A stretch of DNA of 64,000 bases. Source: Nitrososphaeria archaeon. Lineage in GTDB: Archaea; Thermoproteota; Nitrososphaeria; JACIWG01. The position numbers and the translations under genes are program-made. Below, piece by piece: positions 1 to 64,000 of this stretch. The notes beneath the pieces are model-generated. The model was not told the DNA's origin and made no database searches. It was given only the letters and a program-made list of their open reading frames with translations. The stretch covers positions 5,789-69,788 of the forward strand of contig JBMFNX010000002.1 in the NCBI GenBank assembly GCA_049969935.1, written 5' to 3'. Every line of letters starts with the position of its first letter. Positions within the stretch are counted from its first letter, which is position 1.

Positions 1-2
1 GA

Positions 3-299
3 AATGATGCTGAAGCACTAATATATACTTCGGAGAAGACGAAAAAGGACCTTGGAGACAAGCTTACACAGCAGCAGAAGGAACAGATAGATAAGGCGGT
101 TGCAGAGTTAAGGGAAGCACTTTCTGGAAAAGATGTAGAGAAGATTAAACAGAAACGTGAAGAGCTAAGGAGGGTGCTTCAAGAAGTTGGAACAGTAATC
201 TATCAGCAGGCGGCTTCAGAATATGCTAGGCAACAAAAGAGTGGACAGGAGAAGGGTTCAGAAAACAAGACCGTGGACACCGACTATAAGGTAACATAA
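3..299 (+). CDS. dnaK: Hsp70 chaperone DnaK, C-terminal fragment (gene starts upstream of the window)
   Basis: Frame-3 translation NDAEALIYTSEKTKKDLGDKLTQQQKEQIDKAVAELREAL...QQAASEYARQQ...KVT* matches the DnaK C-terminal lid/tail. Stop at 297-299. dnaJ follows immediately downstream. Confidence 0.7.
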   Translation, partial: NDAEALIYTSEKTKKDLGDKLTQQQKEQIDKAVAELREALSGKDVEKIKQKREELRRVLQEVGTVIYQQAASEYARQQKSGQEKGSENKTVDTDYKVT

Positions 300-424
300 T
301 AATATTTATAGCATCAAATATACAAAAGATTTTTAGAGACAATATGATAAAATAAACAGTTAATATCCTCTTCTATAATTCCGTTGGTAGGGAAGAGCTT
401 ACCTTTAAAGGGGGGTGATAGAGC

Positions 425-1543
425 ATGTCCGGTAAAAAGGACTATTACGAGATACTTGGTGTACCAAGGAATGCTACGAAGGAGCAGATTAGGGAAGCTT
501 ATAGAAGGTTGGCCATGCTCTATCACCCAGACAGAAACAAGTCGCCTGACGCTGAAGAAAAGTTTAAAGAAATTTCTGAAGCATATGCGGTACTATCTGA
601 TGATGAGAAGAGAAGACAATATGATATGCTTGGACAGGCTGGCTTCCAGCAACAGTATACTCCAGAAGACATATTCAGGGGAACAGATTTTGAGTCAATA
701 TTTAGAGACCTAGGCTTCGGCTTCGACTTCGACAACATATTCGACTTCTTTTTTGGAAGAGGAGGATTTAGGAGAGAGAATGTGGGCAGAGACCTATACT
801 ATGAGCTCCAAATCACATTAGAGGAAGCTGCCAGAGGAGTTGAAAAGGAGATAGAAGTGTATAGAAGTGAAGTATGTGACACATGCCATGGTTCAGGCGC
901 CAGCCCCGGAACAGCTCCGAAAACATGTAATGTTTGTAAGGGAACAGGACAGGTTCAAAGGGTCCAAAGTAGTGGATTCACAAGATTTGTTCAAATCACC
1001 ACATGCCATGCGTGTAAGGGAAGAGGCACGGTTATAGAAACACCATGCAAGGAATGTAGAGGGTCAGGTATTGTGAGACGAAAGAGAAAGATTATAGTTA
1101 AAGTGCCTCAGGGAATAGATGAAGGATACAGGCTGAGACTTGATGGACAAGGTGACATACCTCCAAACGGTGGAAGACCAGGAGACCTTTACATTGGAAT
1201 AAGGATAGTGCCGCACAAACATTTTAGAAGAGAGGGAGACGACATATTCTATAGGCTTGAAATAAGCTTTCCCGAGGCAGCGTTAGGTACTGAGGTTACG
1301 ATACCAACGCTTGAGGGAAGCACAGTATTAAAGATACCTCCAGGGACACAGCCTGGAGAAACTATAAGGTTACATGGAAAGGGTATGCCGAGACTAGATA
1401 GAGGGGGAAGAGGCGACCTTATAGTGGAAGTGAATGTTAGCGTACCAAAGAAGCTTACACCAAGACAGAGAGAACTAATTCAGGAGCTTGCAAAGGAATT
1501 TAATGTAAATTATGGAAAACGGGAACGATTTTTCAGGTTCTAA
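425..1543 (+). CDS. dnaJ: Chaperone DnaJ (J-domain plus CxxCxGxG zinc-finger repeats)
   Basis: N-terminus KDYYEILGV...[13 protein letters not shown] is a J domain with HPD. Four CxxCxGxG repeats are present: [32 protein letters not shown]. Confidence 0.9.
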
Positions 1544-1586
1544 AATTATTTAACCAACATAATCTTATAGCTGAAGGGAAAAAGGT

Positions 1587-2489
1587 TTGAATGCTAGAGT
1601 TGCTGTAGCAAAGGGAAAGACTAGATATGATGCTGTTAAAAAAGCCCTAGAATATATAAGGGATGATGTAGCCAAAGATGTTTCCGGAAAAAATAGTCTT
1701 ATCATTAAACCAAACCTGGTTTCAGCCCACGTGCAGCTTGCAGTAACACATGTGGACACGGTTAGGGCAATAATAGATTCCATAAGACAATATTATGGGG
1801 GAAAAATTTTAGTCGCAGAAGGATCTGCTTCAGACACAATAACAGCCTACAGGAACTTCGGTTACATAAAGTTGGCTAAAGAGCAGGGTATAGAACTTTT
1901 TGACCTCAACCAAGACAATTATAGGGAGATAATGGTGTACGATGATAGATATGATAAGATTCCAGTAAAAGTTGCAAAAAAGGTTTTGGAAAGCGACTAC
2001 AGAATATCTGCGGCAGTACTAAAAACACATGACACCGTGATAGCAACCCTTTCAATAAAAAACATGGTTGTCGGAAGCATAATCAGATACGACAAGCATA
2101 GAATACATCAGGGATATAAGGCAATAAACTTGAACATATACAAGATAGCAGAGTATGTTTGGCCCAACCTAGCAATAATAGACGGTTATACTGCAATGGA
2201 GGGAAACGGTCCAGTTTCTGGCACACCAGTGGAGATGGGAACAGTTATAGCAAGCACAGACCCACTTGCAGCGGACACAGTTGGAGCCTACATTATGGGA
2301 TTCGACCCAGACGATATAGGATACCTACATTACATTAAGAAGACTGGAATGGGTGAAGGAGACATGGATAAAATTGAGGTTGTAGGAGAAAATGTGGAGA
2401 ATGTGAGAAGAAATTTTAGGCCACATTCAACATACACTTTACAGAGAATGTGGAGGATAGAGGAGGAAATTTTAAATAAAATTTTATGA
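1587..2489 (+). CDS. DUF362-family protein (uncharacterised, often Fe-S associated)
   Basis: A 300-aa ORF whose motif spacing (KPNLV..., LKTHD..., NMVVGS..., IIDGYTAMEGNGP) is typical of DUF362. Confidence 0.45.
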   Translation: MNARVAVAKGKTRYDAVKKALEYIRDDVAKDVSGKNSLIIKPNLVSAHVQLAVTHVDTVRAIIDSIRQYYGGKILVAEGSASDTITAYRNFGYIKLAKEQGIELFDLNQDNYREIMVYDDRYDKIPVKVAKKVLESDYRISAAVLKTHDTVIATLSIKNMVVGSIIRYDKHRIHQGYKAINLNIYKIAEYVWPNLAIIDGYTAMEGNGPVSGTPVEMGTVIASTDPLAADTVGAYIMGFDPDDIGYLHYIKKTGMGEGDMDKIEVVGENVENVRRNFRPHSTYTLQRMWRIEEEILNKIL

Positions 2490-2611
2490 GACAATAAAAG
2501 GGTATATTTTAAATGCTAGAACTTTAAAGCAGCTTGATCGTATTATAGAATAAATTTTGTTAGCGGTTAAAAAGGCAAAAATTTAAATCATAGCATGCGG
2601 ATGTAAAAGTT

Positions 2612-2914
2612 ATGGTAAACTTTGTTCCTCCAGAATACGCTTGGATAATTCCAGTAATAGTGCCATTTATCATTGGATTGATTGTTGGAGTTATAATAAA
2701 AAGGGCATTAAAGCTTGTACTAGCCCTTATCATACTATTGATAGTTTTAGTGGCGGTGGGATATACTCAATTACCTACCTTTGAAGAGATAGCTAGGGCA
2801 GCATTAAAGTATCTTCCAATACTTTGGGCAGAGGCAAGCCCTTTGACAAACATCCTACCATATTCTTCGATAACATTTTTGCTTGGACTCGCTCTAGGAT
2901 TATGGAAAGGCTAG
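2612..2914 (+). CDS. small hydrophobic membrane protein (hypothetical)
   Basis: A 100-aa ORF made of two or three hydrophobic helices (IIPVIVPFIIGLIVGVII..., LIILLIVLVAVGY). Confidence 0.3.
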   Translation: MVNFVPPEYAWIIPVIVPFIIGLIVGVIIKRALKLVLALIILLIVLVAVGYTQLPTFEEIARAALKYLPILWAEASPLTNILPYSSITFLLGLALGLWKG

Positions 2915-3457
2915 ATGGGAATGAGCTTGGAGGCAATATGTAAGATAACTGGAGTATTGAAAAATATTCCGAGAACAGGATGGCTTCAAAAGGGTATACC
3001 ATTTTATGAGGCTGAATCGGTTGCAGAACATTCTTTCGAGGTAGCAGCAATCGTCCTAGCATTATTAAATAGTATTAGGATGAAGGTTGACGCAGAAAAA
3101 GCTTTAGCAATGGCGTTAATCCACGACTTAAGCGAATCAGTTATAGGAGATATGCCGAAAGCATTAACAGAAAAAATCGGCGAAAACTTCAAGCACGAAA
3201 TCGAAGGTGAAGCAGTTGAAAAGATTGTTGGCTCAGGAAAGCTTAGCGAAATTTTTGAAGAGTATTTGAGAGGAGAAAGTTTAGAATCCAAGATTGTTAA
3301 GTTCGCGGACAAGCTTTCCACATTCTATCAAGCTAAAAGCTACAGGAAAAGAGGATATGATGTGGACGAGATTATTGAAGGGACATTGGATGAAATTAAA
3401 ATTATGGTTAAACAGTTTAGAGGAGAGGGTATAGAAAAATTGTTTAACCTTCAATAA
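2915..3457 (+). CDS. HD-domain phosphohydrolase (YfbR-like 5'-deoxynucleotidase family)
   Basis: AEHSFEVAAIVLALL...LIHDLSESVIGDMP is the H...HD...D metal-binding signature of the HD superfamily. Confidence 0.6.
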   Translation: MGMSLEAICKITGVLKNIPRTGWLQKGIPFYEAESVAEHSFEVAAIVLALLNSIRMKVDAEKALAMALIHDLSESVIGDMPKALTEKIGENFKHEIEGEAVEKIVGSGKLSEIFEEYLRGESLESKIVKFADKLSTFYQAKSYRKRGYDVDEIIEGTLDEIKIMVKQFRGEGIEKLFNLQ

Positions 3458-4548
3458 ACTAGTGATGGTAGAAGGTTCCTTTCTAAAGCAACCCTTATGT
3501 CTCTAGCGATCCTCCTTCCAGTAGACATTGGCTCCCTGAAAATGTATGGTGTATATGGAGAGCCTTCAGGATACAGGTTTGTACCAGCAACAATCCTCGC
3601 CGACACTTCAAAAACTATAAAACCCCTTCTGGGATTATAGACTGTTTCAATACAAAAAGGCCCAATTAAACCTGGTGGAAAGAGTTCGATAGAGGATTCT
3701 ACAAGCTTTGCACCCATGTCCAAAATTTGTGGGAGAAGACTTTCTCTAACCACCACAGGCTGGTTTCCTGTTACAGTGTAGTCGAGATAGTCGGGTATAA
3801 TGTTTGGAAGACCACGGTACACTTCATCTATAGGCTCAATTCTTTTATCGATACTCAAAAGCTCAAGCCCTCCAACCTTCAATTTTAGGCCCCTAGAATA
3901 TATTTGGCTGTAAAAATAGTGTGGATAGTATCTTACACCTGCAACAAATTCCTGTATAACAATCTTATCATTTTCACCAATTAAACCATCTCTAACCTTT
4001 TCATCAAGTTTTTGATAAAAGTCATCTCTAGAGGTTACTGTAAAATAGCCTCTACCGCCTCTAGCACCATAAACTTTCACAAAAGCCAGAGTATCAATTT
4101 CATCTGGACTATTGAATGTTTTAGGGAAAGTTAGTCCAGCCCTTTTAAACCATTCAAACTGTTTTCCCCTATCACCTTCCCATTCTAAAACAAGCCTATT
4201 ACCGTACATTGGAACATAAAAGGAGTCAAGAATATTTTTTGAACCAACATATTCTACAAAAGAACCGTGAGCGATTACAATAGAGTTTAAGCCAATAAGC
4301 CTTTCTTGGACACATGCGTCAAGAATGTCCCTGTAACTGTCAACAACTATAAGCTCATCTGGAAAGGCTTCAGGAAAGGCTCTATAATATTTAACCCTAT
4401 CACTTAAACATATTCCAACAGTCTTAAAACCTTCACGTTTTGCACCATAGAATATTTGAAGAGAGGAGTGAGAACATAGTGTGGCTATAGAAATTTTATT
4501 TAAATCATATTTCGAGAGAGTTCTTAAAATTTCTATCCTATCAATCAT
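3451..4548 (-). CDS. purP: 5-formaminoimidazole-4-carboxamide ribonucleotide synthetase PurP (archaeal ATP-grasp)
   Basis: N-terminus [23 protein letters not shown] plus ATP-grasp-like core. The gene is archaea-specific and a second purine gene (purB) lies nearby. Confidence 0.7.
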
Positions 4549-4673
4549 TTTTCAGCCCAACACTAGAAACTATATTATGTAATTAAGTTTTAGTAAAAGA
4601 AATGTGATTTTACGCTTAAAAGCATGGGCAAACTTGTTCCAGTATCCTCCCACATTTTTCAAGGTTGAAACAT

Positions 4674-5651
4674 CTAGTACTTTAGGAGCACACCACAACC
4701 TTTAGCCAAGGCCCTTTCATAAACCTTTTTTGCGACAACAATATCTGTTATAGCAAGACCCAAGTTTAGTGCCATAATCTTTTCACTATCACTAACGCGG
4801 CCACATAACTTTCCAACAACAAGTTCACATAGTTCACCATCAACCTTCTTTAGTAAAGGAAAATGGCCTAGTGTCTGATAATATTTAAGCTGTTCAATAT
4901 CGTCTGTGAAAATGCGATCTACTTTATAGAAGGTTTCAGGATGCCAGTAGCTGTCAAACTCTAGTGGAGCCAACATGGCACCATCCTTTACCCACTCTAT
5001 CATACCGATTGGACTGGGATTTTTATAAATTGGTGTAGCTGTAACAATTAAATCAGAGTCTTGAACTGCCTCCTTAGGAGACTGGCTTTTAAAGACTTCT
5101 AGACCAAATTTTGTCTTTACAAAACGTTCATATTCTAATACCTTTTCAGGAACAGTATCATATATTTTAACCCTTTTAAGGCCACTTAAGACTAATGAAA
5201 TAAATTCTAGGTGACTTTTGCCTTGAACACCACAACCTATTATAGAAAGAGTTTCAGAACATCCTCTTGCAAGATACTTTGCTGAAATGGCTGTAACTGC
5301 AGCAGTCCTTTTGGCGGTGATCCAGCCGGCATCCATAACAGAAATTGGTAAACCTGTTTCAGGGTCATTTAATATTATGAGTCCAGCCAAGTATGGTAGA
5401 CCCTTTGATGGATTTAATGCTGAACCTGAAATCCATTTAATTCCAGCAGCATTAAATTTTTGAACGTAGGCTGGCATAGCATGAATGAAGGTAGTATTTG
5501 ATGGATGGATGCCAGGTTTTGGAGGAATCTCGACCTTTCTAAAATACTTTTCTCGAAAAGCGTCTTCAACCCAGTCCATTATTTCTGAAGCACCTATTTG
5601 CATCAACTCTATCTCCCCCCTTGATATGAAAAGAATACTGTTTTGCTCCAT
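4674..5651 (-). CDS. ornithine cyclodeaminase / mu-crystallin family protein (archaeal alanine dehydrogenase-like)
   Basis: A 325-aa ORF with a Rossmann GCGVQG motif and overall OCD/mu-crystallin organisation. Confidence 0.55.
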   Translation of the reverse strand: MEQNSILFISRGEIELMQIGASEIMDWVEDAFREKYFRKVEIPPKPGIHPSNTTFIHAMPAYVQKFNAAGIKWISGSALNPSKGLPYLAGLIILNDPETGLPISVMDAGWITAKRTAAVTAISAKYLARGCSETLSIIGCGVQGKSHLEFISLVLSGLKRVKIYDTVPEKVLEYERFVKTKFGLEVFKSQSPKEAVQDSDLIVTATPIYKNPSPIGMIEWVKDGAMLAPLEFDSYWHPETFYKVDRIFTDDIEQLKYYQTLGHFPLLKKVDGELCELVVGKLCGRVSDSEKIMALNLGLAITDIVVAKKVYERALAKGCGVLLKY

Positions 5652-5685
5652 TACTTAACGACACCTCAACAAAAATCTTCTAACA

Positions 5686-6711
5686 TTATTGTAGGCTGAA
5701 GCCAAACTTTTTTGAAGCCAACTCTATGGCCAACTTTATTGCTTCCAATGTTGCACCCTCGCTTGCAGTACCCTTACCAGCCTTACCCCAAACAGTTCCA
5801 TGGTCAGGTGAAACCCTAATTATTGGGAGACCAAGACTCAGATTAACTCCTTCCATGAAACCAACCATTTTTACGGCAATATGGCCTTGATCATGGTACA
5901 TTGCGATAGTGGAATCAAACTGTCTATTATAGTATGCTCTATAGAATATTGTATCAGGCGGATATGGTCCTGTAACCTTTATACCTTCAGATACTGCCTC
6001 TTGAATTGCTGGAACAATTTCTTTAATTTCCTCGTCCCCGAAAAGTCCGCTTTCACCCGCATGAGGGTTTAAGCCTGACACTCCTATTTTTGGGTCATTT
6101 AAGCCAAAAAGTTCTATCAAACTCTTGTATGTTAACATTATTGTTTTGAGCACATTCTCTTTTTTGATAAGCTCTATAGCATTCTTTAGAGAAACGTGGG
6201 TGGTTACGTGGGCGACTTTGAAGAAGTTGGCGACAAGCATCATTTTAACATCCTTGGAGCCTGTAAGGTCAGCCAAAAGTTCAGTATGTCCAGGATAATT
6301 GTATCCTGCCATGTTCAGACTTTCCTTGCTTATTGGAGCTGTAACGATCGCGTGCACCTTATTTGATAGAGCATGTTTTACAGCCTCTACGATAGCTTCA
6401 TAGGATGCTTTTCCACCCAACACAGAAGGTTTTCCGTAAACGATTTTAGAGACGTCAACATTGTTTAGGTCAAATATGTTTACTGATGATGGGGAGTCAA
6501 CATATTCTGAAACATCACAAATTTTTATAAGCTTTAAGTCGGTTGCATTCACAGTTTCCGCAGCCTTTCTAAATACATTATAGTCTCCAAATACTACAAA
6601 GGATGCTCTAGAAAACAGGGAACTGTTTCTTAAAGCTTTTAAGACTATTTCTGGGCCTGAGCCGGCTGGGTCACCCATTGTTATAGCAATCATTGGCTTC
6701 TTGTAAGACAT
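5686..6711 (-). CDS. PdxA-family 4-hydroxythreonine-4-phosphate dehydrogenase (PdxA2-like)
   Basis: MIAITMGDPAGSGPEI..., HVTTHVSL, GLNPHAGE and PDHGT are PdxA signature blocks. The gene overlaps and is co-oriented with the DUF1537 kinase gene. Confidence 0.75.
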   Translation of the reverse strand: MSYKKPMIAITMGDPAGSGPEIVLKALRNSSLFSRASFVVFGDYNVFRKAAETVNATDLKLIKICDVSEYVDSPSSVNIFDLNNVDVSKIVYGKPSVLGGKASYEAIVEAVKHALSNKVHAIVTAPISKESLNMAGYNYPGHTELLADLTGSKDVKMMLVANFFKVAHVTTHVSLKNAIELIKKENVLKTIMLTYKSLIELFGLNDPKIGVSGLNPHAGESGLFGDEEIKEIVPAIQEAVSEGIKVTGPYPPDTIFYRAYYNRQFDSTIAMYHDQGHIAVKMVGFMEGVNLSLGLPIIRVSPDHGTVWGKAGKGTASEGATLEAIKLAIELASKKFGFSLQ

Positions 6712-7976
6712 CTTTTATTCACACTTTTTAGTCTAGTCGATACTTTAATAAGCGTTTCTAATCCCCCAAAGCCTCCAGCCTTTGTAACAATAAGCAAATC
6801 TTTTGACCAGAGAATAGGTAGTCCCGGCTCGATTTCACCTAATATCTTGAACGATTCAAGCTTAAGATGCTTTATAATTGAGACAGCAATATCACCTCCA
6901 GTCATGTAAATGCCGCAAAAGCTATCTTTTTCAAAAAAGCTTATAACATGAGATACGAGTAAACCGAATTTTTCCGCCAATATTGAACCGAAATCTGAAA
7001 GGCTTAGCCTCAACTCCTTTGCCAAGCTAACACCTTCTTCAACCTGTTCCCTAGTATATGAGGTTGCAATTATAATATCGTTAGAAAATTTTAGCGCTCT
7101 AGAAACTTCACCTATAATCCTTTCTTCTTCCCTGCCAAAGTCCTTTACAAGTGCAGAAACACTTACCTGTATTATGTTTGTAGGAAAGACTTTAGTAAAT
7201 TCTAGAACCTGGTTCCTAGCAAGTTCATTAACTGAACCAACCGCCATCAGAACCGGCTTACCCTCAACTGAGCCAATGATAGAATTGTAGGCCAACTGTT
7301 CTGCAAGACCAGCTGAACCAACCCAAATAACACGCTTTTTTTCTGAAGAAAGTATTTGTTGAACAATATTTTTAAGGTCAAGATCGTTTTCTACATCAAA
7401 TGACAAAATTTTAAATTCTCCAATCACCTTATCCAGATTCCCCTTTCTAAGCTCCTGAAGATTTATGTGACGATAGCGTGGACCGAATATGGGTTCAAAG
7501 TATGATGGTAAATAAGAGGATTTAACAGGAGTCCTTAAATCTCTTCCAAAATATGTTTTTTCAACAGGGATACCGTTAACCATGTGGACACCATCCTTTG
7601 TTATACGGCCCTGCTTCGGAAATGCTGGTGCGAAAACAACTAGGTCAGGGTTTAGAGCATCTGCTAGCCCCACAATTTCTGAGACAATGTTGCCTCTAAG
7701 TGTTGAATCCACTTTTTTATAGAAAACGATGCTGCCAAAAATGTCTTTAACCTTATCTCCAAGAGAATATAGTATTGAATAGGACTTTTCCTTATCGATT
7801 GCCCTACTTTCAGTGGTAACGCCCACAACATCATATCCTTGTATAAGCTCTTGAACCATGTCAAAGTTTAATGTGGTAATTGAAGCTAATCCAAGCTTAG
7901 AAAATTGTACAACAGTATCATTAACTCCTGTAAAATCGTCTGCAACAATTAGGACTGAATCAAATATTTTAGCCAT
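6690..7976 (-). CDS. four-carbon acid sugar kinase (DUF1537/DUF1357, OtnK-like)
   Basis: N-terminus LIVADDFTGVNDT is typical of the four-carbon acid sugar kinase family. The PdxA2 partner gene lies directly downstream. Confidence 0.6.
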   Translation of the reverse strand: MAKIFDSVLIVADDFTGVNDTVVQFSKLGLASITTLNFDMVQELIQGYDVVGVTTESRAIDKEKSYSILYSLGDKVKDIFGSIVFYKKVDSTLRGNIVSEIVGLADALNPDLVVFAPAFPKQGRITKDGVHMVNGIPVEKTYFGRDLRTPVKSSYLPSYFEPIFGPRYRHINLQELRKGNLDKVIGEFKILSFDVENDLDLKNIVQQILSSEKKRVIWVGSAGLAEQLAYNSIIGSVEGKPVLMAVGSVNELARNQVLEFTKVFPTNIIQVSVSALVKDFGREEERIIGEVSRALKFSNDIIIATSYTREQVEEGVSLAKELRLSLSDFGSILAEKFGLLVSHVISFFEKDSFCGIYMTGGDIAVSIIKHLKLESFKILGEIEPGLPILWSKDLLIVTKAGGFGGLETLIKVSTRLKSVNKRCLTRSQ

Positions 7977-8028
7977 CTACTATTATCACGTACAAACTGT
8001 CTTAAAACATGCTCTTTAAAAATTTCAC

Positions 8029-8589
8029 CTAAAAGCCTTCACGTATAAGTGATATAGCGTAGGCGGCCATTAACATTGACATAACCTTATCTAAAACAAT
8101 TGTACCATTTCTTCCAAGCAGCCTTAACATCTTCTCACCACTTAAAAGGATAGCTAACGTGATACTTGAACAAACAAGTATGCTTACTAAAGACACTTCA
8201 AGACCCCAAGTATATTTTATGTATATTACAGCGGTGACCGCTCCAGGTCCAGCCAAAAGTGGTGTTGCCATAGGAACAACGCTTATTTTGTCAGCTTCAG
8301 GCTTCGGCATCGTCGATATTTCAAGAAGGCCTAGTATAGAGTATATGAGTAGGATGAGGCCGCCGGCAACTTTAAAGTCTCCAACACTCACACCCATTAA
8401 AGAAAAAAGTATATCACCAGACACTGAGAACACAAATAGTATTGTGGACGCGATAATCACACTCTTTTTTATTATACTGGAACGTAATTTAGAATCATAG
8501 TCTTTTGTTAGAATGTAAAAGTAGGGGGCGTTAGTAAAAGGGTCAAGTATAATCAATAGTAGGAGTATTGCTTGCAGTAGGTCAAGCAT
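8029..8589 (-). CDS. MarC-family integral membrane protein (UPF0056)
   Basis: A 186-aa ORF with multiple transmembrane helices and the LLLLIILDPFTNAPYF start typical of MarC. Confidence 0.55.
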   Translation of the reverse strand: MLDLLQAILLLLIILDPFTNAPYFYILTKDYDSKLRSSIIKKSVIIASTILFVFSVSGDILFSLMGVSVGDFKVAGGLILLIYSILGLLEISTMPKPEADKISVVPMATPLLAGPGAVTAVIYIKYTWGLEVSLVSILVCSSITLAILLSGEKMLRLLGRNGTIVLDKVMSMLMAAYAISLIREGF

Positions 8590-8646
8590 AAGGCTTCACA
8601 TTATATGGTTTCCAAAGAGTTCTAAAATACTTTTGGGAGAAATAGA

Positions 8647-9243
8647 ATGCCACAAGTATTTATAAAAGATGTAGTTAAACTATGTGATATGAGTAGAGTC
8701 TGTTTGCTTGGACCCTTAGCTTTAATTATAGCGTGGGCAACTATAGTTGTTTCTATTATGGTTAATCCATGGTTTAATCTGTTTAAGGGTGCATTAAGTG
8801 ACCTTGGAGCACTAGGTTTAGGAACAAACTATATTTTCAATACTGGATTGATTTTGACAGGAATAGTTTTTGCAATATATGCAGGCTTTCTTGGAAGAGT
8901 CTCGAAGAATAGGGTTAGTGCTATGGCGTCAGGTGTCGCTATCTTGGCCGCGGCACATTTGATAATGATAGCGGTTTTCCCTTCTGGTACAGAACCGCAT
9001 AGGTTTGTTTCCTTAGAATTTTTTCTACTTGCAGCTGCAACAATCTTCTTTATGAGTATATCATTTTATGCTGACGGAGAAAAATTTTATGGAACATCTT
9101 CCACGATAATATTCTTGGCTGGAATATTGGGTAGTGCACTTATTGAATGGCCTTCGACAGCTTTACTTGAAATATATGACATAATGTTGTTGACAATATG
9201 GACTATACTAGTCTCATATTATTGTATGAGAAAAGAATGCTAG
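8647..9243 (+). CDS. hypothetical polytopic membrane protein
   Basis: A 198-aa ORF with five or six hydrophobic segments and no recognisable motif. Confidence 0.3.
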   Translation: MPQVFIKDVVKLCDMSRVCLLGPLALIIAWATIVVSIMVNPWFNLFKGALSDLGALGLGTNYIFNTGLILTGIVFAIYAGFLGRVSKNRVSAMASGVAILAAAHLIMIAVFPSGTEPHRFVSLEFFLLAAATIFFMSISFYADGEKFYGTSSTIIFLAGILGSALIEWPSTALLEIYDIMLLTIWTILVSYYCMRKEC

Positions 9244-9261
9244 TGTTTGAAGATGGAGAGT

Positions 9262-10563
9262 TTAGAGTGAAAGTTTGGCTAAAGCTTTTTGAACCCCACT
9301 ACTATATTGCATCGCCTTCTTTTGACTGCCGTAAGCTTCCTGTGGAAGACCTAAGTCTTTAGCCAGCATCCGCAAAACAATTTTCCTTTCATCCTTTTCA
9401 AAGTTGATTTTATATTTTATAGGGATAGAGAAGGCTGCTTCCGCCACCCTGCGATTTATGTAAGGGAAAACTGGTTCACAGTACATTGCAGTTGAAGCAT
9501 CATCTCTAGAGATGTCGATAGACTGTAGTTTTTCGAAATCGTGTTTTAAAATTTTATCAATATCATAGCCTTTTTCAGCAAACGAAACATATTTTTTGTA
9601 TCCTCCAAAAAGTTCGTCTGCACCCTGTCCTATAACCAAATTTTGGAAACCTGCACTCGATGCCTCTTCAGCGACAGAATTTAATACTATTGCAATAGAA
9701 AGATTCATTAGACTCTCTTTACCAATTATTTTGCTCAAAAGCCTTGCCTTTAAAGCCAAACGTTCTTCATCCAATTCTATTATCTTGTGCTCAAGAGAAA
9801 GGAGTGAAGAAACCTTTTCTGAATGTATGTAATCGTGTGATTTCTTTAAACATACTGTTATCAGATAAGGTCTTATATTACTGAGGTAAGACAATTTTGC
9901 AACTATTGATGAGTCTAAACCTCCAGAAAATGCTATGGCCACATTTTTTACCCCATCTAAATTTTTTTCCAAAGAATATTTTAGAGCTGAACTTAAAAGG
10001 TTGAGCGCACCATCTATACTGTCTATTTCTATAAAATTATAGTCATAATATCTTTTGCACAAAAGAATGTTTCTAGAAAAGTTTACGTACAAGTAAGTGG
10101 ATGGCTGTAAAGGTTGACAATCTAGGCCATTGAACTTTAATGAATAGGGGTCTGATGAGAGTATAAAATGTTTTTTGCCAGAAGAAAAATATAGTGGCTT
10201 AGAGGAGGCTGGCGAACGTAGTGCAAATATTTTGTCATCATCAAATATTGCGAGTGAGAAATCACCGTCAATTTCTTGTGGAAATATCCTATCACAACCA
10301 TCCTTTATGTTTTCATAAAAGTTTAGGATACTCTTAATACTGTTTTGGTGGCCAAAAAATCTTCCATGAATAAGTATATTAGATTCAGGTTCCCAATCTA
10401 GGGAAAGGTACGCTAAAATAGTATTTCTAATATAATCTGATGACACAAGTTTTAAATGCTTTCTGTAAAATGTATGCTTGATTATGTTTTCCGCTAAACT
10501 TTTGACATCATCTTCGCCTTTTACAATAAGATAGCCGTTTGTTTTAGCTGTATGTTGAACCAA
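9262..10563 (-). CDS. asparagine synthase-related PP-loop ATP pyrophosphatase (lacks the N-terminal glutaminase Cys)
   Basis: SGGLDSS PP-loop sits in the middle of a 433-aa AsnB-like ORF. The N-terminus has no Cys2 nucleophile. Confidence 0.5.
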   Translation of the reverse strand: MVQHTAKTNGYLIVKGEDDVKSLAENIIKHTFYRKHLKLVSSDYIRNTILAYLSLDWEPESNILIHGRFFGHQNSIKSILNFYENIKDGCDRIFPQEIDGDFSLAIFDDDKIFALRSPASSKPLYFSSGKKHFILSSDPYSLKFNGLDCQPLQPSTYLYVNFSRNILLCKRYYDYNFIEIDSIDGALNLLSSALKYSLEKNLDGVKNVAIAFSGGLDSSIVAKLSYLSNIRPYLITVCLKKSHDYIHSEKVSSLLSLEHKIIELDEERLALKARLLSKIIGKESLMNLSIAIVLNSVAEEASSAGFQNLVIGQGADELFGGYKKYVSFAEKGYDIDKILKHDFEKLQSIDISRDDASTAMYCEPVFPYINRRVAEAAFSIPIKYKINFEKDERKIVLRMLAKDLGLPQEAYGSQKKAMQYSSGVQKALAKLSL

Positions 10564-11917
10564 TTTCCTTCCTAATTCTTTCTAACGTCCTTCTAATTAT
10601 TTCTTTGGAACCCTCAATATGGTTTTCTGGCACAAATATTTTATCCACTTCATCCCTGCTAATGAACTTTGAAACAAGTTCGTCTTTTAAAAGAATTTCT
10701 TTAAACTCTTTACCCTCAACCCTACATCTTGTAGACAGTTCCCTTAAAATTTTATGCGCTTCAGACCTCGAGAAACCTTTCCTTATGAGTATGTCGAGGA
10801 CAAATTCCGAGTATATGAGACCTTTTGTGCGTTCGATATTTGCTCTGACAACATTTTCCTTTATACTCATTTTAGAAAGAACCCTGCAAACTGTTTCAAT
10901 CATTTCATCTAATATTATGGCTGAAATCGGGATTATGAATCTTTCATTCGCAGAATTTGTTAGATCCCTTTCATGCCACAACGCTATATTTTCGAGGGCT
11001 ACTAGAGGCATAGAGCGTAGTAGTTTTGAGAGACTGGAAACCTTTTCACATGATATCGGATTTCTTTTAGATGGTACAGCCGAGCTTCCTATCTGATCCT
11101 TAGAAAACTCTTCCTCAAACTCGTCTATTTCTGTCCTAGAAAGATTTCTAAATTCTGTTGCAATCTTATCAAGTGTAGAGCCAACAAGAGCACACCACCA
11201 TATAAATTCAGCATAATTTTCTCTTGAAACAACCTGTGTTGCAGCCTTAACTGGATAGAGGCCAAGTTCTTCTCCAACTAGCTGCATCACCTTTAATGCT
11301 TCTGCACCTAAAACAGAACCACTACCCACTACACCTAAAGTCTTGCAAACTAGGACTCTTGGCTTAATTTCGTTAAGCCTGTTCAAATGGTCAAGGAGGT
11401 CGTTAGCCCAGACTGCAAACTTTTGTCCAAATGAAATTATTGAAGCATGCTGCCCATGTGTCCTTCCAACCGATGGGAGGTTAGAATATTTTTCAGCTAA
11501 AGAACCTAAGATGCTTATCAAGTATTCAAGCTTCCTTTCTACTATTTTTATGTAATCTTTTAGTTGGAGAGATTGGGCTGTGTCCAGTATATCATTACTT
11601 GTTAGCCCATAATGAACCCAAGGCTTAGCCTTGTCTGAAACCACCGAAACTATAGCTTCAACTAGGGAGGCTGTTTCATGCATTGTAACCTTTTCAATAT
11701 CCTTCCACATAATATAGGATACATGTTCTATACTACATTTTGAGCAAATTTCTTTAGAAGCCTCTTCTGGAATAATTTTTAGCAAGCCTTCAGCTTTCGA
11801 GACAGCGGCCTCCACCATTAGCATGTACCTTAATCGAGACTCTTCAGAAAAGATTTTTTTAACTTCACTAGTGCCATATCTTCCTGAATCTATTGGCAGT
11901 ATTGGAGAGTAGGACAT
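10544..11917 (-). CDS. purB: adenylosuccinate lyase
   Basis: Fumarate-lyase signature GSSAVPSKRNP, with TSNDILDTA and the overall length expected of PurB. Confidence 0.8.
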   Translation of the reverse strand: MSYSPILPIDSGRYGTSEVKKIFSEESRLRYMLMVEAAVSKAEGLLKIIPEEASKEICSKCSIEHVSYIMWKDIEKVTMHETASLVEAIVSVVSDKAKPWVHYGLTSNDILDTAQSLQLKDYIKIVERKLEYLISILGSLAEKYSNLPSVGRTHGQHASIISFGQKFAVWANDLLDHLNRLNEIKPRVLVCKTLGVVGSGSVLGAEALKVMQLVGEELGLYPVKAATQVVSRENYAEFIWWCALVGSTLDKIATEFRNLSRTEIDEFEEEFSKDQIGSSAVPSKRNPISCEKVSSLSKLLRSMPLVALENIALWHERDLTNSANERFIIPISAIILDEMIETVCRVLSKMSIKENVVRANIERTKGLIYSEFVLDILIRKGFSRSEAHKILRELSTRCRVEGKEFKEILLKDELVSKFISRDEVDKIFVPENHIEGSKEIIRRTLERIRKEIGSTYS

Positions 11918-11950
11918 ATGTTAACCATTGGCATCTGAAGTCTTTAAGTG

Positions 11951-14116
11951 TTATGGAAGAAAACGGAGTTGCTCCTTTATTCTTTTAGCCAAAGTTGGAC
12001 CCAGCTTCGGAATCTTTGCAATATCCTGCTCCTCAGCCTTCTTTAGGTCATTAACTGTTTTGAAACCATGAGAATAAAGTATGCGTGCTCTTACACGACC
12101 AATTCCTTCAAGCCTTGTAAGTTCTAAAAGTTCATTTTTAACACCATAGCGCAAACGTTCTTCAAGCAGTAATGAAGTATTTTGAAGGCTTTTAATGCCA
12201 AAAAGATTCGATAGTTTTGTGAAAGCGTGAACAAGCCATTGAGCTGACTCGACTTGACGATAAAGGTCTCCTGGCTCTATAGAGAATTTATCGTATATTT
12301 CATTTTCTGTCCGCTCATTTATCCATTCCTTTAGAGATAGAAAGCTTCTTCCAACTTCCTCGAAAACTTTGGATCCTATGCTAGTGAATATGCTAAAGAT
12401 TGGCCCTAATCTTTTTTCAATAATGTGCCCGAATTCTGCATAATCAGAGTTTCTAAGATAAAATTTTGGTTGAAAATCTTCTGAAGTTACAGCGGATAAG
12501 AGTATTAGGTCTTCTTCATCCACTAAACTTTTGTTTCTAAGGTTTCTGTACTCTTCTAAAATTGTTTTATAATGTATTCCCGTAGAGGTTGAAATGTATA
12601 GGAAAGAAATATTTTTACCAAATTCTGTAGAAATGTATCTGCCACCTTCTTCTTCAATCAGACCATTTAATTTTAGATAGGAGAGTACTGACCTAATTTT
12701 TGATATAACGAATTGAGGCCTCCTCTGATAGCCAAATAGTGTTCTAGAGAAAAAGGAATAGAGCTCCTTTTCAGACAGGCCTGGGAAGCTAACGATTACT
12801 GCAAGAAGATGGTTTCTTAAAATTTCTGTGTTAATCAGTTTTGAGTAGATTGGTTCAGGGGAGCCCTTAACATAACGTTCGAAGAATGTTTCAGGATCCC
12901 CTGACCTTAGGATGGTTATAGCGTAGCCGACATCATCATATTTTGGTCGACCCGCTCTTCCACAAAGTTGTTTATATTCTAGTATACTTATTTCTTCACT
13001 TTGACCCCATTCACTGTGATAACGTGATAAACTGTTGATTATTACAGTCCTTGCTGGAAGATTAACTCCAGCAGCTAATGTTGGTGTAGCACACAATATT
13101 TTGATAACACCTTCTCTAAAAGCTTCCTCAACTATAGTTCGATGCGAATGTGATAAACCAGCGTGATGGAATGCTGAACCCTTTAAAACACAGTTAGCAA
13201 GCTTTCTACTTACTTCAGTAAATTCTTCAGAAAACATTATTTTCTCATACACTTCTTTAAGTTTTTCAATTTCTGATTGAGTTAAAAACTTTGATGAAAC
13301 AACAGTCGCCTTTTCTGCAAGTGATACTGCATTCCTTCTATTATCAGAAAATATTAGCACTTGACCTCCATACTTCAACATCGCATATGCTACGTCGATA
13401 GCTGGACCATAGTCGCTTCTTACTGTTTCAAACCTTTTACCGTCATAGAAGAGTATTTGGCCATTCTGATACACACCTTCAATTAACTTTACTGGACGCC
13501 AAGACATGTTAACGATTTCAGCATTAATCCATGACGCTATATCCCTATAGTTTGATACTGTAGCGCTTAAGGCAATAATCTGAGGCCTATTGGGAGAAGA
13601 GAGAAAATGTGAAATTAGCATTTCGATAACTGGGCCTCTATCATCTTCATTAAGCAAATGTATTTCATCGAATATTACAAGCCCTATCCTTTCGATCCAA
13701 GCAGGATCCTGTCTAATCATTGAATCAAATTTTTCGTTCGTTAAAACAAGCACATCTTTTTCCTTAAGATAATCGCCTCTTACATCATAGTCTCCAGTCG
13801 AAATAGCTATTGAAGGATTTAATCCGTCAGACTTTGATAATATTGAAAGTGACTTAAACTCCTCATATTTTTCGTTTGCAAGAGCCTTTAGTGGGGTAAG
13901 ATATATGACCTTCTTATTCTCAAGCACCGCCTTTGCAGCACACATTAGGGCAATAAGAGTTTTCCCGCTAGCTGTAGGAGTTGTTATAAGCATACTTTTT
14001 CCTTCAAGCACACCCTTCCTAACAGCTTCCTCCTGTGGAGGGTAGAGGGTATGGTATCCTAAATTTTTTAACATGCTTTTGACTTGTTCAGGTAATGGTA
14101 GTGAGTCAACATGCAT
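11951..14116 (-). CDS. Hel308/Hjm Ski2-like DNA helicase
   Basis: Walker A TPTASGKT, DEIH box, a helicase C-terminal domain and a C-terminal HhH/wH region over about 720 aa. Confidence 0.8.
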   Translation of the reverse strand: MHVDSLPLPEQVKSMLKNLGYHTLYPPQEEAVRKGVLEGKSMLITTPTASGKTLIALMCAAKAVLENKKVIYLTPLKALANEKYEEFKSLSILSKSDGLNPSIAISTGDYDVRGDYLKEKDVLVLTNEKFDSMIRQDPAWIERIGLVIFDEIHLLNEDDRGPVIEMLISHFLSSPNRPQIIALSATVSNYRDIASWINAEIVNMSWRPVKLIEGVYQNGQILFYDGKRFETVRSDYGPAIDVAYAMLKYGGQVLIFSDNRRNAVSLAEKATVVSSKFLTQSEIEKLKEVYEKIMFSEEFTEVSRKLANCVLKGSAFHHAGLSHSHRTIVEEAFREGVIKILCATPTLAAGVNLPARTVIINSLSRYHSEWGQSEEISILEYKQLCGRAGRPKYDDVGYAITILRSGDPETFFERYVKGSPEPIYSKLINTEILRNHLLAVIVSFPGLSEKELYSFFSRTLFGYQRRPQFVISKIRSVLSYLKLNGLIEEEGGRYISTEFGKNISFLYISTSTGIHYKTILEEYRNLRNKSLVDEEDLILLSAVTSEDFQPKFYLRNSDYAEFGHIIEKRLGPIFSIFTSIGSKVFEEVGRSFLSLKEWINERTENEIYDKFSIEPGDLYRQVESAQWLVHAFTKLSNLFGIKSLQNTSLLLEERLRYGVKNELLELTRLEGIGRVRARILYSHGFKTVNDLKKAEEQDIAKIPKLGPTLAKRIKEQLRFLP

Positions 14117-14131
14117 GAGTATAACCTACTA

Positions 14132-16174
14132 TTATACTCTCTTATAATATCCAGGCTTAACCATGTAGAAGACACCCTTATTTTCTAGCTGAGAAAAGTA
14201 CATTTTGGCTTCAATTTCATTAAACTTTTTTGTTTCAACAAGAGCTTTTATAAGTGTGTTCAATTCTACAGGCTCATTCGATGGACCTGAAAGTTCCTTA
14301 TACTTTTGGAACACTATCTCAAGCTTGCTTCTTTCACTTGCAGGCATACCGGTTATTGTGCCCATATCAATTTTACCAGTCTTTTTGTCGACAGCAACCG
14401 TGTATAGCATACTTTTGGTTAACGTTATAGCTTCAGCCGCATCCTCTTCAGTAACCTTATCTTTGAGCAGAAGCCTTGCCCTAGCCATTGCAAGACGAAT
14501 CAATGATTCAAGCTGTCTCGGAGTCACCGGTATACCTTGCGTATCCGATTGTGAACGCATTTCAAGATAGAAGTCTATCAACATTTTTTCAGCTTCAGGT
14601 GTAATTGTAGGATTAATATTTTTACAGTATACAAGATACTTTCTTAGAAAGTCTATGTCAAGGGGAGGCTTCTGTACAAATGTGCGTGAACGCCTTAGAG
14701 CCATTATATGTGATGCAATCTGCTCGTCAACAGACCTTTCTGGAACATCTCTTATAACAAAGATTAGGTCAAATCTTGTTAAAAGTGGTGAAGGCAAATT
14801 TATGTTTTCAGCCAAATTTTTGTATGGATCATATTTTCCAAGCAATGGGTTAGCGGCTGACAGTATTGAGGTTCTAGCGTTAAGAGTGACTACAATACCT
14901 CCCTTTGCAACAGACACTGTCTGCTGCTCCATGGCTTCGTGAAGAGCTTGCCTGTCAGTATTGCTCATTTTATCAAATTCGTCTATAGCACATACACCTT
15001 GATCTGCTAAAACTACAGCTCCAGCTTCTAGCATTAGCATACCACTCTTTTCTCTTACGACAGCAGCGGTTAAACCGGCAGCAGTTGTACCTTTACCGGA
15101 AGTGTATAGGCCCCTTGGAGCCAGACGGGCAGCATATTTTAAAAGCTCACTCTTTGCTGTTCCCGGATCGCCGACAATAAGTATGTTTATGTCACCTCTC
15201 AAAGTTGTTCCATCAGGTAAGGGTATTTGTGGCGCACCCACGATAAGAAGCAAGATCGCTTCCTTTAAAAGGTCAAGGCCATAGATTGAGGGGGCGAAAG
15301 AGTTTATGAGGAGCTTCATCCAGTCAGGACGCTTTGCTAGCTCCTTAAACTTTATTTCATCAGCCTTTTCGATTATAATATCCTGTGGACTTTTACCTAA
15401 AACTTCAACATAGTTTCCTTCAATAAATGCATTAAATGTTCTAGAACGCCCACCCCTTCCACCAAACTCTTCTTCAGCCCTCAAAATACCTGTGACAGTT
15501 ACCCGGTCACCAGGCCTGGCTACATCAACGATATCACCATATAATTTTATTTCAAGCTGTCTTGGAAGCTGTCCGGGAGGAAGTTCTTCTGGAAGCTCCT
15601 GTATCCTTAATAGTTGAAAGTTCACGTACACACTTTTTAGCTCATCAAGTTTGAAAACGTCTTTTTCATCACATTCTCTACATTTTAATGGCTTTTTTAG
15701 CGAACGTTCCCTTTGAGGGACAAAGGTTATGTGATTGTTTGAGCAAACCCATGCAGCTTCAATTATATAGGGCTTTATTTCTGAAACCCTTACAACTATT
15801 CCTGTTACAGCAACAAGATTGCCTAGTAGACTTACATCCAATTTTCTTAAAGGATATTTTTCTGGAAGATTTCTTATCCTAACTATAAAAAATTTTTCCA
15901 CCCTCTTCGCGTACTCTGGATCCTCTTCCTTCAAAAAGTCTAGAGCGGCTCTAGAGAATATTTCTAAATATTTTGGATCCCTTGTCGCTAAAGCTGCAAG
16001 GTCACTGTTGTAGCGTGAAAGGTCAGAGTAGTCTATTATAAGTGAGTTACCTCCTCTTTGTATAATATTATTCAATTGAATCCTGTACTTCGGCTGCCTG
16101 TACTCATCTAACCATCCTTTAATAAAGTCTAGAAAAAGGTCCTTGATTTTAGAGTCCGAAACCGTTTCCAGCAT
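14132..16174 (-). CDS. mcm: minichromosome maintenance helicase MCM (start taken at the internal Met 'MLETVSD'; the longest ORF extends to 16219)
   Basis: Zn motif CxxC...CRECDE, Walker A GDPGTAKS, the MCM box IDEFDKM and an arginine finger. Confidence 0.9.
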   Translation of the reverse strand: MLETVSDSKIKDLFLDFIKGWLDEYRQPKYRIQLNNIIQRGGNSLIIDYSDLSRYNSDLAALATRDPKYLEIFSRAALDFLKEEDPEYAKRVEKFFIVRIRNLPEKYPLRKLDVSLLGNLVAVTGIVVRVSEIKPYIIEAAWVCSNNHITFVPQRERSLKKPLKCRECDEKDVFKLDELKSVYVNFQLLRIQELPEELPPGQLPRQLEIKLYGDIVDVARPGDRVTVTGILRAEEEFGGRGGRSRTFNAFIEGNYVEVLGKSPQDIIIEKADEIKFKELAKRPDWMKLLINSFAPSIYGLDLLKEAILLLIVGAPQIPLPDGTTLRGDINILIVGDPGTAKSELLKYAARLAPRGLYTSGKGTTAAGLTAAVVREKSGMLMLEAGAVVLADQGVCAIDEFDKMSNTDRQALHEAMEQQTVSVAKGGIVVTLNARTSILSAANPLLGKYDPYKNLAENINLPSPLLTRFDLIFVIRDVPERSVDEQIASHIMALRRSRTFVQKPPLDIDFLRKYLVYCKNINPTITPEAEKMLIDFYLEMRSQSDTQGIPVTPRQLESLIRLAMARARLLLKDKVTEEDAAEAITLTKSMLYTVAVDKKTGKIDMGTITGMPASERSKLEIVFQKYKELSGPSNEPVELNTLIKALVETKKFNEIEAKMYFSQLENKGVFYMVKPGYYKRV

Positions 16175-16175
16175 C

Positions 16176-16745
16176 CTATTTTCCAACCTCCAATATTTTA
16201 GAAACAAAATCCTTAACATTCTTTTGCAATATCTTCAAAAGTGTCTGTTCTTCGAGAGTCAGTTTCGGAAGGACTTCTCCCGCGTCCGTGAAAGGTCGGG
16301 CAAAATGCAGTAATTTTCTTATTCTAATACTAATTAGATCTTGAGCGTCATTATAAACTTTCAAATACTCACTTCTTGCCATAACGTCTGTTGAAGGAGT
16401 TGACCTTTTCTTATCTAAAAAGTCTATAAGTGCAAGGTAAAAGTTTTCTGAAAGCTGTGAAAGGTTGAGAGAGTCTCTTAAAAGCTTTTCCTTAGCAACA
16501 CTCTTGTAAAATTCCTCCTCAAACCCTTCATCTTGAATTTCTACAAAACCATTTTTTTCAAGAATTTTTGCAGCCCAAAGAGGTATAGACATTATAGAGC
16601 CTTCTAGAATTGCTTCCGCTTGAAAGGCTCCAAACTTAAGATTTTGGATTGGAGATTTGAACAATACTTTAACCGGAGTCAGCATAAACCCTAACCTTCT
16701 AATATCAATCATTTCCTCTATTGTGACGTACAAGGCTGCAACCAC
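16176..16745 (-). CDS. GINS subunit (Gins23-like)
   Basis: Small alpha/beta protein lying immediately upstream of mcm in the same orientation. This is the conserved crenarchaeal gins23-mcm arrangement. Confidence 0.45.
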   Translation of the reverse strand: MVAALYVTIEEMIDIRRLGFMLTPVKVLFKSPIQNLKFGAFQAEAILEGSIMSIPLWAAKILEKNGFVEIQDEGFEEEFYKSVAKEKLLRDSLNLSQLSENFYLALIDFLDKKRSTPSTDVMARSEYLKVYNDAQDLISIRIRKLLHFARPFTDAGEVLPKLTLEEQTLLKILQKNVKDFVSKILEVGK

Positions 16746-16883
16746 ACTCTAAACAGCATGTTAGTGGTTAAAAACTTTAATTAAATTATATGAGAGTTGA
16801 AGGTAAAATATTTTATAATAAAATTTTTTCCTACATACATTTATGCTTATATCTATTAAATTTGATTGGTAGAGTGTTAAAAG

Positions 16884-17849
16884 ATGAGTCTAGAAGAACT
16901 AATGTGGGTTGAGAAATATAGGCCGAAGGAATTGGATGAAGTAGTAGACCAACGTGAGATTATAGAAAGGATAAAGCTGCTAATCCAGAAGCCTAATGAA
17001 ATGCCGCATTTACTTTTCGCTGGACCTCCTGGAACTGGAAAGACGACGGTTGCATTAATAATAGCAAGAAAACTTTTAGGTGATGGTTGGAGAAATTATA
17101 CACTCGAACTTAACGCTTCAGATGAAAGGGGTATAAAGACTGTTAGAGAAAGGATAAAGACTTTTGCAGGCTACGTTGATAGAAGTGTGGAAGTACCTTT
17201 CAGGCTTATCATTTTAGATGAAGCAGACGAGATGACTCATGATGCTCAAACAGCTTTGAGGAGGATAATGGAGGAAAGTTCAAAGTACACAAGGTTTATC
17301 CTAATATGCAACTATTCTTCACAGATAATTGAACCGATACAAAGTCGTTGCGCCATATTTAGATTCCAGAGTCTTAGTAAAGAAGATGTTGTTGAACATC
17401 TTAAGAGGATATGTGTGATGGAGAATGTTGGATTCGAAGAAGAGGCTCTAGAACTATTGTACGAGATAACTGGGGGAGATTTGAGGCACAGTATAAACCT
17501 TCTACAGGCTTCAGCCATTGAAGGAAAGGTTACAAAAGAAAATGTTATGAAACAAGCGGGTTTAATGGGTGAAGCAAGAGTCAAGGAAATGGTTGAGCAT
17601 GCATTAAATGGAAACTTTAATGAGGCAAGAAAAATCTTGGTTGAGATGCTGAACATTAAGGGTGTATCAGAGAACGAGATACTGAGGATGCTGGGTACAA
17701 TACTATTAAATGATGACAGAGTAAACCATGGTAAGGCAGCTAAGATTTTAGCCGAATACGATTATAGGCTAGTACAGGGTGCGAACCCTGAAATACAGTT
17801 AACAGCACTATTATCTGAAATTGAGGAATTGAAAAGTGATAGGATTTGA
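16884..17849 (+). CDS. rfcS: replication factor C small subunit
   Basis: KYRP...LLFAGPPGTGKTT, DEAD box and SRC motif over 321 aa. Confidence 0.9.
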   Translation: MSLEELMWVEKYRPKELDEVVDQREIIERIKLLIQKPNEMPHLLFAGPPGTGKTTVALIIARKLLGDGWRNYTLELNASDERGIKTVRERIKTFAGYVDRSVEVPFRLIILDEADEMTHDAQTALRRIMEESSKYTRFILICNYSSQIIEPIQSRCAIFRFQSLSKEDVVEHLKRICVMENVGFEEEALELLYEITGGDLRHSINLLQASAIEGKVTKENVMKQAGLMGEARVKEMVEHALNGNFNEARKILVEMLNIKGVSENEILRMLGTILLNDDRVNHGKAAKILAEYDYRLVQGANPEIQLTALLSEIEELKSDRI

Positions 17850-19129
17850 GGTTAGACGTTCCCAGAGGATTGCGTGATATAGAGCCTGAAGAATTCGATA
17901 AAATGGAATGGCTAAGAGAAAAGTTTATGGAAACATTGGACCTTTTTGGATTCAAGAAAATGGAGCCTTCAACAATAGAACTTTTGGATATACTTGAGGC
18001 AAAAAGTGGGCCTTCAATTGTTGATGAAATATACTATTTGAAGGATAAGGCAGGTAGGGAGCTTGGACTAAGATTTGATCTAACTGTTGGAATAAGCAGG
18101 TACGTTTGCAGCCGAAGAGACCTCGAATACCCTTTTAAGATAGGAGCGTTTTCAAGTGTTTGGAGATATGATGAACCACAACGTGGAAGATATAGATGGT
18201 TTTATCAATGGGATGCAGAAATATATGGAAGACCATGCATAAGATCTGATGCAGAAATAATAGAATTGTCCAAAATATATTTTGAAAAGGTTGGATTAAA
18301 TGATGTTAGAGTAGAGTTAAATGATAGGAGAGTGATAGAAGAGTATATTATAAATGTTATAGGTGTGAAAGAGGAGGAAGTAATTAACGAGCTGTTAAGG
18401 CTCCTTGACAAGACAACAAAGAAGAAGGAGGAGGAGATAATACTTGAATATACTTCAAAGGGTTTTCCAAAAAAGGTTGTAGAAGAGGTTCTAGAATTGG
18501 CAAAAATTTCTGGGAATGCAGACAATGTTTTATCTGAAATCGAAGGAAAAGGTTTAAAAAACACAGGAGATTTGAGAAAAATTGTTGAGGAACTTGAAGT
18601 TAGGGGGATAAGGGATTTTTGCATTAACTTGGGTATAGTAAGGGGAATAGACTACTATAGTGGGATCGTTTACGAATTTTATGATCCAACAATATCTAGA
18701 CTAGCGATAGCTGGTGGAGGCAGGTACGATCGACTAATGCAAGTTTTTGGAAGAAGCGACCTTTCGGCAACCGGAGCGGCTGGCGGTGTAGAAAGAATGC
18801 TTATGGTCCTAGACCAAAAAGGACTTACTAGGATAGATAAGAGAAAAAGGATTTTTGTAGCGTTCGTGACAGGAGAATTACAGAATAGGGCACAGACTAT
18901 TGTCACAGAACTTAGGAAGAGAGGATATGCTGCGGAAATGGATATTTATTCTAGAGAGTTAAAGAAACAGCTTGCCTACGCATCAAAGTACAGTAGCCAT
19001 ACAATAATTTTAGCTCCAAGAGAAGACCGAGAAAATAAATGTATTATAAAAGACTTGGAAACAGGAAGTGAAGAAAGAGTGGAATATACTAGAATTTTCG
19101 AAAAACTTGAAACCTTACAAAAGCAGTAA
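17846..19129 (+). CDS. hisS: histidyl-tRNA synthetase (TTG start overlapping the rfcS stop)
   Basis: N-terminus PRGLRD, class II core motifs and a C-terminal anticodon-binding domain. The only in-frame start at the N-terminus is TTG. Confidence 0.85.
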   Translation: MRLDVPRGLRDIEPEEFDKMEWLREKFMETLDLFGFKKMEPSTIELLDILEAKSGPSIVDEIYYLKDKAGRELGLRFDLTVGISRYVCSRRDLEYPFKIGAFSSVWRYDEPQRGRYRWFYQWDAEIYGRPCIRSDAEIIELSKIYFEKVGLNDVRVELNDRRVIEEYIINVIGVKEEEVINELLRLLDKTTKKKEEEIILEYTSKGFPKKVVEEVLELAKISGNADNVLSEIEGKGLKNTGDLRKIVEELEVRGIRDFCINLGIVRGIDYYSGIVYEFYDPTISRLAIAGGGRYDRLMQVFGRSDLSATGAAGGVERMLMVLDQKGLTRIDKRKRIFVAFVTGELQNRAQTIVTELRKRGYAAEMDIYSRELKKQLAYASKYSSHTIILAPREDRENKCIIKDLETGSEERVEYTRIFEKLETLQKQ

Positions 19130-19265
19130 TATAAAATAGAGAACTGAAAACATTATGTTCAAAATTTTTGAAGCTAAAGTTAGAATATTCCCACATTTGT
19201 CGATTATTAAAGGACAAGCTTGTAAAATATTTGGCAGATATTTGAGCAAAATAGTTATAGTTTAA

Positions 19266-19382
19266 TGGTAGCCCGGGAGAGATTCGAACTCTCGTCGGCG
19301 GGTTTCCTCAGCAAGTAGACTAGTGTATTTGTGTCTACATGCTTCCAAAGCCCGCTATGCTTGACCGCTACACCACCGGGCT
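19266..19382 (-). tRNA. tRNA-Gln (UUG anticodon) carrying a 41-nt intron at the canonical 37/38 site; CCA is encoded
   Basis: Reverse complement reads AGCCCGG..GCGGG-CUUUGG-[41-nt insert]-A-CCCGC..GAGAG-UUCGAAU-CUCUC-CCGGGCU-A-CCA. The insert (plus strand 19304..19344) forms the inner helices AGCA/UGCU and GUAGAC/GUCUAC. Confidence 0.75.
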
Positions 19383-19408
19383 ATCTCTTCCCATACAAAT
19401 TAGATGGT

Positions 19409-20467
19409 TTAAACTTTTTCTCTAAAGAGTTCTATTTTTGAAACTATTTTTTCCTTAGGGTCTTCCATTATGGACCAAAGAAGTTTAACCTTCTTTTTGA
19501 ATTGGCTTCTACTTTTAACATTATAGAGAAAGTGTCGGATTATTTTATTAACATTTCCTGAACCTTTTGGCCTTATCACTAAACCTTTTCTAATTAGAAA
19601 TGATTCTATTAATGTTGCCTTTCCAGGAAATAATGATATTGAGGGCACACCTAAAAGTACCGCTTCATGCGTCATTGTGCCTCCAAAGCCTATAAACATG
19701 TCAGAATATTTTAACAGACTTGGCCCGTCAACAAAGTTGGGTAAAATTATCTTATTATCTAATTCTTGCTTGAGATAGGAAAATTGGTTAGGGTAACGAG
19801 CTAACACAACAATATTGGCTTTATCATAGTATTCTTTAACAATATTTTTTATTACATCAAGTACGTTTATTTTATCTCTTCCAAGAAGGTATGAGGCGTG
19901 CTCTTCATGCATTCTTATAACAATTGTTGCCTTATTTGATAAATTAAGTTCTCTCCTAATATCCTTATACATCCAGTTTCTTATCCAAAAGGCAGCATCT
20001 ATACACTTGTATTGAACTATTTTTCCCTTACTTATTCCATATTTTACCCAAACTTTTTTAGGAATCAGCCAAGGTGTAAATAGAAGACTTGATAATGGTA
20101 CTGTCAATTTTGACGCGTGAACTGCATGAGGGCTGTCACTGAACATTATGTGAGGTACACCGAGCCCATAAGATACTCGGGCGCATTCTGGTGAAGAAAA
20201 GGAAATTGATAAATCAAAGTTTTTTTTCATCACAATATCTGCCAAGAGCTCTATTCTCCTTGAACTTTCGATAAGCTTCTCATAAGGTGTTAGACCATGC
20301 TTGCCGACAGAAACAATATCATAGTTTACAAGGGAGGACGCTTCAAATCCTCCATATCCTGACCTTGTGGTTGAGAAGATTTCATGCCCTCTTTCCTTTA
20401 ACCATCCGCTTATCACATTAAAGAAAAAGGCTTGTTTGGGTGTGAGTATATCTATCCAGATTCTCAT
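19409..20467 (-). CDS. DUF354-like protein (GT-B/epimerase-like fold, probably glycan biosynthesis)
   Basis: N-terminus MRIWIDILTPKQAFFF and a length of 352 aa resemble the archaeal DUF354 family. Confidence 0.35.
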   Translation of the reverse strand: MRIWIDILTPKQAFFFNVISGWLKERGHEIFSTTRSGYGGFEASSLVNYDIVSVGKHGLTPYEKLIESSRRIELLADIVMKKNFDLSISFSSPECARVSYGLGVPHIMFSDSPHAVHASKLTVPLSSLLFTPWLIPKKVWVKYGISKGKIVQYKCIDAAFWIRNWMYKDIRRELNLSNKATIVIRMHEEHASYLLGRDKINVLDVIKNIVKEYYDKANIVVLARYPNQFSYLKQELDNKIILPNFVDGPSLLKYSDMFIGFGGTMTHEAVLLGVPSISLFPGKATLIESFLIRKGLVIRPKGSGNVNKIIRHFLYNVKSRSQFKKKVKLLWSIMEDPKEKIVSKIELFREKV

Positions 20468-20517
20468 ATTTTTTACACAAAACTATAATAGTTGAGGTTT
20501 TTAAATTTGTTGATGTC

Positions 20518-21636
20518 ATGGAAAAGAATACGGTTACAGTATATGGCTTAAGTACAGAAGGGTATAAGGTTGCACAAAAGGCTCTAGAAAAAGAGTATAC
20601 AGTATATATAGTGGACGAGAAACTAAATTCTCCAATTAAAGCCAGTAAAAGAATTTTAGACTATAAAACTGTTGACGAATTTTTCGAAGAAGAAAATCTT
20701 GCTGAAATTAAAGCTTTGGATGAAGTGATTTCTAGAACAAAATATCTAATATTTTGTCCAAAGATTAGATGCGAGATAGAGGAAGTGCAAGCATATTATG
20801 AAAAGATGTTGAAAGAAATATGTCAGAAGATAATGAAAAACTGTATTATAATTTTTTGGGCACCTTTGGGTGAAGGTGGGCAAAAAAGGATAGCGGAGAT
20901 AGTTTATGAATATTCAAGATTCTCAGAAGATGATATTGGCATAATATTTTTACCTCCATTTTTTGAACACGAAGCTAATTATGTTGGAACAATTGGAAGA
21001 GTGGAAGATGGAATAAAATTTTTACATGACCTTCTTAACTTGGAAATAGTTACTCTAACTTTGGAACAGGCTGAAAGAAAATTTATTTTAAAAATATTAG
21101 AAAATATTTCAAAATACACTTCAAAGATGATTACACTTTCAGAAAAGGATTTGCCGGAAGAACAACATTATTTTAACGATATCTTCTCATATTATACTGA
21201 TCTTAAACTAATATATTTTACAGCAAAAAGAGGAGTGCCTCTAAAAAGTTTTTCAGGAACACTTTTGAGAAATGTTGAAGCCTACCCTAAAAGCCTTGTC
21301 AATTATGTAAAAGATGTAATTAAAGAAAAGAAGCTTAAGCCAAGTAGAGTTAAAGTAATAGTTTTATGGAGTAAAAGCGACTATCATGTTAGACCTGATT
21401 TCGAGGAATCTGCAAACAAACTTGTTTTAATGCTACAAGATTTTTTTGCAGATGTACAATTATTGTCTTCAGAACAATCGATTCAGAAAAAGATTTTAAC
21501 AACATTTAGTAGGCCAACATGCATAATTATAGCTTGTTCAGAAAAAGATTTTAGAGCATTAGAGGAACAGTCGGTTTTAGGAAGAGATAAGGTTATAGTT
21601 ATTAAAGCCACTTTACCACCATCAAGGATAGAGTGA
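20518..21636 (+). CDS. hypothetical protein (degenerate Rossmann-like N-terminus) in the sugar cluster
   Basis: A 372-aa ORF co-oriented and overlapping with the downstream oxidoreductase. No firm motif is recognisable. Confidence 0.3.
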   Translation: MEKNTVTVYGLSTEGYKVAQKALEKEYTVYIVDEKLNSPIKASKRILDYKTVDEFFEEENLAEIKALDEVISRTKYLIFCPKIRCEIEEVQAYYEKMLKEICQKIMKNCIIIFWAPLGEGGQKRIAEIVYEYSRFSEDDIGIIFLPPFFEHEANYVGTIGRVEDGIKFLHDLLNLEIVTLTLEQAERKFILKILENISKYTSKMITLSEKDLPEEQHYFNDIFSYYTDLKLIYFTAKRGVPLKSFSGTLLRNVEAYPKSLVNYVKDVIKEKKLKPSRVKVIVLWSKSDYHVRPDFEESANKLVLMLQDFFADVQLLSSEQSIQKKILTTFSRPTCIIIACSEKDFRALEEQSVLGRDKVIVIKATLPPSRIE

Positions 21637-22583
21637 ACTTGTCTGACATAAAGATTGGTGTCGTAGGTATAGGGGGATGGGGTAAAAATCATGTTAGAGT
21701 ATTAAATGAGCTTAGAGTTTTAGAAGCAGTATGTGATTTGAATGAGGAAAGGGTTAAGGAGTTTTCTAGAAAGTATGAAGTTGATGGTTACACAGATTTA
21801 GACAAGTTTCTTGAACATGGGTTGGATGGAGTAATTGTCAGCACACCTACAAAAACACATTATGAAATTGCATTAAAATCTATTGAGAAGGGGCTTCATG
21901 TTCTCGTGGAAAAACCTTTTACATACAATGTTGATGAGGGAGAAAAGTTGGTGAGGAGGGCTAGGGAGAAAAATGTGATATTAACTGTTGGATTTATTGA
22001 AAGATTCAATCCAGCGATAAGAGAAGCTAAAAGGCTGGTTTCGAATGGAATTATTGGTTCACCTTTATACCTCTTGTTTGCAAGAGAAAACCGGTGGCCA
22101 GTACACATTATTGATGTTGGAGTAGTCTTGGATACATCAATACATGATATAGACCTGTCAAGATGGTTTTTCGAAGAAGAGCCTATGATGGTTTTTGCCC
22201 GAATGGGAGCCTTTGGAACAGAACATGAGAGGGTGTCCGCTCTCGTTTTAGGATTTTCGAAAGAAAAAACTTCATTAATCATATCTAATTGGATAACACC
22301 AAAAAAGGTTAGGGAATTGGAGATTGTAGGCGAAAATGGGACAATATCACTAGATTTCATTACACAGCAAATTAAAATAGATCTAGAGGACAGGACAGAT
22401 ATACCTCGAACAAGGTATGAGGAACCACTATTACTTGAGCTAAAGCATTTTATAGAATGCATAAATGGGACAAGAGAGCCTGAAGTTATTGGCGAAGACG
22501 GGGTTAAGGCAACTAAAATAGCGCATGCCGCATTAGCTTCAAATAAGCTTGGTTCAGCAATATTTATACATTTAGAAAAATAG
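21633..22583 (+). CDS. Gfo/Idh/MocA-family NAD(P)-dependent sugar oxidoreductase (WbpB-like)
   Basis: N-terminus KIGVVGIGGWGKNHVRVL is a Rossmann fold, with an EKP motif and a C-terminal alpha/beta domain. Confidence 0.75.
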   Translation: MNLSDIKIGVVGIGGWGKNHVRVLNELRVLEAVCDLNEERVKEFSRKYEVDGYTDLDKFLEHGLDGVIVSTPTKTHYEIALKSIEKGLHVLVEKPFTYNVDEGEKLVRRAREKNVILTVGFIERFNPAIREAKRLVSNGIIGSPLYLLFARENRWPVHIIDVGVVLDTSIHDIDLSRWFFEEEPMMVFARMGAFGTEHERVSALVLGFSKEKTSLIISNWITPKKVRELEIVGENGTISLDFITQQIKIDLEDRTDIPRTRYEEPLLLELKHFIECINGTREPEVIGEDGVKATKIAHAALASNKLGSAIFIHLEK

Positions 22584-22594
22584 TGATTATGTAA

Positions 22595-23092
22595 ATGTCG
22601 CTAGATAAGCCTATCAATTATATTGGAAAAAACGTTAAAATTGGCAAGAACGTGAAAATCTGGCATTTCACGTACATTGGAGACAATACTGTAATAGGAG
22701 ATAATGTCATGATAGGATCCCTCTGCCACATAGACTATAATGTGAGAATCGGAGACAATGTTAGAATAGAGGGTTCATGCTATATACCACCATTGACTGT
22801 GATAGGAAATAATGTCTTTATTGGGCCTGCGACAGTGTTTACAAACGACCCCTATCCGCCAAGCAAGCGTCTAACTGGCGTGATAGTAGAAGATTATGTT
22901 GTAATAGGTGCACGATCAGTTATTAAGGCAGGAGTAAGGTTGGGGAGAGCATGTGTAATTGGAATGGGCTCTGTTGTAACAAAAAATGTTCCACCCAACA
23001 CAGTTGTATTAGGAAATCCCGCGAAACCAGTTTATAACAGAGAAGAATATGAGAGGAAAAAAAGTTGTTGGGAGAATCAGATAACTATTTAA
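22595..23092 (+). CDS. left-handed beta-helix (hexapeptide-repeat) sugar N-acetyltransferase
   Basis: Repeated [LIV]-G-x-x-x-x-I hexapeptides: IGKNVKIGKNVKI, IGDNTVIGDNVMIGS, IGDNVRIEGS. Confidence 0.7.
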   Translation: MSLDKPINYIGKNVKIGKNVKIWHFTYIGDNTVIGDNVMIGSLCHIDYNVRIGDNVRIEGSCYIPPLTVIGNNVFIGPATVFTNDPYPPSKRLTGVIVEDYVVIGARSVIKAGVRLGRACVIGMGSVVTKNVPPNTVVLGNPAKPVYNREEYERKKSCWENQITI

Positions 23093-23321
23093 AGATACTT
23101 TTACTGGCAATATAATTTCTTAGCAGAAGTAGAGATAAAAGCCATAGAATGAAGAGGATTGCTGAAAGCAGAACCTTAAGTACACCCACTATAAATCGGT
23201 CAAAGAACGTATTAGATAATATAGGAAATGGTACAATAACTATAAAAATTACATAAGATAATAGAATTAGTGTAGCCCAAGCGAATGTGACCAGAAAAAT
23301 TAGGCGTGTAAAGTTATTCAA
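23085..23321 (-). CDS. small membrane protein (hypothetical)
   Basis: A 78-aa ORF with two strongly hydrophobic helices. Confidence 0.2.
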   Translation of the reverse strand: MNNFTRLIFLVTFAWATLILLSYVIFIVIVPFPILSNTFFDRFIVGVLKVLLSAILFILWLLSLLLLRNYIASKSIFK

Positions 23322-23324
23322 TTT

Positions 23325-24308
23325 TCACCATCTCATTAGCATAGCGGTAATAATTGAAAGTAGGGCGCTGTACAAGAAGAGTAAAATTATACGTTTTGAT
23401 GCAACCCATTCTGGCATAGGGCCATCGGCAACAATAAGCCTTGCTAAAGTTACTGGAGCGGTCTTACTTTTAGAAACTTCAAGTAGGCCTTCCTCATTTA
23501 AAATGACTGGCCTTTCCTTTATACGCCTATGCTCAACAAACCCCTTTATACTTGCAAGTATATAGAAGCCATTCAATATTGCTGGAACAAAGGCGACAAG
23601 AGAAGGGATTTCAGTTCTAGTTATTATAGTACTTGCACCAAAGAATGAGCCTAGAACAAGACTTCCTGAGTCACCGGCAAAAATTTTAGAAGGATACCTG
23701 TTAAATATGAAAAATGCAAATGATGTCATAAAAAGTGTTAAGGGAAAGATAGCTTGTTCAAGATTTCTGCATATAAATGCTATTATAATGAACTGTGAAA
23801 TAGATAAGAGCATGCATGCGCCACCAAGAGTGCCATTGTATACATCAACCATATTTACAGCATTAGAGACAACAGGAATTGTTAGAAGCACTATGATAGG
23901 GTATACGATAGTTAATCTCGTAGGCCCAAAGAATGGGAATATTATTGATGGAGTATATACTCTAAAGACAAGTAGTGGAAGTGAACCTAAAACTGTTAAT
24001 ACCATTTTTAATGAACCACTTAACACTTTTAGATCATCGATTAAACCGATTACAAAAACTATTAAAGTTGTTAAAAATATTGCAAGATATTTCATGTCTA
24101 AGGTTAGAAGATAGAGAATAATCATGGGAGAAGCGAGACCTAAGAAGATCGCTGGCCCAGCTGGCTTAGGAATCATTCTATGATCCTTTTTATGGAAGTC
24201 GACAACAACCATTTTTCGTTTAACTAGGAATGGAATAAGTAATATTATAGTTAAGGAGGTGACCGCAAATGATATTATGGGTAAAAGAAAGTATATTGTT
24301 GACAGCAA
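23325..24308 (-). CDS. polyprenyl-phosphate N-acetylhexosamine-1-phosphate transferase (GT4 / MraY-WecA-AglH family)
   Basis: Ten or so transmembrane segments with NAVNMVDVYNG and DSGSLVLG blocks, next to other sugar-modifying genes. Confidence 0.6.
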   Translation of the reverse strand: MLSTIYFLLPIISFAVTSLTIILLIPFLVKRKMVVVDFHKKDHRMIPKPAGPAIFLGLASPMIILYLLTLDMKYLAIFLTTLIVFVIGLIDDLKVLSGSLKMVLTVLGSLPLLVFRVYTPSIIFPFFGPTRLTIVYPIIVLLTIPVVSNAVNMVDVYNGTLGGACMLLSISQFIIIAFICRNLEQAIFPLTLFMTSFAFFIFNRYPSKIFAGDSGSLVLGSFFGASTIITRTEIPSLVAFVPAILNGFYILASIKGFVEHRRIKERPVILNEEGLLEVSKSKTAPVTLARLIVADGPMPEWVASKRIILLFLYSALLSIITAMLMRW

Positions 24309-24349
24309 TTTTCTTCCAGCTTTAGGTTTAAATTCTAGACTTAAAAAAG

Positions 24350-25402
24350 ATGGTGCTAGAGAAGATGAAACATATAGAGTGGAAGGGGGGCTCTTTAAAA
24401 ATATTAGACCAGAGAAAGTTGCCTGGAAAAATAGAATACGCGTACCTTAGGGATCTTGAAGAATTTTATCAAGCGATTGTTAAAATGAAGGTTAGAGGAG
24501 CGCCTTTAATAGGAATTGTGGGAGCTTTTGCTGTAGCAGCTCTAGCTCAGAAGATCGACTCAAAAAGTAGGGAGGAGTTTTTAAAAGAAATTGAAAGGGG
24601 TGCTGAATATATTTTGAGCACGAGGCCGACCGCATACAATCTAAAATATTGTGTAAACACTGTCCTTAGAAGAATTAGTGAGTGCTGGAAAGTAGAGGAT
24701 ATGAGAAAGGTAGCATTAGAAGAGGCGCAGAAATTATTTGATATGGAGAAAGAAAATAGTATAAGAATAGGAGAGTATGGTGAAGAACTTTTAAATGATG
24801 GAGACACAGTTTTGACACATTGCAATGCTGGCGAACTTGCTACAGTTGCCTATGGCACCGCTCTAGCACCAATAAGGATAGCATGTGAAAAGAAAAAGTG
24901 TATTTACGTGATAGTTACTGAGACGAGGCCGGCGCAGCAGGGTGCAAGATTAACTTCTTGGGAACTTTTGAAGGCAAAAATACCTGTAACGGTCATAGCT
25001 GATACAGCTGTTGGACATGTAATGTCTAAGGGTATGGTGGACAAAGTTATTGTTGGAGCGGATAGGATAACTAGAGAAGGATATGTCTTTAACAAAATAG
25101 GAACATACCAGATTGCTGTACTTGCTAAAAAACATAATATACCATTTTATGTCGCAGCACCAACTTCAACCTTCGACCCAAACATAGATCATGAGAAAGT
25201 TGTTATAGAGGAGAGAGGTGCTGATGAAATAGTATTTGTTGGAGGAAAGAGGATTGTTGCCAGAGGAGTTAGAGTATATAATCCAGTTTTTGATAAAACA
25301 CCTCCAGACCTTATTGACGCCATAGTAACTGAAAATGGTATACTTTATCCTCCATTCGAAAAAAGTATAAGTACATTATTTTCTGAACAAAAACTATGTT
25401 AG
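24350..25402 (+). CDS. eIF-2B alpha/beta/delta-family isomerase (methylthioribose-1-phosphate / ribose-1,5-bisphosphate isomerase)
   Basis: IEWKGGSLKILDQRKLP...VRGAPLIG and a downstream GADRI motif are characteristic of MtnA/e2b2. Confidence 0.7.
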   Translation: MVLEKMKHIEWKGGSLKILDQRKLPGKIEYAYLRDLEEFYQAIVKMKVRGAPLIGIVGAFAVAALAQKIDSKSREEFLKEIERGAEYILSTRPTAYNLKYCVNTVLRRISECWKVEDMRKVALEEAQKLFDMEKENSIRIGEYGEELLNDGDTVLTHCNAGELATVAYGTALAPIRIACEKKKCIYVIVTETRPAQQGARLTSWELLKAKIPVTVIADTAVGHVMSKGMVDKVIVGADRITREGYVFNKIGTYQIAVLAKKHNIPFYVAAPTSTFDPNIDHEKVVIEERGADEIVFVGGKRIVARGVRVYNPVFDKTPPDLIDAIVTENGILYPPFEKSISTLFSEQKLC

Positions 25403-25406
25403 GAAT

Positions 25407-25482
25407 GGGCTCGTGGCCTAGAATGGACTAAGGCATCGGCCTTCGGAGCCGAAGATCGTGGGTTCAAGTCCCACCGAGCCCG
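25407..25482 (+). tRNA. tRNA-Arg (UCG)
   Basis: Cloverleaf GGGCUCG/CGAGCCC acceptor, anticodon stem AUCGG/CCGAU, loop CUUCGGA, T-arm GUGGG-UUCAAGU-CCCAC. No encoded CCA. Confidence 0.85.
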
Positions 25483-25513
25483 TCTTACAATAAAATTTTG
25501 TTCACTAAGCTTT

Positions 25514-26554
25514 TTATTGAGACCTACACTTATTTAATGCAACTTTAACTATGTCATTTAATACTGCTTGAGCTGTTTGGCGTGGACTTACAAATTTTGC
25601 TGAAACAAATATTTCTTGAGAGTTTTTAAAATAGAATTTAACCGCCATGTCACCATAGTTTACTGTGGAAAATGGATCACTTGATGATATCATTTTTGGA
25701 GAAACTTGTAAAGAAATGTGACCACCTTCTTTTATTATTTCACATAAGAGTTTAACTTTCTTACCCTGTTTCTTTGCTTCTTCAATTAATGGTTCTATCT
25801 TCCTTATCCCCTCTATTTTCACATCCTTTAATTTAAAGTCGCTATCGAATATTGTATTAGCAAGTATGACAACCTTTCTTGCAGCGTCTACACCGTCCAC
25901 GTCGTCGGCATAGTTTGTTTCAGCCCAACCAGCATTTATTGCTTTATCCAATGCCTCTTGAAAAGAATTTCCTTTCTCCATTTCACATATTATAAAGTTT
26001 GTTGTAGCATTAAATATGCCTTCAACCTTTAATATTTCGTCAGTTAAAAAGCATGATGAGAGAAGACAAAAGATTGGTACATGCGCTGCAACCGTCGCTT
26101 CATATAGAAAATTAACATTATTTTCTATCGACATATTTTTAAGTTGCTTAAAGGCTACAACAAGAGGACCCTTATTTGCTGTAACAACATGTTTTTTAAG
26201 CATAAATGCCGTTTTAATGTGAGAAAGACCTGGTTCACCGTCATTAGTGGACGGTGTTAGTTCAACAACAATGTCACTATCAATATCCTTTATCGCTTTA
26301 ACAGCAGAATATCCTTTAAGATAGTATGTGTAACCGTTCCAGCCCACATTTTTATATTTTAAGACATCCGATACATTTAACCCATTTTCATCTACTGCCG
26401 TGCCTTTAGAATCTGATACCGACACAAACTTTAGATTTACCCCCATGTTTTCAAGTCTTTGACCTTCGTCTAGAACCAGTTCAAGTAAATTTTTTCCAAC
26501 ATTACCTAAGCCAATTAACTGGACCTTCATATAGAAGGGCCAACATAAAACCAT
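25514..26554 (-). CDS. hom: homoserine dehydrogenase
   Basis: MKVQLIGLGNVGKN Rossmann N-terminus followed by the homoserine dehydrogenase catalytic-domain pattern. The true start is probably the internal MKV. Confidence 0.7.
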   Translation of the reverse strand: MVLCWPFYMKVQLIGLGNVGKNLLELVLDEGQRLENMGVNLKFVSVSDSKGTAVDENGLNVSDVLKYKNVGWNGYTYYLKGYSAVKAIKDIDSDIVVELTPSTNDGEPGLSHIKTAFMLKKHVVTANKGPLVVAFKQLKNMSIENNVNFLYEATVAAHVPIFCLLSSCFLTDEILKVEGIFNATTNFIICEMEKGNSFQEALDKAINAGWAETNYADDVDGVDAARKVVILANTIFDSDFKLKDVKIEGIRKIEPLIEEAKKQGKKVKLLCEIIKEGGHISLQVSPKMISSSDPFSTVNYGDMAVKFYFKNSQEIFVSAKFVSPRQTAQAVLNDIVKVALNKCRSQ

Positions 26555-26614
26555 TATTTAAGGTCTATGGGCAACTTAGACATAAAAAGGAATTAAACTT
26601 CTATTTTTATTTAG

Positions 26615-26699
26615 TGCGGGGGGTGGGATTTGAACCCACGAACCCCTACGGGACAGGAGCCTCAGTCCTGCGCCTTTGACCTGGCTTGGCAACCCCCGC
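26615..26699 (-). tRNA. tRNA-Leu (GAG), class II with a long variable arm
   Basis: GCGGGGG/CCCCCGC acceptor, anticodon stem CAGGA/UCCUG, loop CUGAGGC, long variable arm, T-arm GUGGG-UUCAAAU-CCCAC. Confidence 0.8.
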
Positions 26700-27114
26700 G
26701 ATTGTTTTTAGGTATTGTTTTTTGTTTTTTAATATTTTTCCTTTCTTCCGCTTCCTTAAATAGTTGTTCCACTGTGCTAATTAAGAGTTTCTGCTTACGC
26801 TTTATCTCCCTTCTTGTTACTGTTTGAGCTGATGGACAAAGTTGGTCAACAATTGCTGTATGCTTTTGTATGTCATAAATTATTGGATATAGTTTGCAAC
26901 CTATAGGCCTATTATCGTATATGATACATTTCTTTTCAAAATCATTATAAAATATGCAAGATCCTTTCCTATTTTTTAATTTTGCAAACCCATTTGAATC
27001 ATATTTTACAAACATTTTCTTTTTGAAACCAAGCTTCTCTATTCTTCTTATATCGTCTTGAGTAAGTTGCATCCGTGTATGAATACAGCATTTACCGCAT
27101 CTAATGCAGTTCAT
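26662..27114 (-). CDS. YkgJ/UPF0153-family putative Zn/Fe-chelating protein
   Basis: N-terminus MNCIRCGKCCIH is the CxxCxxCC signature. The 3' end overlaps the tRNA-Leu 5' half on the same strand. Confidence 0.45.
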   Translation of the reverse strand: MNCIRCGKCCIHTRMQLTQDDIRRIEKLGFKKKMFVKYDSNGFAKLKNRKGSCIFYNDFEKKCIIYDNRPIGCKLYPIIYDIQKHTAIVDQLCPSAQTVTRREIKRKQKLLISTVEQLFKEAEERKNIKKQKTIPKNNRGGCQARSKAQD

Positions 27115-27175
27115 TGTCTAATATTGGGTTAAAAATTTTGATATAGTTTACGTCACTAATTTAACTATAATTTGA

Positions 27176-27248
27176 AGCCCCGGGCGGGGGTTGAACCCGC
27201 GGCCTATTGCTTACGAGGCAATCGCTCTACCAGCTGAGCTACCGGGGC
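27176..27248 (-). tRNA. tRNA-Thr (CGU)
   Basis: GCCCCGG/CCGGGGC acceptor, D-arm GCUC...GAGC, anticodon stem AUUGC/GCAAU, loop CUCGUAA. Confidence 0.8.
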
Positions 27249-27339
27249 ACCTAGACCACAGAGTATTTGTTTGTTATTGTTTAAAATTTTATTTAATTCA
27301 TAATTTATAGTTTATGCTGGTGTCTGGTGTGAAAGTGTA

Positions 27340-28302
27340 ATGGTTGATGAGTTAACTGTTATTAACATGTTTTTAGAAGTTTTGGGACAACCGAGGAGAC
27401 TTTTTTCTTATATTGGTGATGATGTTGCATGGACCAAGAAGGCTGTTAAGAGGGATAAGTTTGTTATTAAGGTAGATATGCTTGTAGGTAAGACTGACAT
27501 GCCAAGAGGAATGACTTTACGTCAGGCTGCAAGAAAAAGTGTGGTCGCTTGTGTAAGTGATTTTGCATGTAAGGGTGTGAAGCCATGGGGTGCGCTTGTT
27601 TCATTGGGTCTTCCTAAGGGGTTTAATGAGGAGCAAGTTCTTGAGATAGTGAATGGGTTTAAAGATGCAAGAAATGAATTCGATATAGAAATAGTTGGTG
27701 GAGATACTAATGAGGCATCTGATCTTATAATTGACTGTATAATGTTTGGTTGGGGAAAGAATGTAATTAGAAGAGATGGAGCCGATGCTGATGAATATGT
27801 TTTGGTCACAGGAGATTTTGGACTGCCACCTTTAGGATTAGATATTTTGAGTGGAAAGAAAAAAATTAGGAGTCCCAGATTGGTGGAGAAGGCTCTAGAG
27901 ACCGTTTTATATCCTAAGCCAAGATTAAACTTTGGTTTAGTTGCATGCAACCGGAAGCTAGTTACAGCCTCAATAGATTCAAGTGACGGCTTAGCTCTTT
28001 CACTGTATGAGATAGCGGAGCATAGTCGCGTGGACGTACTTTTATACGAACTTCCTATTAACGACAATCTCAAAAATTATGGCGAACTGTCTGAAGAAGA
28101 GAAGAGGGAATACACTTTATATGGGGGAGAAGAGTATGAAATTGTTTTCACATGCAAGCCTAAAGATGCCCAAAAAATATTGAAAGTAGGCGAAGAAACA
28201 GACACGCCAATTAAGATTATTGGTAGAACTGTTGACGGAAGTGGTAAAGTATATTTTAAAGGAGAAGTGGTAGAGAAAAAAGGATGGATTCACTTCAAAT
28301 AA
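27340..28302 (+). CDS. thiL: thiamine-monophosphate kinase
   Basis: AIR-synthase-related fold with the N-terminal GDD...A and DMLVGKTD blocks and the VACVSDFA motif, over 320 aa. Confidence 0.7.
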   Translation: MVDELTVINMFLEVLGQPRRLFSYIGDDVAWTKKAVKRDKFVIKVDMLVGKTDMPRGMTLRQAARKSVVACVSDFACKGVKPWGALVSLGLPKGFNEEQVLEIVNGFKDARNEFDIEIVGGDTNEASDLIIDCIMFGWGKNVIRRDGADADEYVLVTGDFGLPPLGLDILSGKKKIRSPRLVEKALETVLYPKPRLNFGLVACNRKLVTASIDSSDGLALSLYEIAEHSRVDVLLYELPINDNLKNYGELSEEEKREYTLYGGEEYEIVFTCKPKDAQKILKVGEETDTPIKIIGRTVDGSGKVYFKGEVVEKKGWIHFK

Positions 28303-28370
28303 TATAGGTCTTGTCAAACGAAAAGAGAAACATTTTTATCTCATTAAATGAAAGCTTATAGTGAGACAGT

Positions 28371-28556
28371 ATGTCTTCTAAGACTTATACCACTGGCCAA
28401 ACATGGGGCGCCTTAAAAAAGGCGTGGAAAGCTTACAAAATCGCTAAGGTACAAAATGATAGAGAAAAAATGCTGGAATACGCTAAAAGGATACGGACAC
28501 TACAGGAAGAACTTGGTGTAGAAAAGGCGAAGTTCCCAGACCTTGGACTAACATAG
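28371..28556 (+). CDS. small basic hypothetical protein (61 aa)
   Basis: Isolated ORF in the tRNA cluster, with a GGTG-like Shine-Dalgarno sequence shortly upstream. No known motif. Confidence 0.2.
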   Translation: MSSKTYTTGQTWGALKKAWKAYKIAKVQNDREKMLEYAKRIRTLQEELGVEKAKFPDLGLT

Positions 28557-28661
28557 GGCGCCCACCCCCATTTTATTTTTTAAAAAATAACTTTTGAAAT
28601 GCTCTATTAGATAAAATATTTTAACAGAAAATTTTAAAGGTTTGAATTGAAGCTCTAGAGT

Positions 28662-28736
28662 GGGCTCGTAGCTCAGTATGGATAGAGCACAGGCCCTCTA
28701 AGCCTGGGGTCGGGGGTTCAAATCCCCTCGGGCCCG
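28662..28736 (+). tRNA. tRNA-Arg (UCU), with C rather than U at position 33
   Basis: GGGCUCG/CGGGCCC acceptor (one G-U pair), anticodon stem CAGGC/GCCUG, loop CCUCUAA, T-arm GGGGG-UUCAAAU-CCCCU. Confidence 0.7.
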
Positions 28737-28844
28737 CTTAATAATTTACTACCTTCTTAAATCATTAATTTCATTGTTAACATTATTCTTTTTTTACTTT
28801 AGTGCAATATTATCAAAAATATTGAGTTTTTATGTGTATAGGGA

Positions 28845-28923
28845 TGGTGGGGTCGGTGGGATTTGAACCCACGTCCGCGCGGGCCCAAGCCGCGCAGCGT
28901 AGACCAGACTGGCCCACGACCCC
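28845..28923 (-). tRNA. tRNA-Pro (UGG), atypical D/anticodon-stem geometry (3 extra nt); CCA encoded
   Basis: GGGGUCG/CGACCCC acceptor, anticodon stem CGCGG/CCGCG extendable to 8 bp, loop CUUGGGC, T-arm GUGGG-UUCAAAU-CCCAC, discriminator A then CCA. Confidence 0.6.
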
Positions 28924-29005
28924 ATGTTTAGGTTCGTTTTCACTTTTTTATTAATTTTTTAAAAATGTTTTTTAGGTTGAAGAAATTAAATGTTGGGGAT
29001 GCTGA

Positions 29006-31063
29006 ATGTATGGGGACGTGATCGATTTCGAAACACTTTATTCAGCCCTTGGCTCAAATGAGCGATTAAGCATTTTGAATGAATTAAATAAAAGTGGGCC
29101 TCTTTCTTATACACAGTTAAAAAATAATTGTGGGTTCGTGAAGAAGAGGGAGTCTGGCAGATTTGCATATCATTTGCGATTACTAACCTCTGTCAATCTT
29201 ATTTCATTAAATAAGAATACTAAGAAGTATAGTTTGACACCTTTCGGTAGAACCGTTTTAGCGGCTACAAATGAGTTAAAAGAGGCGGCTTTACAGTTTT
29301 CTGGAAAAATATATGTTAGAACATCCAAGCATAAGATTGAAGAGTTTGATAGTAATAAAATTTATCAATCATTAATTAGGGAGGCGAATGTTCCCCGCGA
29401 TTTGGCTTCAAAAATTACGGCTGAGGCTGAGGCACGGATAAGTAAATTAGAGAATGTCCATTTGACAGCACCATTGATAAGGGAATTCGTGAACTCTATA
29501 CTTGTTGAGAAAGGATTAGATGAATATCGTAATAGGCTTACAAGATTAGGTTTGCCTGTAAAGGATGTTACAGATAAGATTACACAGATAGGGCTTTCTG
29601 AGGGAAATATTTCTTCCTTGAGGGAGGCGGCGGCTGATGCAGTCTTCACAGACTATCTTTTACTAACTCAAGTTAGTTCAGAAATTTTAGACATGCACCT
29701 TTCTGGAGAAATTAGTCTAATGAATACAGGATGCTGGGGTATTATGCCAGACAACATATTTTTTGACGCGCTAGCCTTCAGTTCCTTCGACATAAAATTT
29801 GGTTTAAAAGACCCGTTTCTTCCAAGAGAATATGGAAGAGAAAATATTAGTTTTACTAAGGCAGTTATATCTATAAATAAAATGCTTGAAAGCGTCTCAA
29901 GTGAAGTGTCTGTAGAAAATTTCATTGAATTTATGGAGTTGATGAAGAAAGTAGAGGGTGAGATAAGCTATAAAAGAGTCTATGAATTTCTTATTAACTC
30001 AATTTTGGGAATAAATCCTTTAGCTAACAACTTTTTAAGTCTCCAAATAAATTTAAAGGAAGAAAATAAAATAGATACATTAAAAATTTTTTGTGAAGCA
30101 TACTTAAAATATATTCAGGGGACATTAAGGTCTAGAATAAAACTAATCTTTAACATATTTGAAAAAGAGATATTTCTCCAGATTTTACCTTATATCCTCG
30201 ATATAATCGAGAGCGGAGGCAATGTAATGATCGTAGTAAAACCGACGGAAACAGTATCCTACCTAGGTATAAGAAAAAGCTTCTCCTCAAACGATATAGT
30301 TTCAGCAGGAACTATAATCTTACATTCATTGGCTGTTAATCTGCCACGTCTAGCATATGCTGGTACTGAAGAAACATTTCTAAAAAGTCTTTTAAAAATA
30401 AAGCTTCAGAAGGTACACGATGCTATAGAAACACGCAAAAATAATTTAATTGATCTCATGGAGAAAGAGATACTATATTTATATGAGTATAATAATGAAC
30501 TATTTTCTAAAAACTTCCTTTCAATAGTAAATTTGGTAGGATTGGATGAACTTGCAAAATTTGTTGCTTCACAAGATGAAGAGGAACAGAATAGAATATG
30601 GATAAAGTTTATGGAGTTTTCTAAGAAGGTATTAGAAGAATGTGGAAAAGGAGTTGGTTTAAGAGTTTTGCCAGCCGTCTACGTCGACGATTCTTCCAGA
30701 AGATTCTATGATATGGATAGAGAAAATATTCCGAAAGAGTTTATAGAGAAAATTGATACTGGAAGATATTCTCAAACACCCGTACTTGATATCAAGGACA
30801 TAGGTAATGAGAGCTTAATTAGAAGATTACAGTCGAGAATAGGAGCTACAGATGGAGGATACCATGTGATTTTAGATATTGGCACACAAGATGAAGACAG
30901 CTTATTAAAAGATTCAATAACAGAGGCAATCTCAAAATTGAGTGTGATAAAAATAAGGAAGAAAATGATTTCTTGCGCAACCTGTGGAACAAAAAGTATT
31001 CTTCAGTCAAGATGCCCTAAATGTGGATCAGCTAAAGTACTTGTCTTACAAACAGACAACTAG
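29006..31063 (+). CDS. NrdD-like (class III RNR-related) protein with N-terminal wHTH and ATP-cone and a C-terminal Zn-ribbon; no glycyl-radical motif
   Basis: ArsR-like wHTH in residues 1-95. ATP-cone block KIYVRTSKHKIEEFDSNKIYQSLIREA...LTAPLIREFVNSILVEKGL. NrdD-like blocks HLSGEISLMN and VNLPRLAYAG. C-terminus CATCG...CPKCG, with the ORF ending 9 residues later. Confidence 0.5.
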   Translation: MYGDVIDFETLYSALGSNERLSILNELNKSGPLSYTQLKNNCGFVKKRESGRFAYHLRLLTSVNLISLNKNTKKYSLTPFGRTVLAATNELKEAALQFSGKIYVRTSKHKIEEFDSNKIYQSLIREANVPRDLASKITAEAEARISKLENVHLTAPLIREFVNSILVEKGLDEYRNRLTRLGLPVKDVTDKITQIGLSEGNISSLREAAADAVFTDYLLLTQVSSEILDMHLSGEISLMNTGCWGIMPDNIFFDALAFSSFDIKFGLKDPFLPREYGRENISFTKAVISINKMLESVSSEVSVENFIEFMELMKKVEGEISYKRVYEFLINSILGINPLANNFLSLQINLKEENKIDTLKIFCEAYLKYIQGTLRSRIKLIFNIFEKEIFLQILPYILDIIESGGNVMIVVKPTETVSYLGIRKSFSSNDIVSAGTIILHSLAVNLPRLAYAGTEETFLKSLLKIKLQKVHDAIETRKNNLIDLMEKEILYLYEYNNELFSKNFLSIVNLVGLDELAKFVASQDEEEQNRIWIKFMEFSKKVLEECGKGVGLRVLPAVYVDDSSRRFYDMDRENIPKEFIEKIDTGRYSQTPVLDIKDIGNESLIRRLQSRIGATDGGYHVILDIGTQDEDSLLKDSITEAISKLSVIKIRKKMISCATCGTKSILQSRCPKCGSAKVLVLQTDN

Positions 31064-31068
31064 TTAGA

Positions 31069-31416
31069 TTATTTCTTACCAATAACCTCAAGTTTTCCAA
31101 AACGGCCTACATTTAGACGAATTTCACCCTTGTAGCTATTAACATAACCGTTTTCAATTTTAACCATGTCTCCAACTTCAACCATATCTATTTGCTCATC
31201 CCATAAAGTCAATTTTATACTACCAGTTTCATCTTCTAAAGTTAGGTCTGCAACCTTCGCCTTCTGACCTGTTCTTAATGTAACTTCCCTTACCTCAGGT
31301 TTTTCAACTATTTTTCCAACCACCTGAACCCTTCTCATATTATCTCTTAATTGCGATATTTGCAAGCTATTCGCACATAAACTTATAAACAAACCCTTAA
31401 AAGCTTTACTTATCAA
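31069..31416 (-). CDS. ssb: single-stranded DNA-binding protein (OB-fold, crenarchaeal SSB-like)
   Basis: OB-fold pattern VVGKIVEKPEVREV...GSIKLTLWDEQ...VKIENGYV. The true start is probably the internal MRRVQ. Confidence 0.55.
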   Translation of the reverse strand: MISKAFKGLFISLCANSLQISQLRDNMRRVQVVGKIVEKPEVREVTLRTGQKAKVADLTLEDETGSIKLTLWDEQIDMVEVGDMVKIENGYVNSYKGEIRLNVGRFGKLEVIGKK

Positions 31417-31431
31417 GAGCGTAGTTCTAAT

Positions 31432-31989
31432 ATGGGATTAGATGAAAAAATTGAAGAAAGGAAAATAGAATGCTATGGTACAGTAGAAGGAGAAAAAATT
31501 ATCGTAAAGGTGGACAATAAAGTTCAGGAATTATATCAGAGCGGATTTGGGAAAATTGATGGAGAAAATCTGATTTTAGACTTGTACGAGGGACTATATT
31601 TAAATGAACTTAAAAAAATAGAGGTTTTATATAAGGGGAAAAATGTAGGTTTCAATGAACTTATGGAAGTATGCTATAAAAAAGATAAAAATGTCCTTAC
31701 CAATTACCTAGTTTATAGGGATTTGAAAAATAGAGGATTTATAGTTAAGAAGAGTGAGGAATTCGGAGTCGATTTTTACGTTTATGAAAAAGATGATTAC
31801 TGGATAAAACGTGCAAAATATGCAATATTTGTATTAAATGAAGGGTGCGAAGTAGATTTTAAAAAAATTTTTGAAAAAATTAAAGAGGTAAAAAATTGTG
31901 TGGAGGAGTCAATTATAGCTGTCCTAGATAGAAGGGGAGAAGTAATATACTATAGAGCTTCTGAGGAGACCTTTAATGAAAAAAGATAG
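31432..31989 (+). CDS. endA: tRNA-splicing endonuclease family subunit (EndA-like); the catalytic His appears substituted, so possibly the structural beta subunit
   Basis: NYLVYRDLKNRGFIVKKSEEFGVDFYVYEKDD matches the EndA C-terminal domain core. Where catalytic subunits carry ...EHSxYLV this ORF has ...RAKYAIFV. Confidence 0.55.
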   Translation: MGLDEKIEERKIECYGTVEGEKIIVKVDNKVQELYQSGFGKIDGENLILDLYEGLYLNELKKIEVLYKGKNVGFNELMEVCYKKDKNVLTNYLVYRDLKNRGFIVKKSEEFGVDFYVYEKDDYWIKRAKYAIFVLNEGCEVDFKKIFEKIKEVKNCVEESIIAVLDRRGEVIYYRASEETFNEKR

Positions 31990-32878
31990 AATTAGACACT
32001 ATGTTAGGATAGTTAGACCAAAAAATAGTATTATGATAGGTATGGCTGTGATCATTGGAATGATCTTAACCGACCCAAAACAAATTCTTTCAATAAGAAC
32101 CGTTTACGGCTTTCTAACTGGATTTTTTATATCATGCTATTCCATGATTGTAAATGACATTTACGATATTGAGGTAGACAGAATTAATAACATGGATAGG
32201 CCTCTGGCGAAAGGTGAAATAACTGTTAAAAGCGCGTTGGTATATAGCATATTCCTACTTTTTATAGGACTTGCATTAGCATATTTTACTTCAATTTTAA
32301 ACTTTATTATAGCAATTTTGTTCGCTTTCATTTCATGGCTTTATAATTTCAGCTTGAAAAAACATGGGATAGTCGGTAATATGACTGTAGCAGTTTCAAC
32401 AATTGTACCATACTTGTATGGTAATATAATTCTTTCATATAATAATATGGTTGATGAAAATATTTTATTGAATCCAATACTTTTAAGTCCTACTGTTTGC
32501 TGGTTTTCTCTAGTATCCTTTTTTGCTGTTACAGGAAGAGAGGTGATAAAAACAATATCTGACATTGAAGGTGATAAAATAAGAGGTGTAAAGTCTGTGG
32601 CAATATGCTGGGGTAAAGGGAGGGCGGCTAAAACTGGAGCATTATTCTTTATCTTGGCGGTAATATGTACATTAGGCCCCTATATTCTTAGGGAGATGGG
32701 TACAATTTATCTTTTGGCAATATTATTTCCTGACCTACTATTTATCTACTTATCATATTCTATTCTAAAGGATTGTTCAAGTGAAAATGCTTTACGCGTT
32801 AAAAGGATGGCTTTAAATGGTATGCTTATTGGATTTTTTTCCTTTGCCATAGAAAAACTGTTGGTGATATGGATATGA
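31976..32878 (+). CDS. UbiA-family prenyltransferase (probably digeranylgeranylglyceryl phosphate synthase)
   Basis: NDIYDIEVDRIN is the Asp-rich motif 1 of UbiA family members. The ORF has about nine transmembrane helices. Confidence 0.7.
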   Translation: MKKDRIRHYVRIVRPKNSIMIGMAVIIGMILTDPKQILSIRTVYGFLTGFFISCYSMIVNDIYDIEVDRINNMDRPLAKGEITVKSALVYSIFLLFIGLALAYFTSILNFIIAILFAFISWLYNFSLKKHGIVGNMTVAVSTIVPYLYGNIILSYNNMVDENILLNPILLSPTVCWFSLVSFFAVTGREVIKTISDIEGDKIRGVKSVAICWGKGRAAKTGALFFILAVICTLGPYILREMGTIYLLAILFPDLLFIYLSYSILKDCSSENALRVKRMALNGMLIGFFSFAIEKLLVIWI

Positions 32879-34077
32879 GTTTACCTTGGACGGAAAAATA
32901 TAGGAATATCGAATTTAATATGATAATTGGTAATGAGGCTGCAAGAAGAGAGTTTTTGGAATGGTTGAAGAACTGGAAAAGAGGGGACAAGGCTGTACTA
33001 TTATTGGGGCCGCCAGGAATTGGGAAGAATACATCAGTATATGCTGCTGCAAGAAAACTAGGATATTATGTGATAGAGTTAAATGCAAGTGATATAAGAA
33101 CTAAAGATGCGCTTAACAAAAAACTAGGAACAAGTCTTTATGCTGCAAACTTATTTAATGAGAAAAGAATGGTTTTATTTGATGAAATAGACGGCCTATA
33201 TGGTAGAGAAGATTATGGGGGAATGGAATATATTATTGAACTACTTGATAAACCACCTGTACCAATAGTTCTTACAGCAAACGATGAATCAAATGAGAAC
33301 GTTTTAAAACTTTCTAAGAAAGTGATATGGATAAAATTTCAAAAAGTTCCATTAAGATTAATTGAAATATACCTAAAGCATATATGTGAAAAGGAAGGTA
33401 AACATGTGGACAAAAAGGTTCTTCAGAAGATTGTTGAAAGGAGTGGGGGTGATGTACGTAACGCCATAAATATGCTCCAGACCATTATAGATACCTCATA
33501 CCTTCTAGACGAATCAGATTTTATGAAAGATGAAAGCGTGTCAAAAATGGAGGCTATAATTGCATTAGTAGCAAGTGAAGACAAGAATATTGCCTTAAAA
33601 AAATTTTCTCAAATGGATGCAGATATAGAAGAAAAGTTAAAAATAATGTTTTACTCTATTCTAGCATCAAATCTTGATAAAATTACTAGAACTAAAGCTT
33701 TAAAAGCAATATCTGATATTGATATCCTAAGGAACAGGATAGAGAATACACAAGAATGGAGAATGGCAAGATGGTATGACATGTATTTTGTTGAAAAAAT
33801 CTTTAACCCAGAAATTAGAAAAGGTTTCAGATATTCAGAGGAAGAACCCCTATGGGAATTAAAGTTAAAATATTGGACTGAATTAAGAATATTTAAGGAA
33901 ATAAGGGAGAGAGTTAATCAAAGATACCATGTTTCTGTTGGAGAATTTTCTCTCTATTATATACCATGTATAATCGCATTAGCAAAAAAAGATTTTAGCA
34001 TGATGTCAGAATATCTAAAGTATGTAGGCTTCGGAGACAATTTCCTTTCATATATAGAGAAAAGGGTGAAGGAATAA
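32869..34077 (+). CDS. rfcL: replication factor C large subunit
   Basis: WTEKYRN...VLLLGPPGIGKNT, DEID box and an extended C-terminal region over 402 aa. Confidence 0.8.
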   Translation: MDMSLPWTEKYRNIEFNMIIGNEAARREFLEWLKNWKRGDKAVLLLGPPGIGKNTSVYAAARKLGYYVIELNASDIRTKDALNKKLGTSLYAANLFNEKRMVLFDEIDGLYGREDYGGMEYIIELLDKPPVPIVLTANDESNENVLKLSKKVIWIKFQKVPLRLIEIYLKHICEKEGKHVDKKVLQKIVERSGGDVRNAINMLQTIIDTSYLLDESDFMKDESVSKMEAIIALVASEDKNIALKKFSQMDADIEEKLKIMFYSILASNLDKITRTKALKAISDIDILRNRIENTQEWRMARWYDMYFVEKIFNPEIRKGFRYSEEEPLWELKLKYWTELRIFKEIRERVNQRYHVSVGEFSLYYIPCIIALAKKDFSMMSEYLKYVGFGDNFLSYIEKRVKE

Positions 34078-34078
34078 A

Positions 34079-34408
34079 ATGGAGATTGTTGAAGGAAAGT
34101 GGTTCAGATTACCAAGACTTAACACTAACGATTTTAAAACATTAATGTCTTTGGGAGTTAAATATGACAAAGGCAGAGGGATGCTTGTCAGCTACGAAAC
34201 CAATAAAAAGCTTTTAATAGAATTCCTTGAAACCATTCTAAAAGATCAAATAATTCTTTATAAAGAATGTGCAATTTGTGGGAAAAACGTTGACTGCAGG
34301 GATTGTGAGTATAGGGTAAAATGCGATTACTATAATGCTTCAGAAAAATGTATTTGTGAAAAATGTTTGGCAAAGGATGAAAACTATGCACTTTATGTGA
34401 TGCAGTAA
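34079..34408 (+). CDS. small Cys-rich (probably Zn-binding) hypothetical protein
   Basis: A 109-aa ORF with a C-terminus CAICGKNVDCRDCEYRVKCDY...CICEKC containing 10 Cys. It is tightly coupled to the rfcL stop. Confidence 0.3.
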   Translation: MEIVEGKWFRLPRLNTNDFKTLMSLGVKYDKGRGMLVSYETNKKLLIEFLETILKDQIILYKECAICGKNVDCRDCEYRVKCDYYNASEKCICEKCLAKDENYALYVMQ

Positions 34409-34411
34409 AAA

Positions 34412-35326
34412 CTAGGTTGTACAATAGGGTTTTCTTAAAATAACAGCTTTAAGGAAAGCATTTCTTAAGCCATCATAATCTTTGCTTTTCAAATACAGTT
34501 TAGCATCAACTTCATTTCCTGAAACCATCAAGCAAGGTTTGAATGCACCGCTATAAGTTACTCTTAGGCGATTACAATTTGCACAAAATTCTGTATTTTC
34601 GATTGGATGAACCACTTCAACCTTTGTTGAATCCAATTCAAATATCTTCCTCTTATGCATATCATCTCTATAATATACGTTCTTTGCCCTTTTTGAAAGC
34701 ATTTTTTCAAGTTCATCAAGAGGCGCATGATATTCATTGTAAAGCTTTGGAACAACGCGCACAGGCTCTAGTTCAATTATTTGAAGTATTGCACCAACCT
34801 TTGCTGAATATGATATCATATCATCTACTTCATTCTCATTTATTCCTTTCAATAGAACCATGTTTATTTTTACAGGATTTAAACCTACATCGCATGCCTC
34901 TTTTATACCATCTAGTACTGGTTCAATCTTTCCACCACCAGTGATGTTACTGTATTTTAGACCATCCAATGTTGGGAGGCTCACATTAACTCTCTTTAAT
35001 CCTGCAGCTTTTAAGCTAGAGGCATAATTTTTTAGAAAGTGACCATTTGTAACTAATGAAACTTCCTTTAATCCTGGAGTTGATGATACAGAGTTTACAA
35101 TTTCTACAATATCATTTCTACATAATGGTTCACCTCCAGTAAGTTTTACTGTTTTAACACCATAGGATGAAGCAAGATCAACTATTGCCTTTATCTCGTC
35201 TAATGTCAACTCATCTTGGCCCTCACTAAATCCTTCACCGTGACAGTAAAAGCATTTTAGATTACATTTTGATGTGACTGATATTCTTATATTATAAATT
35301 GGTCTGTTATATAGATCCAATAGCAT
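34412..35326 (-). CDS. moaA: GTP 3',8-cyclase (radical SAM)
   Basis: CNLKCFYCH radical-SAM motif, a C-terminal second cluster (CANCNRLR) and the expected 304 aa. Confidence 0.85.
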   Translation of the reverse strand: MLLDLYNRPIYNIRISVTSKCNLKCFYCHGEGFSEGQDELTLDEIKAIVDLASSYGVKTVKLTGGEPLCRNDIVEIVNSVSSTPGLKEVSLVTNGHFLKNYASSLKAAGLKRVNVSLPTLDGLKYSNITGGGKIEPVLDGIKEACDVGLNPVKINMVLLKGINENEVDDMISYSAKVGAILQIIELEPVRVVPKLYNEYHAPLDELEKMLSKRAKNVYYRDDMHKRKIFELDSTKVEVVHPIENTEFCANCNRLRVTYSGAFKPCLMVSGNEVDAKLYLKSKDYDGLRNAFLKAVILRKPYCTT

Positions 35327-35328
35327 TA

Positions 35329-35853
35329 TTATTCCCTCGCATGCTTCACTATATGTGGAAGTTCGTCACATATTATTTCCATTGCTGTCTCAACAGCGTC
35401 AGGGGAGCCTGGGAGACAAAAGACGACCCTTTTAGATACAATGCCAGCGGTCGCTCTTGAAATTATAGCAGCACCTTTAGCTTTTTGAAAACTTTTCAGC
35501 CTAAATATTTCTCCAAAACCTGGCATAAATTTATTAAATAATGGAGAAAGAGCTTCAACTGTTACATCAGAGGACGTTATCCCAGTACCACCAGTCAAAA
35601 TTATAACGTCACAATTTTCTTCATAAATGGACCTAAGCGTTTCCTTCCTTATCATTTCGATATCATCAGGAACAATTTTCCTCGACTTTATCTGATAGCC
35701 TCTTTCAATTAACATTTGAACAATTTTAAGCCCCGAAAGGTCGTCTACTTTATGGCCACGAGATGCTTCATCAAACCTAGATGAGCTTACAGTTATCACA
35801 GAACATGATATTTCAGTCGGAGTAGAAAGCCTATGGGATTCATAACTTTTCAA
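35329..35853 (-). CDS. mogA: molybdopterin adenylyltransferase MogA/MoaB
   Basis: ILTGGTGITSSDVT and GFGEIFR blocks. Confidence 0.75.
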   Translation of the reverse strand: MKSYESHRLSTPTEISCSVITVSSSRFDEASRGHKVDDLSGLKIVQMLIERGYQIKSRKIVPDDIEMIRKETLRSIYEENCDVIILTGGTGITSSDVTVEALSPLFNKFMPGFGEIFRLKSFQKAKGAAIISRATAGIVSKRVVFCLPGSPDAVETAMEIICDELPHIVKHARE

Positions 35854-36296
35854 CCATATTTCACCTTTTTTAAGACCCTAACATCTTGAATTCTTGTAAA
35901 CGGATAGTTTCCTGATGAATCCTTTTCATATTTTTTAACTAAGTCCCATATATTTAAAAGAGCATTTAGAACTCCTGAAAGAGCATCCATTTCCACACCC
36001 GTTTTCGATGAAGCCTTGACTTTAACACGCACTTTTATATATGTGTCACCAATTTCAAATTCAGGCCTAACACTTTCTATTGGTATGGGATGACAAAAAG
36101 GTACAAGTTCAGGAGTCTTTTTAACCGCATTAAGAGCACATACTGATGAAATTTGTAGAACATCACCCTTTTCAATCTTATTCTCTTTTATCAGTTTTAT
36201 TGTTTCCGGCTTCAAAATTATTACACCTTCAGCTAATGCTTCTCTTTCAACAACAGGTTTTTTAGAAATATCTACCATACCCAATTTTGGGCACAC
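35850..36296 (-). CDS. moaC: cyclic pyranopterin monophosphate synthase
   Basis: A 148-aa ORF with ...TGVEMDALSGV... typical of MoaC. It overlaps mogA in an operon. Confidence 0.8.
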   Translation of the reverse strand: MCPKLGMVDISKKPVVEREALAEGVIILKPETIKLIKENKIEKGDVLQISSVCALNAVKKTPELVPFCHPIPIESVRPEFEIGDTYIKVRVKVKASSKTGVEMDALSGVLNALLNIWDLVKKYEKDSSGNYPFTRIQDVRVLKKVKYG

Positions 36297-36504
36297 TCCA
36301 TTTAAAGGTTAATGTTAACAGTATAAAAGGGATTCTTTACACGATATGCTGTTAGCCGCTTAATTGGGTCTATAAAAATCTCCAGAATATATAAATGGTG
36401 CATTACTGTTTCATGCTAAAATTTTTAAGCAAAAAATTTATAATATGGCAAGCAGTCCAAGCTATGGGCTTAACAGTATACCTAGACAATTTATAATGGT
36501 CTAG

Positions 36505-37227
36505 GTGGTTGATATGAAGCCCAAAATATTGTTAATAAATGCATCACCTAGAGCCAATGGTTGGTCTAAAAAGTTACTGTTAGCAGCTAACCATGGTGTT
36601 ATAGACGCGAGAGGAGAATCAGAGATAGTGCACCTTTATGAACATAATATTAAACCTTGCATAGGTTGTGTATCCAATAGTACGAGAGAATGCAAATTTC
36701 CATGCTTGATTGAAGACGATGACTTTAATAAACTCGGAGAAAAAATTCTCACCGCACAAGGATTTATCATAGCTACACCATTATACTGGTACATGGTTAG
36801 TGGACAATTAAAGAACTTAATTGACAGGCTAACAAGCATGGAAAACATGATATTTCATATTAAAAAAAGTTTATTGGATGGAAAGGTTGCTGGATTTATA
36901 GCAGTAGGAAATGATTCAGGGTCTATAATGGCAATCTCATACTTAATGGTTACATTTAATAGCATGGGGGTACTTATTCCACCTTGGGCGCTTTCATACC
37001 ACCATAGTAAAAAGGACGTATTAGATAATAGGGAGGCAATTCTAAGCGCATACAATGTAGGATATAACGTTGTAAAAGCTGCTAGACGAATTTATGATAT
37101 AACAAAATGGTATAAGGCTAATGTTAACATAGAAAAGATAGTAAATAGTATTGAGAATACTTGCGAGAAAAGGAAAGAAATTGTTACCAGTGTAAAAGTG
37201 GCTTCTAACAGGAAAACCATGTACTAA
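36505..37227 (+). CDS. iron-sulfur flavoprotein / NADPH-dependent FMN reductase-like
   Basis: Flavodoxin-like ILLINASPR N-terminus plus a compact Cys cluster CIGCVSNSTRECKFPC, as in the Isf family. Confidence 0.55.
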   Translation: MVDMKPKILLINASPRANGWSKKLLLAANHGVIDARGESEIVHLYEHNIKPCIGCVSNSTRECKFPCLIEDDDFNKLGEKILTAQGFIIATPLYWYMVSGQLKNLIDRLTSMENMIFHIKKSLLDGKVAGFIAVGNDSGSIMAISYLMVTFNSMGVLIPPWALSYHHSKKDVLDNREAILSAYNVGYNVVKAARRIYDITKWYKANVNIEKIVNSIENTCEKRKEIVTSVKVASNRKTMY

Positions 37228-37240
37228 TACTTAAATTCAA

Positions 37241-37900
37241 TCACAATATTGAGTTTAACGCTTCAAGCTCAAATTTTGTGTTAGAACATCCGTTTCTAAT
37301 TAAAGGTATGCCTTGTCCCGGAATACCGAATCTTTCCAAAACTAAGGCAGCTAGCTTTAATTCTTGACTACAGGCAACACCAACTACACCTTCGTATCCT
37401 CTTTCCTTAAGTATTTTCGGCAAACATGAACCACCTGGAACAACAAAAACATCATATCCCCTTTCCCTTGCGATTTTAGATGATTGATTAACAATGCAGT
37501 CTTCAGAACATGCTTGGCAAATATATGTAGGCACGTTTGGATCAAATATAGCTTTGCATCGATTGTCCATATATTTTCTTGCACAATGTGGCAAAAATAG
37601 TGCACGCTTATTTGTTGATTCAAATGAAGGCTTATTTTGAATATTTTTTACGTAAACTGTTAGTAAGTCTTCTACAAGAGAAATTGCTTCAGATAAATCA
37701 ATACCTATAATTTCATTTAACCTAAATTTTTTTACTAAATTTTTTGCCCTTAATCCAATCTTTCCATAAGTATTTGCCTTATATGCGACAACCAATAGTT
37801 CTTTAAAAAAATTTTTTGATATCGATGTCAAGTCAAAATTGAACTTATAAGGCATACGCATATTAACCAAATTGATGTATATAAGAATTAATAATATCAT
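37241..37900 (-). CDS. DUF116-like Cys-containing hypothetical protein
   Basis: A 219-aa ORF with an LFLPHCARKYMDNRCKA...CQACSEDC pattern. Confidence 0.35.
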   Translation of the reverse strand: MILLILIYINLVNMRMPYKFNFDLTSISKNFFKELLVVAYKANTYGKIGLRAKNLVKKFRLNEIIGIDLSEAISLVEDLLTVYVKNIQNKPSFESTNKRALFLPHCARKYMDNRCKAIFDPNVPTYICQACSEDCIVNQSSKIARERGYDVFVVPGGSCLPKILKERGYEGVVGVACSQELKLAALVLERFGIPGQGIPLIRNGCSNTKFELEALNSIL

Positions 37901-37965
37901 GTCCCTTTTTCTTTCAAAATTGCTTCTATAAGAGAATATTAGGCTCCGACTGTAAGATAGAGGAA

Positions 37966-38039
37966 TGCGGCGTCCGGGATTCGAACCCGGGATATCCAGC
38001 TTGGGGGGCTGGCATCTTAGACCACTAGATCAACGCCGC
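37966..38039 (-). tRNA. tRNA-Gly (CCC), with C at position 33
   Basis: GCGGCGU/ACGCCGC acceptor, D-arm AUCU...AGAU, anticodon stem CCAGC/GCUGG, loop CCCCCAA, T-arm CCGGG-UUCGAAU-CCCGG. Confidence 0.75.
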
Positions 38040-38060
38040 AAATTTCTGTTTACCCTTAAT

Positions 38061-38390
38061 TTATTCAGGTAACTTAAATATAATTTTTTCTTTTTCAAAG
38101 ATCATTTCGTACGTATCATTAACGTTCATAGGTATTCCAAGCTGATCAAATTCTTTTTCTGTTAGAAAAAGAATTACTTTGGGATAGTTTATTTCTTTTG
38201 GAACAGGAGGAAAAAGGCCCATTGACTGTATCTGTGTAATAATTGATTGCGCCATACGTGCAGCTTCATCACCATATTGATGTGAAATAAATGGTTGGCT
38301 TCTTACTTCAACTAATTCAATTTGCTTACCAGGCTCTCCAGTGTCTGGTGCTGTATAACTGGTTATCCTAAACACTTTAACTAATACCAT
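38061..38390 (-). CDS. hypothetical protein
   Basis: A 109-aa ORF with no recognised motif. Confidence 0.25.
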   Translation of the reverse strand: MVLVKVFRITSYTAPDTGEPGKQIELVEVRSQPFISHQYGDEAARMAQSIITQIQSMGLFPPVPKEINYPKVILFLTEKEFDQLGIPMNVNDTYEMIFEKEKIIFKLPE

Positions 38391-38455
38391 TTGCTACCGC
38401 CGCATCTATGGTATAGGAGGGAAATAAAAATTAATTTATACCATATGGTAGCCTT

Positions 38456-39433
38456 TTGCCGTTGAAGATACTGGTAAGACCCCTTTGTGCAGAAAGTATG
38501 GGTGTAAGGTCTACTGCAACATATGTTGAAACACCTGATCTAAAAATTCTTATCGATGCCGGAGCGGCTTTAGCGCCAAGATTCGGCCGCTTACCACATC
38601 CTTTAGAATATCAAGCCTTAGAAAGGGCTAGGAAAGCGATTAAGGAGCATGCTGAACGTTCTGAAGCTATAATAGTTTCACATTATCACTTCGACCATTT
38701 TTCACCATTTTTTGAGGAAACTGATACTTTATGGACATGGAGTAATCAAAGTGTTGCAGGAGAAATTTATTCTGATAAGATAGTATATTTTAAAGATTTT
38801 GATAGAGATATTAATTTTAGCCAAAAAATAAGGGGGCAATTATTTAATAAGTCTGTTAAAAATGTTGCAAAAAAGGTTATTAAAGCAGATAGCCAGTGTT
38901 TCTATTTTGGTGGAACAACACTAAAGTTTAGTAGGCCATTATTTCATGGAGAAGAAAACAGTAAACTTGGATATGTTTTGGCCACCATTATAAGAAGCCC
39001 TGGATTGACCTTTTTGCATGCATCTGATGTTCAGGGGGCGATCTCAGATCAGGCAATCAACACTATTTTAGATGAAAGTCCAGATATATTGGTTATTGGA
39101 GGACCACCGACATATCTTAATAGTTTTGAAGAAAAAAACTATTTTATTGCAAAAAATAATCTCTCTAAACTCGTTGAAAAAACAAAGTTAATGATATTGG
39201 ACCACCACATTTTAAGAGATGAAAGAGCAAATGCTTTTATTGAAGAGTTGAAGGGTAAGGCGATAGTATTCAATAATCAAGTAAAGACTTTTGCAGAATT
39301 TCAAGGAAAGAGTAACCAGCTACTTGAGGCAAGACGTATGGAATTATACCGTGAATTTGAGCCTGGTGAAGAATTTATGAGATGGGCTAATTTGCCTGAT
39401 GCTCTTCGGAGGAAGAAGTTTCCGCCTCTTTGA
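38456..39433 (+). CDS. metallo-beta-lactamase-fold protein (UPF0282-like)
   Basis: ILIDAGAA...VSHYHFDH is the HxHxDH metal motif. Confidence 0.55.
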   Translation: MPLKILVRPLCAESMGVRSTATYVETPDLKILIDAGAALAPRFGRLPHPLEYQALERARKAIKEHAERSEAIIVSHYHFDHFSPFFEETDTLWTWSNQSVAGEIYSDKIVYFKDFDRDINFSQKIRGQLFNKSVKNVAKKVIKADSQCFYFGGTTLKFSRPLFHGEENSKLGYVLATIIRSPGLTFLHASDVQGAISDQAINTILDESPDILVIGGPPTYLNSFEEKNYFIAKNNLSKLVEKTKLMILDHHILRDERANAFIEELKGKAIVFNNQVKTFAEFQGKSNQLLEARRMELYREFEPGEEFMRWANLPDALRRKKFPPL

Positions 39434-39833
39434 GAAGCATGTTTTTTATTTGTTCTTGAGTTAATATTCCAGAATCTATCAAATTTGCTATTGAATTTGC
39501 TGAGGCAGTGCCAGTCAGTTTTCCTATTTTGCCACTAATTTGTCTCCATTTTAATTTCGTGTTACCACTCTTAGACACATATATTATTCCTAGAACATCC
39601 TTCGCGTTTACGAAAGTTATATCATACTTTTTCGTAAGAGTTACCTTGTCAACTGCTTCTATGTATATTGCACCCGGACCTGTTTCCTTTTCTGGAAAAA
39701 TATCAGGGTTTTTTAAATAACTTTTTGGCATAAAAGAGCGACATGTACTGTTTATTAGAAATGTTCTCATCTTATTCAAATGTACTGTCAAGTTTATTTC
39801 TACCATGCTACTCCCTTGGTAATATTTTAACAA
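39387..39833 (-). CDS. hypothetical protein
   Basis: A 148-aa ORF with several candidate internal starts and no recognised motif. Confidence 0.25.
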   Translation of the reverse strand: MLKYYQGSSMVEINLTVHLNKMRTFLINSTCRSFMPKSYLKNPDIFPEKETGPGAIYIEAVDKVTLTKKYDITFVNAKDVLGIIYVSKSGNTKLKWRQISGKIGKLTGTASANSIANLIDSGILTQEQIKNMLLKEAETSSSEEHQAN

Positions 39834-40019
39834 TAAGGTCTATAAATTGGTTTTTAAATATATTTTGTTGGGCGATGAAGAAAGAAGGCTTCGAAATAAT
39901 TATGTGATAGATCTTGAGTTCAGAGCCCTCAACTTTATTTTCGTTCACCTCTCCCTATCATTTATATAATTAAACTAAAGTTATAGTTAAATAATCGTTT
40001 AAATTATCTTTATGCAAAG
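39834..40019. promoter_or_regulatory. AT-rich intergenic region upstream of orc1/cdc6; candidate replication origin / cdc6 promoter
   Basis: A 186-nt, highly AT-rich spacer directly 5' of orc1/cdc6, with two loosely similar GTTCA-N3-C(T)CCC elements (gttcagagccctc and gttcacctctccc). No canonical ORB was matched by eye. Confidence 0.2.
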
Positions 40020-41189
40020 ATGATAGAAGAATATCGGATATTCAAGGATGAGAGTAAACTTTCTCCAGAATATATTCCTAAGAGGATACCGCATAGAGAA
40101 AGTGAACTAAATAAGTTGAAAAGCTTTTTTAGAATGGTTTTACAGGATCCTAAAAGAAACAGTCAGCAAGTTTTTATAGTAGGGCCTGTTGGAAGTGGGA
40201 AGACGCTTATATCTAAAAAATTTATTCAACATGTTGAAAGTCAGTACGTCTTAAATGACGTGAGATTAAAAACTTACTATACTAACTGTAGGGTTAACAG
40301 GGTCTTTGGAAGCATATTGAATAGCATACTTTCTTCTATAGGGCACTCTTTCCCAAACCGGGGCTTTTCCTTAGATGAGATTGTGCAATATTTTATATCA
40401 AAATTGAGTGAAGAAAAGGTGCATGTGATAGTGATTTTTGATGAATTTGATGCCCTTGTCTCACATGAGGGTATAGAGCCACTTTATGTTATAACGAGGA
40501 TAAGGGAGATGGTGATTGATAGACAAATATTATCTTCTATTATTATAAGCAAGTCTTTTTCATACTTGAATAAAGCGGACCCAAGTATCTTAAGTTCTAT
40601 CCAAAAAAATATAATTAAGCTTGACTCATATAATGAGTCTCAGCTTAAGGATATATTATATGATCGTGTACTAATAGCTTTTGAAGATGATACGGTAGAA
40701 AACGAAACCTTAGATTTGATTTCTAAACTTGCATCGAAGTATGGGGATGCAAGATATGCTATAGAGCTTCTTCAACTTTCAGGAAGAATTGCAGAGTTCA
40801 GAGGAGAAAGAAAGGTTAGACCAGAACATGTGAGGGAGGCAAAATTACAGTTACCTCCTCAGATAAGAAAAGAGGAATTGAATTATTTGGATGAACATGA
40901 AAAAATAATTCTTCTTTCTTTAGCAAAGATTTTGAAAGAACAGTTAGAGGATCATATTACATTAAAGGTTTTAGAAGAAGAATATAAGATTATGTGTAAA
41001 AAATATGGTAAGGAGGCTTTAAAGCATACACAGTTCTGGTTAAGAGTGAAAAATTTGGCTCAAAAAGAATTTATAGATTCAAAAGTTTCGCAGGTTGATC
41101 CCAGGGGGAGGACAACTGTAATTAGTTTATTGAATATTCCAGCCGAACAACTTTATAATGAAATAAAAGAGAGACTGGAATATGGATAG
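40020..41189 (+). CDS. cdc6: Orc1/Cdc6 replication initiator (AAA+ plus C-terminal winged helix)
   Basis: IPHRESEL..., Walker A GPVGSGKT, sensor motifs and a C-terminal wH domain over 389 aa. Confidence 0.85.
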   Translation: MIEEYRIFKDESKLSPEYIPKRIPHRESELNKLKSFFRMVLQDPKRNSQQVFIVGPVGSGKTLISKKFIQHVESQYVLNDVRLKTYYTNCRVNRVFGSILNSILSSIGHSFPNRGFSLDEIVQYFISKLSEEKVHVIVIFDEFDALVSHEGIEPLYVITRIREMVIDRQILSSIIISKSFSYLNKADPSILSSIQKNIIKLDSYNESQLKDILYDRVLIAFEDDTVENETLDLISKLASKYGDARYAIELLQLSGRIAEFRGERKVRPEHVREAKLQLPPQIRKEELNYLDEHEKIILLSLAKILKEQLEDHITLKVLEEEYKIMCKKYGKEALKHTQFWLRVKNLAQKEFIDSKVSQVDPRGRTTVISLLNIPAEQLYNEIKERLEYG

Positions 41190-41475
41190 GGATTTTACAT
41201 TTTTCGACAGTAAAGGTAAATTTAAAATTTTAAGAATTTTATTAAAAGAAAATGAAATAAACATTTCAGCATTACTTAAAAGAACAAATATTTCATATAA
41301 ATTTGTTGAAAGGTACTTAGCTGAACTTGAAAATGAGGGTTTAATTAGGCAAAAGAGGTTTGGTAAAATAAGAATTATAAGTCTAGAAGATAATAGAGTT
41401 ACGCGTATACTAAAAGATTTTTTCACTGAATTGGAAGGTATTGAAGAGGAAAATTATATCAAAGGATATGTTTGA
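41182..41475 (+). CDS. small winged-HTH DNA-binding protein
   Basis: A 97-aa ORF overlapping the cdc6 stop, with ...LLKRTNISYKFVERYLAELENEGLI... as the wHTH recognition region. Confidence 0.4.
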   Translation: MDRDFTFFDSKGKFKILRILLKENEINISALLKRTNISYKFVERYLAELENEGLIRQKRFGKIRIISLEDNRVTRILKDFFTELEGIEEENYIKGYV

Positions 41476-41476
41476 C

Positions 41477-44400
41477 CTATTCTTTGTCAATGAATTCCTC
41501 AGGTGATGGTGGAGATTCACTTAATCCTTTCCTCTTTCTAATCGATGCAATTAGTTGTGGTAGAAGATTTGATGGAACAGGACTCCATTCTTTAAAGTGT
41601 GTATTCCACATAGCTTTGCCAGCGGTCGCACCACGCATAGCTTCACTCAAATCAAATGTTTCTGCGGCAGGTATAACACCCTCTATGATTGTTAGGACAC
41701 CTTTTTGTTCTACATTAAGCATTTTCCCTCTCCTTGCAGAAATTACACCTGCTATGGCGCCAATCAAGTCAGCGTTCGCTTTAACTTCTATACCTAAAAC
41801 GGGTTCAAGTAATGTTGGATTAGCTAGAAGCATGGCACCTAGTATTGCCCGTCTAGATGCTGGCAAAAGTTGGGCATAAGTTCTATGAGCAGGATCTTCA
41901 TGGAATTCGGCATGATGTAGAACTACTTTAACGCCTCTACATGGTTCCTGTGCTAAGGGGCCATTTTCCATTACATCAAAGAAGCCGACTCTTATCGAAT
42001 CAATAGATTCCTGCATAAATTGGACACCTTTTGTTGCATCAACAAAAAGGTTACCTCTTGGATCAATAGCGACAACATTTCTAGCTTCATCTGCATCCCA
42101 TCCATGGTCCCTTAATATTTTTGCGATCGTCTTTCTATCAAGTTGATCATTAATAGTATTATTCCTTATTAATTCAATAACTTCAGCAGATAATGGTTCC
42201 ACTCGCATGAAAATACGATTATGTTTGTTTGGAGATTTTGCCATAACAGGCCCAGCTGAAGCCCTTATAGTTTCACGATAGTTAATTAATGGAGGAGTAG
42301 TTATTATTTCTAAACCAGTCTGCGTGATAAGCGTTGTCGCTATCTCTAAATGTAGCACACCCATACCTGACATTAGCATTTCCCCAGTCTCTTCATTTAT
42401 TTTGATCACAAGATTAGGATCTTCTATTGACAATTTTCTCAATGTTTCAATAAGTTTAGGTAAGTCTCTTGGATACTTTGGTTCTACAGCAATAGTCACT
42501 ACAGGTTCAGATACATATCTTATCTGTTCAAATGGCGTTATATCTTTTATTGAAGATACTGTTTCACCTGCCCTCGCAGCATCTAGTCCTAGCAGAGCAG
42601 GTATATTGCCTGCTGTAAGAACACCAACAATTTCTCTAAATGGACCCATGAACATGCTTACAGATTGCACACGAGCCTGTGTTTTTGCATTATGCAGGTA
42701 AAGTATGTCACCATCATGAACAGTTCCAGAAAAGAGGCGGCCTACAGCAACAACACCAGCTTGAGGATCAACAACTACGTTTGTCACCATCATTACAACA
42801 GGTCCCTTCTCATCACAGTTTAAGAGAGCTTGGCCTACTTCTGAATTCAGGTCACCCTTCCATATCTTTGGAATACGATATCTTTGCGCAACATGTGGGG
42901 GAGGATGATGCCTTATTACCATTGAAAGTATAGCATCATGTAATGGAAAGTTTTCGGCGAGAATCTTAATGTTACCTGCTTCATATGCCTTGTATATGTC
43001 ACTAAATCGGACACCCTTCTTTTGTGCAATCATAAAATTGAAGCCCCAACGGTCCTTTGCTGAACCAAATGCAACACTACTATCTTGTATACTAACTTTC
43101 CATTTTGACTTAAATTCTGGTTCAGCATATATGTCTATTAAATTATTAAATTCACTGACTATATTGGCAAGCCAAGCTTGCATCTTTTCTGGACTAAGCT
43201 TTAATTCTTTAATCAGCCTATCAATTTTATTAATATATAAGACTGGCCTAACTCTTTCCTCTAATGCTTGACGAGTAACAGTTTCAGTTTGCGTCATTAT
43301 ACCTTCAACAGCATCACATACAACTACAACACCGTCAATAGCACGCAAACTTCTTGTTACTCTACCAGTAAAATCAATGTGTCCTGGTGTATCTATTAAA
43401 TTTATTACATATGGAACATTCTCATATTCATAGTATAATGTAACGTTGGCTGCTTTAATTGTCATTTGCCTCTGCTGCTCTAGATCCATGTAGTCTAGGG
43501 CTAAAGCTTGGCCTGCAAGAGCAGGGCTAAGCATACCGCATGCAGCAAGAAGACTATCGCTCATAGTGGTATTATGCACTATTATACCGTTTGCAACAAA
43601 GGTGTGCGTGGTGGGTACAGTTAAGTCATAGACATCGAATTCACCCACAATTGGTTCAACATGAGAGACTTCAACAAATCTAACTTCGCCAGAAGCAAGT
43701 TTCCTCCAAGCATCCAGTATCTGCTCGATATTCTCTTTTTGAACACTAGATCCTCTGAGAAGATGCTTCCATATTGATAGGGCTTCCCGTCCAGTATCAG
43801 TAACACTAATTTTCCCATCCTTTATCTTTATGAGCTTGTCACTCTTGAGAGATGCCAGAAGACCGTTTAAGCGGTTTGAATCTAATTTGCATTCGCCTAT
43901 TAGTGTACTATATGTAACTTCATTACAGCATCTTTCAAGGATAGATGCCTTTATGGAAAGGTAGCTCAGTTCATTAAGTGCTTCTGAAAACACTTTAACA
44001 ATCTTACCTAATGCCACCCTATTTATTCGCTGTAAACCGTATTCATACTTACTGTAGTATGGGAAACCTCTTATGGTACGAGGAAGCCCTAGTGAGATCC
44101 GAAGGGCTGATAGCACCTTTGGTGAAATTGGGACTATGTCTGCAACTCGGTTTGATGCCGTTAGTCTGCTGAATCTGCGGAGAAGCTTATTTTTGTTCGG
44201 TAATGTAAAGCCTATTCTGCTTCTAAACGTCTTTAGATCCCTACCAGATATGCTTAAGACAAAATATCTACCCTTCTTATACTTTGTCGATACTATGCCA
44301 AAGCGAATTAAGAGTATGGATAGCTGGTCAATTAGCTCTTTAGATGCGGAGGTTATCGAGACAGATCTGCTCCGTTTGTTGACTGTGCCATCTGTGTCGA

Positions 44401-45539
44401 AGAGCCCTTTCAAGAATTCTGCAACAAGGTCATCACGCATAGCGGTCAGCAGATCTGACAGCACCAGCTTCTTAGACTTCTTGAAAGAATGGTAAGAGAA
44501 GAGATCCTCAAAGAACTTTATGAGCGTGAGGCCTCCGTAATGGTCAACTCTCACACTAGTTTTGCCTGAAACTACTCTGCTATCCACGTTGAAAGCCTTT
44601 AGCAACGCCTGCTTGAATCGGAACAAGATGCGCAAGTTCGTGTTGGTTAAGGACGCCCTAGTAGTGCCGTCACCATATAGCAGACCTAGAGCATACATCA
44701 TAGCCTTAAATTCATCTATTGTCTTAGGGAGGTGGATCCTCTTTGACTGTCTGCCAAATCTTTTTAGCGAAGAGCGGTATAAGAGGACATCAATGGCATC
44801 ATATAGCATAGACTTATTGAGCCCTATCAACTGAGCTATACATAAAAGGTCCTTGAGGCGGTACCTCCCTAGCCTAACTCCTTGTCGAAAGCTTTCGTAA
44901 TCTAGCTTGCTGCCAATGCTCCTCCACACTGCCTTAATGCCTCTCTGAGAAAGAGTGGTTGCAATAGATGAAGCAAATGGCTCCAGTAGATATATGAGAT
45001 AATAATCGCGCTCCGAAAGTCTTTCAATGATCCTCGCCTTAACTTGATCCAGCTCTAAACCAACGGATTTTAAGAGCGAGGGTACAGCAACATAGACACC
45101 TGGAGTTAGATCAGAAGCCCTTATGGCCTCTAACAATCCAAGCTCTGACAAAGTGTAAAATGGATGTTCGGGAGTAGTTGAAACCTCAAAACCGTTTCTT
45201 AAACTGACTCGAATCAACTTGTTACTCTTAAGCTTCCAGACGTAAACCGCTTTCATATCTTTAATATTAAGCAAAGAGGGGTCCATAGAATCTACAAAAA
45301 CATCCTTCAAGGTGGCTCTCTTATCAAACCGCCCATAGCGCTCGTAAAGCACCTTAATCGGAAGAATCTCACCAGTAGATAATGTTACATAAGAATCTTC
45401 GCTCACACACTTACCATGATCTACATGGGCAACAACACCCAGATTATTCGGGTTTAGAGATTTTTCTCTAAACCTTTCGAATCTGGTCCTTGTTGCCTAT
45501 GATTTTTAATGCTTCTGCGGTAGTTTTATACCTTGGCAT
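41477..45539 (-). CDS. fusA: translation elongation factor aEF-2, interrupted by a 31-nt BHB intron (45445..45475) and a 613-aa intein (43571..45409); the mature protein is about 730 aa
   Basis: Exon 1 (45476..45539) encodes MPRYKTTAEALKIIGNKDQIR, then frame A hits UAG. Removing 31 nt gives ...[16 protein letters not shown][intein][27 protein letters not shown]...NLIDTPGHIDF..., which aligns with Sulfolobus aEF-2 (MPRYKT...[17 protein letters not shown]...). Confidence 0.85.
43571..45409 (-). mobile_element. intein with LAGLIDADG homing-endonuclease domain inserted in the aEF-2 P-loop
   Basis: Host junctions are AHVDHGK|C at the start and HN|[8 protein letters not shown] at the end. The Hint N-terminus is CVSEDSYVTLSTGE, the LAGLIDADG blocks are MMYALGLLYGDGTT and VAEFLKGLFDTDGTV, and the C-terminus is FVANGIIVHN+T. 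Confidence 0.85.
45445..45475 (-). other. predicted bulge-helix-bulge (hBHBh') pre-mRNA intron in aEF-2
   Basis: mRNA: CCAGA-UUCG-[AA|A]-GGUUUAGAGA-AAAA-UCUCUAAACC-CGAA-[UA|A]-UCUGG. This is a 5-bp outer helix, a 4-bp central helix, two 3-nt bulges on opposite strands, a 10-bp inner helix and a 4-nt loop. Cleavage after the second bulge nucleotide on each strand excises exactly 31 nt and restores the frame. Confidence 0.7.
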
Positions 45540-45627
45540 AGTAAACCCCACTAAACCACTAGAGAAACCCTTTTAAAAGATTTTGGAGAAAGAGATTGTA
45601 ACCACATTATATTATTTAAATAAAGTT

Positions 45628-46230
45628 TTATTCAATATTAGCATGCCTTTCCCTCATATCCAATTCACTTACATGAAATTCTGATATTAGGGTAGCAATT
45701 ATAGAATCTAACAAAAATAGGGCACTGTCTTCAAAAAGTGTGCCTAATGGAGCAAGTGGTTCATGAAGACCTAAAATTTGCCGAGCAAAATAGTCTCTTG
45801 GTGAGATCTCAATTCGCCCTTTTAAAAGCACTATATGATTAGAGAGTTGACCCAATGGAGACTCAGGATATGAAGTTATAGACACAATTTTTGCACCAAC
45901 TTGCTTAGCTGCTTCAGCTGCGGTAACTATAAGTTTTGTTGACCCAGAACCAGAAATTGCAATAACTAGATCTTCTTTAGAAATTGATGGCACAATAGTG
46001 TCACCTAAAACGTAAGCATTAAAGCCTAAATGGAGAAGACGCATTGCAAAAGCACGGCCAACCAGACCGCTTCTCCCAGCACCCATTATCAATATCTTAC
46101 TACTCTTATGAGACTTTAGCATTTCAACAAAGGTTCTTAATTCTTCTTCATTAACCTGTAGTAAATTCTCTTTTACCAATTCCGACAAAAGTATAGCCCT
46201 CTCTTTCACACTTTGGATACTGCTGCTCAT
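45628..46230 (-). CDS. SIS-domain sugar-phosphate isomerase (6-phospho-3-hexuloisomerase-like)
   Basis: A 200-aa single-SIS-domain ORF with [14 protein letters not shown]...AISGSGST. Confidence 0.55.
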
Positions 46231-46261
46231 ATTTTTGGGTTAGAAATATGCAAATAAAAAG

Positions 46262-46930
46262 TTATTTACTTAATTTTTCGAACATGTTTTCATACATTTT
46301 CACATTAGTATCTATAAGGTCCCTTATCCTTCGAGCACGCTTTAGACCAATTCCAGGAACCTTAGACAGTTCCTCCACAGAGGCGAGAAAAACATTCTTT
46401 GGAGAGCCAAAATGATTTAGTAAATTTAAAGCTAACTTTGGGCCAACACTTGGAAGTGATGAGATTAAATAGATTTGCTGATCGAAGAAGCCTTTTTTCT
46501 TAGCATGTTTAATAAGGTAGCCTCTTCCTTTTTTAGTAGAAGCATTTACTAGACAGTATAAGAATAAGGCTGTCTCCTTTTCCGAAAGCACATTAACTAG
46601 CTTTATCTTATAATTTATAAGAAGGGAGGCGATTGCACAGTATACAGCTTTAGGATTACGTAAATATGCTTCTACTTCATTGAAATTACCTTCAACTATA
46701 ATGAAGGCATTGGGATAGGAGGAAGATAATTGTTCAATTTGATTAAATAAACGGCCATCAAATAATGAGGCTATAAAATCTTTCATTGATTTCCTTTCAA
46801 CCGCAGTCTCAGGGTTAATTATATAGTCACCGACTTCTAAAAGTTTAAAAACAAAATTGATATTCATCGATTTTAGTAGATCTGGTATACTAGATTTTGA
46901 TTCCCTATGGTCTACAATTATGTAACCCAT
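46262..46930 (-). CDS. xpf: XPF/ERCC4-type structure-specific nuclease (short archaeal form, nuclease plus HhH2)
   Basis: ERCC4 core IVDHRE...GDYII...VERKSMKDF...GRLFNQ and a C-terminal HhH2 (LPSVGPKLALNLLNHFGS...VPGIGLKRARRI). Confidence 0.7.
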   Translation of the reverse strand: MGYIIVDHRESKSSIPDLLKSMNINFVFKLLEVGDYIINPETAVERKSMKDFIASLFDGRLFNQIEQLSSSYPNAFIIVEGNFNEVEAYLRNPKAVYCAIASLLINYKIKLVNVLSEKETALFLYCLVNASTKKGRGYLIKHAKKKGFFDQQIYLISSLPSVGPKLALNLLNHFGSPKNVFLASVEELSKVPGIGLKRARRIRDLIDTNVKMYENMFEKLSK

Positions 46931-46942
46931 ATCACATCCACT

Positions 46943-47677
46943 TTAAACTCTAAAATAATAGATGAGAAGTATAAATAAGATTATAAATGATAGACATGAG
47001 AGTAGTGCAAAATAGTCTCGTCGCCTAAAACTTAATCTGTAATATGATGTTCTTTTTTTAGAAAAACCATAAGCTCTAGACTCCATTGCTTCAGCTAATT
47101 CCTCACTTCTTATAATCGATTGAACAATTAATGGTACCAATACTGGAATATAATTACGGATCCGCTTAAATAAATTACCCTTTTCTATTTCAAGACCTCT
47201 AGAACGTTGAGAGTCTATTATTTGTAGCGCATCCAATAATATTACTGGTACAAAACGTACTGCTGTAACGAAGGCAAATATTAAATCGTAAGGTAAGTGT
47301 AGAGAGCGCATAACAAGGTCAAGCTCATCAGGAGAAGACGTTAAGAAGAAGATAGAGGAGGATGAAATTATTGCAATAAAACGTAATGAGATAATTATGG
47401 AGAAAATAAGTTCGTATCCTACTAGCAAGTTTATTATAAAGATCATGGCCACAAATGAGAGAGAGAATGTTATAGTTTTTATCATCCTCCTAAACACCTT
47501 AGAAACAACTCCTAAAATGAAGATAATCGATAACAGTATAGCGAATTCAAAAATCGTGTTACTGAAGAGTGAAAGGATAAAAAGTGATAGTGAAATAGTC
47601 AATTTAACTCTTGGGTCAAGAGAGTGAACGAAACTGTCCTGACGTCTGTATATTAAGCCTTCTGCTAACCAAAACAT
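46943..47677 (-). CDS. ecfT: ECF transporter transmembrane T component (EcfT/CbiQ)
   Basis: A 244-aa polytopic membrane protein lying directly downstream of two ECF-type ABC ATPases. Confidence 0.65.
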   Translation of the reverse strand: MFWLAEGLIYRRQDSFVHSLDPRVKLTISLSLFILSLFSNTIFEFAILLSIIFILGVVSKVFRRMIKTITFSLSFVAMIFIINLLVGYELIFSIIISLRFIAIISSSSIFFLTSSPDELDLVMRSLHLPYDLIFAFVTAVRFVPVILLDALQIIDSQRSRGLEIEKGNLFKRIRNYIPVLVPLIVQSIIRSEELAEAMESRAYGFSKKRTSYYRLSFRRRDYFALLSCLSFIILFILLIYYFRV

Positions 47678-47683
47678 TCTATC

Positions 47684-48499
47684 TCAGCCTTTAAATAGCT
47701 TTAAAATCATTGCACGTGCTTCAAGAAGATCAATAGGAGGTTTATCAATTAATGGAAAAAGTTCTTCATAAAGTTCAATAAGTTGAGGTTTTGTAATACC
47801 ACATTCTTCTAGTGCTTCTGAATCACTGAAAATTCTTCTACAATCACCGTCTCTAACGATCATCCCGTTAGAGATTAATATTATTCTAGGCTGCAGAAGC
47901 CAAATAAATTCAACATCATGGGACACGATTATAACTGTCTTGTTCTGGGTTGCAAGCATTTTAATAATTTCCCTAAGCTTTTCCTTTTGGAGAAAATCTT
48001 GCCCAACTGTAGGTTCATCAAGTATAATAAAGTCCGGATCCCATGCAAGAACAGAGGCTAAACATAATCTCTTTTTTTCACCACCACTCAACAATAGGGG
48101 GGAGACATCTTTGTATTGAATTAGGTTAAAGAATTCTAAAGCCCATTTAACTCTTTTCTTTGCAACCTCTTCATCAAATCCAAAATTTTTTAAGGCGAAA
48201 GCAACTTCATTCCATACAGTATCGGAGAAAAGTTGGTGGCCAGGGTTTTGAAAAACGAGTCCAACCCTCTTTGAAAAATAGGCTACTGATTCTTCGCGCG
48301 TGTCCTTACCGAATACCTTAACTGAACCCTTTGTTGGTTTAAGTAATCCGTTAAAATGTTTTATAAGTGTAGTTTTACCAGAACCATTTCCACCCATTAT
48401 ACCCACTATTTCTCCAAGTTTAATCTTTAAATTAACATTTTTTAGAATAAAATCCTTTGCTAAAGGATATTTAAAATATAATGAGTCTACTTCAATCAA
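47684..48499 (-). CDS. ecfA2: ECF transporter ATPase EcfA2
   Basis: Walker A GGNGSGKTT, signature LSGGEKKR and Walker B ILDEP. Confidence 0.8.
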   Translation of the reverse strand: MIEVDSLYFKYPLAKDFILKNVNLKIKLGEIVGIMGGNGSGKTTLIKHFNGLLKPTKGSVKVFGKDTREESVAYFSKRVGLVFQNPGHQLFSDTVWNEVAFALKNFGFDEEVAKKRVKWALEFFNLIQYKDVSPLLLSGGEKKRLCLASVLAWDPDFIILDEPTVGQDFLQKEKLREIIKMLATQNKTVIIVSHDVEFIWLLQPRIILISNGMIVRDGDCRRIFSDSEALEECGITKPQLIELYEELFPLIDKPPIDLLEARAMILKLFKG

Positions 48500-49365
48500 G
48501 TTTTTGTCAACCTCATTTTCAGTTGTCTTGCAAAATCTTTAACATTTAAACAAAATTCATTGAAAATTAGGCCATCTTCCCTTAAATAGTTTTGCAATCC
48601 TATAATTGGGGGAACGCTAACACCATAGAGATTTAGATTTTTACTTCTTATAACCTCCTTTAATGGCCCATCAAAGACAATTTCACCCCTGTCTAAAACA
48701 ACCATCTTATTTGCTGCATCTGTTAAAAGGTCTATTCTATGTTCAACTACAATAATTGTTAATCCAAACCTTTTATTTAGTTCCTTTAACAATAGTATGA
48801 ATTCTAGAGCAGTCCGAGGGTCAAGTAAAGAAGTTGGTTCATCTAAAATCAAAATTTTTGGTTTCATCGCAAGCACTCCAGCTATTGCAACCCTCTGTTT
48901 TTGGCCATCAGATAATTCATATGGAGGCCTATATCTCAGATGTTCTATATTTAAGGCCTTTAAAACCCATTTAAGCCTATTATCTATTTCTTCCATTTCA
49001 AGCCCAATATTTTCTAGACCAAAAACAATATCTTTTTCTACAGAAAACATGAAAATCTGATTTTCAGGATTTTGGAAAACGAAACCTACTTTAGTTGCTA
49101 ATTCACTTACACTTTTATTCTTAACTGATTCGCCATCAACAATTACATCACCTAAATAAGTGCCAGTATAGAGATGGGGGATTAATCCATTAATGCATCT
49201 TAAAAGTGTTGATTTCCCACAACCACTTGGGCCGACTAAAAGAACAAAATCGCCTTCTTTAATTGTAAGATTTATATTTTTTAGAATAAACGTGTTAGAT
49301 CCAGAGTAGGAAAAACTTAGGTTAATGAACCTTATTATATCTGTCAACGTTTCCATATGCGACAA
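48496..49365 (-). CDS. ecfA1: ECF transporter ATPase EcfA1
   Basis: Walker A GPSGCGKST, signature LSDGQKQR and Walker B ILDEPTS. Confidence 0.8.
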   Translation of the reverse strand: MSHMETLTDIIRFINLSFSYSGSNTFILKNINLTIKEGDFVLLVGPSGCGKSTLLRCINGLIPHLYTGTYLGDVIVDGESVKNKSVSELATKVGFVFQNPENQIFMFSVEKDIVFGLENIGLEMEEIDNRLKWVLKALNIEHLRYRPPYELSDGQKQRVAIAGVLAMKPKILILDEPTSLLDPRTALEFILLLKELNKRFGLTIIVVEHRIDLLTDAANKMVVLDRGEIVFDGPLKEVIRSKNLNLYGVSVPPIIGLQNYLREDGLIFNEFCLNVKDFARQLKMRLTKT

Positions 49366-49384
49366 AAGTATGATATAAAAGGAT

Positions 49385-50383
49385 TCATTTTAAGAGAATT
49401 TTGTTCATTTTGGTTGAGAAGGCTGTCTCTAGTAGAGATAGGAATGTTGAAATAAAAAGCTGTTCATTTTCACAGTTAAGATTAAAGGAGGCTGCACACC
49501 TGTGACCACCACCTATACCATTAAATTTTTTTGCCAAGTTTTCGGCAAGAATATTTAATGAAAAATCACATTTTTTACATATAGTATCTGAACACCTTAA
49601 GCTACCTTTTACTATTTCATCAAAACTGTATGCGAGTACAATATCACATCCAGCATCAACTAGAAATTTTGCTACAGAAGCTTGAAAAGACCCTATTTTT
49701 ACTATTGCAACGAGGAAATCATTAAACTCATATAAATTTATTCGAGAAAGTGATTTTAGTTTTGCAATCACCTCAGACCTATCCCTTTTTTGAGATAAAA
49801 GTTCTTCCCCCCATTTTATTTTTGCACCCTTATCAATTAATAATGAAACATTTTTTATTGTTCTTTCATTGGCTAATATAAGGTGTTTTGTGTCAAATAA
49901 AATTCCAAGGAGTAAAAGGTTGGATACTGTTGGTGTTAAAGAAAAATCCAAATTTAATAGAAGGGATAAAACTATTTCGCAAGTTGAAGACGATTCAGGG
50001 TCAACATAGTAGTAGTTGTAGAAATGCTTACTTTCATCAGTTAGGGGATGATGATCAATTAATACTTTTTTACAAGATGCTTGCTCTATAAGTTGATAAT
50101 AATTTCCTAGCAATTTTGGAGAACCAGTATCAACTACAATTATTAGGTCAATTGAATTAAATTCTTTAAGATCAGATTGTTCAATAGAATAAAATTTCCT
50201 TAAAGTTTCAGCTGCTGAATCTAAACCTTCAGGGAAGATTAAATTTATTTCTGGTACATTTCTTTCTTTGAAGTAAATACTTAAAACATATGAGGAGCAT
50301 AGTGCATCAACGTCAGCTAGCCTGTGAGTTATAATGCATATTTTATTTCCATTAAATACTTCTTGCAGGTTTAAGGAAAGCAT
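49385..50383 (-). CDS. DHH/DHHA1 phosphoesterase (NrnA-like nanoRNase / pAp phosphatase)
   Basis: ITHRLADVDALCS (motif I), DHHP, and GGGHRCAAS in the DHHA1 domain, over 332 aa. Confidence 0.65.
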   Translation of the reverse strand: MLSLNLQEVFNGNKICIITHRLADVDALCSSYVLSIYFKERNVPEINLIFPEGLDSAAETLRKFYSIEQSDLKEFNSIDLIIVVDTGSPKLLGNYYQLIEQASCKKVLIDHHPLTDESKHFYNYYYVDPESSSTCEIVLSLLLNLDFSLTPTVSNLLLLGILFDTKHLILANERTIKNVSLLIDKGAKIKWGEELLSQKRDRSEVIAKLKSLSRINLYEFNDFLVAIVKIGSFQASVAKFLVDAGCDIVLAYSFDEIVKGSLRCSDTICKKCDFSLNILAENLAKKFNGIGGGHRCAASFNLNCENEQLFISTFLSLLETAFSTKMNKILLK

Positions 50384-50761
50384 TTAACTTTCTTTAAGTG
50401 CTTCAGGTTGACCTGAAAGTGCACTACTTATTTTACTCTGAAGTTCTGTAAGAGATTGCTTGAGCTTTTCCTCTTGCTTTGCCAAAATTGAAATTCTGGT
50501 TTTATTTAATTCAAGCTTTTCTTCTAATTCTTTTACAAGTTCATCTTTGTTAACCTTTATTAAAATTTGGCCAGAGAACTTATAAATGGCATCTTCTGGT
50601 GAAGTCTTCTTTAATTCATCCAATGCTCGTTCTATTTCTGAATTTTCTAGATCAATCTGCCTTTTCTGTATTTGAACAGCCTGAAGATTTCTTTGCATTT
50701 CTTCAAATCTTGCCAAACGTTCTCTAAGCCATGCGGGAACCTCTTCACTCATAAAGTTCAC
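50384..50761 (-). CDS. pfdB: prefoldin beta subunit
   Basis: A 125-aa coiled-coil protein with the central beta-hairpin pattern, in the position it occupies in the exosome superoperon. Confidence 0.7.
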   Translation of the reverse strand: MNFMSEEVPAWLRERLARFEEMQRNLQAVQIQKRQIDLENSEIERALDELKKTSPEDAIYKFSGQILIKVNKDELVKELEEKLELNKTRISILAKQEEKLKQSLTELQSKISSALSGQPEALKES

Positions 50762-50766
50762 CTAAA

Positions 50767-50976
50767 TTATACATCAAATGCACCACCGGCCACCCTATAA
50801 TTGCATTTTTTGCAATACCATATTCCTACAGCCTTTCTCTTAAACCTTTTTGAACCACAAGATGGACAAATCCTTTTTTGCCTTAATTGGACTAACACTT
50901 TTGATGCACGTTTCCTCACCGTAGCACCATATCTTGCACCCAAACCTTTTGTCATATTGATTTCAGACTTAGGCAT
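50767..50976 (-). CDS. rpl37ae: ribosomal protein L37Ae (L43e)
   Basis: A 69-aa ORF with the C4 zinc ribbon CPSCG...CKKCN and a basic N-terminus. Confidence 0.85.
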   Translation of the reverse strand: MPKSEINMTKGLGARYGATVRKRASKVLVQLRQKRICPSCGSKRFKRKAVGIWYCKKCNYRVAGGAFDV

Positions 50977-51784
50977 TTTCTATCACCTTTTTTACTAAGG
51001 ATCTTAATTCCTCAGCCTTAGCCTTAGAAATTTCCACTATTTTAAATAATTGTTCCTTAGATATTCCGGTAGAACCGCCTTTTTGCCCCGCACATAGGAA
51101 GCCTTCATCATTAAAGGTTAAAGTTAATCTCGAATCTTGCACAGAATCCTCTTCTTCAGTAGGATCAACAAGTATAGCATCCCCTATAATTATAGAAGTA
51201 ATTGATATTGGAATACAGCGTGTTGGCAATCTACATTTTTGAACCTCAAAACTTCCATCTTCTTTTGCAATTTTTTTATCAAAGGTTGTTGTTAAGAGGG
51301 CGGAGACAGCTGCTAAAAATGCGGCATCAAATATATTACCGTCCATGTTTAATATGCTTATGTCTACGAAGACACAATAAACTAGTTTTCCTGGTTCTAT
51401 CACCAGCGATTTAAGATCAATCATCTGCGATTCCCTTATCCCACGGTCAACAACTCTTGAAACTTCGATTGCATCTTCATCTGGTGGGCCAGGCTCAATT
51501 AATGCTGAGGAAAAGGGAAGAAATTCTGCATTTACAACTAGAAGGCCTTGATCCGGTGTATCCGGGAAAGGTGTACCTGTCTCAATTTTTACACCAGCAA
51601 CTACCTTTGTATTTCCTACAGAGACTTCAGCGGACCCATTTGACTTTTGTATTATGCCAACTTTTATATTTATGGGACGAAAATCTGTAAGGGAACGCCC
51701 ATCTAAACGCTTTTCTTTTGCCAGCAATTCTATCATTTGCATTTTCCTTAAATTTTCTATGATGGGAGACTTTTTAATCGACAT
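50969..51784 (-). CDS. rrp42: exosome complex subunit Rrp42 (inactive RNase PH-like)
   Basis: A 271-aa RNase PH fold lying immediately downstream of Rrp41. Confidence 0.8.
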   Translation of the reverse strand: MSIKKSPIIENLRKMQMIELLAKEKRLDGRSLTDFRPINIKVGIIQKSNGSAEVSVGNTKVVAGVKIETGTPFPDTPDQGLLVVNAEFLPFSSALIEPGPPDEDAIEVSRVVDRGIRESQMIDLKSLVIEPGKLVYCVFVDISILNMDGNIFDAAFLAAVSALLTTTFDKKIAKEDGSFEVQKCRLPTRCIPISITSIIIGDAILVDPTEEEDSVQDSRLTLTFNDEGFLCAGQKGGSTGISKEQLFKIVEISKAKAEELRSLVKKVIENA

Positions 51785-52512
51785 TACCTTTCCTCCACCG
51801 TTCCAAAATATTTTTCAATAAGAGCCTTCTTAAGTATTTCATATACCCTTTTATTTCCCAATATGGCCAAATCAATTGCCTTTTTAAATTCTTCTTCAGT
51901 AAATATTCCGTCAAATTGTAGAAGAACAATCTTGTCAAGATTTGGCATGTAGGCTACTGGCATATCACCTTCACCTTCTTTATCTTCATAATCACTTAAA
52001 TCTAATACTATTTGGCCATCAATTTTTCCAACAGCACATCCTACTATAAGATCACGCATAGATATTCCACTGTCAGCAAGTGCAGCAGATACAGCTGTGA
52101 TGCTAGCACACCTAGAACCGCCATCAGATTGAAGAACTTCAACATAAACATCAATTATTGACCGAGGATATTCTTCCAAAAAGATAGCACTTTCCATTGC
52201 TCTCCTTAACACGAGAGAAATTTCTATTTCTCGTCTTGTAGGTTGAGGGGGCTTTCTTTCCTCTGTAGAAAAGGGAGCCATATGATATCGGCACCTGACA
52301 ATAGCTCGATCTGGTAGAGCGATATGCTTTGGATGAGCTTCTCGTGGACCATAGACGGCTGCGATAATCTTATTTTTACCAAATTCTATATAGGCTGAAC
52401 CATCAGCATTTTTTATTACCCCCACTTCAATTCTTATAGGCCTTAACTCATCCCATCTTCTTCCATCAAGTCTTATACCATTTTCATCAATCAACTTCCC
52501 CACTTTATTCAC
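51784..52512 (-). CDS. rrp41: exosome complex exonuclease Rrp41 (RNase PH)
   Basis: [20 protein letters not shown]...[10 protein letters not shown]... is the RNase PH phosphorolytic core. Confidence 0.85.
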
Positions 52513-53189
52513 CCCTCTTTTGTTAACAGTTCATTGATCATATTCGTTAACGAAGGCACGTGAGCTTTTTCCTCTATTAAACGGATAGCTCTAGCAGCCA
52601 GCACTATTCCTTCAGAAGGGCCTTGAACAACAATGATCCCATTTTGGCCTATAATAAGTTTTGTTTTTGTCTTTGTCTCTATAATCTTGGCCATAGAACC
52701 TTTTTTCCCAATTAATCTTGGGATCTTTGAAGGCGAAAGTTTTATGGGCTCACCATGAACTATCTTCCCCAACCCATGTTCTCTTATAGTTAATACTGGA
52801 TCCTTTGTCCGGTCGCATGCAATTATTTTAGCGGCAAGCACATCTCCAACTTTAAATTGTGATGTAAGAGAATGAGTCTGTGAAGAAAATTCTCTGCCAA
52901 AAACATCTTGTGCTGGAAGATGGGCAGTATAAATAGAATTTATGTCAACATCCCAAGAAAAGGCATCAAAATCTATGATCTTGCCTATTACAAAATCATT
53001 GACCCTTGGAATATATGGGCCGGCGAGGGGGATCAACTTAACATCCTTACCGTCAATTTCAACCAAACCGACTTTTAAAGAGAAAAGTTTGTTTCCTAAT
53101 TTATAGGTATTAGGAGGAGCTGTACCAGTGTATGAATCATGGAGCAGGTCACCAGGCAATACTCTTGTTCTAACTAAGACCATAAACAT
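52509..53189 (-). CDS. rrp4: exosome RNA-binding subunit Rrp4 (S1 plus KH)
   Basis: N-terminal beta domain, S1 domain ([10 protein letters not shown]...) and KH motif ([11 protein letters not shown]). Confidence 0.8.
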
Positions 53190-53190
53190 T

Positions 53191-53886
53191 TCACTTCCTT
53201 GAAACTATTGAAATTTCTGCTTCACCTTTTGTTAACGAGGCAACCTTTTCAACCAAAGATGGATGTAAACCAGCCGGAATCTCAATTTCTACCGTATAGC
53301 TTCCATCTGAAAGCCATTGTTCTTTTAAAAATTTACCGAATGATTTAAGCAATCCAATTGACTTTGAAGAATATTTTGAGGGAATCTTTACTTTGAGTAC
53401 TAGATTCTGAGATTTGAGTGGGAGTATAGGACGTATGGCTTCAACTACTGTTTGCAATTGTTCTTCAGGAGACTTAAATGGATCTATTGAAACATGAGCT
53501 TCTTCTAAAGCTTGTTCGTATCTGGTTGGAGGGTGAGGAGTATTCGTTCTAGGGTCGACAAAATTTTTTGATAAAATTGATATAATAGCCTTTTTCTTCT
53601 CATCTATAAGTTTTCTCCTCTGTTCTAGTGTTAACTGTAATTCACCTTTTTTTAATATAATTTCTGCAACCTTATAAAAGTCTTTTGTATGAAAAATTTT
53701 TTGAAGCTTCTCTTCAGACACACGCATGCCTTTAGCTGCATCTGAAAAAACTTCTTCTATGCCTATAACTTGTGAAAGTTCTATAGGTTTGCCCATTTTA
53801 TAATTTAATGCTTGATCCGGGCGAACTAGAAGTTCAAAACGCTCTCCATCAATTGTCAACCGAACACATGTAAATTTACTACTCAT
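53191..53886 (-). CDS. sdo1: Sdo1/SBDS ribosome maturation protein
   Basis: A 231-aa ORF with a FYSH-domain N-terminus, at the conserved position next to rrp4. Confidence 0.8.
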   Translation of the reverse strand: MSSKFTCVRLTIDGERFELLVRPDQALNYKMGKPIELSQVIGIEEVFSDAAKGMRVSEEKLQKIFHTKDFYKVAEIILKKGELQLTLEQRRKLIDEKKKAIISILSKNFVDPRTNTPHPPTRYEQALEEAHVSIDPFKSPEEQLQTVVEAIRPILPLKSQNLVLKVKIPSKYSSKSIGLLKSFGKFLKEQWLSDGSYTVEIEIPAGLHPSLVEKVASLTKGEAEISIVSRK

Positions 53887-53898
53887 GAACTTTCCCTT

Positions 53899-54627
53899 CT
53901 ATTGAGTAAACTTTTCTTTCGCTAGTTCTGCAAATTTTGATATTTCATTTTCTGTATATCGTCTGAGTTTCCTTGTTTTAGTATCCACGACAGCCATTCT
54001 TATATGCCCAATGCCAACTTTATCTTCGCTAACTAAATATACAGATTTAACACCAAGTACGCATAGTTCATCAACTTTCATTGACGGATTAAAGTTATTT
54101 TCTAAAAATTGTGTAACTTGCTCTGAACCAGCTCCTATAGATACTGCTTCATACTGTAGGTAGCTTCCACTTGGATCAACCAAAAATACAGAGGGACCCT
54201 TTTTGTCGACTCCTGCAATTATAAGGGAAACACCAAATGGACGGACACCTGCATATTGTGTAAATTCTTGTGTGAGGTCACCTAAATATTTTGCTACCGA
54301 TTCTACGTCAACATCCTCATCGTAGAGCAGTCGATTGGTCTGCGAAAAGATTCTCGCACGATCCACTAAAACTCTTGCGTCAGGAACATAACCTGCTGCA
54401 GCAGCACCAATGTGGTCATCAATCTGGAAAATTTTTTGTGATAAATTGGGGGATTGAAGCTTACGAATTCTTTCTTCAACAACTAACACTACACCATCGA
54501 CACCCTTCAAACCCAATGCTATTGTACCCCTCCTCACAGTCTCTAATGCATACTCTACTTGATACAATCTTCCATCAGGTGAGAAGATTGTTAACGCCCT
54601 ATCATATCCAGCTGATGGTCCGAAAAT
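53899..54627 (-). CDS. psmA: proteasome alpha subunit; no in-frame ATG/GTG/TTG at the homologous N-terminus, so the start is assigned to ATT at 54625..54627
   Basis: The frame reads (UGA)-R-D-I-F-GPSAGYDRALTIFSPDGRLYQVEYALE..., matching Sulfolobus MAFGPAAMGYDRAITIFSPDG.... A GAGGTGA Shine-Dalgarno sequence lies 6-7 nt upstream of ATT. Confidence 0.8.
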   Translation of the reverse strand: MFGPSAGYDRALTIFSPDGRLYQVEYALETVRRGTIALGLKGVDGVVLVVEERIRKLQSPNLSQKIFQIDDHIGAAAAGYVPDARVLVDRARIFSQTNRLLYDEDVDVESVAKYLGDLTQEFTQYAGVRPFGVSLIIAGVDKKGPSVFLVDPSGSYLQYEAVSIGAGSEQVTQFLENNFNPSMKVDELCVLGVKSVYLVSEDKVGIGHIRMAVVDTKTRKLRRYTENEISKFAELAKEKFTQ

Positions 54628-54807
54628 ATCCCTTCACCTCTTTCTTTCCAAATAGTAGTCATTATGGCTACGTTTAAACCTTTTTATTTTTTTCTATTAA
54701 ATTAGAAGGTCAGTGTTATCGGTTCTTCAAGGCTTATTAGCTCAGACTGGGACGGCGTACACTTCATCCCCAAGAGAGCTATTTTGGCAGTCTTTTTTAA
54801 ACTTTTC

Positions 54808-55257
54808 TCACTCTTGCTCGAGTTCCATTATAAAATTTTTATAGAAATTTTTTACATTCTTAACATTCTTATTCTTGGGCGAAAGTTTAAAATGAATGAC
54901 ATTTGAACCATCTAGCTTAAAAAAATTCTTAAAAAGACCTGATTTCTCCACCCTCAAATAAAGATTTTTGTGCTCGTCTATCCTTTTTTCTATACTTTCT
55001 AGAAGAAGATTTTTATCAACTGGATCGAGATTCTTAAAAATCAATCTTAAAACATGCTTTGCAGGCGAACCCTTTAAGTATATCGTATACTTTATTATAG
55101 GATTACCATAATGACCTTCAAACACATTCTCCTTAAAGGTTTCAGAGGACAAATTAAAAATGAGTTTAATTTTATCAAACAATTTCTGCTTATCTTCAGT
55201 TGCATGAACAAAAAACGACATTTCTACATTTATTTGAAACGATCCTTTTATCATCAA
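54808..55257 (-). CDS. predicted exosome-associated RNA-binding protein (COG1325/DUF54-like)
   Basis: A 149-aa ORF placed just upstream of psmA, where COG1325 members sit in the archaeal exosome superoperon. The assignment rests on context and size. Confidence 0.35.
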   Translation of the reverse strand: MMIKGSFQINVEMSFFVHATEDKQKLFDKIKLIFNLSSETFKENVFEGHYGNPIIKYTIYLKGSPAKHVLRLIFKNLDPVDKNLLLESIEKRIDEHKNLYLRVEKSGLFKNFFKLDGSNVIHFKLSPKNKNVKNVKNFYKNFIMELEQE

Positions 55258-55309
55258 CTTTCACCCATAAATAAAACATAAATAAAGTTTAACATCGTAG
55301 TGGGGAAAG

Positions 55310-56308
55310 ATGAACAAAAATAATTTATTATGTTTAGGAATAGAGTCTACAGCACATACTTTCTCTATTGCTATTTTAACTGAAGATAGAATATTATCTA
55401 ATGTGAAGGAAGTTTATGTGCCTCCTCCTGGAGAGGGCATCCACCCATATGAGGCAGCTCAACATCACATGAGGAGGGCTAAAAAGGTTTTGGATACCGC
55501 TATAAGTAAAAGTGGAGTTTGCATGAAGGATGTAGATGTTATTGCGTTTTCAGCTGGACCTGGATTAGGGCCGTGCCTTAAAGTTGGAGCTGTTATTGCT
55601 CGAACATTAGCTGCATATTATAATAAACCTTTAACTGCTGTAAATCATGCTATAGGACACATAGAACTGGCAAACTTTTTTGCGAAAACAGTGGACCCGG
55701 TGGTTGTTCTAGTTTCAGGTGGGCACACACTTGTTTCTTCATATTTAATGAAAAGATGGAGAATTTTTGGGGAGACATTGGATATAACTTTGGGACAACT
55801 TTTTGATCAATTGGGTAGAGAATTAGGATTTGGTTCGCCAGCGGGTAGATATATTGAGGAATTAGCAAGTAGGGGCAGAAGATACATAGAAATGCCGTAT
55901 AGTGTAAAAGGTAATAATGTTTCTTTTTCTGGTCTTTTAACTTATGCTAAAAACCTGATTAAAAAGGGCTATAGTAAAGAAGATGTTTGTTATTCTGTTC
56001 AGGAAACCGCTTTCGCTATGCTAACTGAAGTTACAGAGAGACTGTTAGCTTTTTCAGAAAAGAAGGAAATTATTTTGACTGGTGGAGTGGCAGCCAATAG
56101 TAGGCTACAGGAGATGATTAAAAGCCTTTGTAGAGTTCATAATGTTGCATTCCATGTTATTCCAAGCGAATTTAGTGGCGACTGTGGTGCACAAATAGCG
56201 CTAGTTGGACTATTACAATATAAGTCTAATAATATTATAGATGTAGAGGAGAGTTTTGTTAAACAGTCTTGGAGAATAGATGAGGTGGACATAACATGGA
56301 GAGATTAA
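55310..56308 (+). CDS. kae1: tRNA N6-threonylcarbamoyladenosine synthase Kae1 (KEOPS)
   Basis: LCLGIESTAHTFSIAIL..., HxxGH (NHAIGHIE) and VSGGHT are the Kae1/TsaD metal-site motifs. Confidence 0.85.
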   Translation: MNKNNLLCLGIESTAHTFSIAILTEDRILSNVKEVYVPPPGEGIHPYEAAQHHMRRAKKVLDTAISKSGVCMKDVDVIAFSAGPGLGPCLKVGAVIARTLAAYYNKPLTAVNHAIGHIELANFFAKTVDPVVVLVSGGHTLVSSYLMKRWRIFGETLDITLGQLFDQLGRELGFGSPAGRYIEELASRGRRYIEMPYSVKGNNVSFSGLLTYAKNLIKKGYSKEDVCYSVQETAFAMLTEVTERLLAFSEKKEIILTGGVAANSRLQEMIKSLCRVHNVAFHVIPSEFSGDCGAQIALVGLLQYKSNNIIDVEESFVKQSWRIDEVDITWRD

Positions 56309-56928
56309 TTAAGGTGGGTGCAGAAGCGAACATATTCATTTCTAAATGGCATGGGATTGAAGTTATTAGAAAGGTTAGAAGAAGTAAACCATATTGGAGA
56401 AAAGAATTAGATCTTAAAATAAGAAAGATTAGAACAATAAGGGAGACATATTATATAAATTTGGTGAAAAAATTCGGTGTTTTAACGCCTGTGATTTACT
56501 TTTCAGACCCATTTAGGGGGGAAATCATAATGGAGTATGTTAAGGGCGATAGATTAAAAGATGTTATAGAAGATGATAGCATTAGAGAGGGAAAAATTCT
56601 TTATGAAGTTGGTAGGGAATTGGGTATAATGCATTCTCATAATATAATACATGGTGATCCGACAACTTCAAATTTTATTATTAAGGAAGATGATAGCATG
56701 GTATATATTATAGATTTTGGTTTGACCTTTTACTCTCAAAGAGTTGAGGATAAAGCAGTTGACATCCATCTTTTTAAACAGGTGATAAAAAGTGCTCATC
56801 CAAAATATTTTGAACAAATATTTGAAAGGGTTATTTCTGGATATTCTAGAACATACAACATGGCCACCAAGATATTAGAGAATGTGAAAGAAATAGAGAG
56901 GAGGGGGAGATATGCTACACTCGAATAA
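56296..56928 (+). CDS. bud32: Bud32/PRPK atypical protein kinase (KEOPS)
   Basis: A 210-aa RIO-like kinase with IKVGAEANIF, a catalytic HGDPTTSN and DFGL. Confidence 0.75.
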   Translation: MERLIKVGAEANIFISKWHGIEVIRKVRRSKPYWRKELDLKIRKIRTIRETYYINLVKKFGVLTPVIYFSDPFRGEIIMEYVKGDRLKDVIEDDSIREGKILYEVGRELGIMHSHNIIHGDPTTSNFIIKEDDSMVYIIDFGLTFYSQRVEDKAVDIHLFKQVIKSAHPKYFEQIFERVISGYSRTYNMATKILENVKEIERRGRYATLE

Positions 56929-57502
56929 TAAGATTTTTTTTGCAACAAACAACATTAACAAGATCCGAGAGGCACAAGGTGTACTATCAAATTTTGGAAT
57001 AGTAATTGAAAAGATAAATGTAAGAAAAGTTGAAATACAGTCAGACGTTTTAGAAGAAATTGTATTATATGCACTAAAAAAAGTTAATAAAAGAATAATC
57101 CCGATTATTATTGAAGATTCAGGGTTGTTTATAGAAAAACTTAATGGATTTCCGGGACCTTATTCATCATATGCATATAGGAAAATTGGATGTGATGGAA
57201 TATTAAAACTGCTTGAGGGAGAAAAAGAAAGAGGGGCAAAATTCGTGTCAATTGTGGGATTTAAAAAAGGTAAATTAATAAAAATATTTAAGGGAGAAAT
57301 AGTTGGAAAAATAGCATATAAGAAAATGGGAAGACATGGATTCGGATTTGATCCAATATTTATACCAGAAAATAACGAAAAAACATTTGCCGAAATGGAT
57401 TTAGAAGAAAAAAATTTATGGTCTCATAGGGGAAGGGCTTTTAAAGCACTAGGAGAATGGTTACAAAGTTCTATTAAAACTTCTGACCACCATTATGTTT
57501 AG
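56912..57502 (+). CDS. non-canonical purine NTP pyrophosphatase (Ham1/ITPase family)
   Basis: FATNNINKIREAQ, EDSGL and a FGFDPIF block. Confidence 0.8.
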   Translation: MLHSNNKIFFATNNINKIREAQGVLSNFGIVIEKINVRKVEIQSDVLEEIVLYALKKVNKRIIPIIIEDSGLFIEKLNGFPGPYSSYAYRKIGCDGILKLLEGEKERGAKFVSIVGFKKGKLIKIFKGEIVGKIAYKKMGRHGFGFDPIFIPENNEKTFAEMDLEEKNLWSHRGRAFKALGEWLQSSIKTSDHHYV

Positions 57503-57637
57503 ATGATAAACATATAACTACTTAAATCAAAAGGAGTTAAAATATAAATAAATTAACGTTAAAAATTTAAACCACAAATTTTCATGAACAATTTCAAAAG
57601 TATAAAAATGTATTTAAATATACCTAAATAAGAGTGC

Positions 57638-58093
57638 TTGAACATGACTAGACAATATTGTCATAAGGATGGTAAATCGCATTCAACTAGACCCATTTAT
57701 AGGCTTAGTCCACCTTGGGTAACATACACCCCAGAAGAAGTAACATCACTGATAATTAAAATGGCTAATGAAGGATTAACACCAAGCCAAATAGGGGTAC
57801 AACTTAGAGATGGATATGGGATTCCACTACAAAAACAAATAACTGGAAAAAGCATATGCGAAATATTAAGAGAACATAATATGATGCCACAAATTCCTTA
57901 CGATTTAGAGAACCTTATTAGAAAAGCAGAAAACTTACAACGACATTTAAAAAAGCACAAGAAAGATGGAAAAAATGTGAGAGCACTAGAGCTGGTGGAA
58001 GCAAGAATCCATAGACTTTCAAAGTATTATAAAAGAAATGGTTTACTTGACAAAAGCTGGAAATATAAACCACAAGTTGCACAATTGGAATAG
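57638..58093 (+). CDS. rps15: ribosomal protein S15P/S13e
   Basis: N-terminus HKDGKSHSTRP and the C-terminal S15 domain LIRKAENLQRHLKKHKKDGKN...RIHRLSKYY. Confidence 0.8.
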   Translation: MNMTRQYCHKDGKSHSTRPIYRLSPPWVTYTPEEVTSLIIKMANEGLTPSQIGVQLRDGYGIPLQKQITGKSICEILREHNMMPQIPYDLENLIRKAENLQRHLKKHKKDGKNVRALELVEARIHRLSKYYKRNGLLDKSWKYKPQVAQLE

Positions 58094-58102
58094 GATTAAA
58101 AA

Positions 58103-59521
58103 ATGGACTTTAAAGAATTTAAAGAAAAAAGTGAATCTATTTCAGAACTTATTGAAAATGCTATAGATGAGGGAAAACAGATAATAATATGTTGCCACTT
58201 AGATGCTGATGGACTAGCCGCTGGAAGTATTATTGGAAAGAGTATATACAATGAGGGGGGAAGAGCAATAATAAGAACATTGAGTGAACTTAATCAAAAC
58301 TGCATAACCAACTTAAGGAACCAAGAATATGACTTTTACATATTTACAGATCTTGGAATGGGGTACGTTGGGATTCTTGAAAAGGAGTTAGAAAATAAAT
58401 GGATTATACTTGATCACCACCAAAGTAGTAAAGAAGAATTAGAACATACTAGAGTTTTAAATCCACATGAATTTGGAATAGATGGTGGAGTTGAGATATC
58501 AGGCTCAGGTGTCGCATACTTAGTAGCCAAAAGAATTAATAGTTCAAATCGGAGTAGTGCGGCATTAGCTATTGTGGGAGCACTTGCAGATAGACAAGAT
58601 CAAGGGCCGTCAAGAAGCTTAATAGGAATAAATCAAAAAATTATTTTAAAAGATGCAAAAATGTTAGGATTAATTAAAGAAGAAAAGGATCTTGTTTTTT
58701 ATGGTAGAGAAACAAAGCCTATTCATGAGGCGATAGCGTCTACAAATACACCCTTTATACCATTGCTTTCTGGTAATCCAGACGCATGTCTAGCAGCATT
58801 ACTTTCCTCTAACTTTAAATTAAAAGATGGAGAAAGATGGAGAACAATTTCTCAACTCTCCTATGAAGAAAAAATGAAACTTATCGAGATACTTATCCCT
58901 TATTTAACTAAAGAGGGGGCCAAAAGTGAAATAGTTGAAGAATTATTTGGTTCAGTTTATACACTTTTGAAGGAAGAAGAGGGAACAATTTTAAGGGATG
59001 CAAGGGAATTTGGTTCTCTTTTAAATGCATGTGGTAGGAGCGGGAAACCTAGTATAGGAATACTAATTTGCTTAGGAGATAGAAATGAGGCATATTATAT
59101 GGGAGAAAAGATATTATCAGATTATAGAAAAAGGATTACACATTATCTTCAAATTATAAATTCGGATGTAAATAGAATGCGTTACGAAGAAAATATTGTT
59201 AATGTTATTGGAGATGATTTAGTAGATGAAAAGATGTTGGGTGCTGTAGCATCCATTATTGCAAGCTCACCCCTTTTTAGAGATAAAATAGTTATTGTAA
59301 GGACGAAAACAAAGGATAATGATTTAAAAATTTCTATTAGAAGGGGGGAAAAGATTAAAGATTTGAATATTGGCCTAATAGTAAGTGGAGTTGCTAAAGG
59401 CCTAAATGGTTCAGGAGGCGGACATGCAGCAGCAGCTGGAGCAAAAATTCCATTCGACCAATATGAAAAATTTATGACCAAACTAATTGAAGAGATTAGA
59501 TATGGAAAGGGTGGAAGTTAA
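58103..59521 (+). CDS. RecJ-like DHH nuclease (GAN/archaeal Cdc45 homologue)
   Basis: CCHLDADGLAAGS (DHH motifs I/II), a DHH motif and the DHHA1 block GGGHAAAAGA, over 472 aa. Confidence 0.7.
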   Translation: MDFKEFKEKSESISELIENAIDEGKQIIICCHLDADGLAAGSIIGKSIYNEGGRAIIRTLSELNQNCITNLRNQEYDFYIFTDLGMGYVGILEKELENKWIILDHHQSSKEELEHTRVLNPHEFGIDGGVEISGSGVAYLVAKRINSSNRSSAALAIVGALADRQDQGPSRSLIGINQKIILKDAKMLGLIKEEKDLVFYGRETKPIHEAIASTNTPFIPLLSGNPDACLAALLSSNFKLKDGERWRTISQLSYEEKMKLIEILIPYLTKEGAKSEIVEELFGSVYTLLKEEEGTILRDAREFGSLLNACGRSGKPSIGILICLGDRNEAYYMGEKILSDYRKRITHYLQIINSDVNRMRYEENIVNVIGDDLVDEKMLGAVASIIASSPLFRDKIVIVRTKTKDNDLKISIRRGEKIKDLNIGLIVSGVAKGLNGSGGGHAAAAGAKIPFDQYEKFMTKLIEEIRYGKGGS

Positions 59522-59768
59522 AATTTTGGTGAAGACTGAAGATCCTAAAATAGTAGATACACTTTTTAAAGCCATAAAACCGGATAATGTAAACATTCCT
59601 GAAGAAATATCACTTGAATTTTATAGAGAAAATAATGAACTTATTTTTGCTGTATCCACAGAAAAGGATATAGAAACATTAATATCTACATTGCGTGAGG
59701 GTCTTGATTATATTGGATTATGCCTGCAAGTATTAATGGTGAATGGAGATGAAGAAGATACAAACTGA
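59502..59768 (+). CDS. pcc1: KEOPS subunit Pcc1-like (start taken at the internal MERVEV)
   Basis: About 88 aa with ...AIKPDN...LISTLREGLDYIGLCLQVL matching the Pcc1 C-terminal helix pattern. kae1 and bud32 lie 3 kb upstream. Confidence 0.4.
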   Translation: MERVEVKILVKTEDPKIVDTLFKAIKPDNVNIPEEISLEFYRENNELIFAVSTEKDIETLISTLREGLDYIGLCLQVLMVNGDEEDTN

Positions 59769-61272
59769 AACTGAGGGGTATTTTATATTAAGTAAAAGTG
59801 ACGAAAAAATTGGGCATGTGATAGAGGAGAGTCTGGAGGAGTGTAAAAAGACTTTAATAAAAGGAGCTGAAAAAGACCTTGAAAACGCATGCTATATTAG
59901 GTCATGGAATATTACAGAAAACATGTTAAACTTTACTCTCAATTCCGGTAATCTAGTTAGATCACATGTTGGTCTCTTAAGATTAAAAAAGGTTTTAGCA
60001 AAAGAACTTGGAGAAAAATTAAAAGTAGGAATAAGAAAAGTGTCAGCCAAAAATTTTAAGGTTATATTATTTGATAAGGTAGATGAGATAGCTGTAAATA
60101 AAATTAAATCAATGCCTAAGATTAGAGACGTATATTTTGAGGGCGATAAAACTGTAATATTATTAGAAGATTTAGATGAAAACGATTTAAGAGGAAATTT
60201 AATTGACAGGTTAATTAACTTGATCGAAGAAGTATCAAAAGAAAAACATGTTTCTTATGAACAAATTCAACCAATAGTTAGAAGTTCTCAACCAAAACAA
60301 ATGAAGTTTACGGGGGATCCTCTTATTACAGGCATAGAACTTGGATGGGTTATTCCCTTCCCTGGAAGAGGACAATTTATATACACTAGCAAGTATGCAG
60401 CACTTTTTGAGGCTATAAAAGCAATCCTTATTGAAGAAGTTGCCAAAAAAGGAGGATTTAAACCCTTCCTTCTACCAAAGTTAATACCTTTTGAAGTTAT
60501 GAAAAAGATGCCAGGCTACTTTGATAGCATACCAGAAGGAATGTTTTACGTATGCCCGCCTCCGAGGGAGCCAGAGGCATTTGATAACTTTAAACTAGAA
60601 TATAAAATAAAAAAAGAAGTGCCTATAGAGGAACTGAAAAAAGTTCTAAAAGATCCAGCATATGTATTAGCACCAGCACAGTGTGAACCATTCTGGTACT
60701 ATTATAGCGTTATAAAGCACAAATCTGAAACATTGCCTTTGAAATATTATGATGCATCAGGTTATACATACAGATGGGAGGGTGGAGGGGTTGAAGGCCT
60801 CGTAAGAGTGACAGAATTTCAACGTATTGAACTAACTTATGTCGGCTTTCCTGAACAGGTAGTAAAAATAAGAGATGAGATTGTAGAAAAGGGAGTTTAT
60901 GTTGCAGATAAAATATTAGACCTAGAATGGAGGATAACAGCAGCAGCACCCTTTTATGTTAAGGAAGGTTCATCAAACTTTGACCCATACAATAGTATTG
61001 AGGTACCAGCGTATGATATTGAAATATATTTACCCTACAGAGGGGCGAGAGAAAGTTCAGAGTGGCTTGAGATTGCAGGGTGCTTTGTACACAAGAAAAA
61101 ATTTGTCGATTCATTTAAAATTAAATGTGAAGAAAATTTAGAAATTTGGACTGGTTGTACTGGGTTAGGCGTTTCCAGATGGGTTGCAGCATTTCTTGCA
61201 GAAAAAGGTTTTAAAGAAGAAGATTGGCCAGCCATAGTAAGAGAAAAATATAGAGCAATTCTAGGTGAATAG
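59743..61272 (+). CDS. class II aminoacyl-tRNA synthetase-like protein (atypical, methanogen-type SerRS-like?)
   Basis: Motif-2-like GLVRVTEFQRIELTYVG and motif-3-like GCTGLGVSRWVAAFL in the C-terminal half, with a roughly 300-aa N-terminal domain. Total length 509 aa. Confidence 0.4.
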   Translation: MEMKKIQTETEGYFILSKSDEKIGHVIEESLEECKKTLIKGAEKDLENACYIRSWNITENMLNFTLNSGNLVRSHVGLLRLKKVLAKELGEKLKVGIRKVSAKNFKVILFDKVDEIAVNKIKSMPKIRDVYFEGDKTVILLEDLDENDLRGNLIDRLINLIEEVSKEKHVSYEQIQPIVRSSQPKQMKFTGDPLITGIELGWVIPFPGRGQFIYTSKYAALFEAIKAILIEEVAKKGGFKPFLLPKLIPFEVMKKMPGYFDSIPEGMFYVCPPPREPEAFDNFKLEYKIKKEVPIEELKKVLKDPAYVLAPAQCEPFWYYYSVIKHKSETLPLKYYDASGYTYRWEGGGVEGLVRVTEFQRIELTYVGFPEQVVKIRDEIVEKGVYVADKILDLEWRITAAAPFYVKEGSSNFDPYNSIEVPAYDIEIYLPYRGARESSEWLEIAGCFVHKKKFVDSFKIKCEENLEIWTGCTGLGVSRWVAAFLAEKGFKEEDWPAIVREKYRAILGE

Positions 61273-61888
61273 GATGCCAAAAAAGGGGATAAAAGTAAAA
61301 GATAAGTGGAGGGAAAAAATATGGATTTCTGTTGAAGCACCAGCTATATTTGGAAACAAAATTATAGCAAAAATACCTGTAACAAATATTGAGAATGCTA
61401 TTGGAAGATGTGTTGAGACAACTCTTTTTGACATACTTGGAGAAAGTGAAGAACAGTATGCGGTTAAGTTAAAGTTTCAAATTAAAGAAATAGTTGGAGA
61501 AACTGCAAAAACAGAAGTCAAACAGTATGAACTTGCACGTGAAACTCTAAAAAGTCTTATAAGAAAAGGAACTTCAATTGTGGATTTTTACAAAAATCTA
61601 GAAACAAAGGATAAAGCAAAGATCAGAATTTTTGCAATAGTTTACACTTCAAGTAGAATTAATACTTCAAAGAAGAAAAGTATTAGGAAGATAATGGATG
61701 AAATTATAAGTAAAAAAGTAGAAAAACTAACATTTGACCAATTTGTACTTGAATCTGTTCTAGGGAAAATTGGTTCCGAGATTTTAACAGAGGCAAAAAA
61801 GATTACTAAAATAAGGTATGCGAATGTAAGAAAAATTAAGGTATTAGGTTATCCATTAAAAGAGACATTAACCCCTAGCCTTAGTTGA
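61265..61888 (+). CDS. rps3ae: ribosomal protein S3Ae (S1e)
   Basis: N-terminus KKGIKVKDKWREKIWISVEAPAIFG is the conserved S3Ae N-terminus, and the length is 207 aa. Confidence 0.85.
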   Translation: MNRMPKKGIKVKDKWREKIWISVEAPAIFGNKIIAKIPVTNIENAIGRCVETTLFDILGESEEQYAVKLKFQIKEIVGETAKTEVKQYELARETLKSLIRKGTSIVDFYKNLETKDKAKIRIFAIVYTSSRINTSKKKSIRKIMDEIISKKVEKLTFDQFVLESVLGKIGSEILTEAKKITKIRYANVRKIKVLGYPLKETLTPSLS

Positions 61889-63073
61889 AACTATCTTTAT
61901 AACATCACCGTCTGAAAGAATATGTTCAGCACCTATACGTATACCTCGTTTAACATCTATCGCGTAAAGGAAACCGTCACCCAAATCACTATGTATCTTG
62001 TACGCTAAATCTTTTGCAGTAGAACCTCTTTTGATCAAGTAGGCTTCTGGTAAAACATTACCCTCTTTATCAGACAGAGAACGTTCATCTTCAACTGGAT
62101 ATACTGTTATAAGCTGTAAAATGTCCTTGAATATAAAATTTATAATTTCCTGAACCCCTGTTGAACCCCATTTTTTTAAAACCCTATCTCTTATCACTTC
62201 CAAAGCCTTTTTTTGTTGCTCATTTAAGTTTGAAGAAATTATTTTAAAATCAGGATCACCGGGTATATATTCGATCAACTTCTTCTCAGAAGCACGTCTC
62301 AACACCAATTCTGCTTCAGCTGAACATGGAAAACATGCTCTTCCAGTAGATTTTATTTTTTCATAATTTAATGGAGCTGGAAAAAGATCAATTTTATTTG
62401 CTGCAATTACTATAGGTTTAGAAAGCTCTCTAAGCCTACGAACAAACATTATAAGACTTGAATCAGTCCAACTGGAAAATTTTTTATTTATTAAACCACA
62501 ATCTTCGATTGCCTTAAGTATATGTGCACGTGTTATGGAAAGACCGGATAGCTTTTGCTGGAGCTGGACCACACCATTATCGAAGCTTGAATCACAAACT
62601 TTACAAATTCTTTGCCAATCACTTTTTATAATATCTTGTAACCATAAGTCAAGTTCGTTTTCAACAAATTGTATGTCTTCTAGTGGATCATGTGAACCAG
62701 GTGTTACTGGATGGCCTTCAACGTCTGTTGAACCAGCAGCATCAACAACATGGATTAAAGCGTCAGCCTGTCTAAGGTCGTCAAGAAACTTATTTCCTAA
62801 ACCTCGTCCAGAGGACGCGCCTGGCACAAGGCCGGCGACATCCATCAACTTTACAGGAATTAAGCGTACACCATCTATGCATATGGAGGTGGTGGGGTTA
62901 TCCTTTACACCTAATTCTCTACAAACACATTTCGTTCTAAAATAGCCTATACCAACATTAGGATTAATTGTAGTAAATGGATAGTTTCCAATAGGAACAT
63001 TCAGCATTGTTGCAGCACTAAAGAAGGTACTTTTACCCACATTTGTTTTCCCAATTATTCCAACTAACATCAA
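61868..63073 (-). CDS. Obg-like GTPase of the YchF/DRG family with a C-terminal TGS domain
   Basis: G1 motif GKTNVGKST, NYPFTTINPN switch region, G4 motif NKID and a TGS-like C-terminus. Confidence 0.7.
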   Translation of the reverse strand: MMLVGIIGKTNVGKSTFFSAATMLNVPIGNYPFTTINPNVGIGYFRTKCVCRELGVKDNPTTSICIDGVRLIPVKLMDVAGLVPGASSGRGLGNKFLDDLRQADALIHVVDAAGSTDVEGHPVTPGSHDPLEDIQFVENELDLWLQDIIKSDWQRICKVCDSSFDNGVVQLQQKLSGLSITRAHILKAIEDCGLINKKFSSWTDSSLIMFVRRLRELSKPIVIAANKIDLFPAPLNYEKIKSTGRACFPCSAEAELVLRRASEKKLIEYIPGDPDFKIISSNLNEQQKKALEVIRDRVLKKWGSTGVQEIINFIFKDILQLITVYPVEDERSLSDKEGNVLPEAYLIKRGSTAKDLAYKIHSDLGDGFLYAIDVKRGIRIGAEHILSDGDVIKIVSTKARG

Positions 63074-63123
63074 AAGGTGATTAGCATAGATAGTAAAAAA
63101 AGATTTAATCTTTATACTTCATC

Positions 63124-64000
63124 AAAAATTGGTATGGAAAGGATAATAGTGGTTGGAGGGGGAGTTGCTGGAGTATCGGCTGCATTAGGTGCAAGGAAAC
63201 AAAATGAAAAAATAGAAATCATAATAATTGAAAAAGAAAAATATACAGGTTATTTAAGAGGAAAATTACCTTACATAATTTCGGGTGAAATAAGTTATGA
63301 CAAAGTAATTCCTAGAATAGATTTTTTAAAAGAAAAAAGGATACAAGTATTTCTATCTTCCATTGTAAATAAGGTTGACTTAAATGGCAAAAAAATAACC
63401 TTTATGAACTCAGAAAAGCATGAAAGAACAATAGATTTTTCTAAAATAGTATTTGCTATAGGCAGTATACCTCTAACACTTAATGTAAGAGGACGTAATC
63501 TTGATAGAATATATGAATTGAGAACAATAGAGGATGCTATCAAGATAAACAAAGAAGTAATGAAAAACGTAAGAGTAGTAATAGTTGGCGGAGGACTTGT
63601 CGCTGTCAAAACGGCTGAATCGTTACTTAAGAGGGGATGCAAAATTGTTATGGTTTTTCCTGAGCCCGAAATTTTGTACAAAGTTTTTGATGATAATATT
63701 GGAAAAGTTTTTAGGGAAAAAATGGAAAAAAGAGGGGTAGAAGTTATTCATAAAAATAAGGTAAAAGCTTTCTATGGTACAAAAAGTGTGGAAGCTGCAG
63801 ATACAGAGAAGGGTGTGATTTCATGTGATATGGTTATTTTAGCTTTAGGTTCAAAACCGAATACTGTCCTAGCTAAGGAGGCAGGAATACCTTTAGGCCA
63901 ATATGATGGGATAATTGTTGATGAAAGAATGGAAACATTGAAGAAGGGTGTGTATGCTGCTGGAGATTGCGCAGAATATACTAATTTTATAACAAAGGAA
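63124..64000 (+). CDS. pyridine nucleotide-disulfide oxidoreductase (NADH oxidase / CoA-disulfide reductase-like), 3'-truncated by the window edge
   Basis: N-terminus IIVVGGGVAGVSAA is the FAD GxGxxG, a second Rossmann VVIVGGGLVAVKTA follows, and GVYAAGDCAEY sits near the end. Confidence 0.65.

Follow-up and report, generated by a model that had tools for sequence, protein, structure and literature searches.

The window analysed here, a stretch of 64 kb, contains at 29006..31063 of the forward strand an open reading frame (ORF) that starts with ATG and encodes a protein of 685 aa, composed of a winged helix-turn-helix domain (wHTH), an ATP-cone, a catalytically dead barrel of the type found in the class III ribonucleotide reductase (RNR) NrdD, and a Zn ribbon. 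All these features lie on the forward strand. The wHTH (residues 11-87; 29036..29266) is delimited by Pfam, where it matches the ArsR-like domain DUF7347 (E 6e-10, 39.6 bits against a cutoff of 27.6), by conservation and by the AF2 model, which gives it an H-H-H-strand-strand topology with a recognition helix at about residues 47-62 ('KRESGRFAYHLRLLTS'). An ArsR-like winged helix had been placed at the start of the protein in a first-pass annotation of this DNA, and the ArsR/HTH_20 profiles also match, albeit weakly, with the ArsR metalloregulator model remaining below threshold (19.1 against 55). The ATP-cone (residues 102-174; 29309..29527), also anticipated in that annotation, is recognised by Pfam PF03477 (E 4.5e-7, 30.8 bits against 25.8), by its conservation and by its likeness to the cone of archaeal NrdD proteins, and represents a variant, 'YVRTS...EEF..NKI', with the conserved basic residues R105, K118, R175 and R180. 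The NrdD-type ten-stranded alpha/beta barrel core (residues ~185-645; 29558..30940), assigned by Foldseek and hhalign, includes a 'DMHLSGEISL' block (residues 229-238; 29690..29719) equivalent to the NrdD 'DAHxxGxIHxHD' block, a finger loop (residues 411-434; 30236..30307) that is degenerate and shortened, and an invariant 'NLPRL' block (residues 445-449; 30338..30352), the counterpart of NrdD 'NLPRIA'. The alignments place the C-terminal NrdD-type Zn ribbon (C657/C660/C670/C673) at 30974..31024. The Pfam NRDD profile matches residues 416-677 with its positions 258-531 of 562, so that the match stops ahead of the glycyl-radical part. According to Pfam this is the sole ribbon of the protein, whose N-terminus is the winged helix and not a Zn ribbon, and the NrdR model was absent among the NCBIfam matches of the ORF. 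Upstream, the 82 bp that separate the ATG from a tRNA gene (28924..29005, forward strand) are the sole promoter space available to the gene.

Structure and profiles both relate the protein to NrdD. The AF2 model of the ORF (pLDDT 81.5) was compared with the PDB by means of Foldseek, and the 33 best matches were all class III RNR structures (577-731 aligned columns, TM 0.48-0.64, E 1e-18 to 1e-11); hhalign against true archaeal NrdDs rendered a match at 100% (E 2e-45, 589 columns). A phmmer search of the PDB with the whole protein gave nothing useful, whereas the profile search succeeded, and conservation of the barrel core is weak apart from a few blocks. The two motifs that had been quoted as NrdD-like in the first-pass annotation do align to NrdD blocks with both MAFFT and hhalign, 'DMHLSGEISLMN' with 'DAHMRGDIHLHD' and 'VNLPRLAY' with 'VNLPRIAY' of the true enzyme, and the cone closely resembles the one next to the core in true archaeal NrdDs. 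The closest NrdD is of the Methanococcus type (WP_012066053-like), which shares with the ORF the fold over its whole length, a nearly identical cone-plus-linker segment, the DAHxxGxIH and NLPRxAYE blocks and the C-terminal Zn ribbon.

In contrast to that NrdD, the protein has no glycyl-radical domain, finger-loop Cys, beta-A Cys or active-site Asn, and the family bears an additional N-terminal winged helix, occurs in aerobes and has no NrdG nearby. The finger-loop thiyl-radical Cys ('GCR'; C455 of true NrdD, C290 of the T4 enzyme) is replaced by T416 (hhalign) or L420 (MAFFT), and no Cys was found in residues 364-545, finger loop included. The second active-site Cys, in beta-A (C247 of true NrdD; T4 C79), is N250, and the active-site Asn (N476; T4 N311) is a hydrophobic residue, I437/I438, in the strand just past the finger-loop segment. 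The only invariant Cys residues in the family are the four of the ribbon, whose spacing, C657-x2-C660...C670-x2-C673, is also invariant and aligned to that of the NrdD ribbon; D229, H231 and G234 of the 'DMHLSGEISL' block are invariant as well. The hhalign alignment with true NrdD stops at NrdD residue 741, just ahead of R742-I-T-G745-Y746, and the ORF reaches its stop codon 12 residues after the last Cys of the ribbon, a trivial difference from the nine reported earlier, with no glycyl-radical segment. Neither a full NrdD C-terminus nor a core unrelated to NrdD was thus seen by hhalign and Foldseek. Against the NCBIfam NrdD equivalog TIGR02487 the ORF scored 43.7 bits (cutoff 326.35), as compared to 487.7 bits for the true NrdD neighbour from locus L085. 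The family is a catalytically dead class III RNR in which all the catalytic residues have been lost, and the earlier statement that this is not a functional class III reductase holds.

Relatives of the protein were found in at least 515 reference species genomes, of which 80, all Nitrososphaeria, were kept, and they formed 382 clusters (50% identity) at E<=1e-30. A reading of the ORF as a pseudogene or truncation was rejected because the ORF is intact and its architecture is conserved across hundreds of species; among the matches listed, all of the 120 homologs that reach their own C-terminus end 6-25 residues past the ribbon. The Bathyarchaeota-type relatives, which are wHTH forms, keep a degenerate radical tail in which the Gly itself is mutated, and those of the Aigarchaeota type have lost the Zn ribbon as well as the radical domain, which together draw a degeneration series from true NrdD to a wHTH form with a mutated Gly motif, then to deletion of the radical domain and finally to deletion of the ribbon too. 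The conservation of the family follows a steep gradient, with mean pairwise identities of 0.76 in the wHTH, 0.73 in the ATP-cone, 0.25-0.29 in the barrel and 0.21 in the finger loop. The wHTH, with 24 of 80 columns invariant, is therefore the most conserved part and the finger loop the least conserved one.

The cone of the family has 'VRTS' in place of the canonical 'VKRDG', and the canonical Lys-Arg pair is missing from its usual positions. An Arg, R105, is retained one residue further towards the N-terminus, alongside the invariant K118, R175 and R180; in the cone of Prevotella copri NrdD the triphosphates are held by the basic residues Lys7/Arg8 and Arg87/Arg91. The 'VRTS' variant is present in true archaeal NrdDs as well. 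Since the canonical pair is missing and the cone, used as a single sequence against PDB sequences, matched no solved ATP-cone, nucleotide binding is a prediction.

In two lineages, whose RNRs belong to different classes, the family gene is found directly upstream of the real RNR gene of the host. In Nitrososphaeria, nrdJ lies directly downstream of it in 67 of 80 loci, and among the 74 loci whose flank is long enough to tell it is missing in only 7; these neighbours were identified with TIGR02504 (675-781 bits against 400). In loci of the Bathyarchaeota type, a same-strand RNR gene lies downstream of the family gene in 48 of the 58 with at least 1 kb of flank. Of these genes one is nrdJ and 47 are NrdD-like, and among the latter 30 are complete ORFs in which the R[IV]TGY motif is intact; in locus L086 the downstream gene encodes a B12-RNR. 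A reading in which the gene has no conserved partner came from a test limited to the recurrence of the window's own neighbours, and was overturned when a scan for the NPCGE motif led to the linkage with nrdJ.

Phylogenetic footprinting of the family gene's own promoter showed conservation of the TATA box and of TTGAC only, and upstream of nrdJ it showed GTCAA-N6-TT(G/C)AC together with a second box, GTCAAC. Scanned with no more than one mismatch, the dyad GTCAA-N6-TTGAC had 71 of its 108 matches in the own-promoter and nrdJ-upstream zones, which make up 3.9% of the 1.27 Mb scanned, the genomes being related so that the motif statistics are not fully independent; control dyads with spacers of 4, 5 and 7-10 bp had 0-7 matches, as compared to the 71 for the 6-bp spacer. 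The dyad is present in 11 of 23 clades and was undetected in the other 12, which include Nitrososphaera and Nitrosopelagicus; its presence co-varies with the sequence of the wing of the wHTH. In these two genera another operator was sought and none was found, since the regions differ too strongly and there are not enough sequences. The single half-site GTCAA/TTGAC is moderately enriched, in 73% and 62% of promoters against a background of 29%. Footprinting and the spacer-controlled scan replaced a simple k-mer enrichment in upstream regions, because the latter was confounded by common ancestry and by mis-called start codons in Nitrososphaera. In the Bathyarchaeota-type loci the GTCAA dyad is weakly enriched. 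Two other candidate dyads, ATGAC-N7-GTCAT and TTTAA-N4-TTAAA, were observed in these loci.

Neither NrdG nor an RNR was found in 41 further ORFs of the window, which together with the target are nearly all its non-overlapping ORFs of at least 120 aa. This agrees with the earlier observation that nrdG was absent, the sole radical-SAM protein in the window being MoaA, and a tblastn search of the window with NrdJ gave no match. The promoter of the gene (28924..29005) does not contain the dyad GTCAA-N6-TTGAC, which was not found in the clade of the window either, and the five one-mismatch matches present in the window all lie inside ORFs, at chance level (2.07 +/- 1.39 expected). This promoter is A/T-rich and TATA-like, with a direct repeat, TTTAGGTT, at 28927 and 28971 on its flanks. 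With nrdJ not next to the gene and no dyad in its promoter, an RNR regulon would be assigned to the protein of the window by homology only.

These results make it likely, in our judgement, that the protein is a catalytically dead, NrdD-derived transcriptional regulator of RNR genes, analogous to bacterial NrdR. The first-pass annotation had offered as alternatives a radical-less, nucleotide-sensing regulator and an RNR-derived enzyme with different chemistry; the loss of all residues for radical chemistry, the conservation gradient, the linkage to RNR genes and the dyad argue for the former and against the latter. In such a regulator the N-terminal winged helix would bind DNA. The NrdD barrel, homodimeric in the parent enzyme, would serve as a dimerisation and allosteric scaffold that sets two winged helices on a dyad operator, and the ATP-cone, possibly together with a retained effector region of the barrel, would report the state of the (d)NTP pool. 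This would alter DNA binding or oligomerisation, an effect that ATP and dATP have in NrdD and NrdR. The predicted targets, at the level of the family, would be its own promoter and that of the real RNR gene of the cell. We would guess that the family gene is autorepressed, because the TTGAC of its own promoter is located downstream of the TATA box and ahead of the start codon, and that nrdJ is controlled from sites upstream of its TATA box, the direction of regulation being in both cases a prediction.

It is possible, although we consider it rather doubtful, that the whole allosteric apparatus of the reductase has been kept, namely the activity site, the specificity site at the dimer interface and the substrate pocket. 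The protein would then be a multi-input sensor of both the size and the balance of the dNTP pool and the main RNR regulator of the TACK archaea, having arisen when a tandem duplicate of nrdD acquired a winged helix. If this were true, a dead copy of the reductase that 'computes' like one would set the transcription of the real reductase, of class II or III.

Other explanations were considered. It is unlikely that the protein is a regulatory subunit acting on the RNR protein itself (NrdJ or NrdD) instead of on DNA, for instance by providing a cone in trans or by forming inactive hetero-oligomers, with the winged helix devoted to protein contacts. The tight linkage to RNR genes would fit such a subunit, and so would the fact that some of the adjacent NrdJ proteins (L011, L004) have no ATP-cone of their own, that the oligomeric state of the parent enzyme shifts with ATP and dATP (PMC11226230), and that the Bathyarchaeota-type protein, as a paralog of the neighbouring NrdD, might heterodimerise with it. 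However, other members of the family adjoin NrdJ and NrdD proteins that carry their own cones, the winged helix that would be left to protein contacts is the most conserved part and matches profiles of DNA-binding HTH domains, and a spacing-specific dyad that co-varies with the wing sequence is found at the own promoter and upstream of nrdJ. Moreover, the dimer interfaces of NrdJ and NrdD differ, so that a single partner surface for both is unlikely.

It can also be the case, with a similarly low probability, that in the lineage of the window the protein is still a DNA-binding nucleotide sensor whose targets have been switched from RNR genes to others, such as replication or nucleotide-pool genes. 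No RNR gene is adjacent to the family gene in the window or in its closest relatives (L001-L003), the wing and recognition helix of this lineage ('HLRLL...LNKNTKKY...FGRT') depart from those of the other clades, and its promoter carries a different repeat (TTTAGGTT, twice). In addition, replication genes crowd the window (SSB, RFC, MCM, Cdc6), and one Bathyarchaeota-type homolog is placed between pur and pyr genes. On the other hand, no conserved motif was found that links these genes, and unlinked targets are common for regulators, so that lost adjacency does not show lost control of RNR genes.

An enzyme with a non-radical chemistry, in which the RNR barrel would bind nucleotides, is very improbable. 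A barrel fold that appears intact in a model of high confidence and a set of invariant polar residues (D229, H231, D249, E300, N445, R448, R477, D571) might be expected of such an enzyme, but conservation is lowest in the barrel interior and the finger loop (0.21-0.29), whereas an active site would stand out by its conservation, the invariant residues fall in structural or nucleotide-binding blocks shared with NrdD and not in a new cluster, and a fused, nearly invariant DNA-binding domain would have no role. Finally, a working class III RNR with its glycyl-radical domain supplied in trans by a small protein, in the way that GrcA/YfiD acts as a spare-part glycyl-radical protein for pyruvate formate-lyase, can practically be dismissed: the ORF does stop exactly where the radical domain would start, but the missing Cys residues already refute it in practice, with the thiyl-radical Cys, the second active-site Cys and the Asn all replaced, neither an activase nor a small glycyl-radical ORF was found in the window, the long forms retain the tail and yet have the Gly mutated, and the 80 genomes kept include, as judged from record titles, ammonia oxidisers that are obligately aerobic, in which a glycyl-radical enzyme would be useless.

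The regulator of RNR genes that we propose has precedents. NrdR, the known RNR regulator, which is rare in archaea (PMC9110341, PMC12176259), also joins an ATP-cone to a module that binds DNA. Either its gene or its boxes, which are palindromic and lie near the core promoter, accompany RNR operons whatever the RNR class, and it probably reads ATP/dATP with a change of oligomeric state (PMC9110341, PMC12176259), a behaviour that is a prediction for the family described here. The two are homologous in the cone alone, which in the family is the divergent 'VRTS' variant. The family, present in archaea (Nitrososphaeria, Aigarchaeota, Bathyarchaeota), has a winged helix and not a Zn ribbon for the predicted DNA binding, adds a complete but dead NrdD barrel of ~460 residues and the NrdD ribbon, and its candidate half-site, GTCAA with a spacer of 6 bp, differs from an NrdR box. 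The same recipe is known from enzyme-derived transcription factors such as NrtR, in which a Nudix-like effector domain is combined with a wHTH: a pathway enzyme gives up catalysis but still binds its ligand, acquires a winged helix and comes to control the genes of its own pathway (PMC2330246). The enzyme scaffold and the pathway differ in our case, where the donor ranks among the known enzymes of greatest size and most intricate allostery. As in the ArsR/SmtB-like and DUF7347 regulators of archaea, the first 90 residues give a DUF7347 match that exceeds the threshold, but there are no metal-sensing motifs, and the domain is fused to ~600 residues of RNR-derived sensor.

A search of the literature found no published description of this family, and homologs are named 'anaerobic ribonucleoside-triphosphate reductase' in the sources, a name that our analysis corrects and that could be misread as anaerobic DNA synthesis in ammonia-oxidising archaea and other Nitrososphaeria. 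The family represents a striking conversion of an enzyme into a putative regulator, in which a large radical enzyme has lost its chemistry and has been kept across more than 500 species, and its gene stays beside a working RNR even where the RNR class differs. The stepwise losses, of the Gly by mutation, of the radical domain and of the ribbon, amount to a natural experiment that bears on where in NrdD the allosteric signal is carried. The protein is a concrete candidate for the transcriptional control of RNR genes in archaea, with a predicted operator, GTCAA-N6-TTGAC, and the family is probably a nucleotide-sensing switch for the synthesis of DNA precursors, of a kind that archaea were thought to lack.

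The ORF at 29006..31063 (+ strand, ATG start) encodes a protein of 685 aa on which Pfam places a DUF7347 winged helix (residues 11-87; 39.6 bits, cutoff 27.6), an ATP-cone (residues 102-174; 30.8 bits, cutoff 25.8) and an NRDD match (residues 416-677, profile positions 258-531 of 562) that ends short of the model's glycyl-radical end. Against the NCBIfam NrdD equivalog it scores 43.7 bits, below the cutoff of 326. The C-terminal ribbon (C657, C660, C670 and C673) is followed by 12 residues, not the nine counted in the first-pass annotation, which was otherwise borne out regarding the ORF, the N-terminal winged helix and ATP-cone, the ribbon, the missing glycyl-radical segment, and two quoted NrdD-like blocks, both of which pair with the matching blocks of true NrdD. 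Its failure to see nrdG in the window also stands: neither NrdG nor an RNR of any class was found in the target and 41 further ORFs scanned (together nearly all non-overlapping window ORFs of at least 120 aa), and class II RNR queries gave no tblastn match to the window. MoaA was the only radical-SAM protein among the ORFs scanned.

In an AlphaFold2 model made from 21 family members (mean pLDDT 81.5, pTM 0.72), linkers 92-100 and 180-183 are of low confidence, which suggests that the target consists of three modules on flexible tethers. All of the top 33 PDB structures matched by Foldseek are class III RNRs (577-731 aligned columns), including those of S. thermophilus, T. maritima, P. copri and phage T4; class I subunits and an enzyme of the PFL family rank far lower. 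Profile-profile comparison (hhalign) with true archaeal NrdDs, namely Methanococcus vannielii-type sequences and one from the Bathyarchaeota-type locus L085, gave a probability of 100% (E = 2e-45, 589 aligned columns), the family covering NrdD residues 94-741 of 771 and ending one residue before R742-I-T-G745-Y746. In the alignments the beta-A cysteine C247 of true NrdD corresponds to N250 of the target, the finger-loop cysteine C455 ('MGCR'; T4 C290) to T416 (hhalign) or L420 (MAFFT), and the active-site Asn to a hydrophobic residue; across the family, no cysteine other than the four ribbon ligands is invariant. The NrdD barrel fold of the core is complete, but all residues of radical chemistry are lost, the glycyl-radical loop included. 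As predicted from these replacements, neither a glycyl nor a thiyl radical can be formed or used by the protein, which, as had been proposed, is almost certainly not a reductase.

A word-indexed protein search rendered more than 1000 matches; those listed have the same architecture (about 685-700 aa), those reaching the C-terminus all ending 6-25 residues past the ribbon, and the named ones among them are mostly from Nitrososphaeria/Thaumarchaeota, with Tara Oceans sequences also among those listed. When 1.84 billion representative proteins were searched with a profile, 382 clusters (50% identity) matched at E <= 1e-30, and in a GTDB set with one genome for each species at least 515 genomes proved to hold relatives; the 80 genomes retained all belong to Nitrososphaeria (Nitrososphaera, Nitrosopelagicus, Nitrosopumilales, Conexivisphaerales and Gagatemarchaeum). 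Cluster representatives were sorted into four forms: (a) the architecture of the target, with winged helix, cone, barrel and ribbon and no radical tail; (b) proteins of 720-800 aa, including one from a Bathyarchaeota MAG, with the winged helix and a full-length tail in which the radical motif is mutated (e.g. GRSSATYAPLELW vs SRITGYLQNVSNW) and the finger-loop Cys also replaced; (c) Aigarchaeota proteins of 565-660 aa (Terraquivivens, Pelearchaeum) that also miss the ribbon; and (d) true NrdDs, among which the Methanococcus vannielii protein is closest, its core-proximal ATP-cone and linker being nearly identical in consensus to those of the family. To judge from these sequences, the family is large and old, with a degeneration series visible. 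Mean pairwise identity within it is highest, marking the strongest constraint, in the winged helix (0.76) and the cone (0.73), followed by the DAHxxGDIH region (0.60), the NLPR strand (0.54), the barrel halves (0.25-0.29) and the finger loop (0.21), a pattern that is the reverse of a working RNR's. The family goes under differing names in the databases ('anaerobic ribonucleoside-triphosphate reductase', 'ArsR family transcriptional regulator', 'HxlR family', 'ATP cone domain-containing protein', 'hypothetical'), and no description of the family was found in the full-text literature searched; subscription journals lie outside it, so that an earlier mention is possible.

The gene directly downstream of the regulator is nrdJ in 67 of 80 Nitrososphaeria loci (675-781 bits on TIGR02504, cutoff 400), on the same strand in 64, mostly with a gap of 50-600 nt, and convergent in three, all from Conexivisphaerales. 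Downstream sequence is shorter than 600 nt in six of the other 13 loci, which leaves as real exceptions L001-L003, which hold the window's closest relatives, and four Nitrososphaeraceae loci. This linkage rules out the reading that the family has no conserved neighbour, which came from a check of the window's own neighbours only. In L085, an intact NrdD (487.7 bits, cutoff 326) that retains 'QCCR' and 'WSRITGY' as well as the beta-A Cys and the ribbon lies 278 nt downstream of the regulator, with a thioredoxin-like gene next. A metagenome scan with an alignment of the Bathyarchaeota-type forms rendered 80 loci, in 58 of which the downstream flank reaches 1 kb or more; an NrdD-like gene lies directly downstream on the same strand in 47 of the 58 (a complete ORF with intact R[IV]TGY in 30 of the 47), nrdJ in one, and neither in 10. 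A B12-RNR follows the regulator of a short-tailed lineage (L086), and no RNR link was seen at the single loci L082 and L084. Linkage to RNRs of two classes, in lineages that differ in their oxygen relations, is as expected of a dedicated RNR regulator. In L081 (83-5241 and 10289-13163) a Bathyarchaeota-type homolog lies between purL/F/E/M-like and pyrB, pyrI genes and is not RNR-adjacent. Some Nitrososphaeria NrdJ proteins have an N-terminal ATP-cone of their own (L056:12236-14968, L005:6226-8814) and others have none (L011:12399-14801, L004:2332-4545), the regulator being upstream in both cases; the NrdJ frame at L008:12252-15716 has 1154 aa, possibly with an intein.

In the largest clade (29 loci, regulators at least 70% identical, intergenic DNA diverged), the regulator promoter is conserved at three places only: a TATA-like box, TTGAC 2-3 nt downstream of it, and TGA(C/A) about 31 nt upstream. 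In the regulator-nrdJ spacer, GTCAA is invariant within GTCAA-N6-TT(G/C/A)AC, a perfect palindrome in L033, L047 and L049 that is often preceded by another TTGAC, and a second GTCAAC box is found some 22 nt ahead of the TATA box of nrdJ. With up to one mismatch, GTCAA-N6-TTGAC has 108 matches in 1.27 Mb of locus DNA, 71 of them inside the two zones (regulator promoter and downstream spacer) that make up 3.9% of the DNA. Other spacer lengths gave few zone matches (N4 0, N5 7, N7 2, N8 1, N9 4, N10 6), the 13 with N3 stemming from a stretch conserved where the nrdJ coding region begins. Of 23 clades (70% protein identity), 11 have the dyad in a zone, with about 0.02 dyads per zone expected by chance at the out-of-zone rate. 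All dyad-positive clades carry the wing 'HLRKLV...LNRxERKY...LGRL', and most dyad-negative ones, including Nitrososphaera, Nitrosopelagicus and Conexivisphaerales, carry 'HLRKLL...LNKxERRY...LGKL'; L048 and L066 depart from this in having the first wing version but no dyad, and the window's clade has a third version. No element was definable in the upstream regions of the dyad-negative clades with the second wing. The two half-sites with a 6-bp spacer lie 11 bp apart centre to centre, which would suit a dimer with two winged helices. In the large soil clade (L012-L074 group), the two GTCAA boxes ahead of nrdJ flank a conserved block, CGTCTCATG, about 70-90 nt past the regulator stop codon, perhaps a region of transcription start or a small upstream ORF. 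The dyad is only weakly enriched in Bathyarchaeota-type loci; in the zones of L087-L166, near the regulator and nrdD, ATGAC-N7-GTCAT (10 in zones, 0 elsewhere) and TTTAA-N4-TTAAA (24 vs 1) are each a candidate operator or promoter feature.

The window's protein is deep-branching, 62-78% identical to those of L001-L003 and 31-35% to the rest. The dyad is absent from its 82-bp promoter, where a TTTAGGTT direct repeat lies on both sides of an A/T-rich box, and the five one-mismatch dyads of the window (2.07 +/- 1.39 expected) are all inside ORFs and at chance level. Because the window has no RNR gene and this promoter no dyad, the function of the copy is assigned by homology, and a regulon rewired to other targets in this lineage is a live alternative. 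Regulation of RNR genes through DNA binding is still the favoured, if less secure, reading for the window's own copy.

The space upstream of the target is mostly taken up by two tRNA genes, and an SSB-like OB-fold gene is convergent with the target, 5 nt downstream of it. Seven tRNA genes lie in the window, among them 28662-28736 (+), 28848-28923 (-), 19269-19382 (-) and 26615-26699 (-); one, of 114 nt, probably contains an intron, and the start of ORF 26662-27114 is probably miscalled, since a tRNA gene overlaps its 5' end. The SSB-like gene is one of several replication genes (Hel308, MCM, RFC small and large subunits, Cdc6/Orc1; 11951-17849, 31069-34077, 40020-41189), and a replication origin may be close to the target. 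Two dNTP-pool genes, for an HD-domain YfbR-like 5'-deoxynucleotidase and a Ham1/ITPase (2915-3457 and 56912-57502, both +), showed no promoter motif in common with the target. An ECF-type cobalt transporter (CbiQ and two ABC ATPases; 46943-49365, -) is perhaps relevant if the organism's RNR is B12-dependent. A 61-aa ORF without Pfam match (28371-28556, +) appears unusually constrained, its product being 100% identical in L001 and L002, where the flanking genes are only 56-84% identical. At 41477-45406 (-), the elongation factor 2 gene carries an intein that includes a LAGLIDADG homing endonuclease (frame of 1309 aa).

The dead chemistry, the constraint on winged helix and cone, the RNR adjacency and the spacing-specific dyad at both promoters support the regulator reading first suggested, and it is likely that the family regulates RNR genes through DNA binding. 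The protein would dimerize via the NrdD interface and contact the dyad through its winged helices. It might repress its own gene, since the own-promoter site lies between TATA box and start codon, and site position suggests that nrdJ could be controlled, in either direction, from sites ahead of its TATA box. Nucleotide control of oligomeric state has precedents: P. copri NrdD favours dimers with ATP and tetramers with dATP, with long-range effects on the core (PMC11226230), and the cone of NrdR gates DNA binding (PMC9110341). The family cone has 'VRTS' in place of the canonical 'VKRDG' and, used alone as a sequence query, retrieved no solved ATP-cone; nucleotide binding is plausible, since R105, K118, R175 and R180 are kept (compare the P. 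copri phosphate ligands Lys7/Arg8 and Arg87/Arg91) and the variant is also found in true archaeal NrdDs. The family would work like NrdR, which is rare in archaea (PMC9110341, PMC12176259), and linkage to RNR genes across classes fits both; however, its DNA-binding domain is another one and the cone is the sole domain in common, so it is not an NrdR member. It is derived from NrdD, yet fails four of NrdD's defining features. Its evolutionary recipe is that of NrtR-type regulators (PMC2330246). The family is probably a nucleotide-sensing RNR regulator made from a dead RNR.

Follow-up and report, generated by a model that had tools for sequence, protein, structure and literature searches.

A predicted P-loop intein and a predicted upstream bulge-helix-bulge intron in the elongation factor 2 gene of a Nitrososphaeria archaeon

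Few inteins occur in core translation proteins according to the 2015 survey of Novikova et al., in which aIF2 is listed and EF-2 is not (PMC4760082). The listed element is an intein in the P-loop of aIF5B/IF-2 (PRK14845; 'aIF2' in PMC4760082). We compared it with a candidate intein in the archaeal elongation factor 2 (aEF-2) gene of a Nitrososphaeria archaeon, located in the 64,000-nt stretch of DNA that was analyzed here as a whole (the window). Both elements are inserted after the Walker-A lysine of paralogous translational GTPases, and they share the local sequence (GHVDHGK before the initial C, and terminal HN before T or S) together with a LAGLIDADG endonuclease; they differ in host gene, are about 28-30% identical and fall into separate clades. 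The solved inteins TliVMA/PhoVMA (7qss, 7qst), PI-TkoII (2cw7) and PI-PfuI (1dq3) have the predicted fold in common with the window's intein, namely a two-motif LAGLIDADG endonuclease, with extra DNA-binding modules, that interrupts a Hint domain. However, their hosts are V-ATPase A, DNA polymerase and RNR rather than EF-2, identity over the structural alignment is 12-19%, and the window's intein exceeds them in length and has an additional helical region and a winged-helix module. No description of an EF-2 intein was found in the searchable literature.

The same gene appears to carry a bulge-helix-bulge (BHB) intron in its mRNA, for which the described counterpart is the cbf5 pre-mRNA intron of Crenarchaeota (Watanabe 2002; Yokobori 2009, PMC2738675), the sole coding-region example as described in 2020 (PMC7714728). 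Like the EF-2 intron, that of cbf5 lies within a protein-coding region, is presumably a substrate of the tRNA-splicing endonuclease and is patchy among related lineages. The EF-2 intron differs in its host gene and lineages (Nitrososphaeria and Bathyarchaeia), in being very short (16-31 nt) and in sharing its gene with an intein, and it looks like a second family of coding-region BHB introns in archaea, after cbf5.

The whole aEF-2 gene, from ATG to stop with the intron and intein included, occupies positions 41477-45539 of the minus strand and matches the TIGR00490 aEF-2 profile at 4.8e-254. All of its parts lie on that strand. The 64-nt exon 1 (45476-45539) encodes M1-R21 and the first base of the Asn22 codon and is homologous to the MPR(Y/F)KTT...QIR N-terminus of intron-free EF-2. 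It is followed by the 31-nt intron (45445-45475), by the 35-nt portion of exon 2 that precedes the intein (45410-45444; the remainder of the Asn22 codon to K33, including AHVDHGK), by the intein itself (43571-45409) and by the C-extein (41477-43570; T34-E730 and the stop codon). A TATA-like box, TTTTAAAA (45571-45578), 32 nt upstream of the ATG, is a putative promoter element read from the sequence and is also kept in the relatives L001 and L005. Removal of both elements in silico gave a 730-aa product with 79-95% identity to Nitrososphaeria EF-2. The junction alignment with intein-free aEF-2 that the initial annotation proposed was gap-free, and the product freed of the 613 aa aligned over 100% of its length with 730-aa intein-free EF-2 proteins; compared with the reconstructed spliced coding sequence of the closest relative, there were 34 amino acid differences and zero gaps. 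The precursor with the intein retained and the intron removed would be 1343 aa long, not 1340 aa as annotated.

Translation of the reverse complement of 43571-45409 starts with CVSEDSYVTLSTGE and ends with FVANGIIVHN, with TTMSDSLL next. It reproduces exactly the 613-aa insertion, from C1 to N613 with Thr following, that had been annotated at these coordinates. The insertion lies in frame between K33 and T34 (AHVDHGK, then C...HN, then TT), that is, after the Walker-A lysine, confirming the proposed P-loop placement, and no stop or frameshift was found over its 1839 nt. The profile searches suggested in that annotation returned Pfam Intein_splicing (PF14890; 5.4e-21) and LAGLIDADG_3 (PF14528; 7.8e-23, residues 328-400), along with NCBIfam TIGR01445 intein_Nterm (1e-12) and TIGR01443 intein_Cterm (7.5e-9). 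The best full-length curated match was the intein part of PRK14845 (intein-containing aIF-2; 197 bits), and the sequence also matched the solved VMA, RadA, CDC21 and PI-PfuI inteins. The junction peptide that had been put forward for proteomic detection of the spliced protein includes K33, and trypsin would therefore cleave it right at the junction.

The residues expected of a splicing domain frame the insertion on both sides. The N-terminal Hint half (residues 1-115; 45065-45409; TIGR01445) carries the block A nucleophile Cys1 directly after K33 and the TxxH of block B as T79-P-E-H82 (TTPEHPFY), and forms beta strands in the AF2 model. The C-terminal Hint half (residues 572-613; 43571-43696; TIGR01443) contains block F, FDVYDLTVPTTHTFVANG, and block G, IIVHN, ahead of Thr+1. 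Between them, the two claimed LAGLIDADG blocks were found as motif 1, MMYALGLLYGDGTT (residues 237-250; 44660-44701), and motif 2, VAEFLKGLFDTDGTV (residues 329-343; 44381-44425), with the catalytic residues D247 (GLLYGD247G) and D340 (GLFDTD340G) both intact. A helical accessory region (residues 116-215; 44765-45064) separates the N-terminal Hint half from the endonuclease; no Pfam match covers it, its AF2 pLDDT is about 80-89, and it may contact DNA. A winged-helix-like domain (residues 464-551; 43757-44020), modeled as helices and a beta-hairpin, is inserted ahead of the C-terminal splicing segment, and its residues 484-549 gave weak matches, under the cut-offs, to Pfam HTH_45 (1.4e-4) and NCBIfam Sso10a_fam (1.8e-6). 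The AF2 model of the intein (pLDDT 69.9, pTM 0.69) was built on three sequences only and has low-confidence stretches at residues 28-53 and 419-470, with the endonuclease core modeled confidently. Its best Foldseek matches were the TliVMA intein (7e-15), PI-TkoII, PI-PfuI, PI-SceI and I-DmoI. At this moderate model confidence, the alpha-beta-beta-alpha-beta-beta-alpha fold within the Hint domain matches I-DmoI and the endonuclease domains of PI-PfuI, PI-TkoII and TliVMA.

We recovered 35 distinct inteins at this EF-2 position from Nitrososphaeria, Bathyarchaeia and other archaeal MAGs, and the window's intein is at most 46% identical to them. Same-position inteins were present in the proteins P0069 and P0117, at 14 genome loci and at about 45 metagenome loci. 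All 35 have C1, T79, H82 and the terminal HN. A neighbor-joining tree placed the EF-2 inteins in one clade, apart from its neighbors, the P-loop inteins that follow the Walker-A lysine in aIF5B and in SRP/FtsY. Those from public MAGs, including P0117 (Conexivisphaerales archaeon, 1256 aa), P0069 (JGI, 1270 aa), L008 (Nitrososphaeria QQ_bin.110111) and many from Bathyarchaeota, resemble the window's intein in insertion point, block residues and overall architecture. Unlike the window's gene, most of their host genes lack an upstream intron, and some of the inteins have a degenerate endonuclease or lack the winged-helix insert; the winged-helix domain is missing from 539-aa EF-2 inteins of soil Bathyarchaeota. 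Intron and intein also co-occur in a Bathyarchaeia clade. Word-indexed protein searches, run with the intein alone and with a three-intein profile, yielded weak matches to unrelated inteins only; these searches missed EF-2 inteins that were found by other routes, a limit of the tool that says nothing on absence. An exhaustive phmmer search of 1.84 billion representatives returned 4233 intein relatives (best 210 bits), and EF-2 proteins with inteins probably stand behind other cluster members in that set. The comparison shows that the EF-2 P-loop intein allele occurs widely among TACK-group archaea but is missing from the searchable literature. As a side observation, the element annotated here is no one-off, as the same undescribed allele was seen in dozens of public MAGs and metagenome contigs.

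Upstream of the intein, the 31-nt intron contains an in-frame TAG and splits codon 22, and the unspliced mRNA would encode a 23-aa peptide. The predicted hBHBh' core (45439-45486, minus strand) has an outer helix CCAGA/TCTGG, a central helix TTCG/CGAA, bulges AAA and TAA, and an inner hairpin formed by GGTTTAGAGA and TCTCTAAACC. The motif is strict (CCAGA-TTCG-AAA-hairpin-CGAA-TAA-TCTGG), and it satisfies the published definition of two 3-nt bulges on opposite strands separated by a 4-bp helix, with flanking helices of at least 2 bp (PMC3978253, PMC6379350). Its predicted exon junction, produced by a 31-nt deletion, joins CAGATTCGAA to ATCTGGGTG. We found the intron in 14 alleles from two archaeal classes, Nitrososphaeria and Bathyarchaeia, with lengths of 16, 26, 28, 29, 30 and 31 nt. 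Among 11 distinct alleles, pairing was observed in 90.9% of cells of the motif, compared to 20-55% with slid partners, in an alignment that we set in structural register and that therefore favors structure; the register is anchored by the 29-nt allele of L005 and by the Bathyarchaeia alleles. In five pairs both partners have changed in a compensatory way. Pairing in the central helix is 100%, UA to CG swaps included, with a wholly different central pair, CAGG/CCTG, in the allele of L130. The two exon sides were complementary at 11-14 of 16 positions in the eight Nitrososphaeria alleles with TTCG/CGAA, compared to 7 of 16 in L130, 6-8 of 16 in Bathyarchaeia and a mean of 6.6 in 27 intron-free alleles. 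A different BHB register, with a 33-nt intron, was out of frame and was ruled out by L005 and the Bathyarchaeia alleles. Separately, an apparent second insertion at the EF-2 N-terminus of L015 is explained by a 5' end that is shortened or has diverged, not by an intron.

The archaeal splicing endonuclease cuts between bulge nucleotides 2 and 3. When four symmetric cut positions were compared, cleavage after bulge nucleotide 2 alone yielded QIRN in all 14 alleles. With this standard rule, the annotated mRNA intron holds up and lies 35 nt from the intein, one less than the annotated 36 nt; A-runs at both junctions make spacings of 34-36 nt indistinguishable from the window sequence alone. An intron-containing tRNA in the same window indicates that the splicing machinery exists and is in use. 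The frame-breaking upstream hairpin is a genuine-looking BHB intron, conserved and covarying in relatives, and the comparative support for this putative intron across two classes is unusually clean. Sequence comparison supports both annotated intervening elements, one at the RNA level and one at the protein level.

We weighed this reading of the locus against explanations that would remove one or both elements. The interruption in the 5' part of the gene could stem from a sequencing error, from programmed frameshifting or from translational bypass, leaving the intein as a single intervening element. CGAA flanks the hairpin on both sides in the window, in the manner of take-off and landing sites, and the minimum free energy fold (-21.0 kcal/mol) is itself not the BHB form, which lies within 0.5 kcal/mol of it at -20.5 kcal/mol. 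However, the insertion recurs in independent NCBI, JGI, ENA and Logan assemblies, and its length varies between alleles, from 16 to 31 nt. Frameshifting would offer no rescue, since two alleles are multiples of 3 and carry an in-frame stop. A ribosome landing on the downstream CGA would be out of frame, and matched-codon bypass is excluded because CAGG/CCTG in L130 is complementary and not repeated. The pairing and the compensatory changes are consistent with a BHB, and Asn22 is restored in all alleles by the standard cut alone, which leaves an explanation other than an intron very improbable. We give hardly any credence to a further proposal, under which assembly joined a foreign EF-2 intein segment into the gene, or disruption turned it into a pseudogene, while a second, intact EF-2 does the work. 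Although the base composition of the intein differs from its flanks and the 64 kb of genome visible leaves room for a second EF-2 copy, the insertion is uninterrupted and all catalytic splicing residues are present. The extein shares 95% identity with relatives whose synteny is conserved, the hairpin loop is the sole difference between the intron of the window and that of L001, and the 35 nt upstream of the intein show three synonymous differences from L001. The upstream 35 nt and the intron match the host lineage's version, and on either side a chimeric join would therefore have to lie within some tens of bases. Moreover, no near-identical donor of the intein was present in any collection searched.

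A real intein with a dead endonuclease, fixed and vertically inherited as a passenger that splices but is immobile, is a more serious contender, though still an unlikely one in our judgment. Endonuclease decay does occur in the family, since 6 of the 35 EF-2 inteins (L020, L074, L077, L078, L080 and L081) have lost catalytic Asp residues, and the closest sampled intein is only 46% identical. No co-conversion tract was seen beside the insertion in comparison with L001, the closest intein-free allele (4-6 differences per 60 nt near the insertion versus about 9.5 per 60 nt gene-wide), and at a nucleotide-level identity of 84% such a signal would be difficult to discern. On the other side stand the two intact LAGLIDADG motifs with both catalytic Asp in a confidently modeled endonuclease core, and the distribution and composition of the intein fit a recent arrival better. 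The intein is absent in all sampled close relatives (L001-L007 and L132; EF-2 85-95% identical), where the P-loop is uninterrupted, as in the intein-free site of L001 (GCCCATGTTGATCATGGGAAA joined directly to ACTACTATGAGTGATAGTC). Its GC3 is 0.426, compared to 0.254 in the C-extein and 0.287 +/- 0.042 in 31 long ORFs of the window, which is about 3 SD higher than in the host genes. The absence of the intein from the nearest relatives and its foreign codon composition suggest that the gain in this lineage was horizontal and fairly recent; precise loss in several relatives is a formal alternative. Viral contigs searched for intein relatives contained no close ones, and hence no vector to suggest.

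We consider it very likely that the locus encodes a canonical class-1 intein with a nested LAGLIDADG endonuclease at K33/T34 of aEF-2, with a BHB intron upstream, and that RNA splicing followed by protein splicing is needed. The tRNA-splicing endonuclease and an RNA ligase would remove the 31-nt intron from the mRNA, which would let translation pass the in-frame TAG. The 1343-aa precursor should be unable to bind GTP, since its P-loop is split by the intein, and the Hint domain would thus have to excise itself; self-splicing is inferred from this split of an essential motif. Excision would proceed by an N-S acyl shift at Cys1, transesterification to Thr+1 and cyclization of Asn613, with a last acyl shift after. 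The released intein, with both catalytic Asp kept, is likely to be an active endonuclease that probably cuts intein-free EF-2 alleles and spreads by homing. The intron would be older than the intein in this lineage, and functional EF-2 would depend on two steps in order, splicing of the RNA and then of the protein.

As a core translation factor, EF-2 is both essential and highly expressed, and splicing-based control comparable to that of HAC1/XBP1 in eukaryotes can be imagined. The intron would then be kept for regulation in both Nitrososphaeria and Bathyarchaeia rather than persisting as a neutral parasite, and the production of EF-2 would be deliberately gated by two successive splicing steps. 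We regard this as quite improbable. If it were true, the in-frame stop and the co-evolved exon-exon helix would tie EF-2 output to tRNA-splicing endonuclease and ligase activity, and the P-loop intein would add a condition-dependent switch at the protein level. The intein joins a known kind, and the intron is the more surprising of the two elements. The true N-terminus is missing in 44 of the 120 closest database EF-2 proteins, as gene callers mis-start or truncate these genes. EF-2 is widely used as a phylogenetic marker, and both intron and intein therefore need to be removed before alignment. The EF-2 locus supplies a new P-loop intein and endonuclease, and it offers a compact natural system for testing in what order splicing at the RNA and protein levels occurs and how the two interact.

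On the evidence of the sequence and of a predicted structure, the 613-aa insertion between K33 and T34 of aEF-2 is an intein by every test run. The reverse-complement translation of 43571-45409 (-) starts CVSEDSYVTLSTGE and ends FVANGIIVHN, with LAGLIDADG strings at intein residues 237-250 and 329-343, so the coordinates and strings quoted in the initial annotation were exact. Its proposal of a LAGLIDADG intein in the P-loop was borne out alike by Pfam, NCBIfam, PDB and AlphaFold2/Foldseek. The Pfam profile search that it had suggested returned Intein_splicing (5.4e-21) and LAGLIDADG_3 (7.8e-23). NCBIfam matched the N-terminal and C-terminal intein splicing models, the best match by length being the intein portion of PRK14845, an intein-containing aIF-2 (197 bits), and phmmer against PDB sequences matched the VMA, RadA, CDC21 and PI-PfuI inteins. 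The AlphaFold2 model (pLDDT 69.9, pTM 0.69, from an input alignment of three sequences) retrieved endonuclease-bearing inteins at the top of the Foldseek ranking (TliVMA at 7e-15, PI-TkoII, PI-PfuI, PhoVMA and PI-SceI), followed by I-DmoI through the endonuclease core and then by mini-inteins through the Hint domain.

From this model and the profile matches, we assigned an N-terminal Hint half (intein residues 1-115), a helical region modelled with confidence but without a family match (116-215), a LAGLIDADG core (~222-418) followed by a linker of low model confidence, a winged-helix-like module (464-551; matches to Pfam HTH_45 and NCBIfam Sso10a are weak and under curated cut-offs) and a C-terminal Hint half (572-613). 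The class-1 splicing residues are complete (Cys1, T79-x-x-H82, His612-Asn613 and Thr+1). The catalytic Asp pair of the endonuclease (D247 and D340) is also intact, suggesting that the endonuclease may well be active.

The host gene (41477-45539, -; ATG at 45539, stop at 41477) encodes archaeal elongation factor 2 (TIGR00490, 4.8e-254). Removing each intervening element restores the host. With the 613 aa taken out, an extein alignment of the kind the annotation had recommended ran end to end against 730-aa intein-free Nitrososphaeria EF-2 proteins at 73-79% identity. The closest relatives have N-terminally shortened database entries, share 85-95% identity with this EF-2 (L001-L004, 95%; L005-L007, 88%; L132, 85%) and have uninterrupted P-loops. 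The order ABC ATPase, CbiQ, ERCC4 nuclease, SIS protein and EF-2 is common to the window and its nearest relatives; the upstream genes (SIS-domain protein, ERCC4/Hef-like nuclease, CbiQ and two ABC ATPases; 45628-49365, -) are ordered as in L001-L007, confirming a native locus rather than a mobile island.

The absence of the intein from all sampled sister lineages and its foreign composition (GC3 of 0.426, against 0.254 for the C-extein and 0.287 +/- 0.042 for 31 long window ORFs) point to horizontal gain in the window lineage. Counting against gain, no substitution excess was found beside the insertion site relative to L001, a comparison that has little power at 84% nucleotide identity.

The reading frame from the ATG (MPRYKTTAEALKIIGNKDQIR) is closed by a TAG after 23 codons and is not the frame of the P-loop. 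We accept a putative 31-nt bulge-helix-bulge (BHB) intron at 45445-45475 (-) as the cause, on base pairing with compensatory changes, the cut position and exon-exon complementarity, and with frameshifting and bypass excluded. A local sequencing error was ruled out because intein-free relatives assembled independently (NCBI, JGI, ENA and Logan) show the same interruption. Frameshifting was ruled out by two stop-containing alleles in which the intron length is a multiple of three, and matched-codon bypass by L130, an allele with another Arg codon. The intron measures 16, 26, 28, 29, 30 or 31 nt in 14 alleles, and a strict hBHBh' motif could be drawn in all of them. In the window the motif comprises an outer helix (CCAGA/TCTGG), a central 4-bp helix (TTCG/CGAA), two 3-nt bulges (AAA and TAA) and an inner hairpin (GGTTTAGAGA/TCTCTAAACC), in agreement with the published definition (PMC3978253, PMC6379350). 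The BHB fold, at -20.5 kcal/mol, comes within 0.5 kcal/mol of the minimum-energy fold (-21.0).

Standard pairs occupied 90.9% of pair cells across 11 distinct alleles, compared with 20-55% after partners were shifted by 1-3 columns. All alleles keep the central helix paired, four Bathyarchaeia alleles with UA → CG swaps; the helix of L130 (CAGG/CCTG) is wholly different yet complementary, with a one-base shift. Cleavage by the archaeal splicing endonuclease falls between bulge nucleotides 2 and 3, and among four symmetric cut positions tried only this one yields the universally conserved QIRN in 14/14 alleles. Pairing between the exons flanking the motif is possible at 11-14 of 16 positions in eight Nitrososphaeria alleles with the TTCG/CGAA helix, at 7/16 in L130, at 6-8/16 in four Bathyarchaeia intron alleles and at a mean of 6.6/16 (maximum 10) in 27 intron-free alleles. 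A paired AAC → AAT / GTT → ATT change occurs among the complementary alleles. At 45430-45497 (-), the coding sequences of GNKDQ (exon 1) and LGVVA (exon 2) are complementary at 14/16, which lengthens the BHB outer helix; the same region does so in L001, L005, L127, L129, L131 and L132.

The intron lies between the first and second bases of the Asn22 codon, and the unspliced mRNA would yield a 23-residue peptide only. All 14 introns carry TAG or TAA in the exon-1 frame, mostly within the first 9-10 nt (17 nt in L132), so an unspliced mRNA would always end after ~23-26 codons and never give a frameshifted protein. In L127, a Nitrosocaldaceae MAG (GCA_038847215.1), the called EF-2 gene (start 401) has at its 5' end a 16-nt intron (A-GGTTTAACC-CGAATA) with an inner 'hairpin' of 2-3 possible base pairs at most; if spliced, it would rank with the shortest BHB introns. 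The window also encodes a 114-nt tRNA, probably tRNA-Gln(TTG), with a ~40-nt intron after the anticodon (19269-19382, -; Rfam 50 bits, missed by ARAGORN), and thereby shows the BHB splicing pathway to be in use in this genome.

The annotation correctly placed an RNA-level and a protein-level element within the first 100 coding nucleotides. The order it gave also held, while its 36-nt spacing was approximate: the first intein codon lies 35 nt past the 3' splice site, 36 being within the ambiguity of an A-run. Both elements also occur in a Bathyarchaeia group (L009/L048, L049, L050/L051 and L084). The intron alone is found in L001-L007 and L127-L132, the intein alone in L008, L010-L014, L016-L020, L047, a soil Bathyarchaeota group and the proteins P0069 and P0117, and neither in the 730-aa EF-2 proteins. 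Outside the hairpin loop, the window intron is identical to its counterpart in the intein-free sister L001; the intron therefore came first, and the intein entered an allele already carrying it.

A profile built from three EF-2 inteins, run against a single genome for each GTDB species, recovered full-length homologues at exactly the same site (AHVDHGK/C...HN/TT) in Nitrososphaeria (L008, L019, L020), Bathyarchaeia/Bathyarchaeota (L009, L011-L013, L015-L018, L027), a Geothermarchaeota MAG (L010) and Ca. Scotarchaeum (L014). A metagenome scan added at least ~45 further EF-2 loci, and at least 35 distinct EF-2 intein sequences were extracted in all. C1, T79, H82 and the terminal HN are kept in 35/35, and both catalytic Asp residues in most; the latter are lost in one group of six (L020, L074, L077, L078, L080, L081). 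The soil Bathyarchaeota inteins (~540 aa) are without the winged-helix module. Among the matches listed, no close relative of the window intein was found, the best being that of Nitrososphaeria QQ_bin.110111 (L008) at 46% identity, in a host with a 75.5% identical C-extein.

Two EF-2 intein copies, in L082 (GG747282.1, 1501-3263) and L076 (near 3100), are interrupted by numerous stops or by a frameshift close to the C-terminal splicing block, and are either inteins decaying in an essential gene or errors of older assemblies. The intein-bearing Bathyarchaeota EF-2 of L015 (MNGO01000059.1, ~2860-3000) lacks ~10-20 N-terminal codons of its relatives, and a promoter-like region adjoins ...RRYKQIRN. 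We rejected an intron as the reason for this shorter N-terminus, which may be a shortened form or a rearrangement.

The same scans detected homologous inteins after the Walker-A lysine of aIF5B/IF-2 (GHVDHGK/C...HN/TS), SRP54/FtsY-type GTPases and HerA-like ATPases. Endonuclease-bearing inteins at such sites were seen at L021-L026, L029, L031-L033 and L085-L093, that of L024 in the IF-2 of a Patescibacteria bacterium. This occurrence in several NTPases, one of them bacterial, suggests that inteins of one superfamily target P-loops and have spread from paralogue to paralogue and across domains of life. Neighbour-joining placed the EF-2 inteins in one clade apart from the other P-loop groups, with the window intein pairing with that of L008. 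The window intein is canonical and belongs to a so far undescribed EF-2 allele family, akin to the aIF5B P-loop inteins. The allele is already in public data; two intein-containing database proteins carry the plain names "elongation factor EF-2" and "elongation factor 2". No description of an EF-2 intein was found in the literature searched, and a 2015 survey, which recorded few inteins in core translation proteins, listed aIF2 as a host with EF-2 absent (Novikova et al., PMC4760082).

Expression of the gene would begin with transcription from a candidate TATA-like box at 45571-45578, after which the splicing endonuclease would excise the 31-nt intron and the exons would be ligated. Translation would then give a 1343-aa precursor with a split P-loop, and autocatalytic protein splicing would yield EF-2 of 730 aa together with the released 69-kDa endonuclease, possibly capable of homing into intein-free alleles.

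The intein by itself is of modest interest. As of 2020, cbf5 was the sole reported coding-region BHB intron in archaea (PMC7714728), and no newer report of one in EF-2 was found in the literature searched; with the intron beside the intein, a core translation factor and two more archaeal classes would join the known range of protein-coding BHB introns. Among the 120 closest EF-2 database proteins (P0006-P0125), 44 (685-727 aa) have a truncated N-terminus or a wrong start, some beginning in the wrong frame of the intron, e.g. MKTKFERFNPNNFGV. The unrecognised intron accounts for this in each of the nine length classes examined at the DNA level (L001-L007, L127-L132), which matters given the wide use of EF-2 as a marker gene. 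In this lineage, the essential EF-2 seems to need splicing at both the RNA and the protein level.
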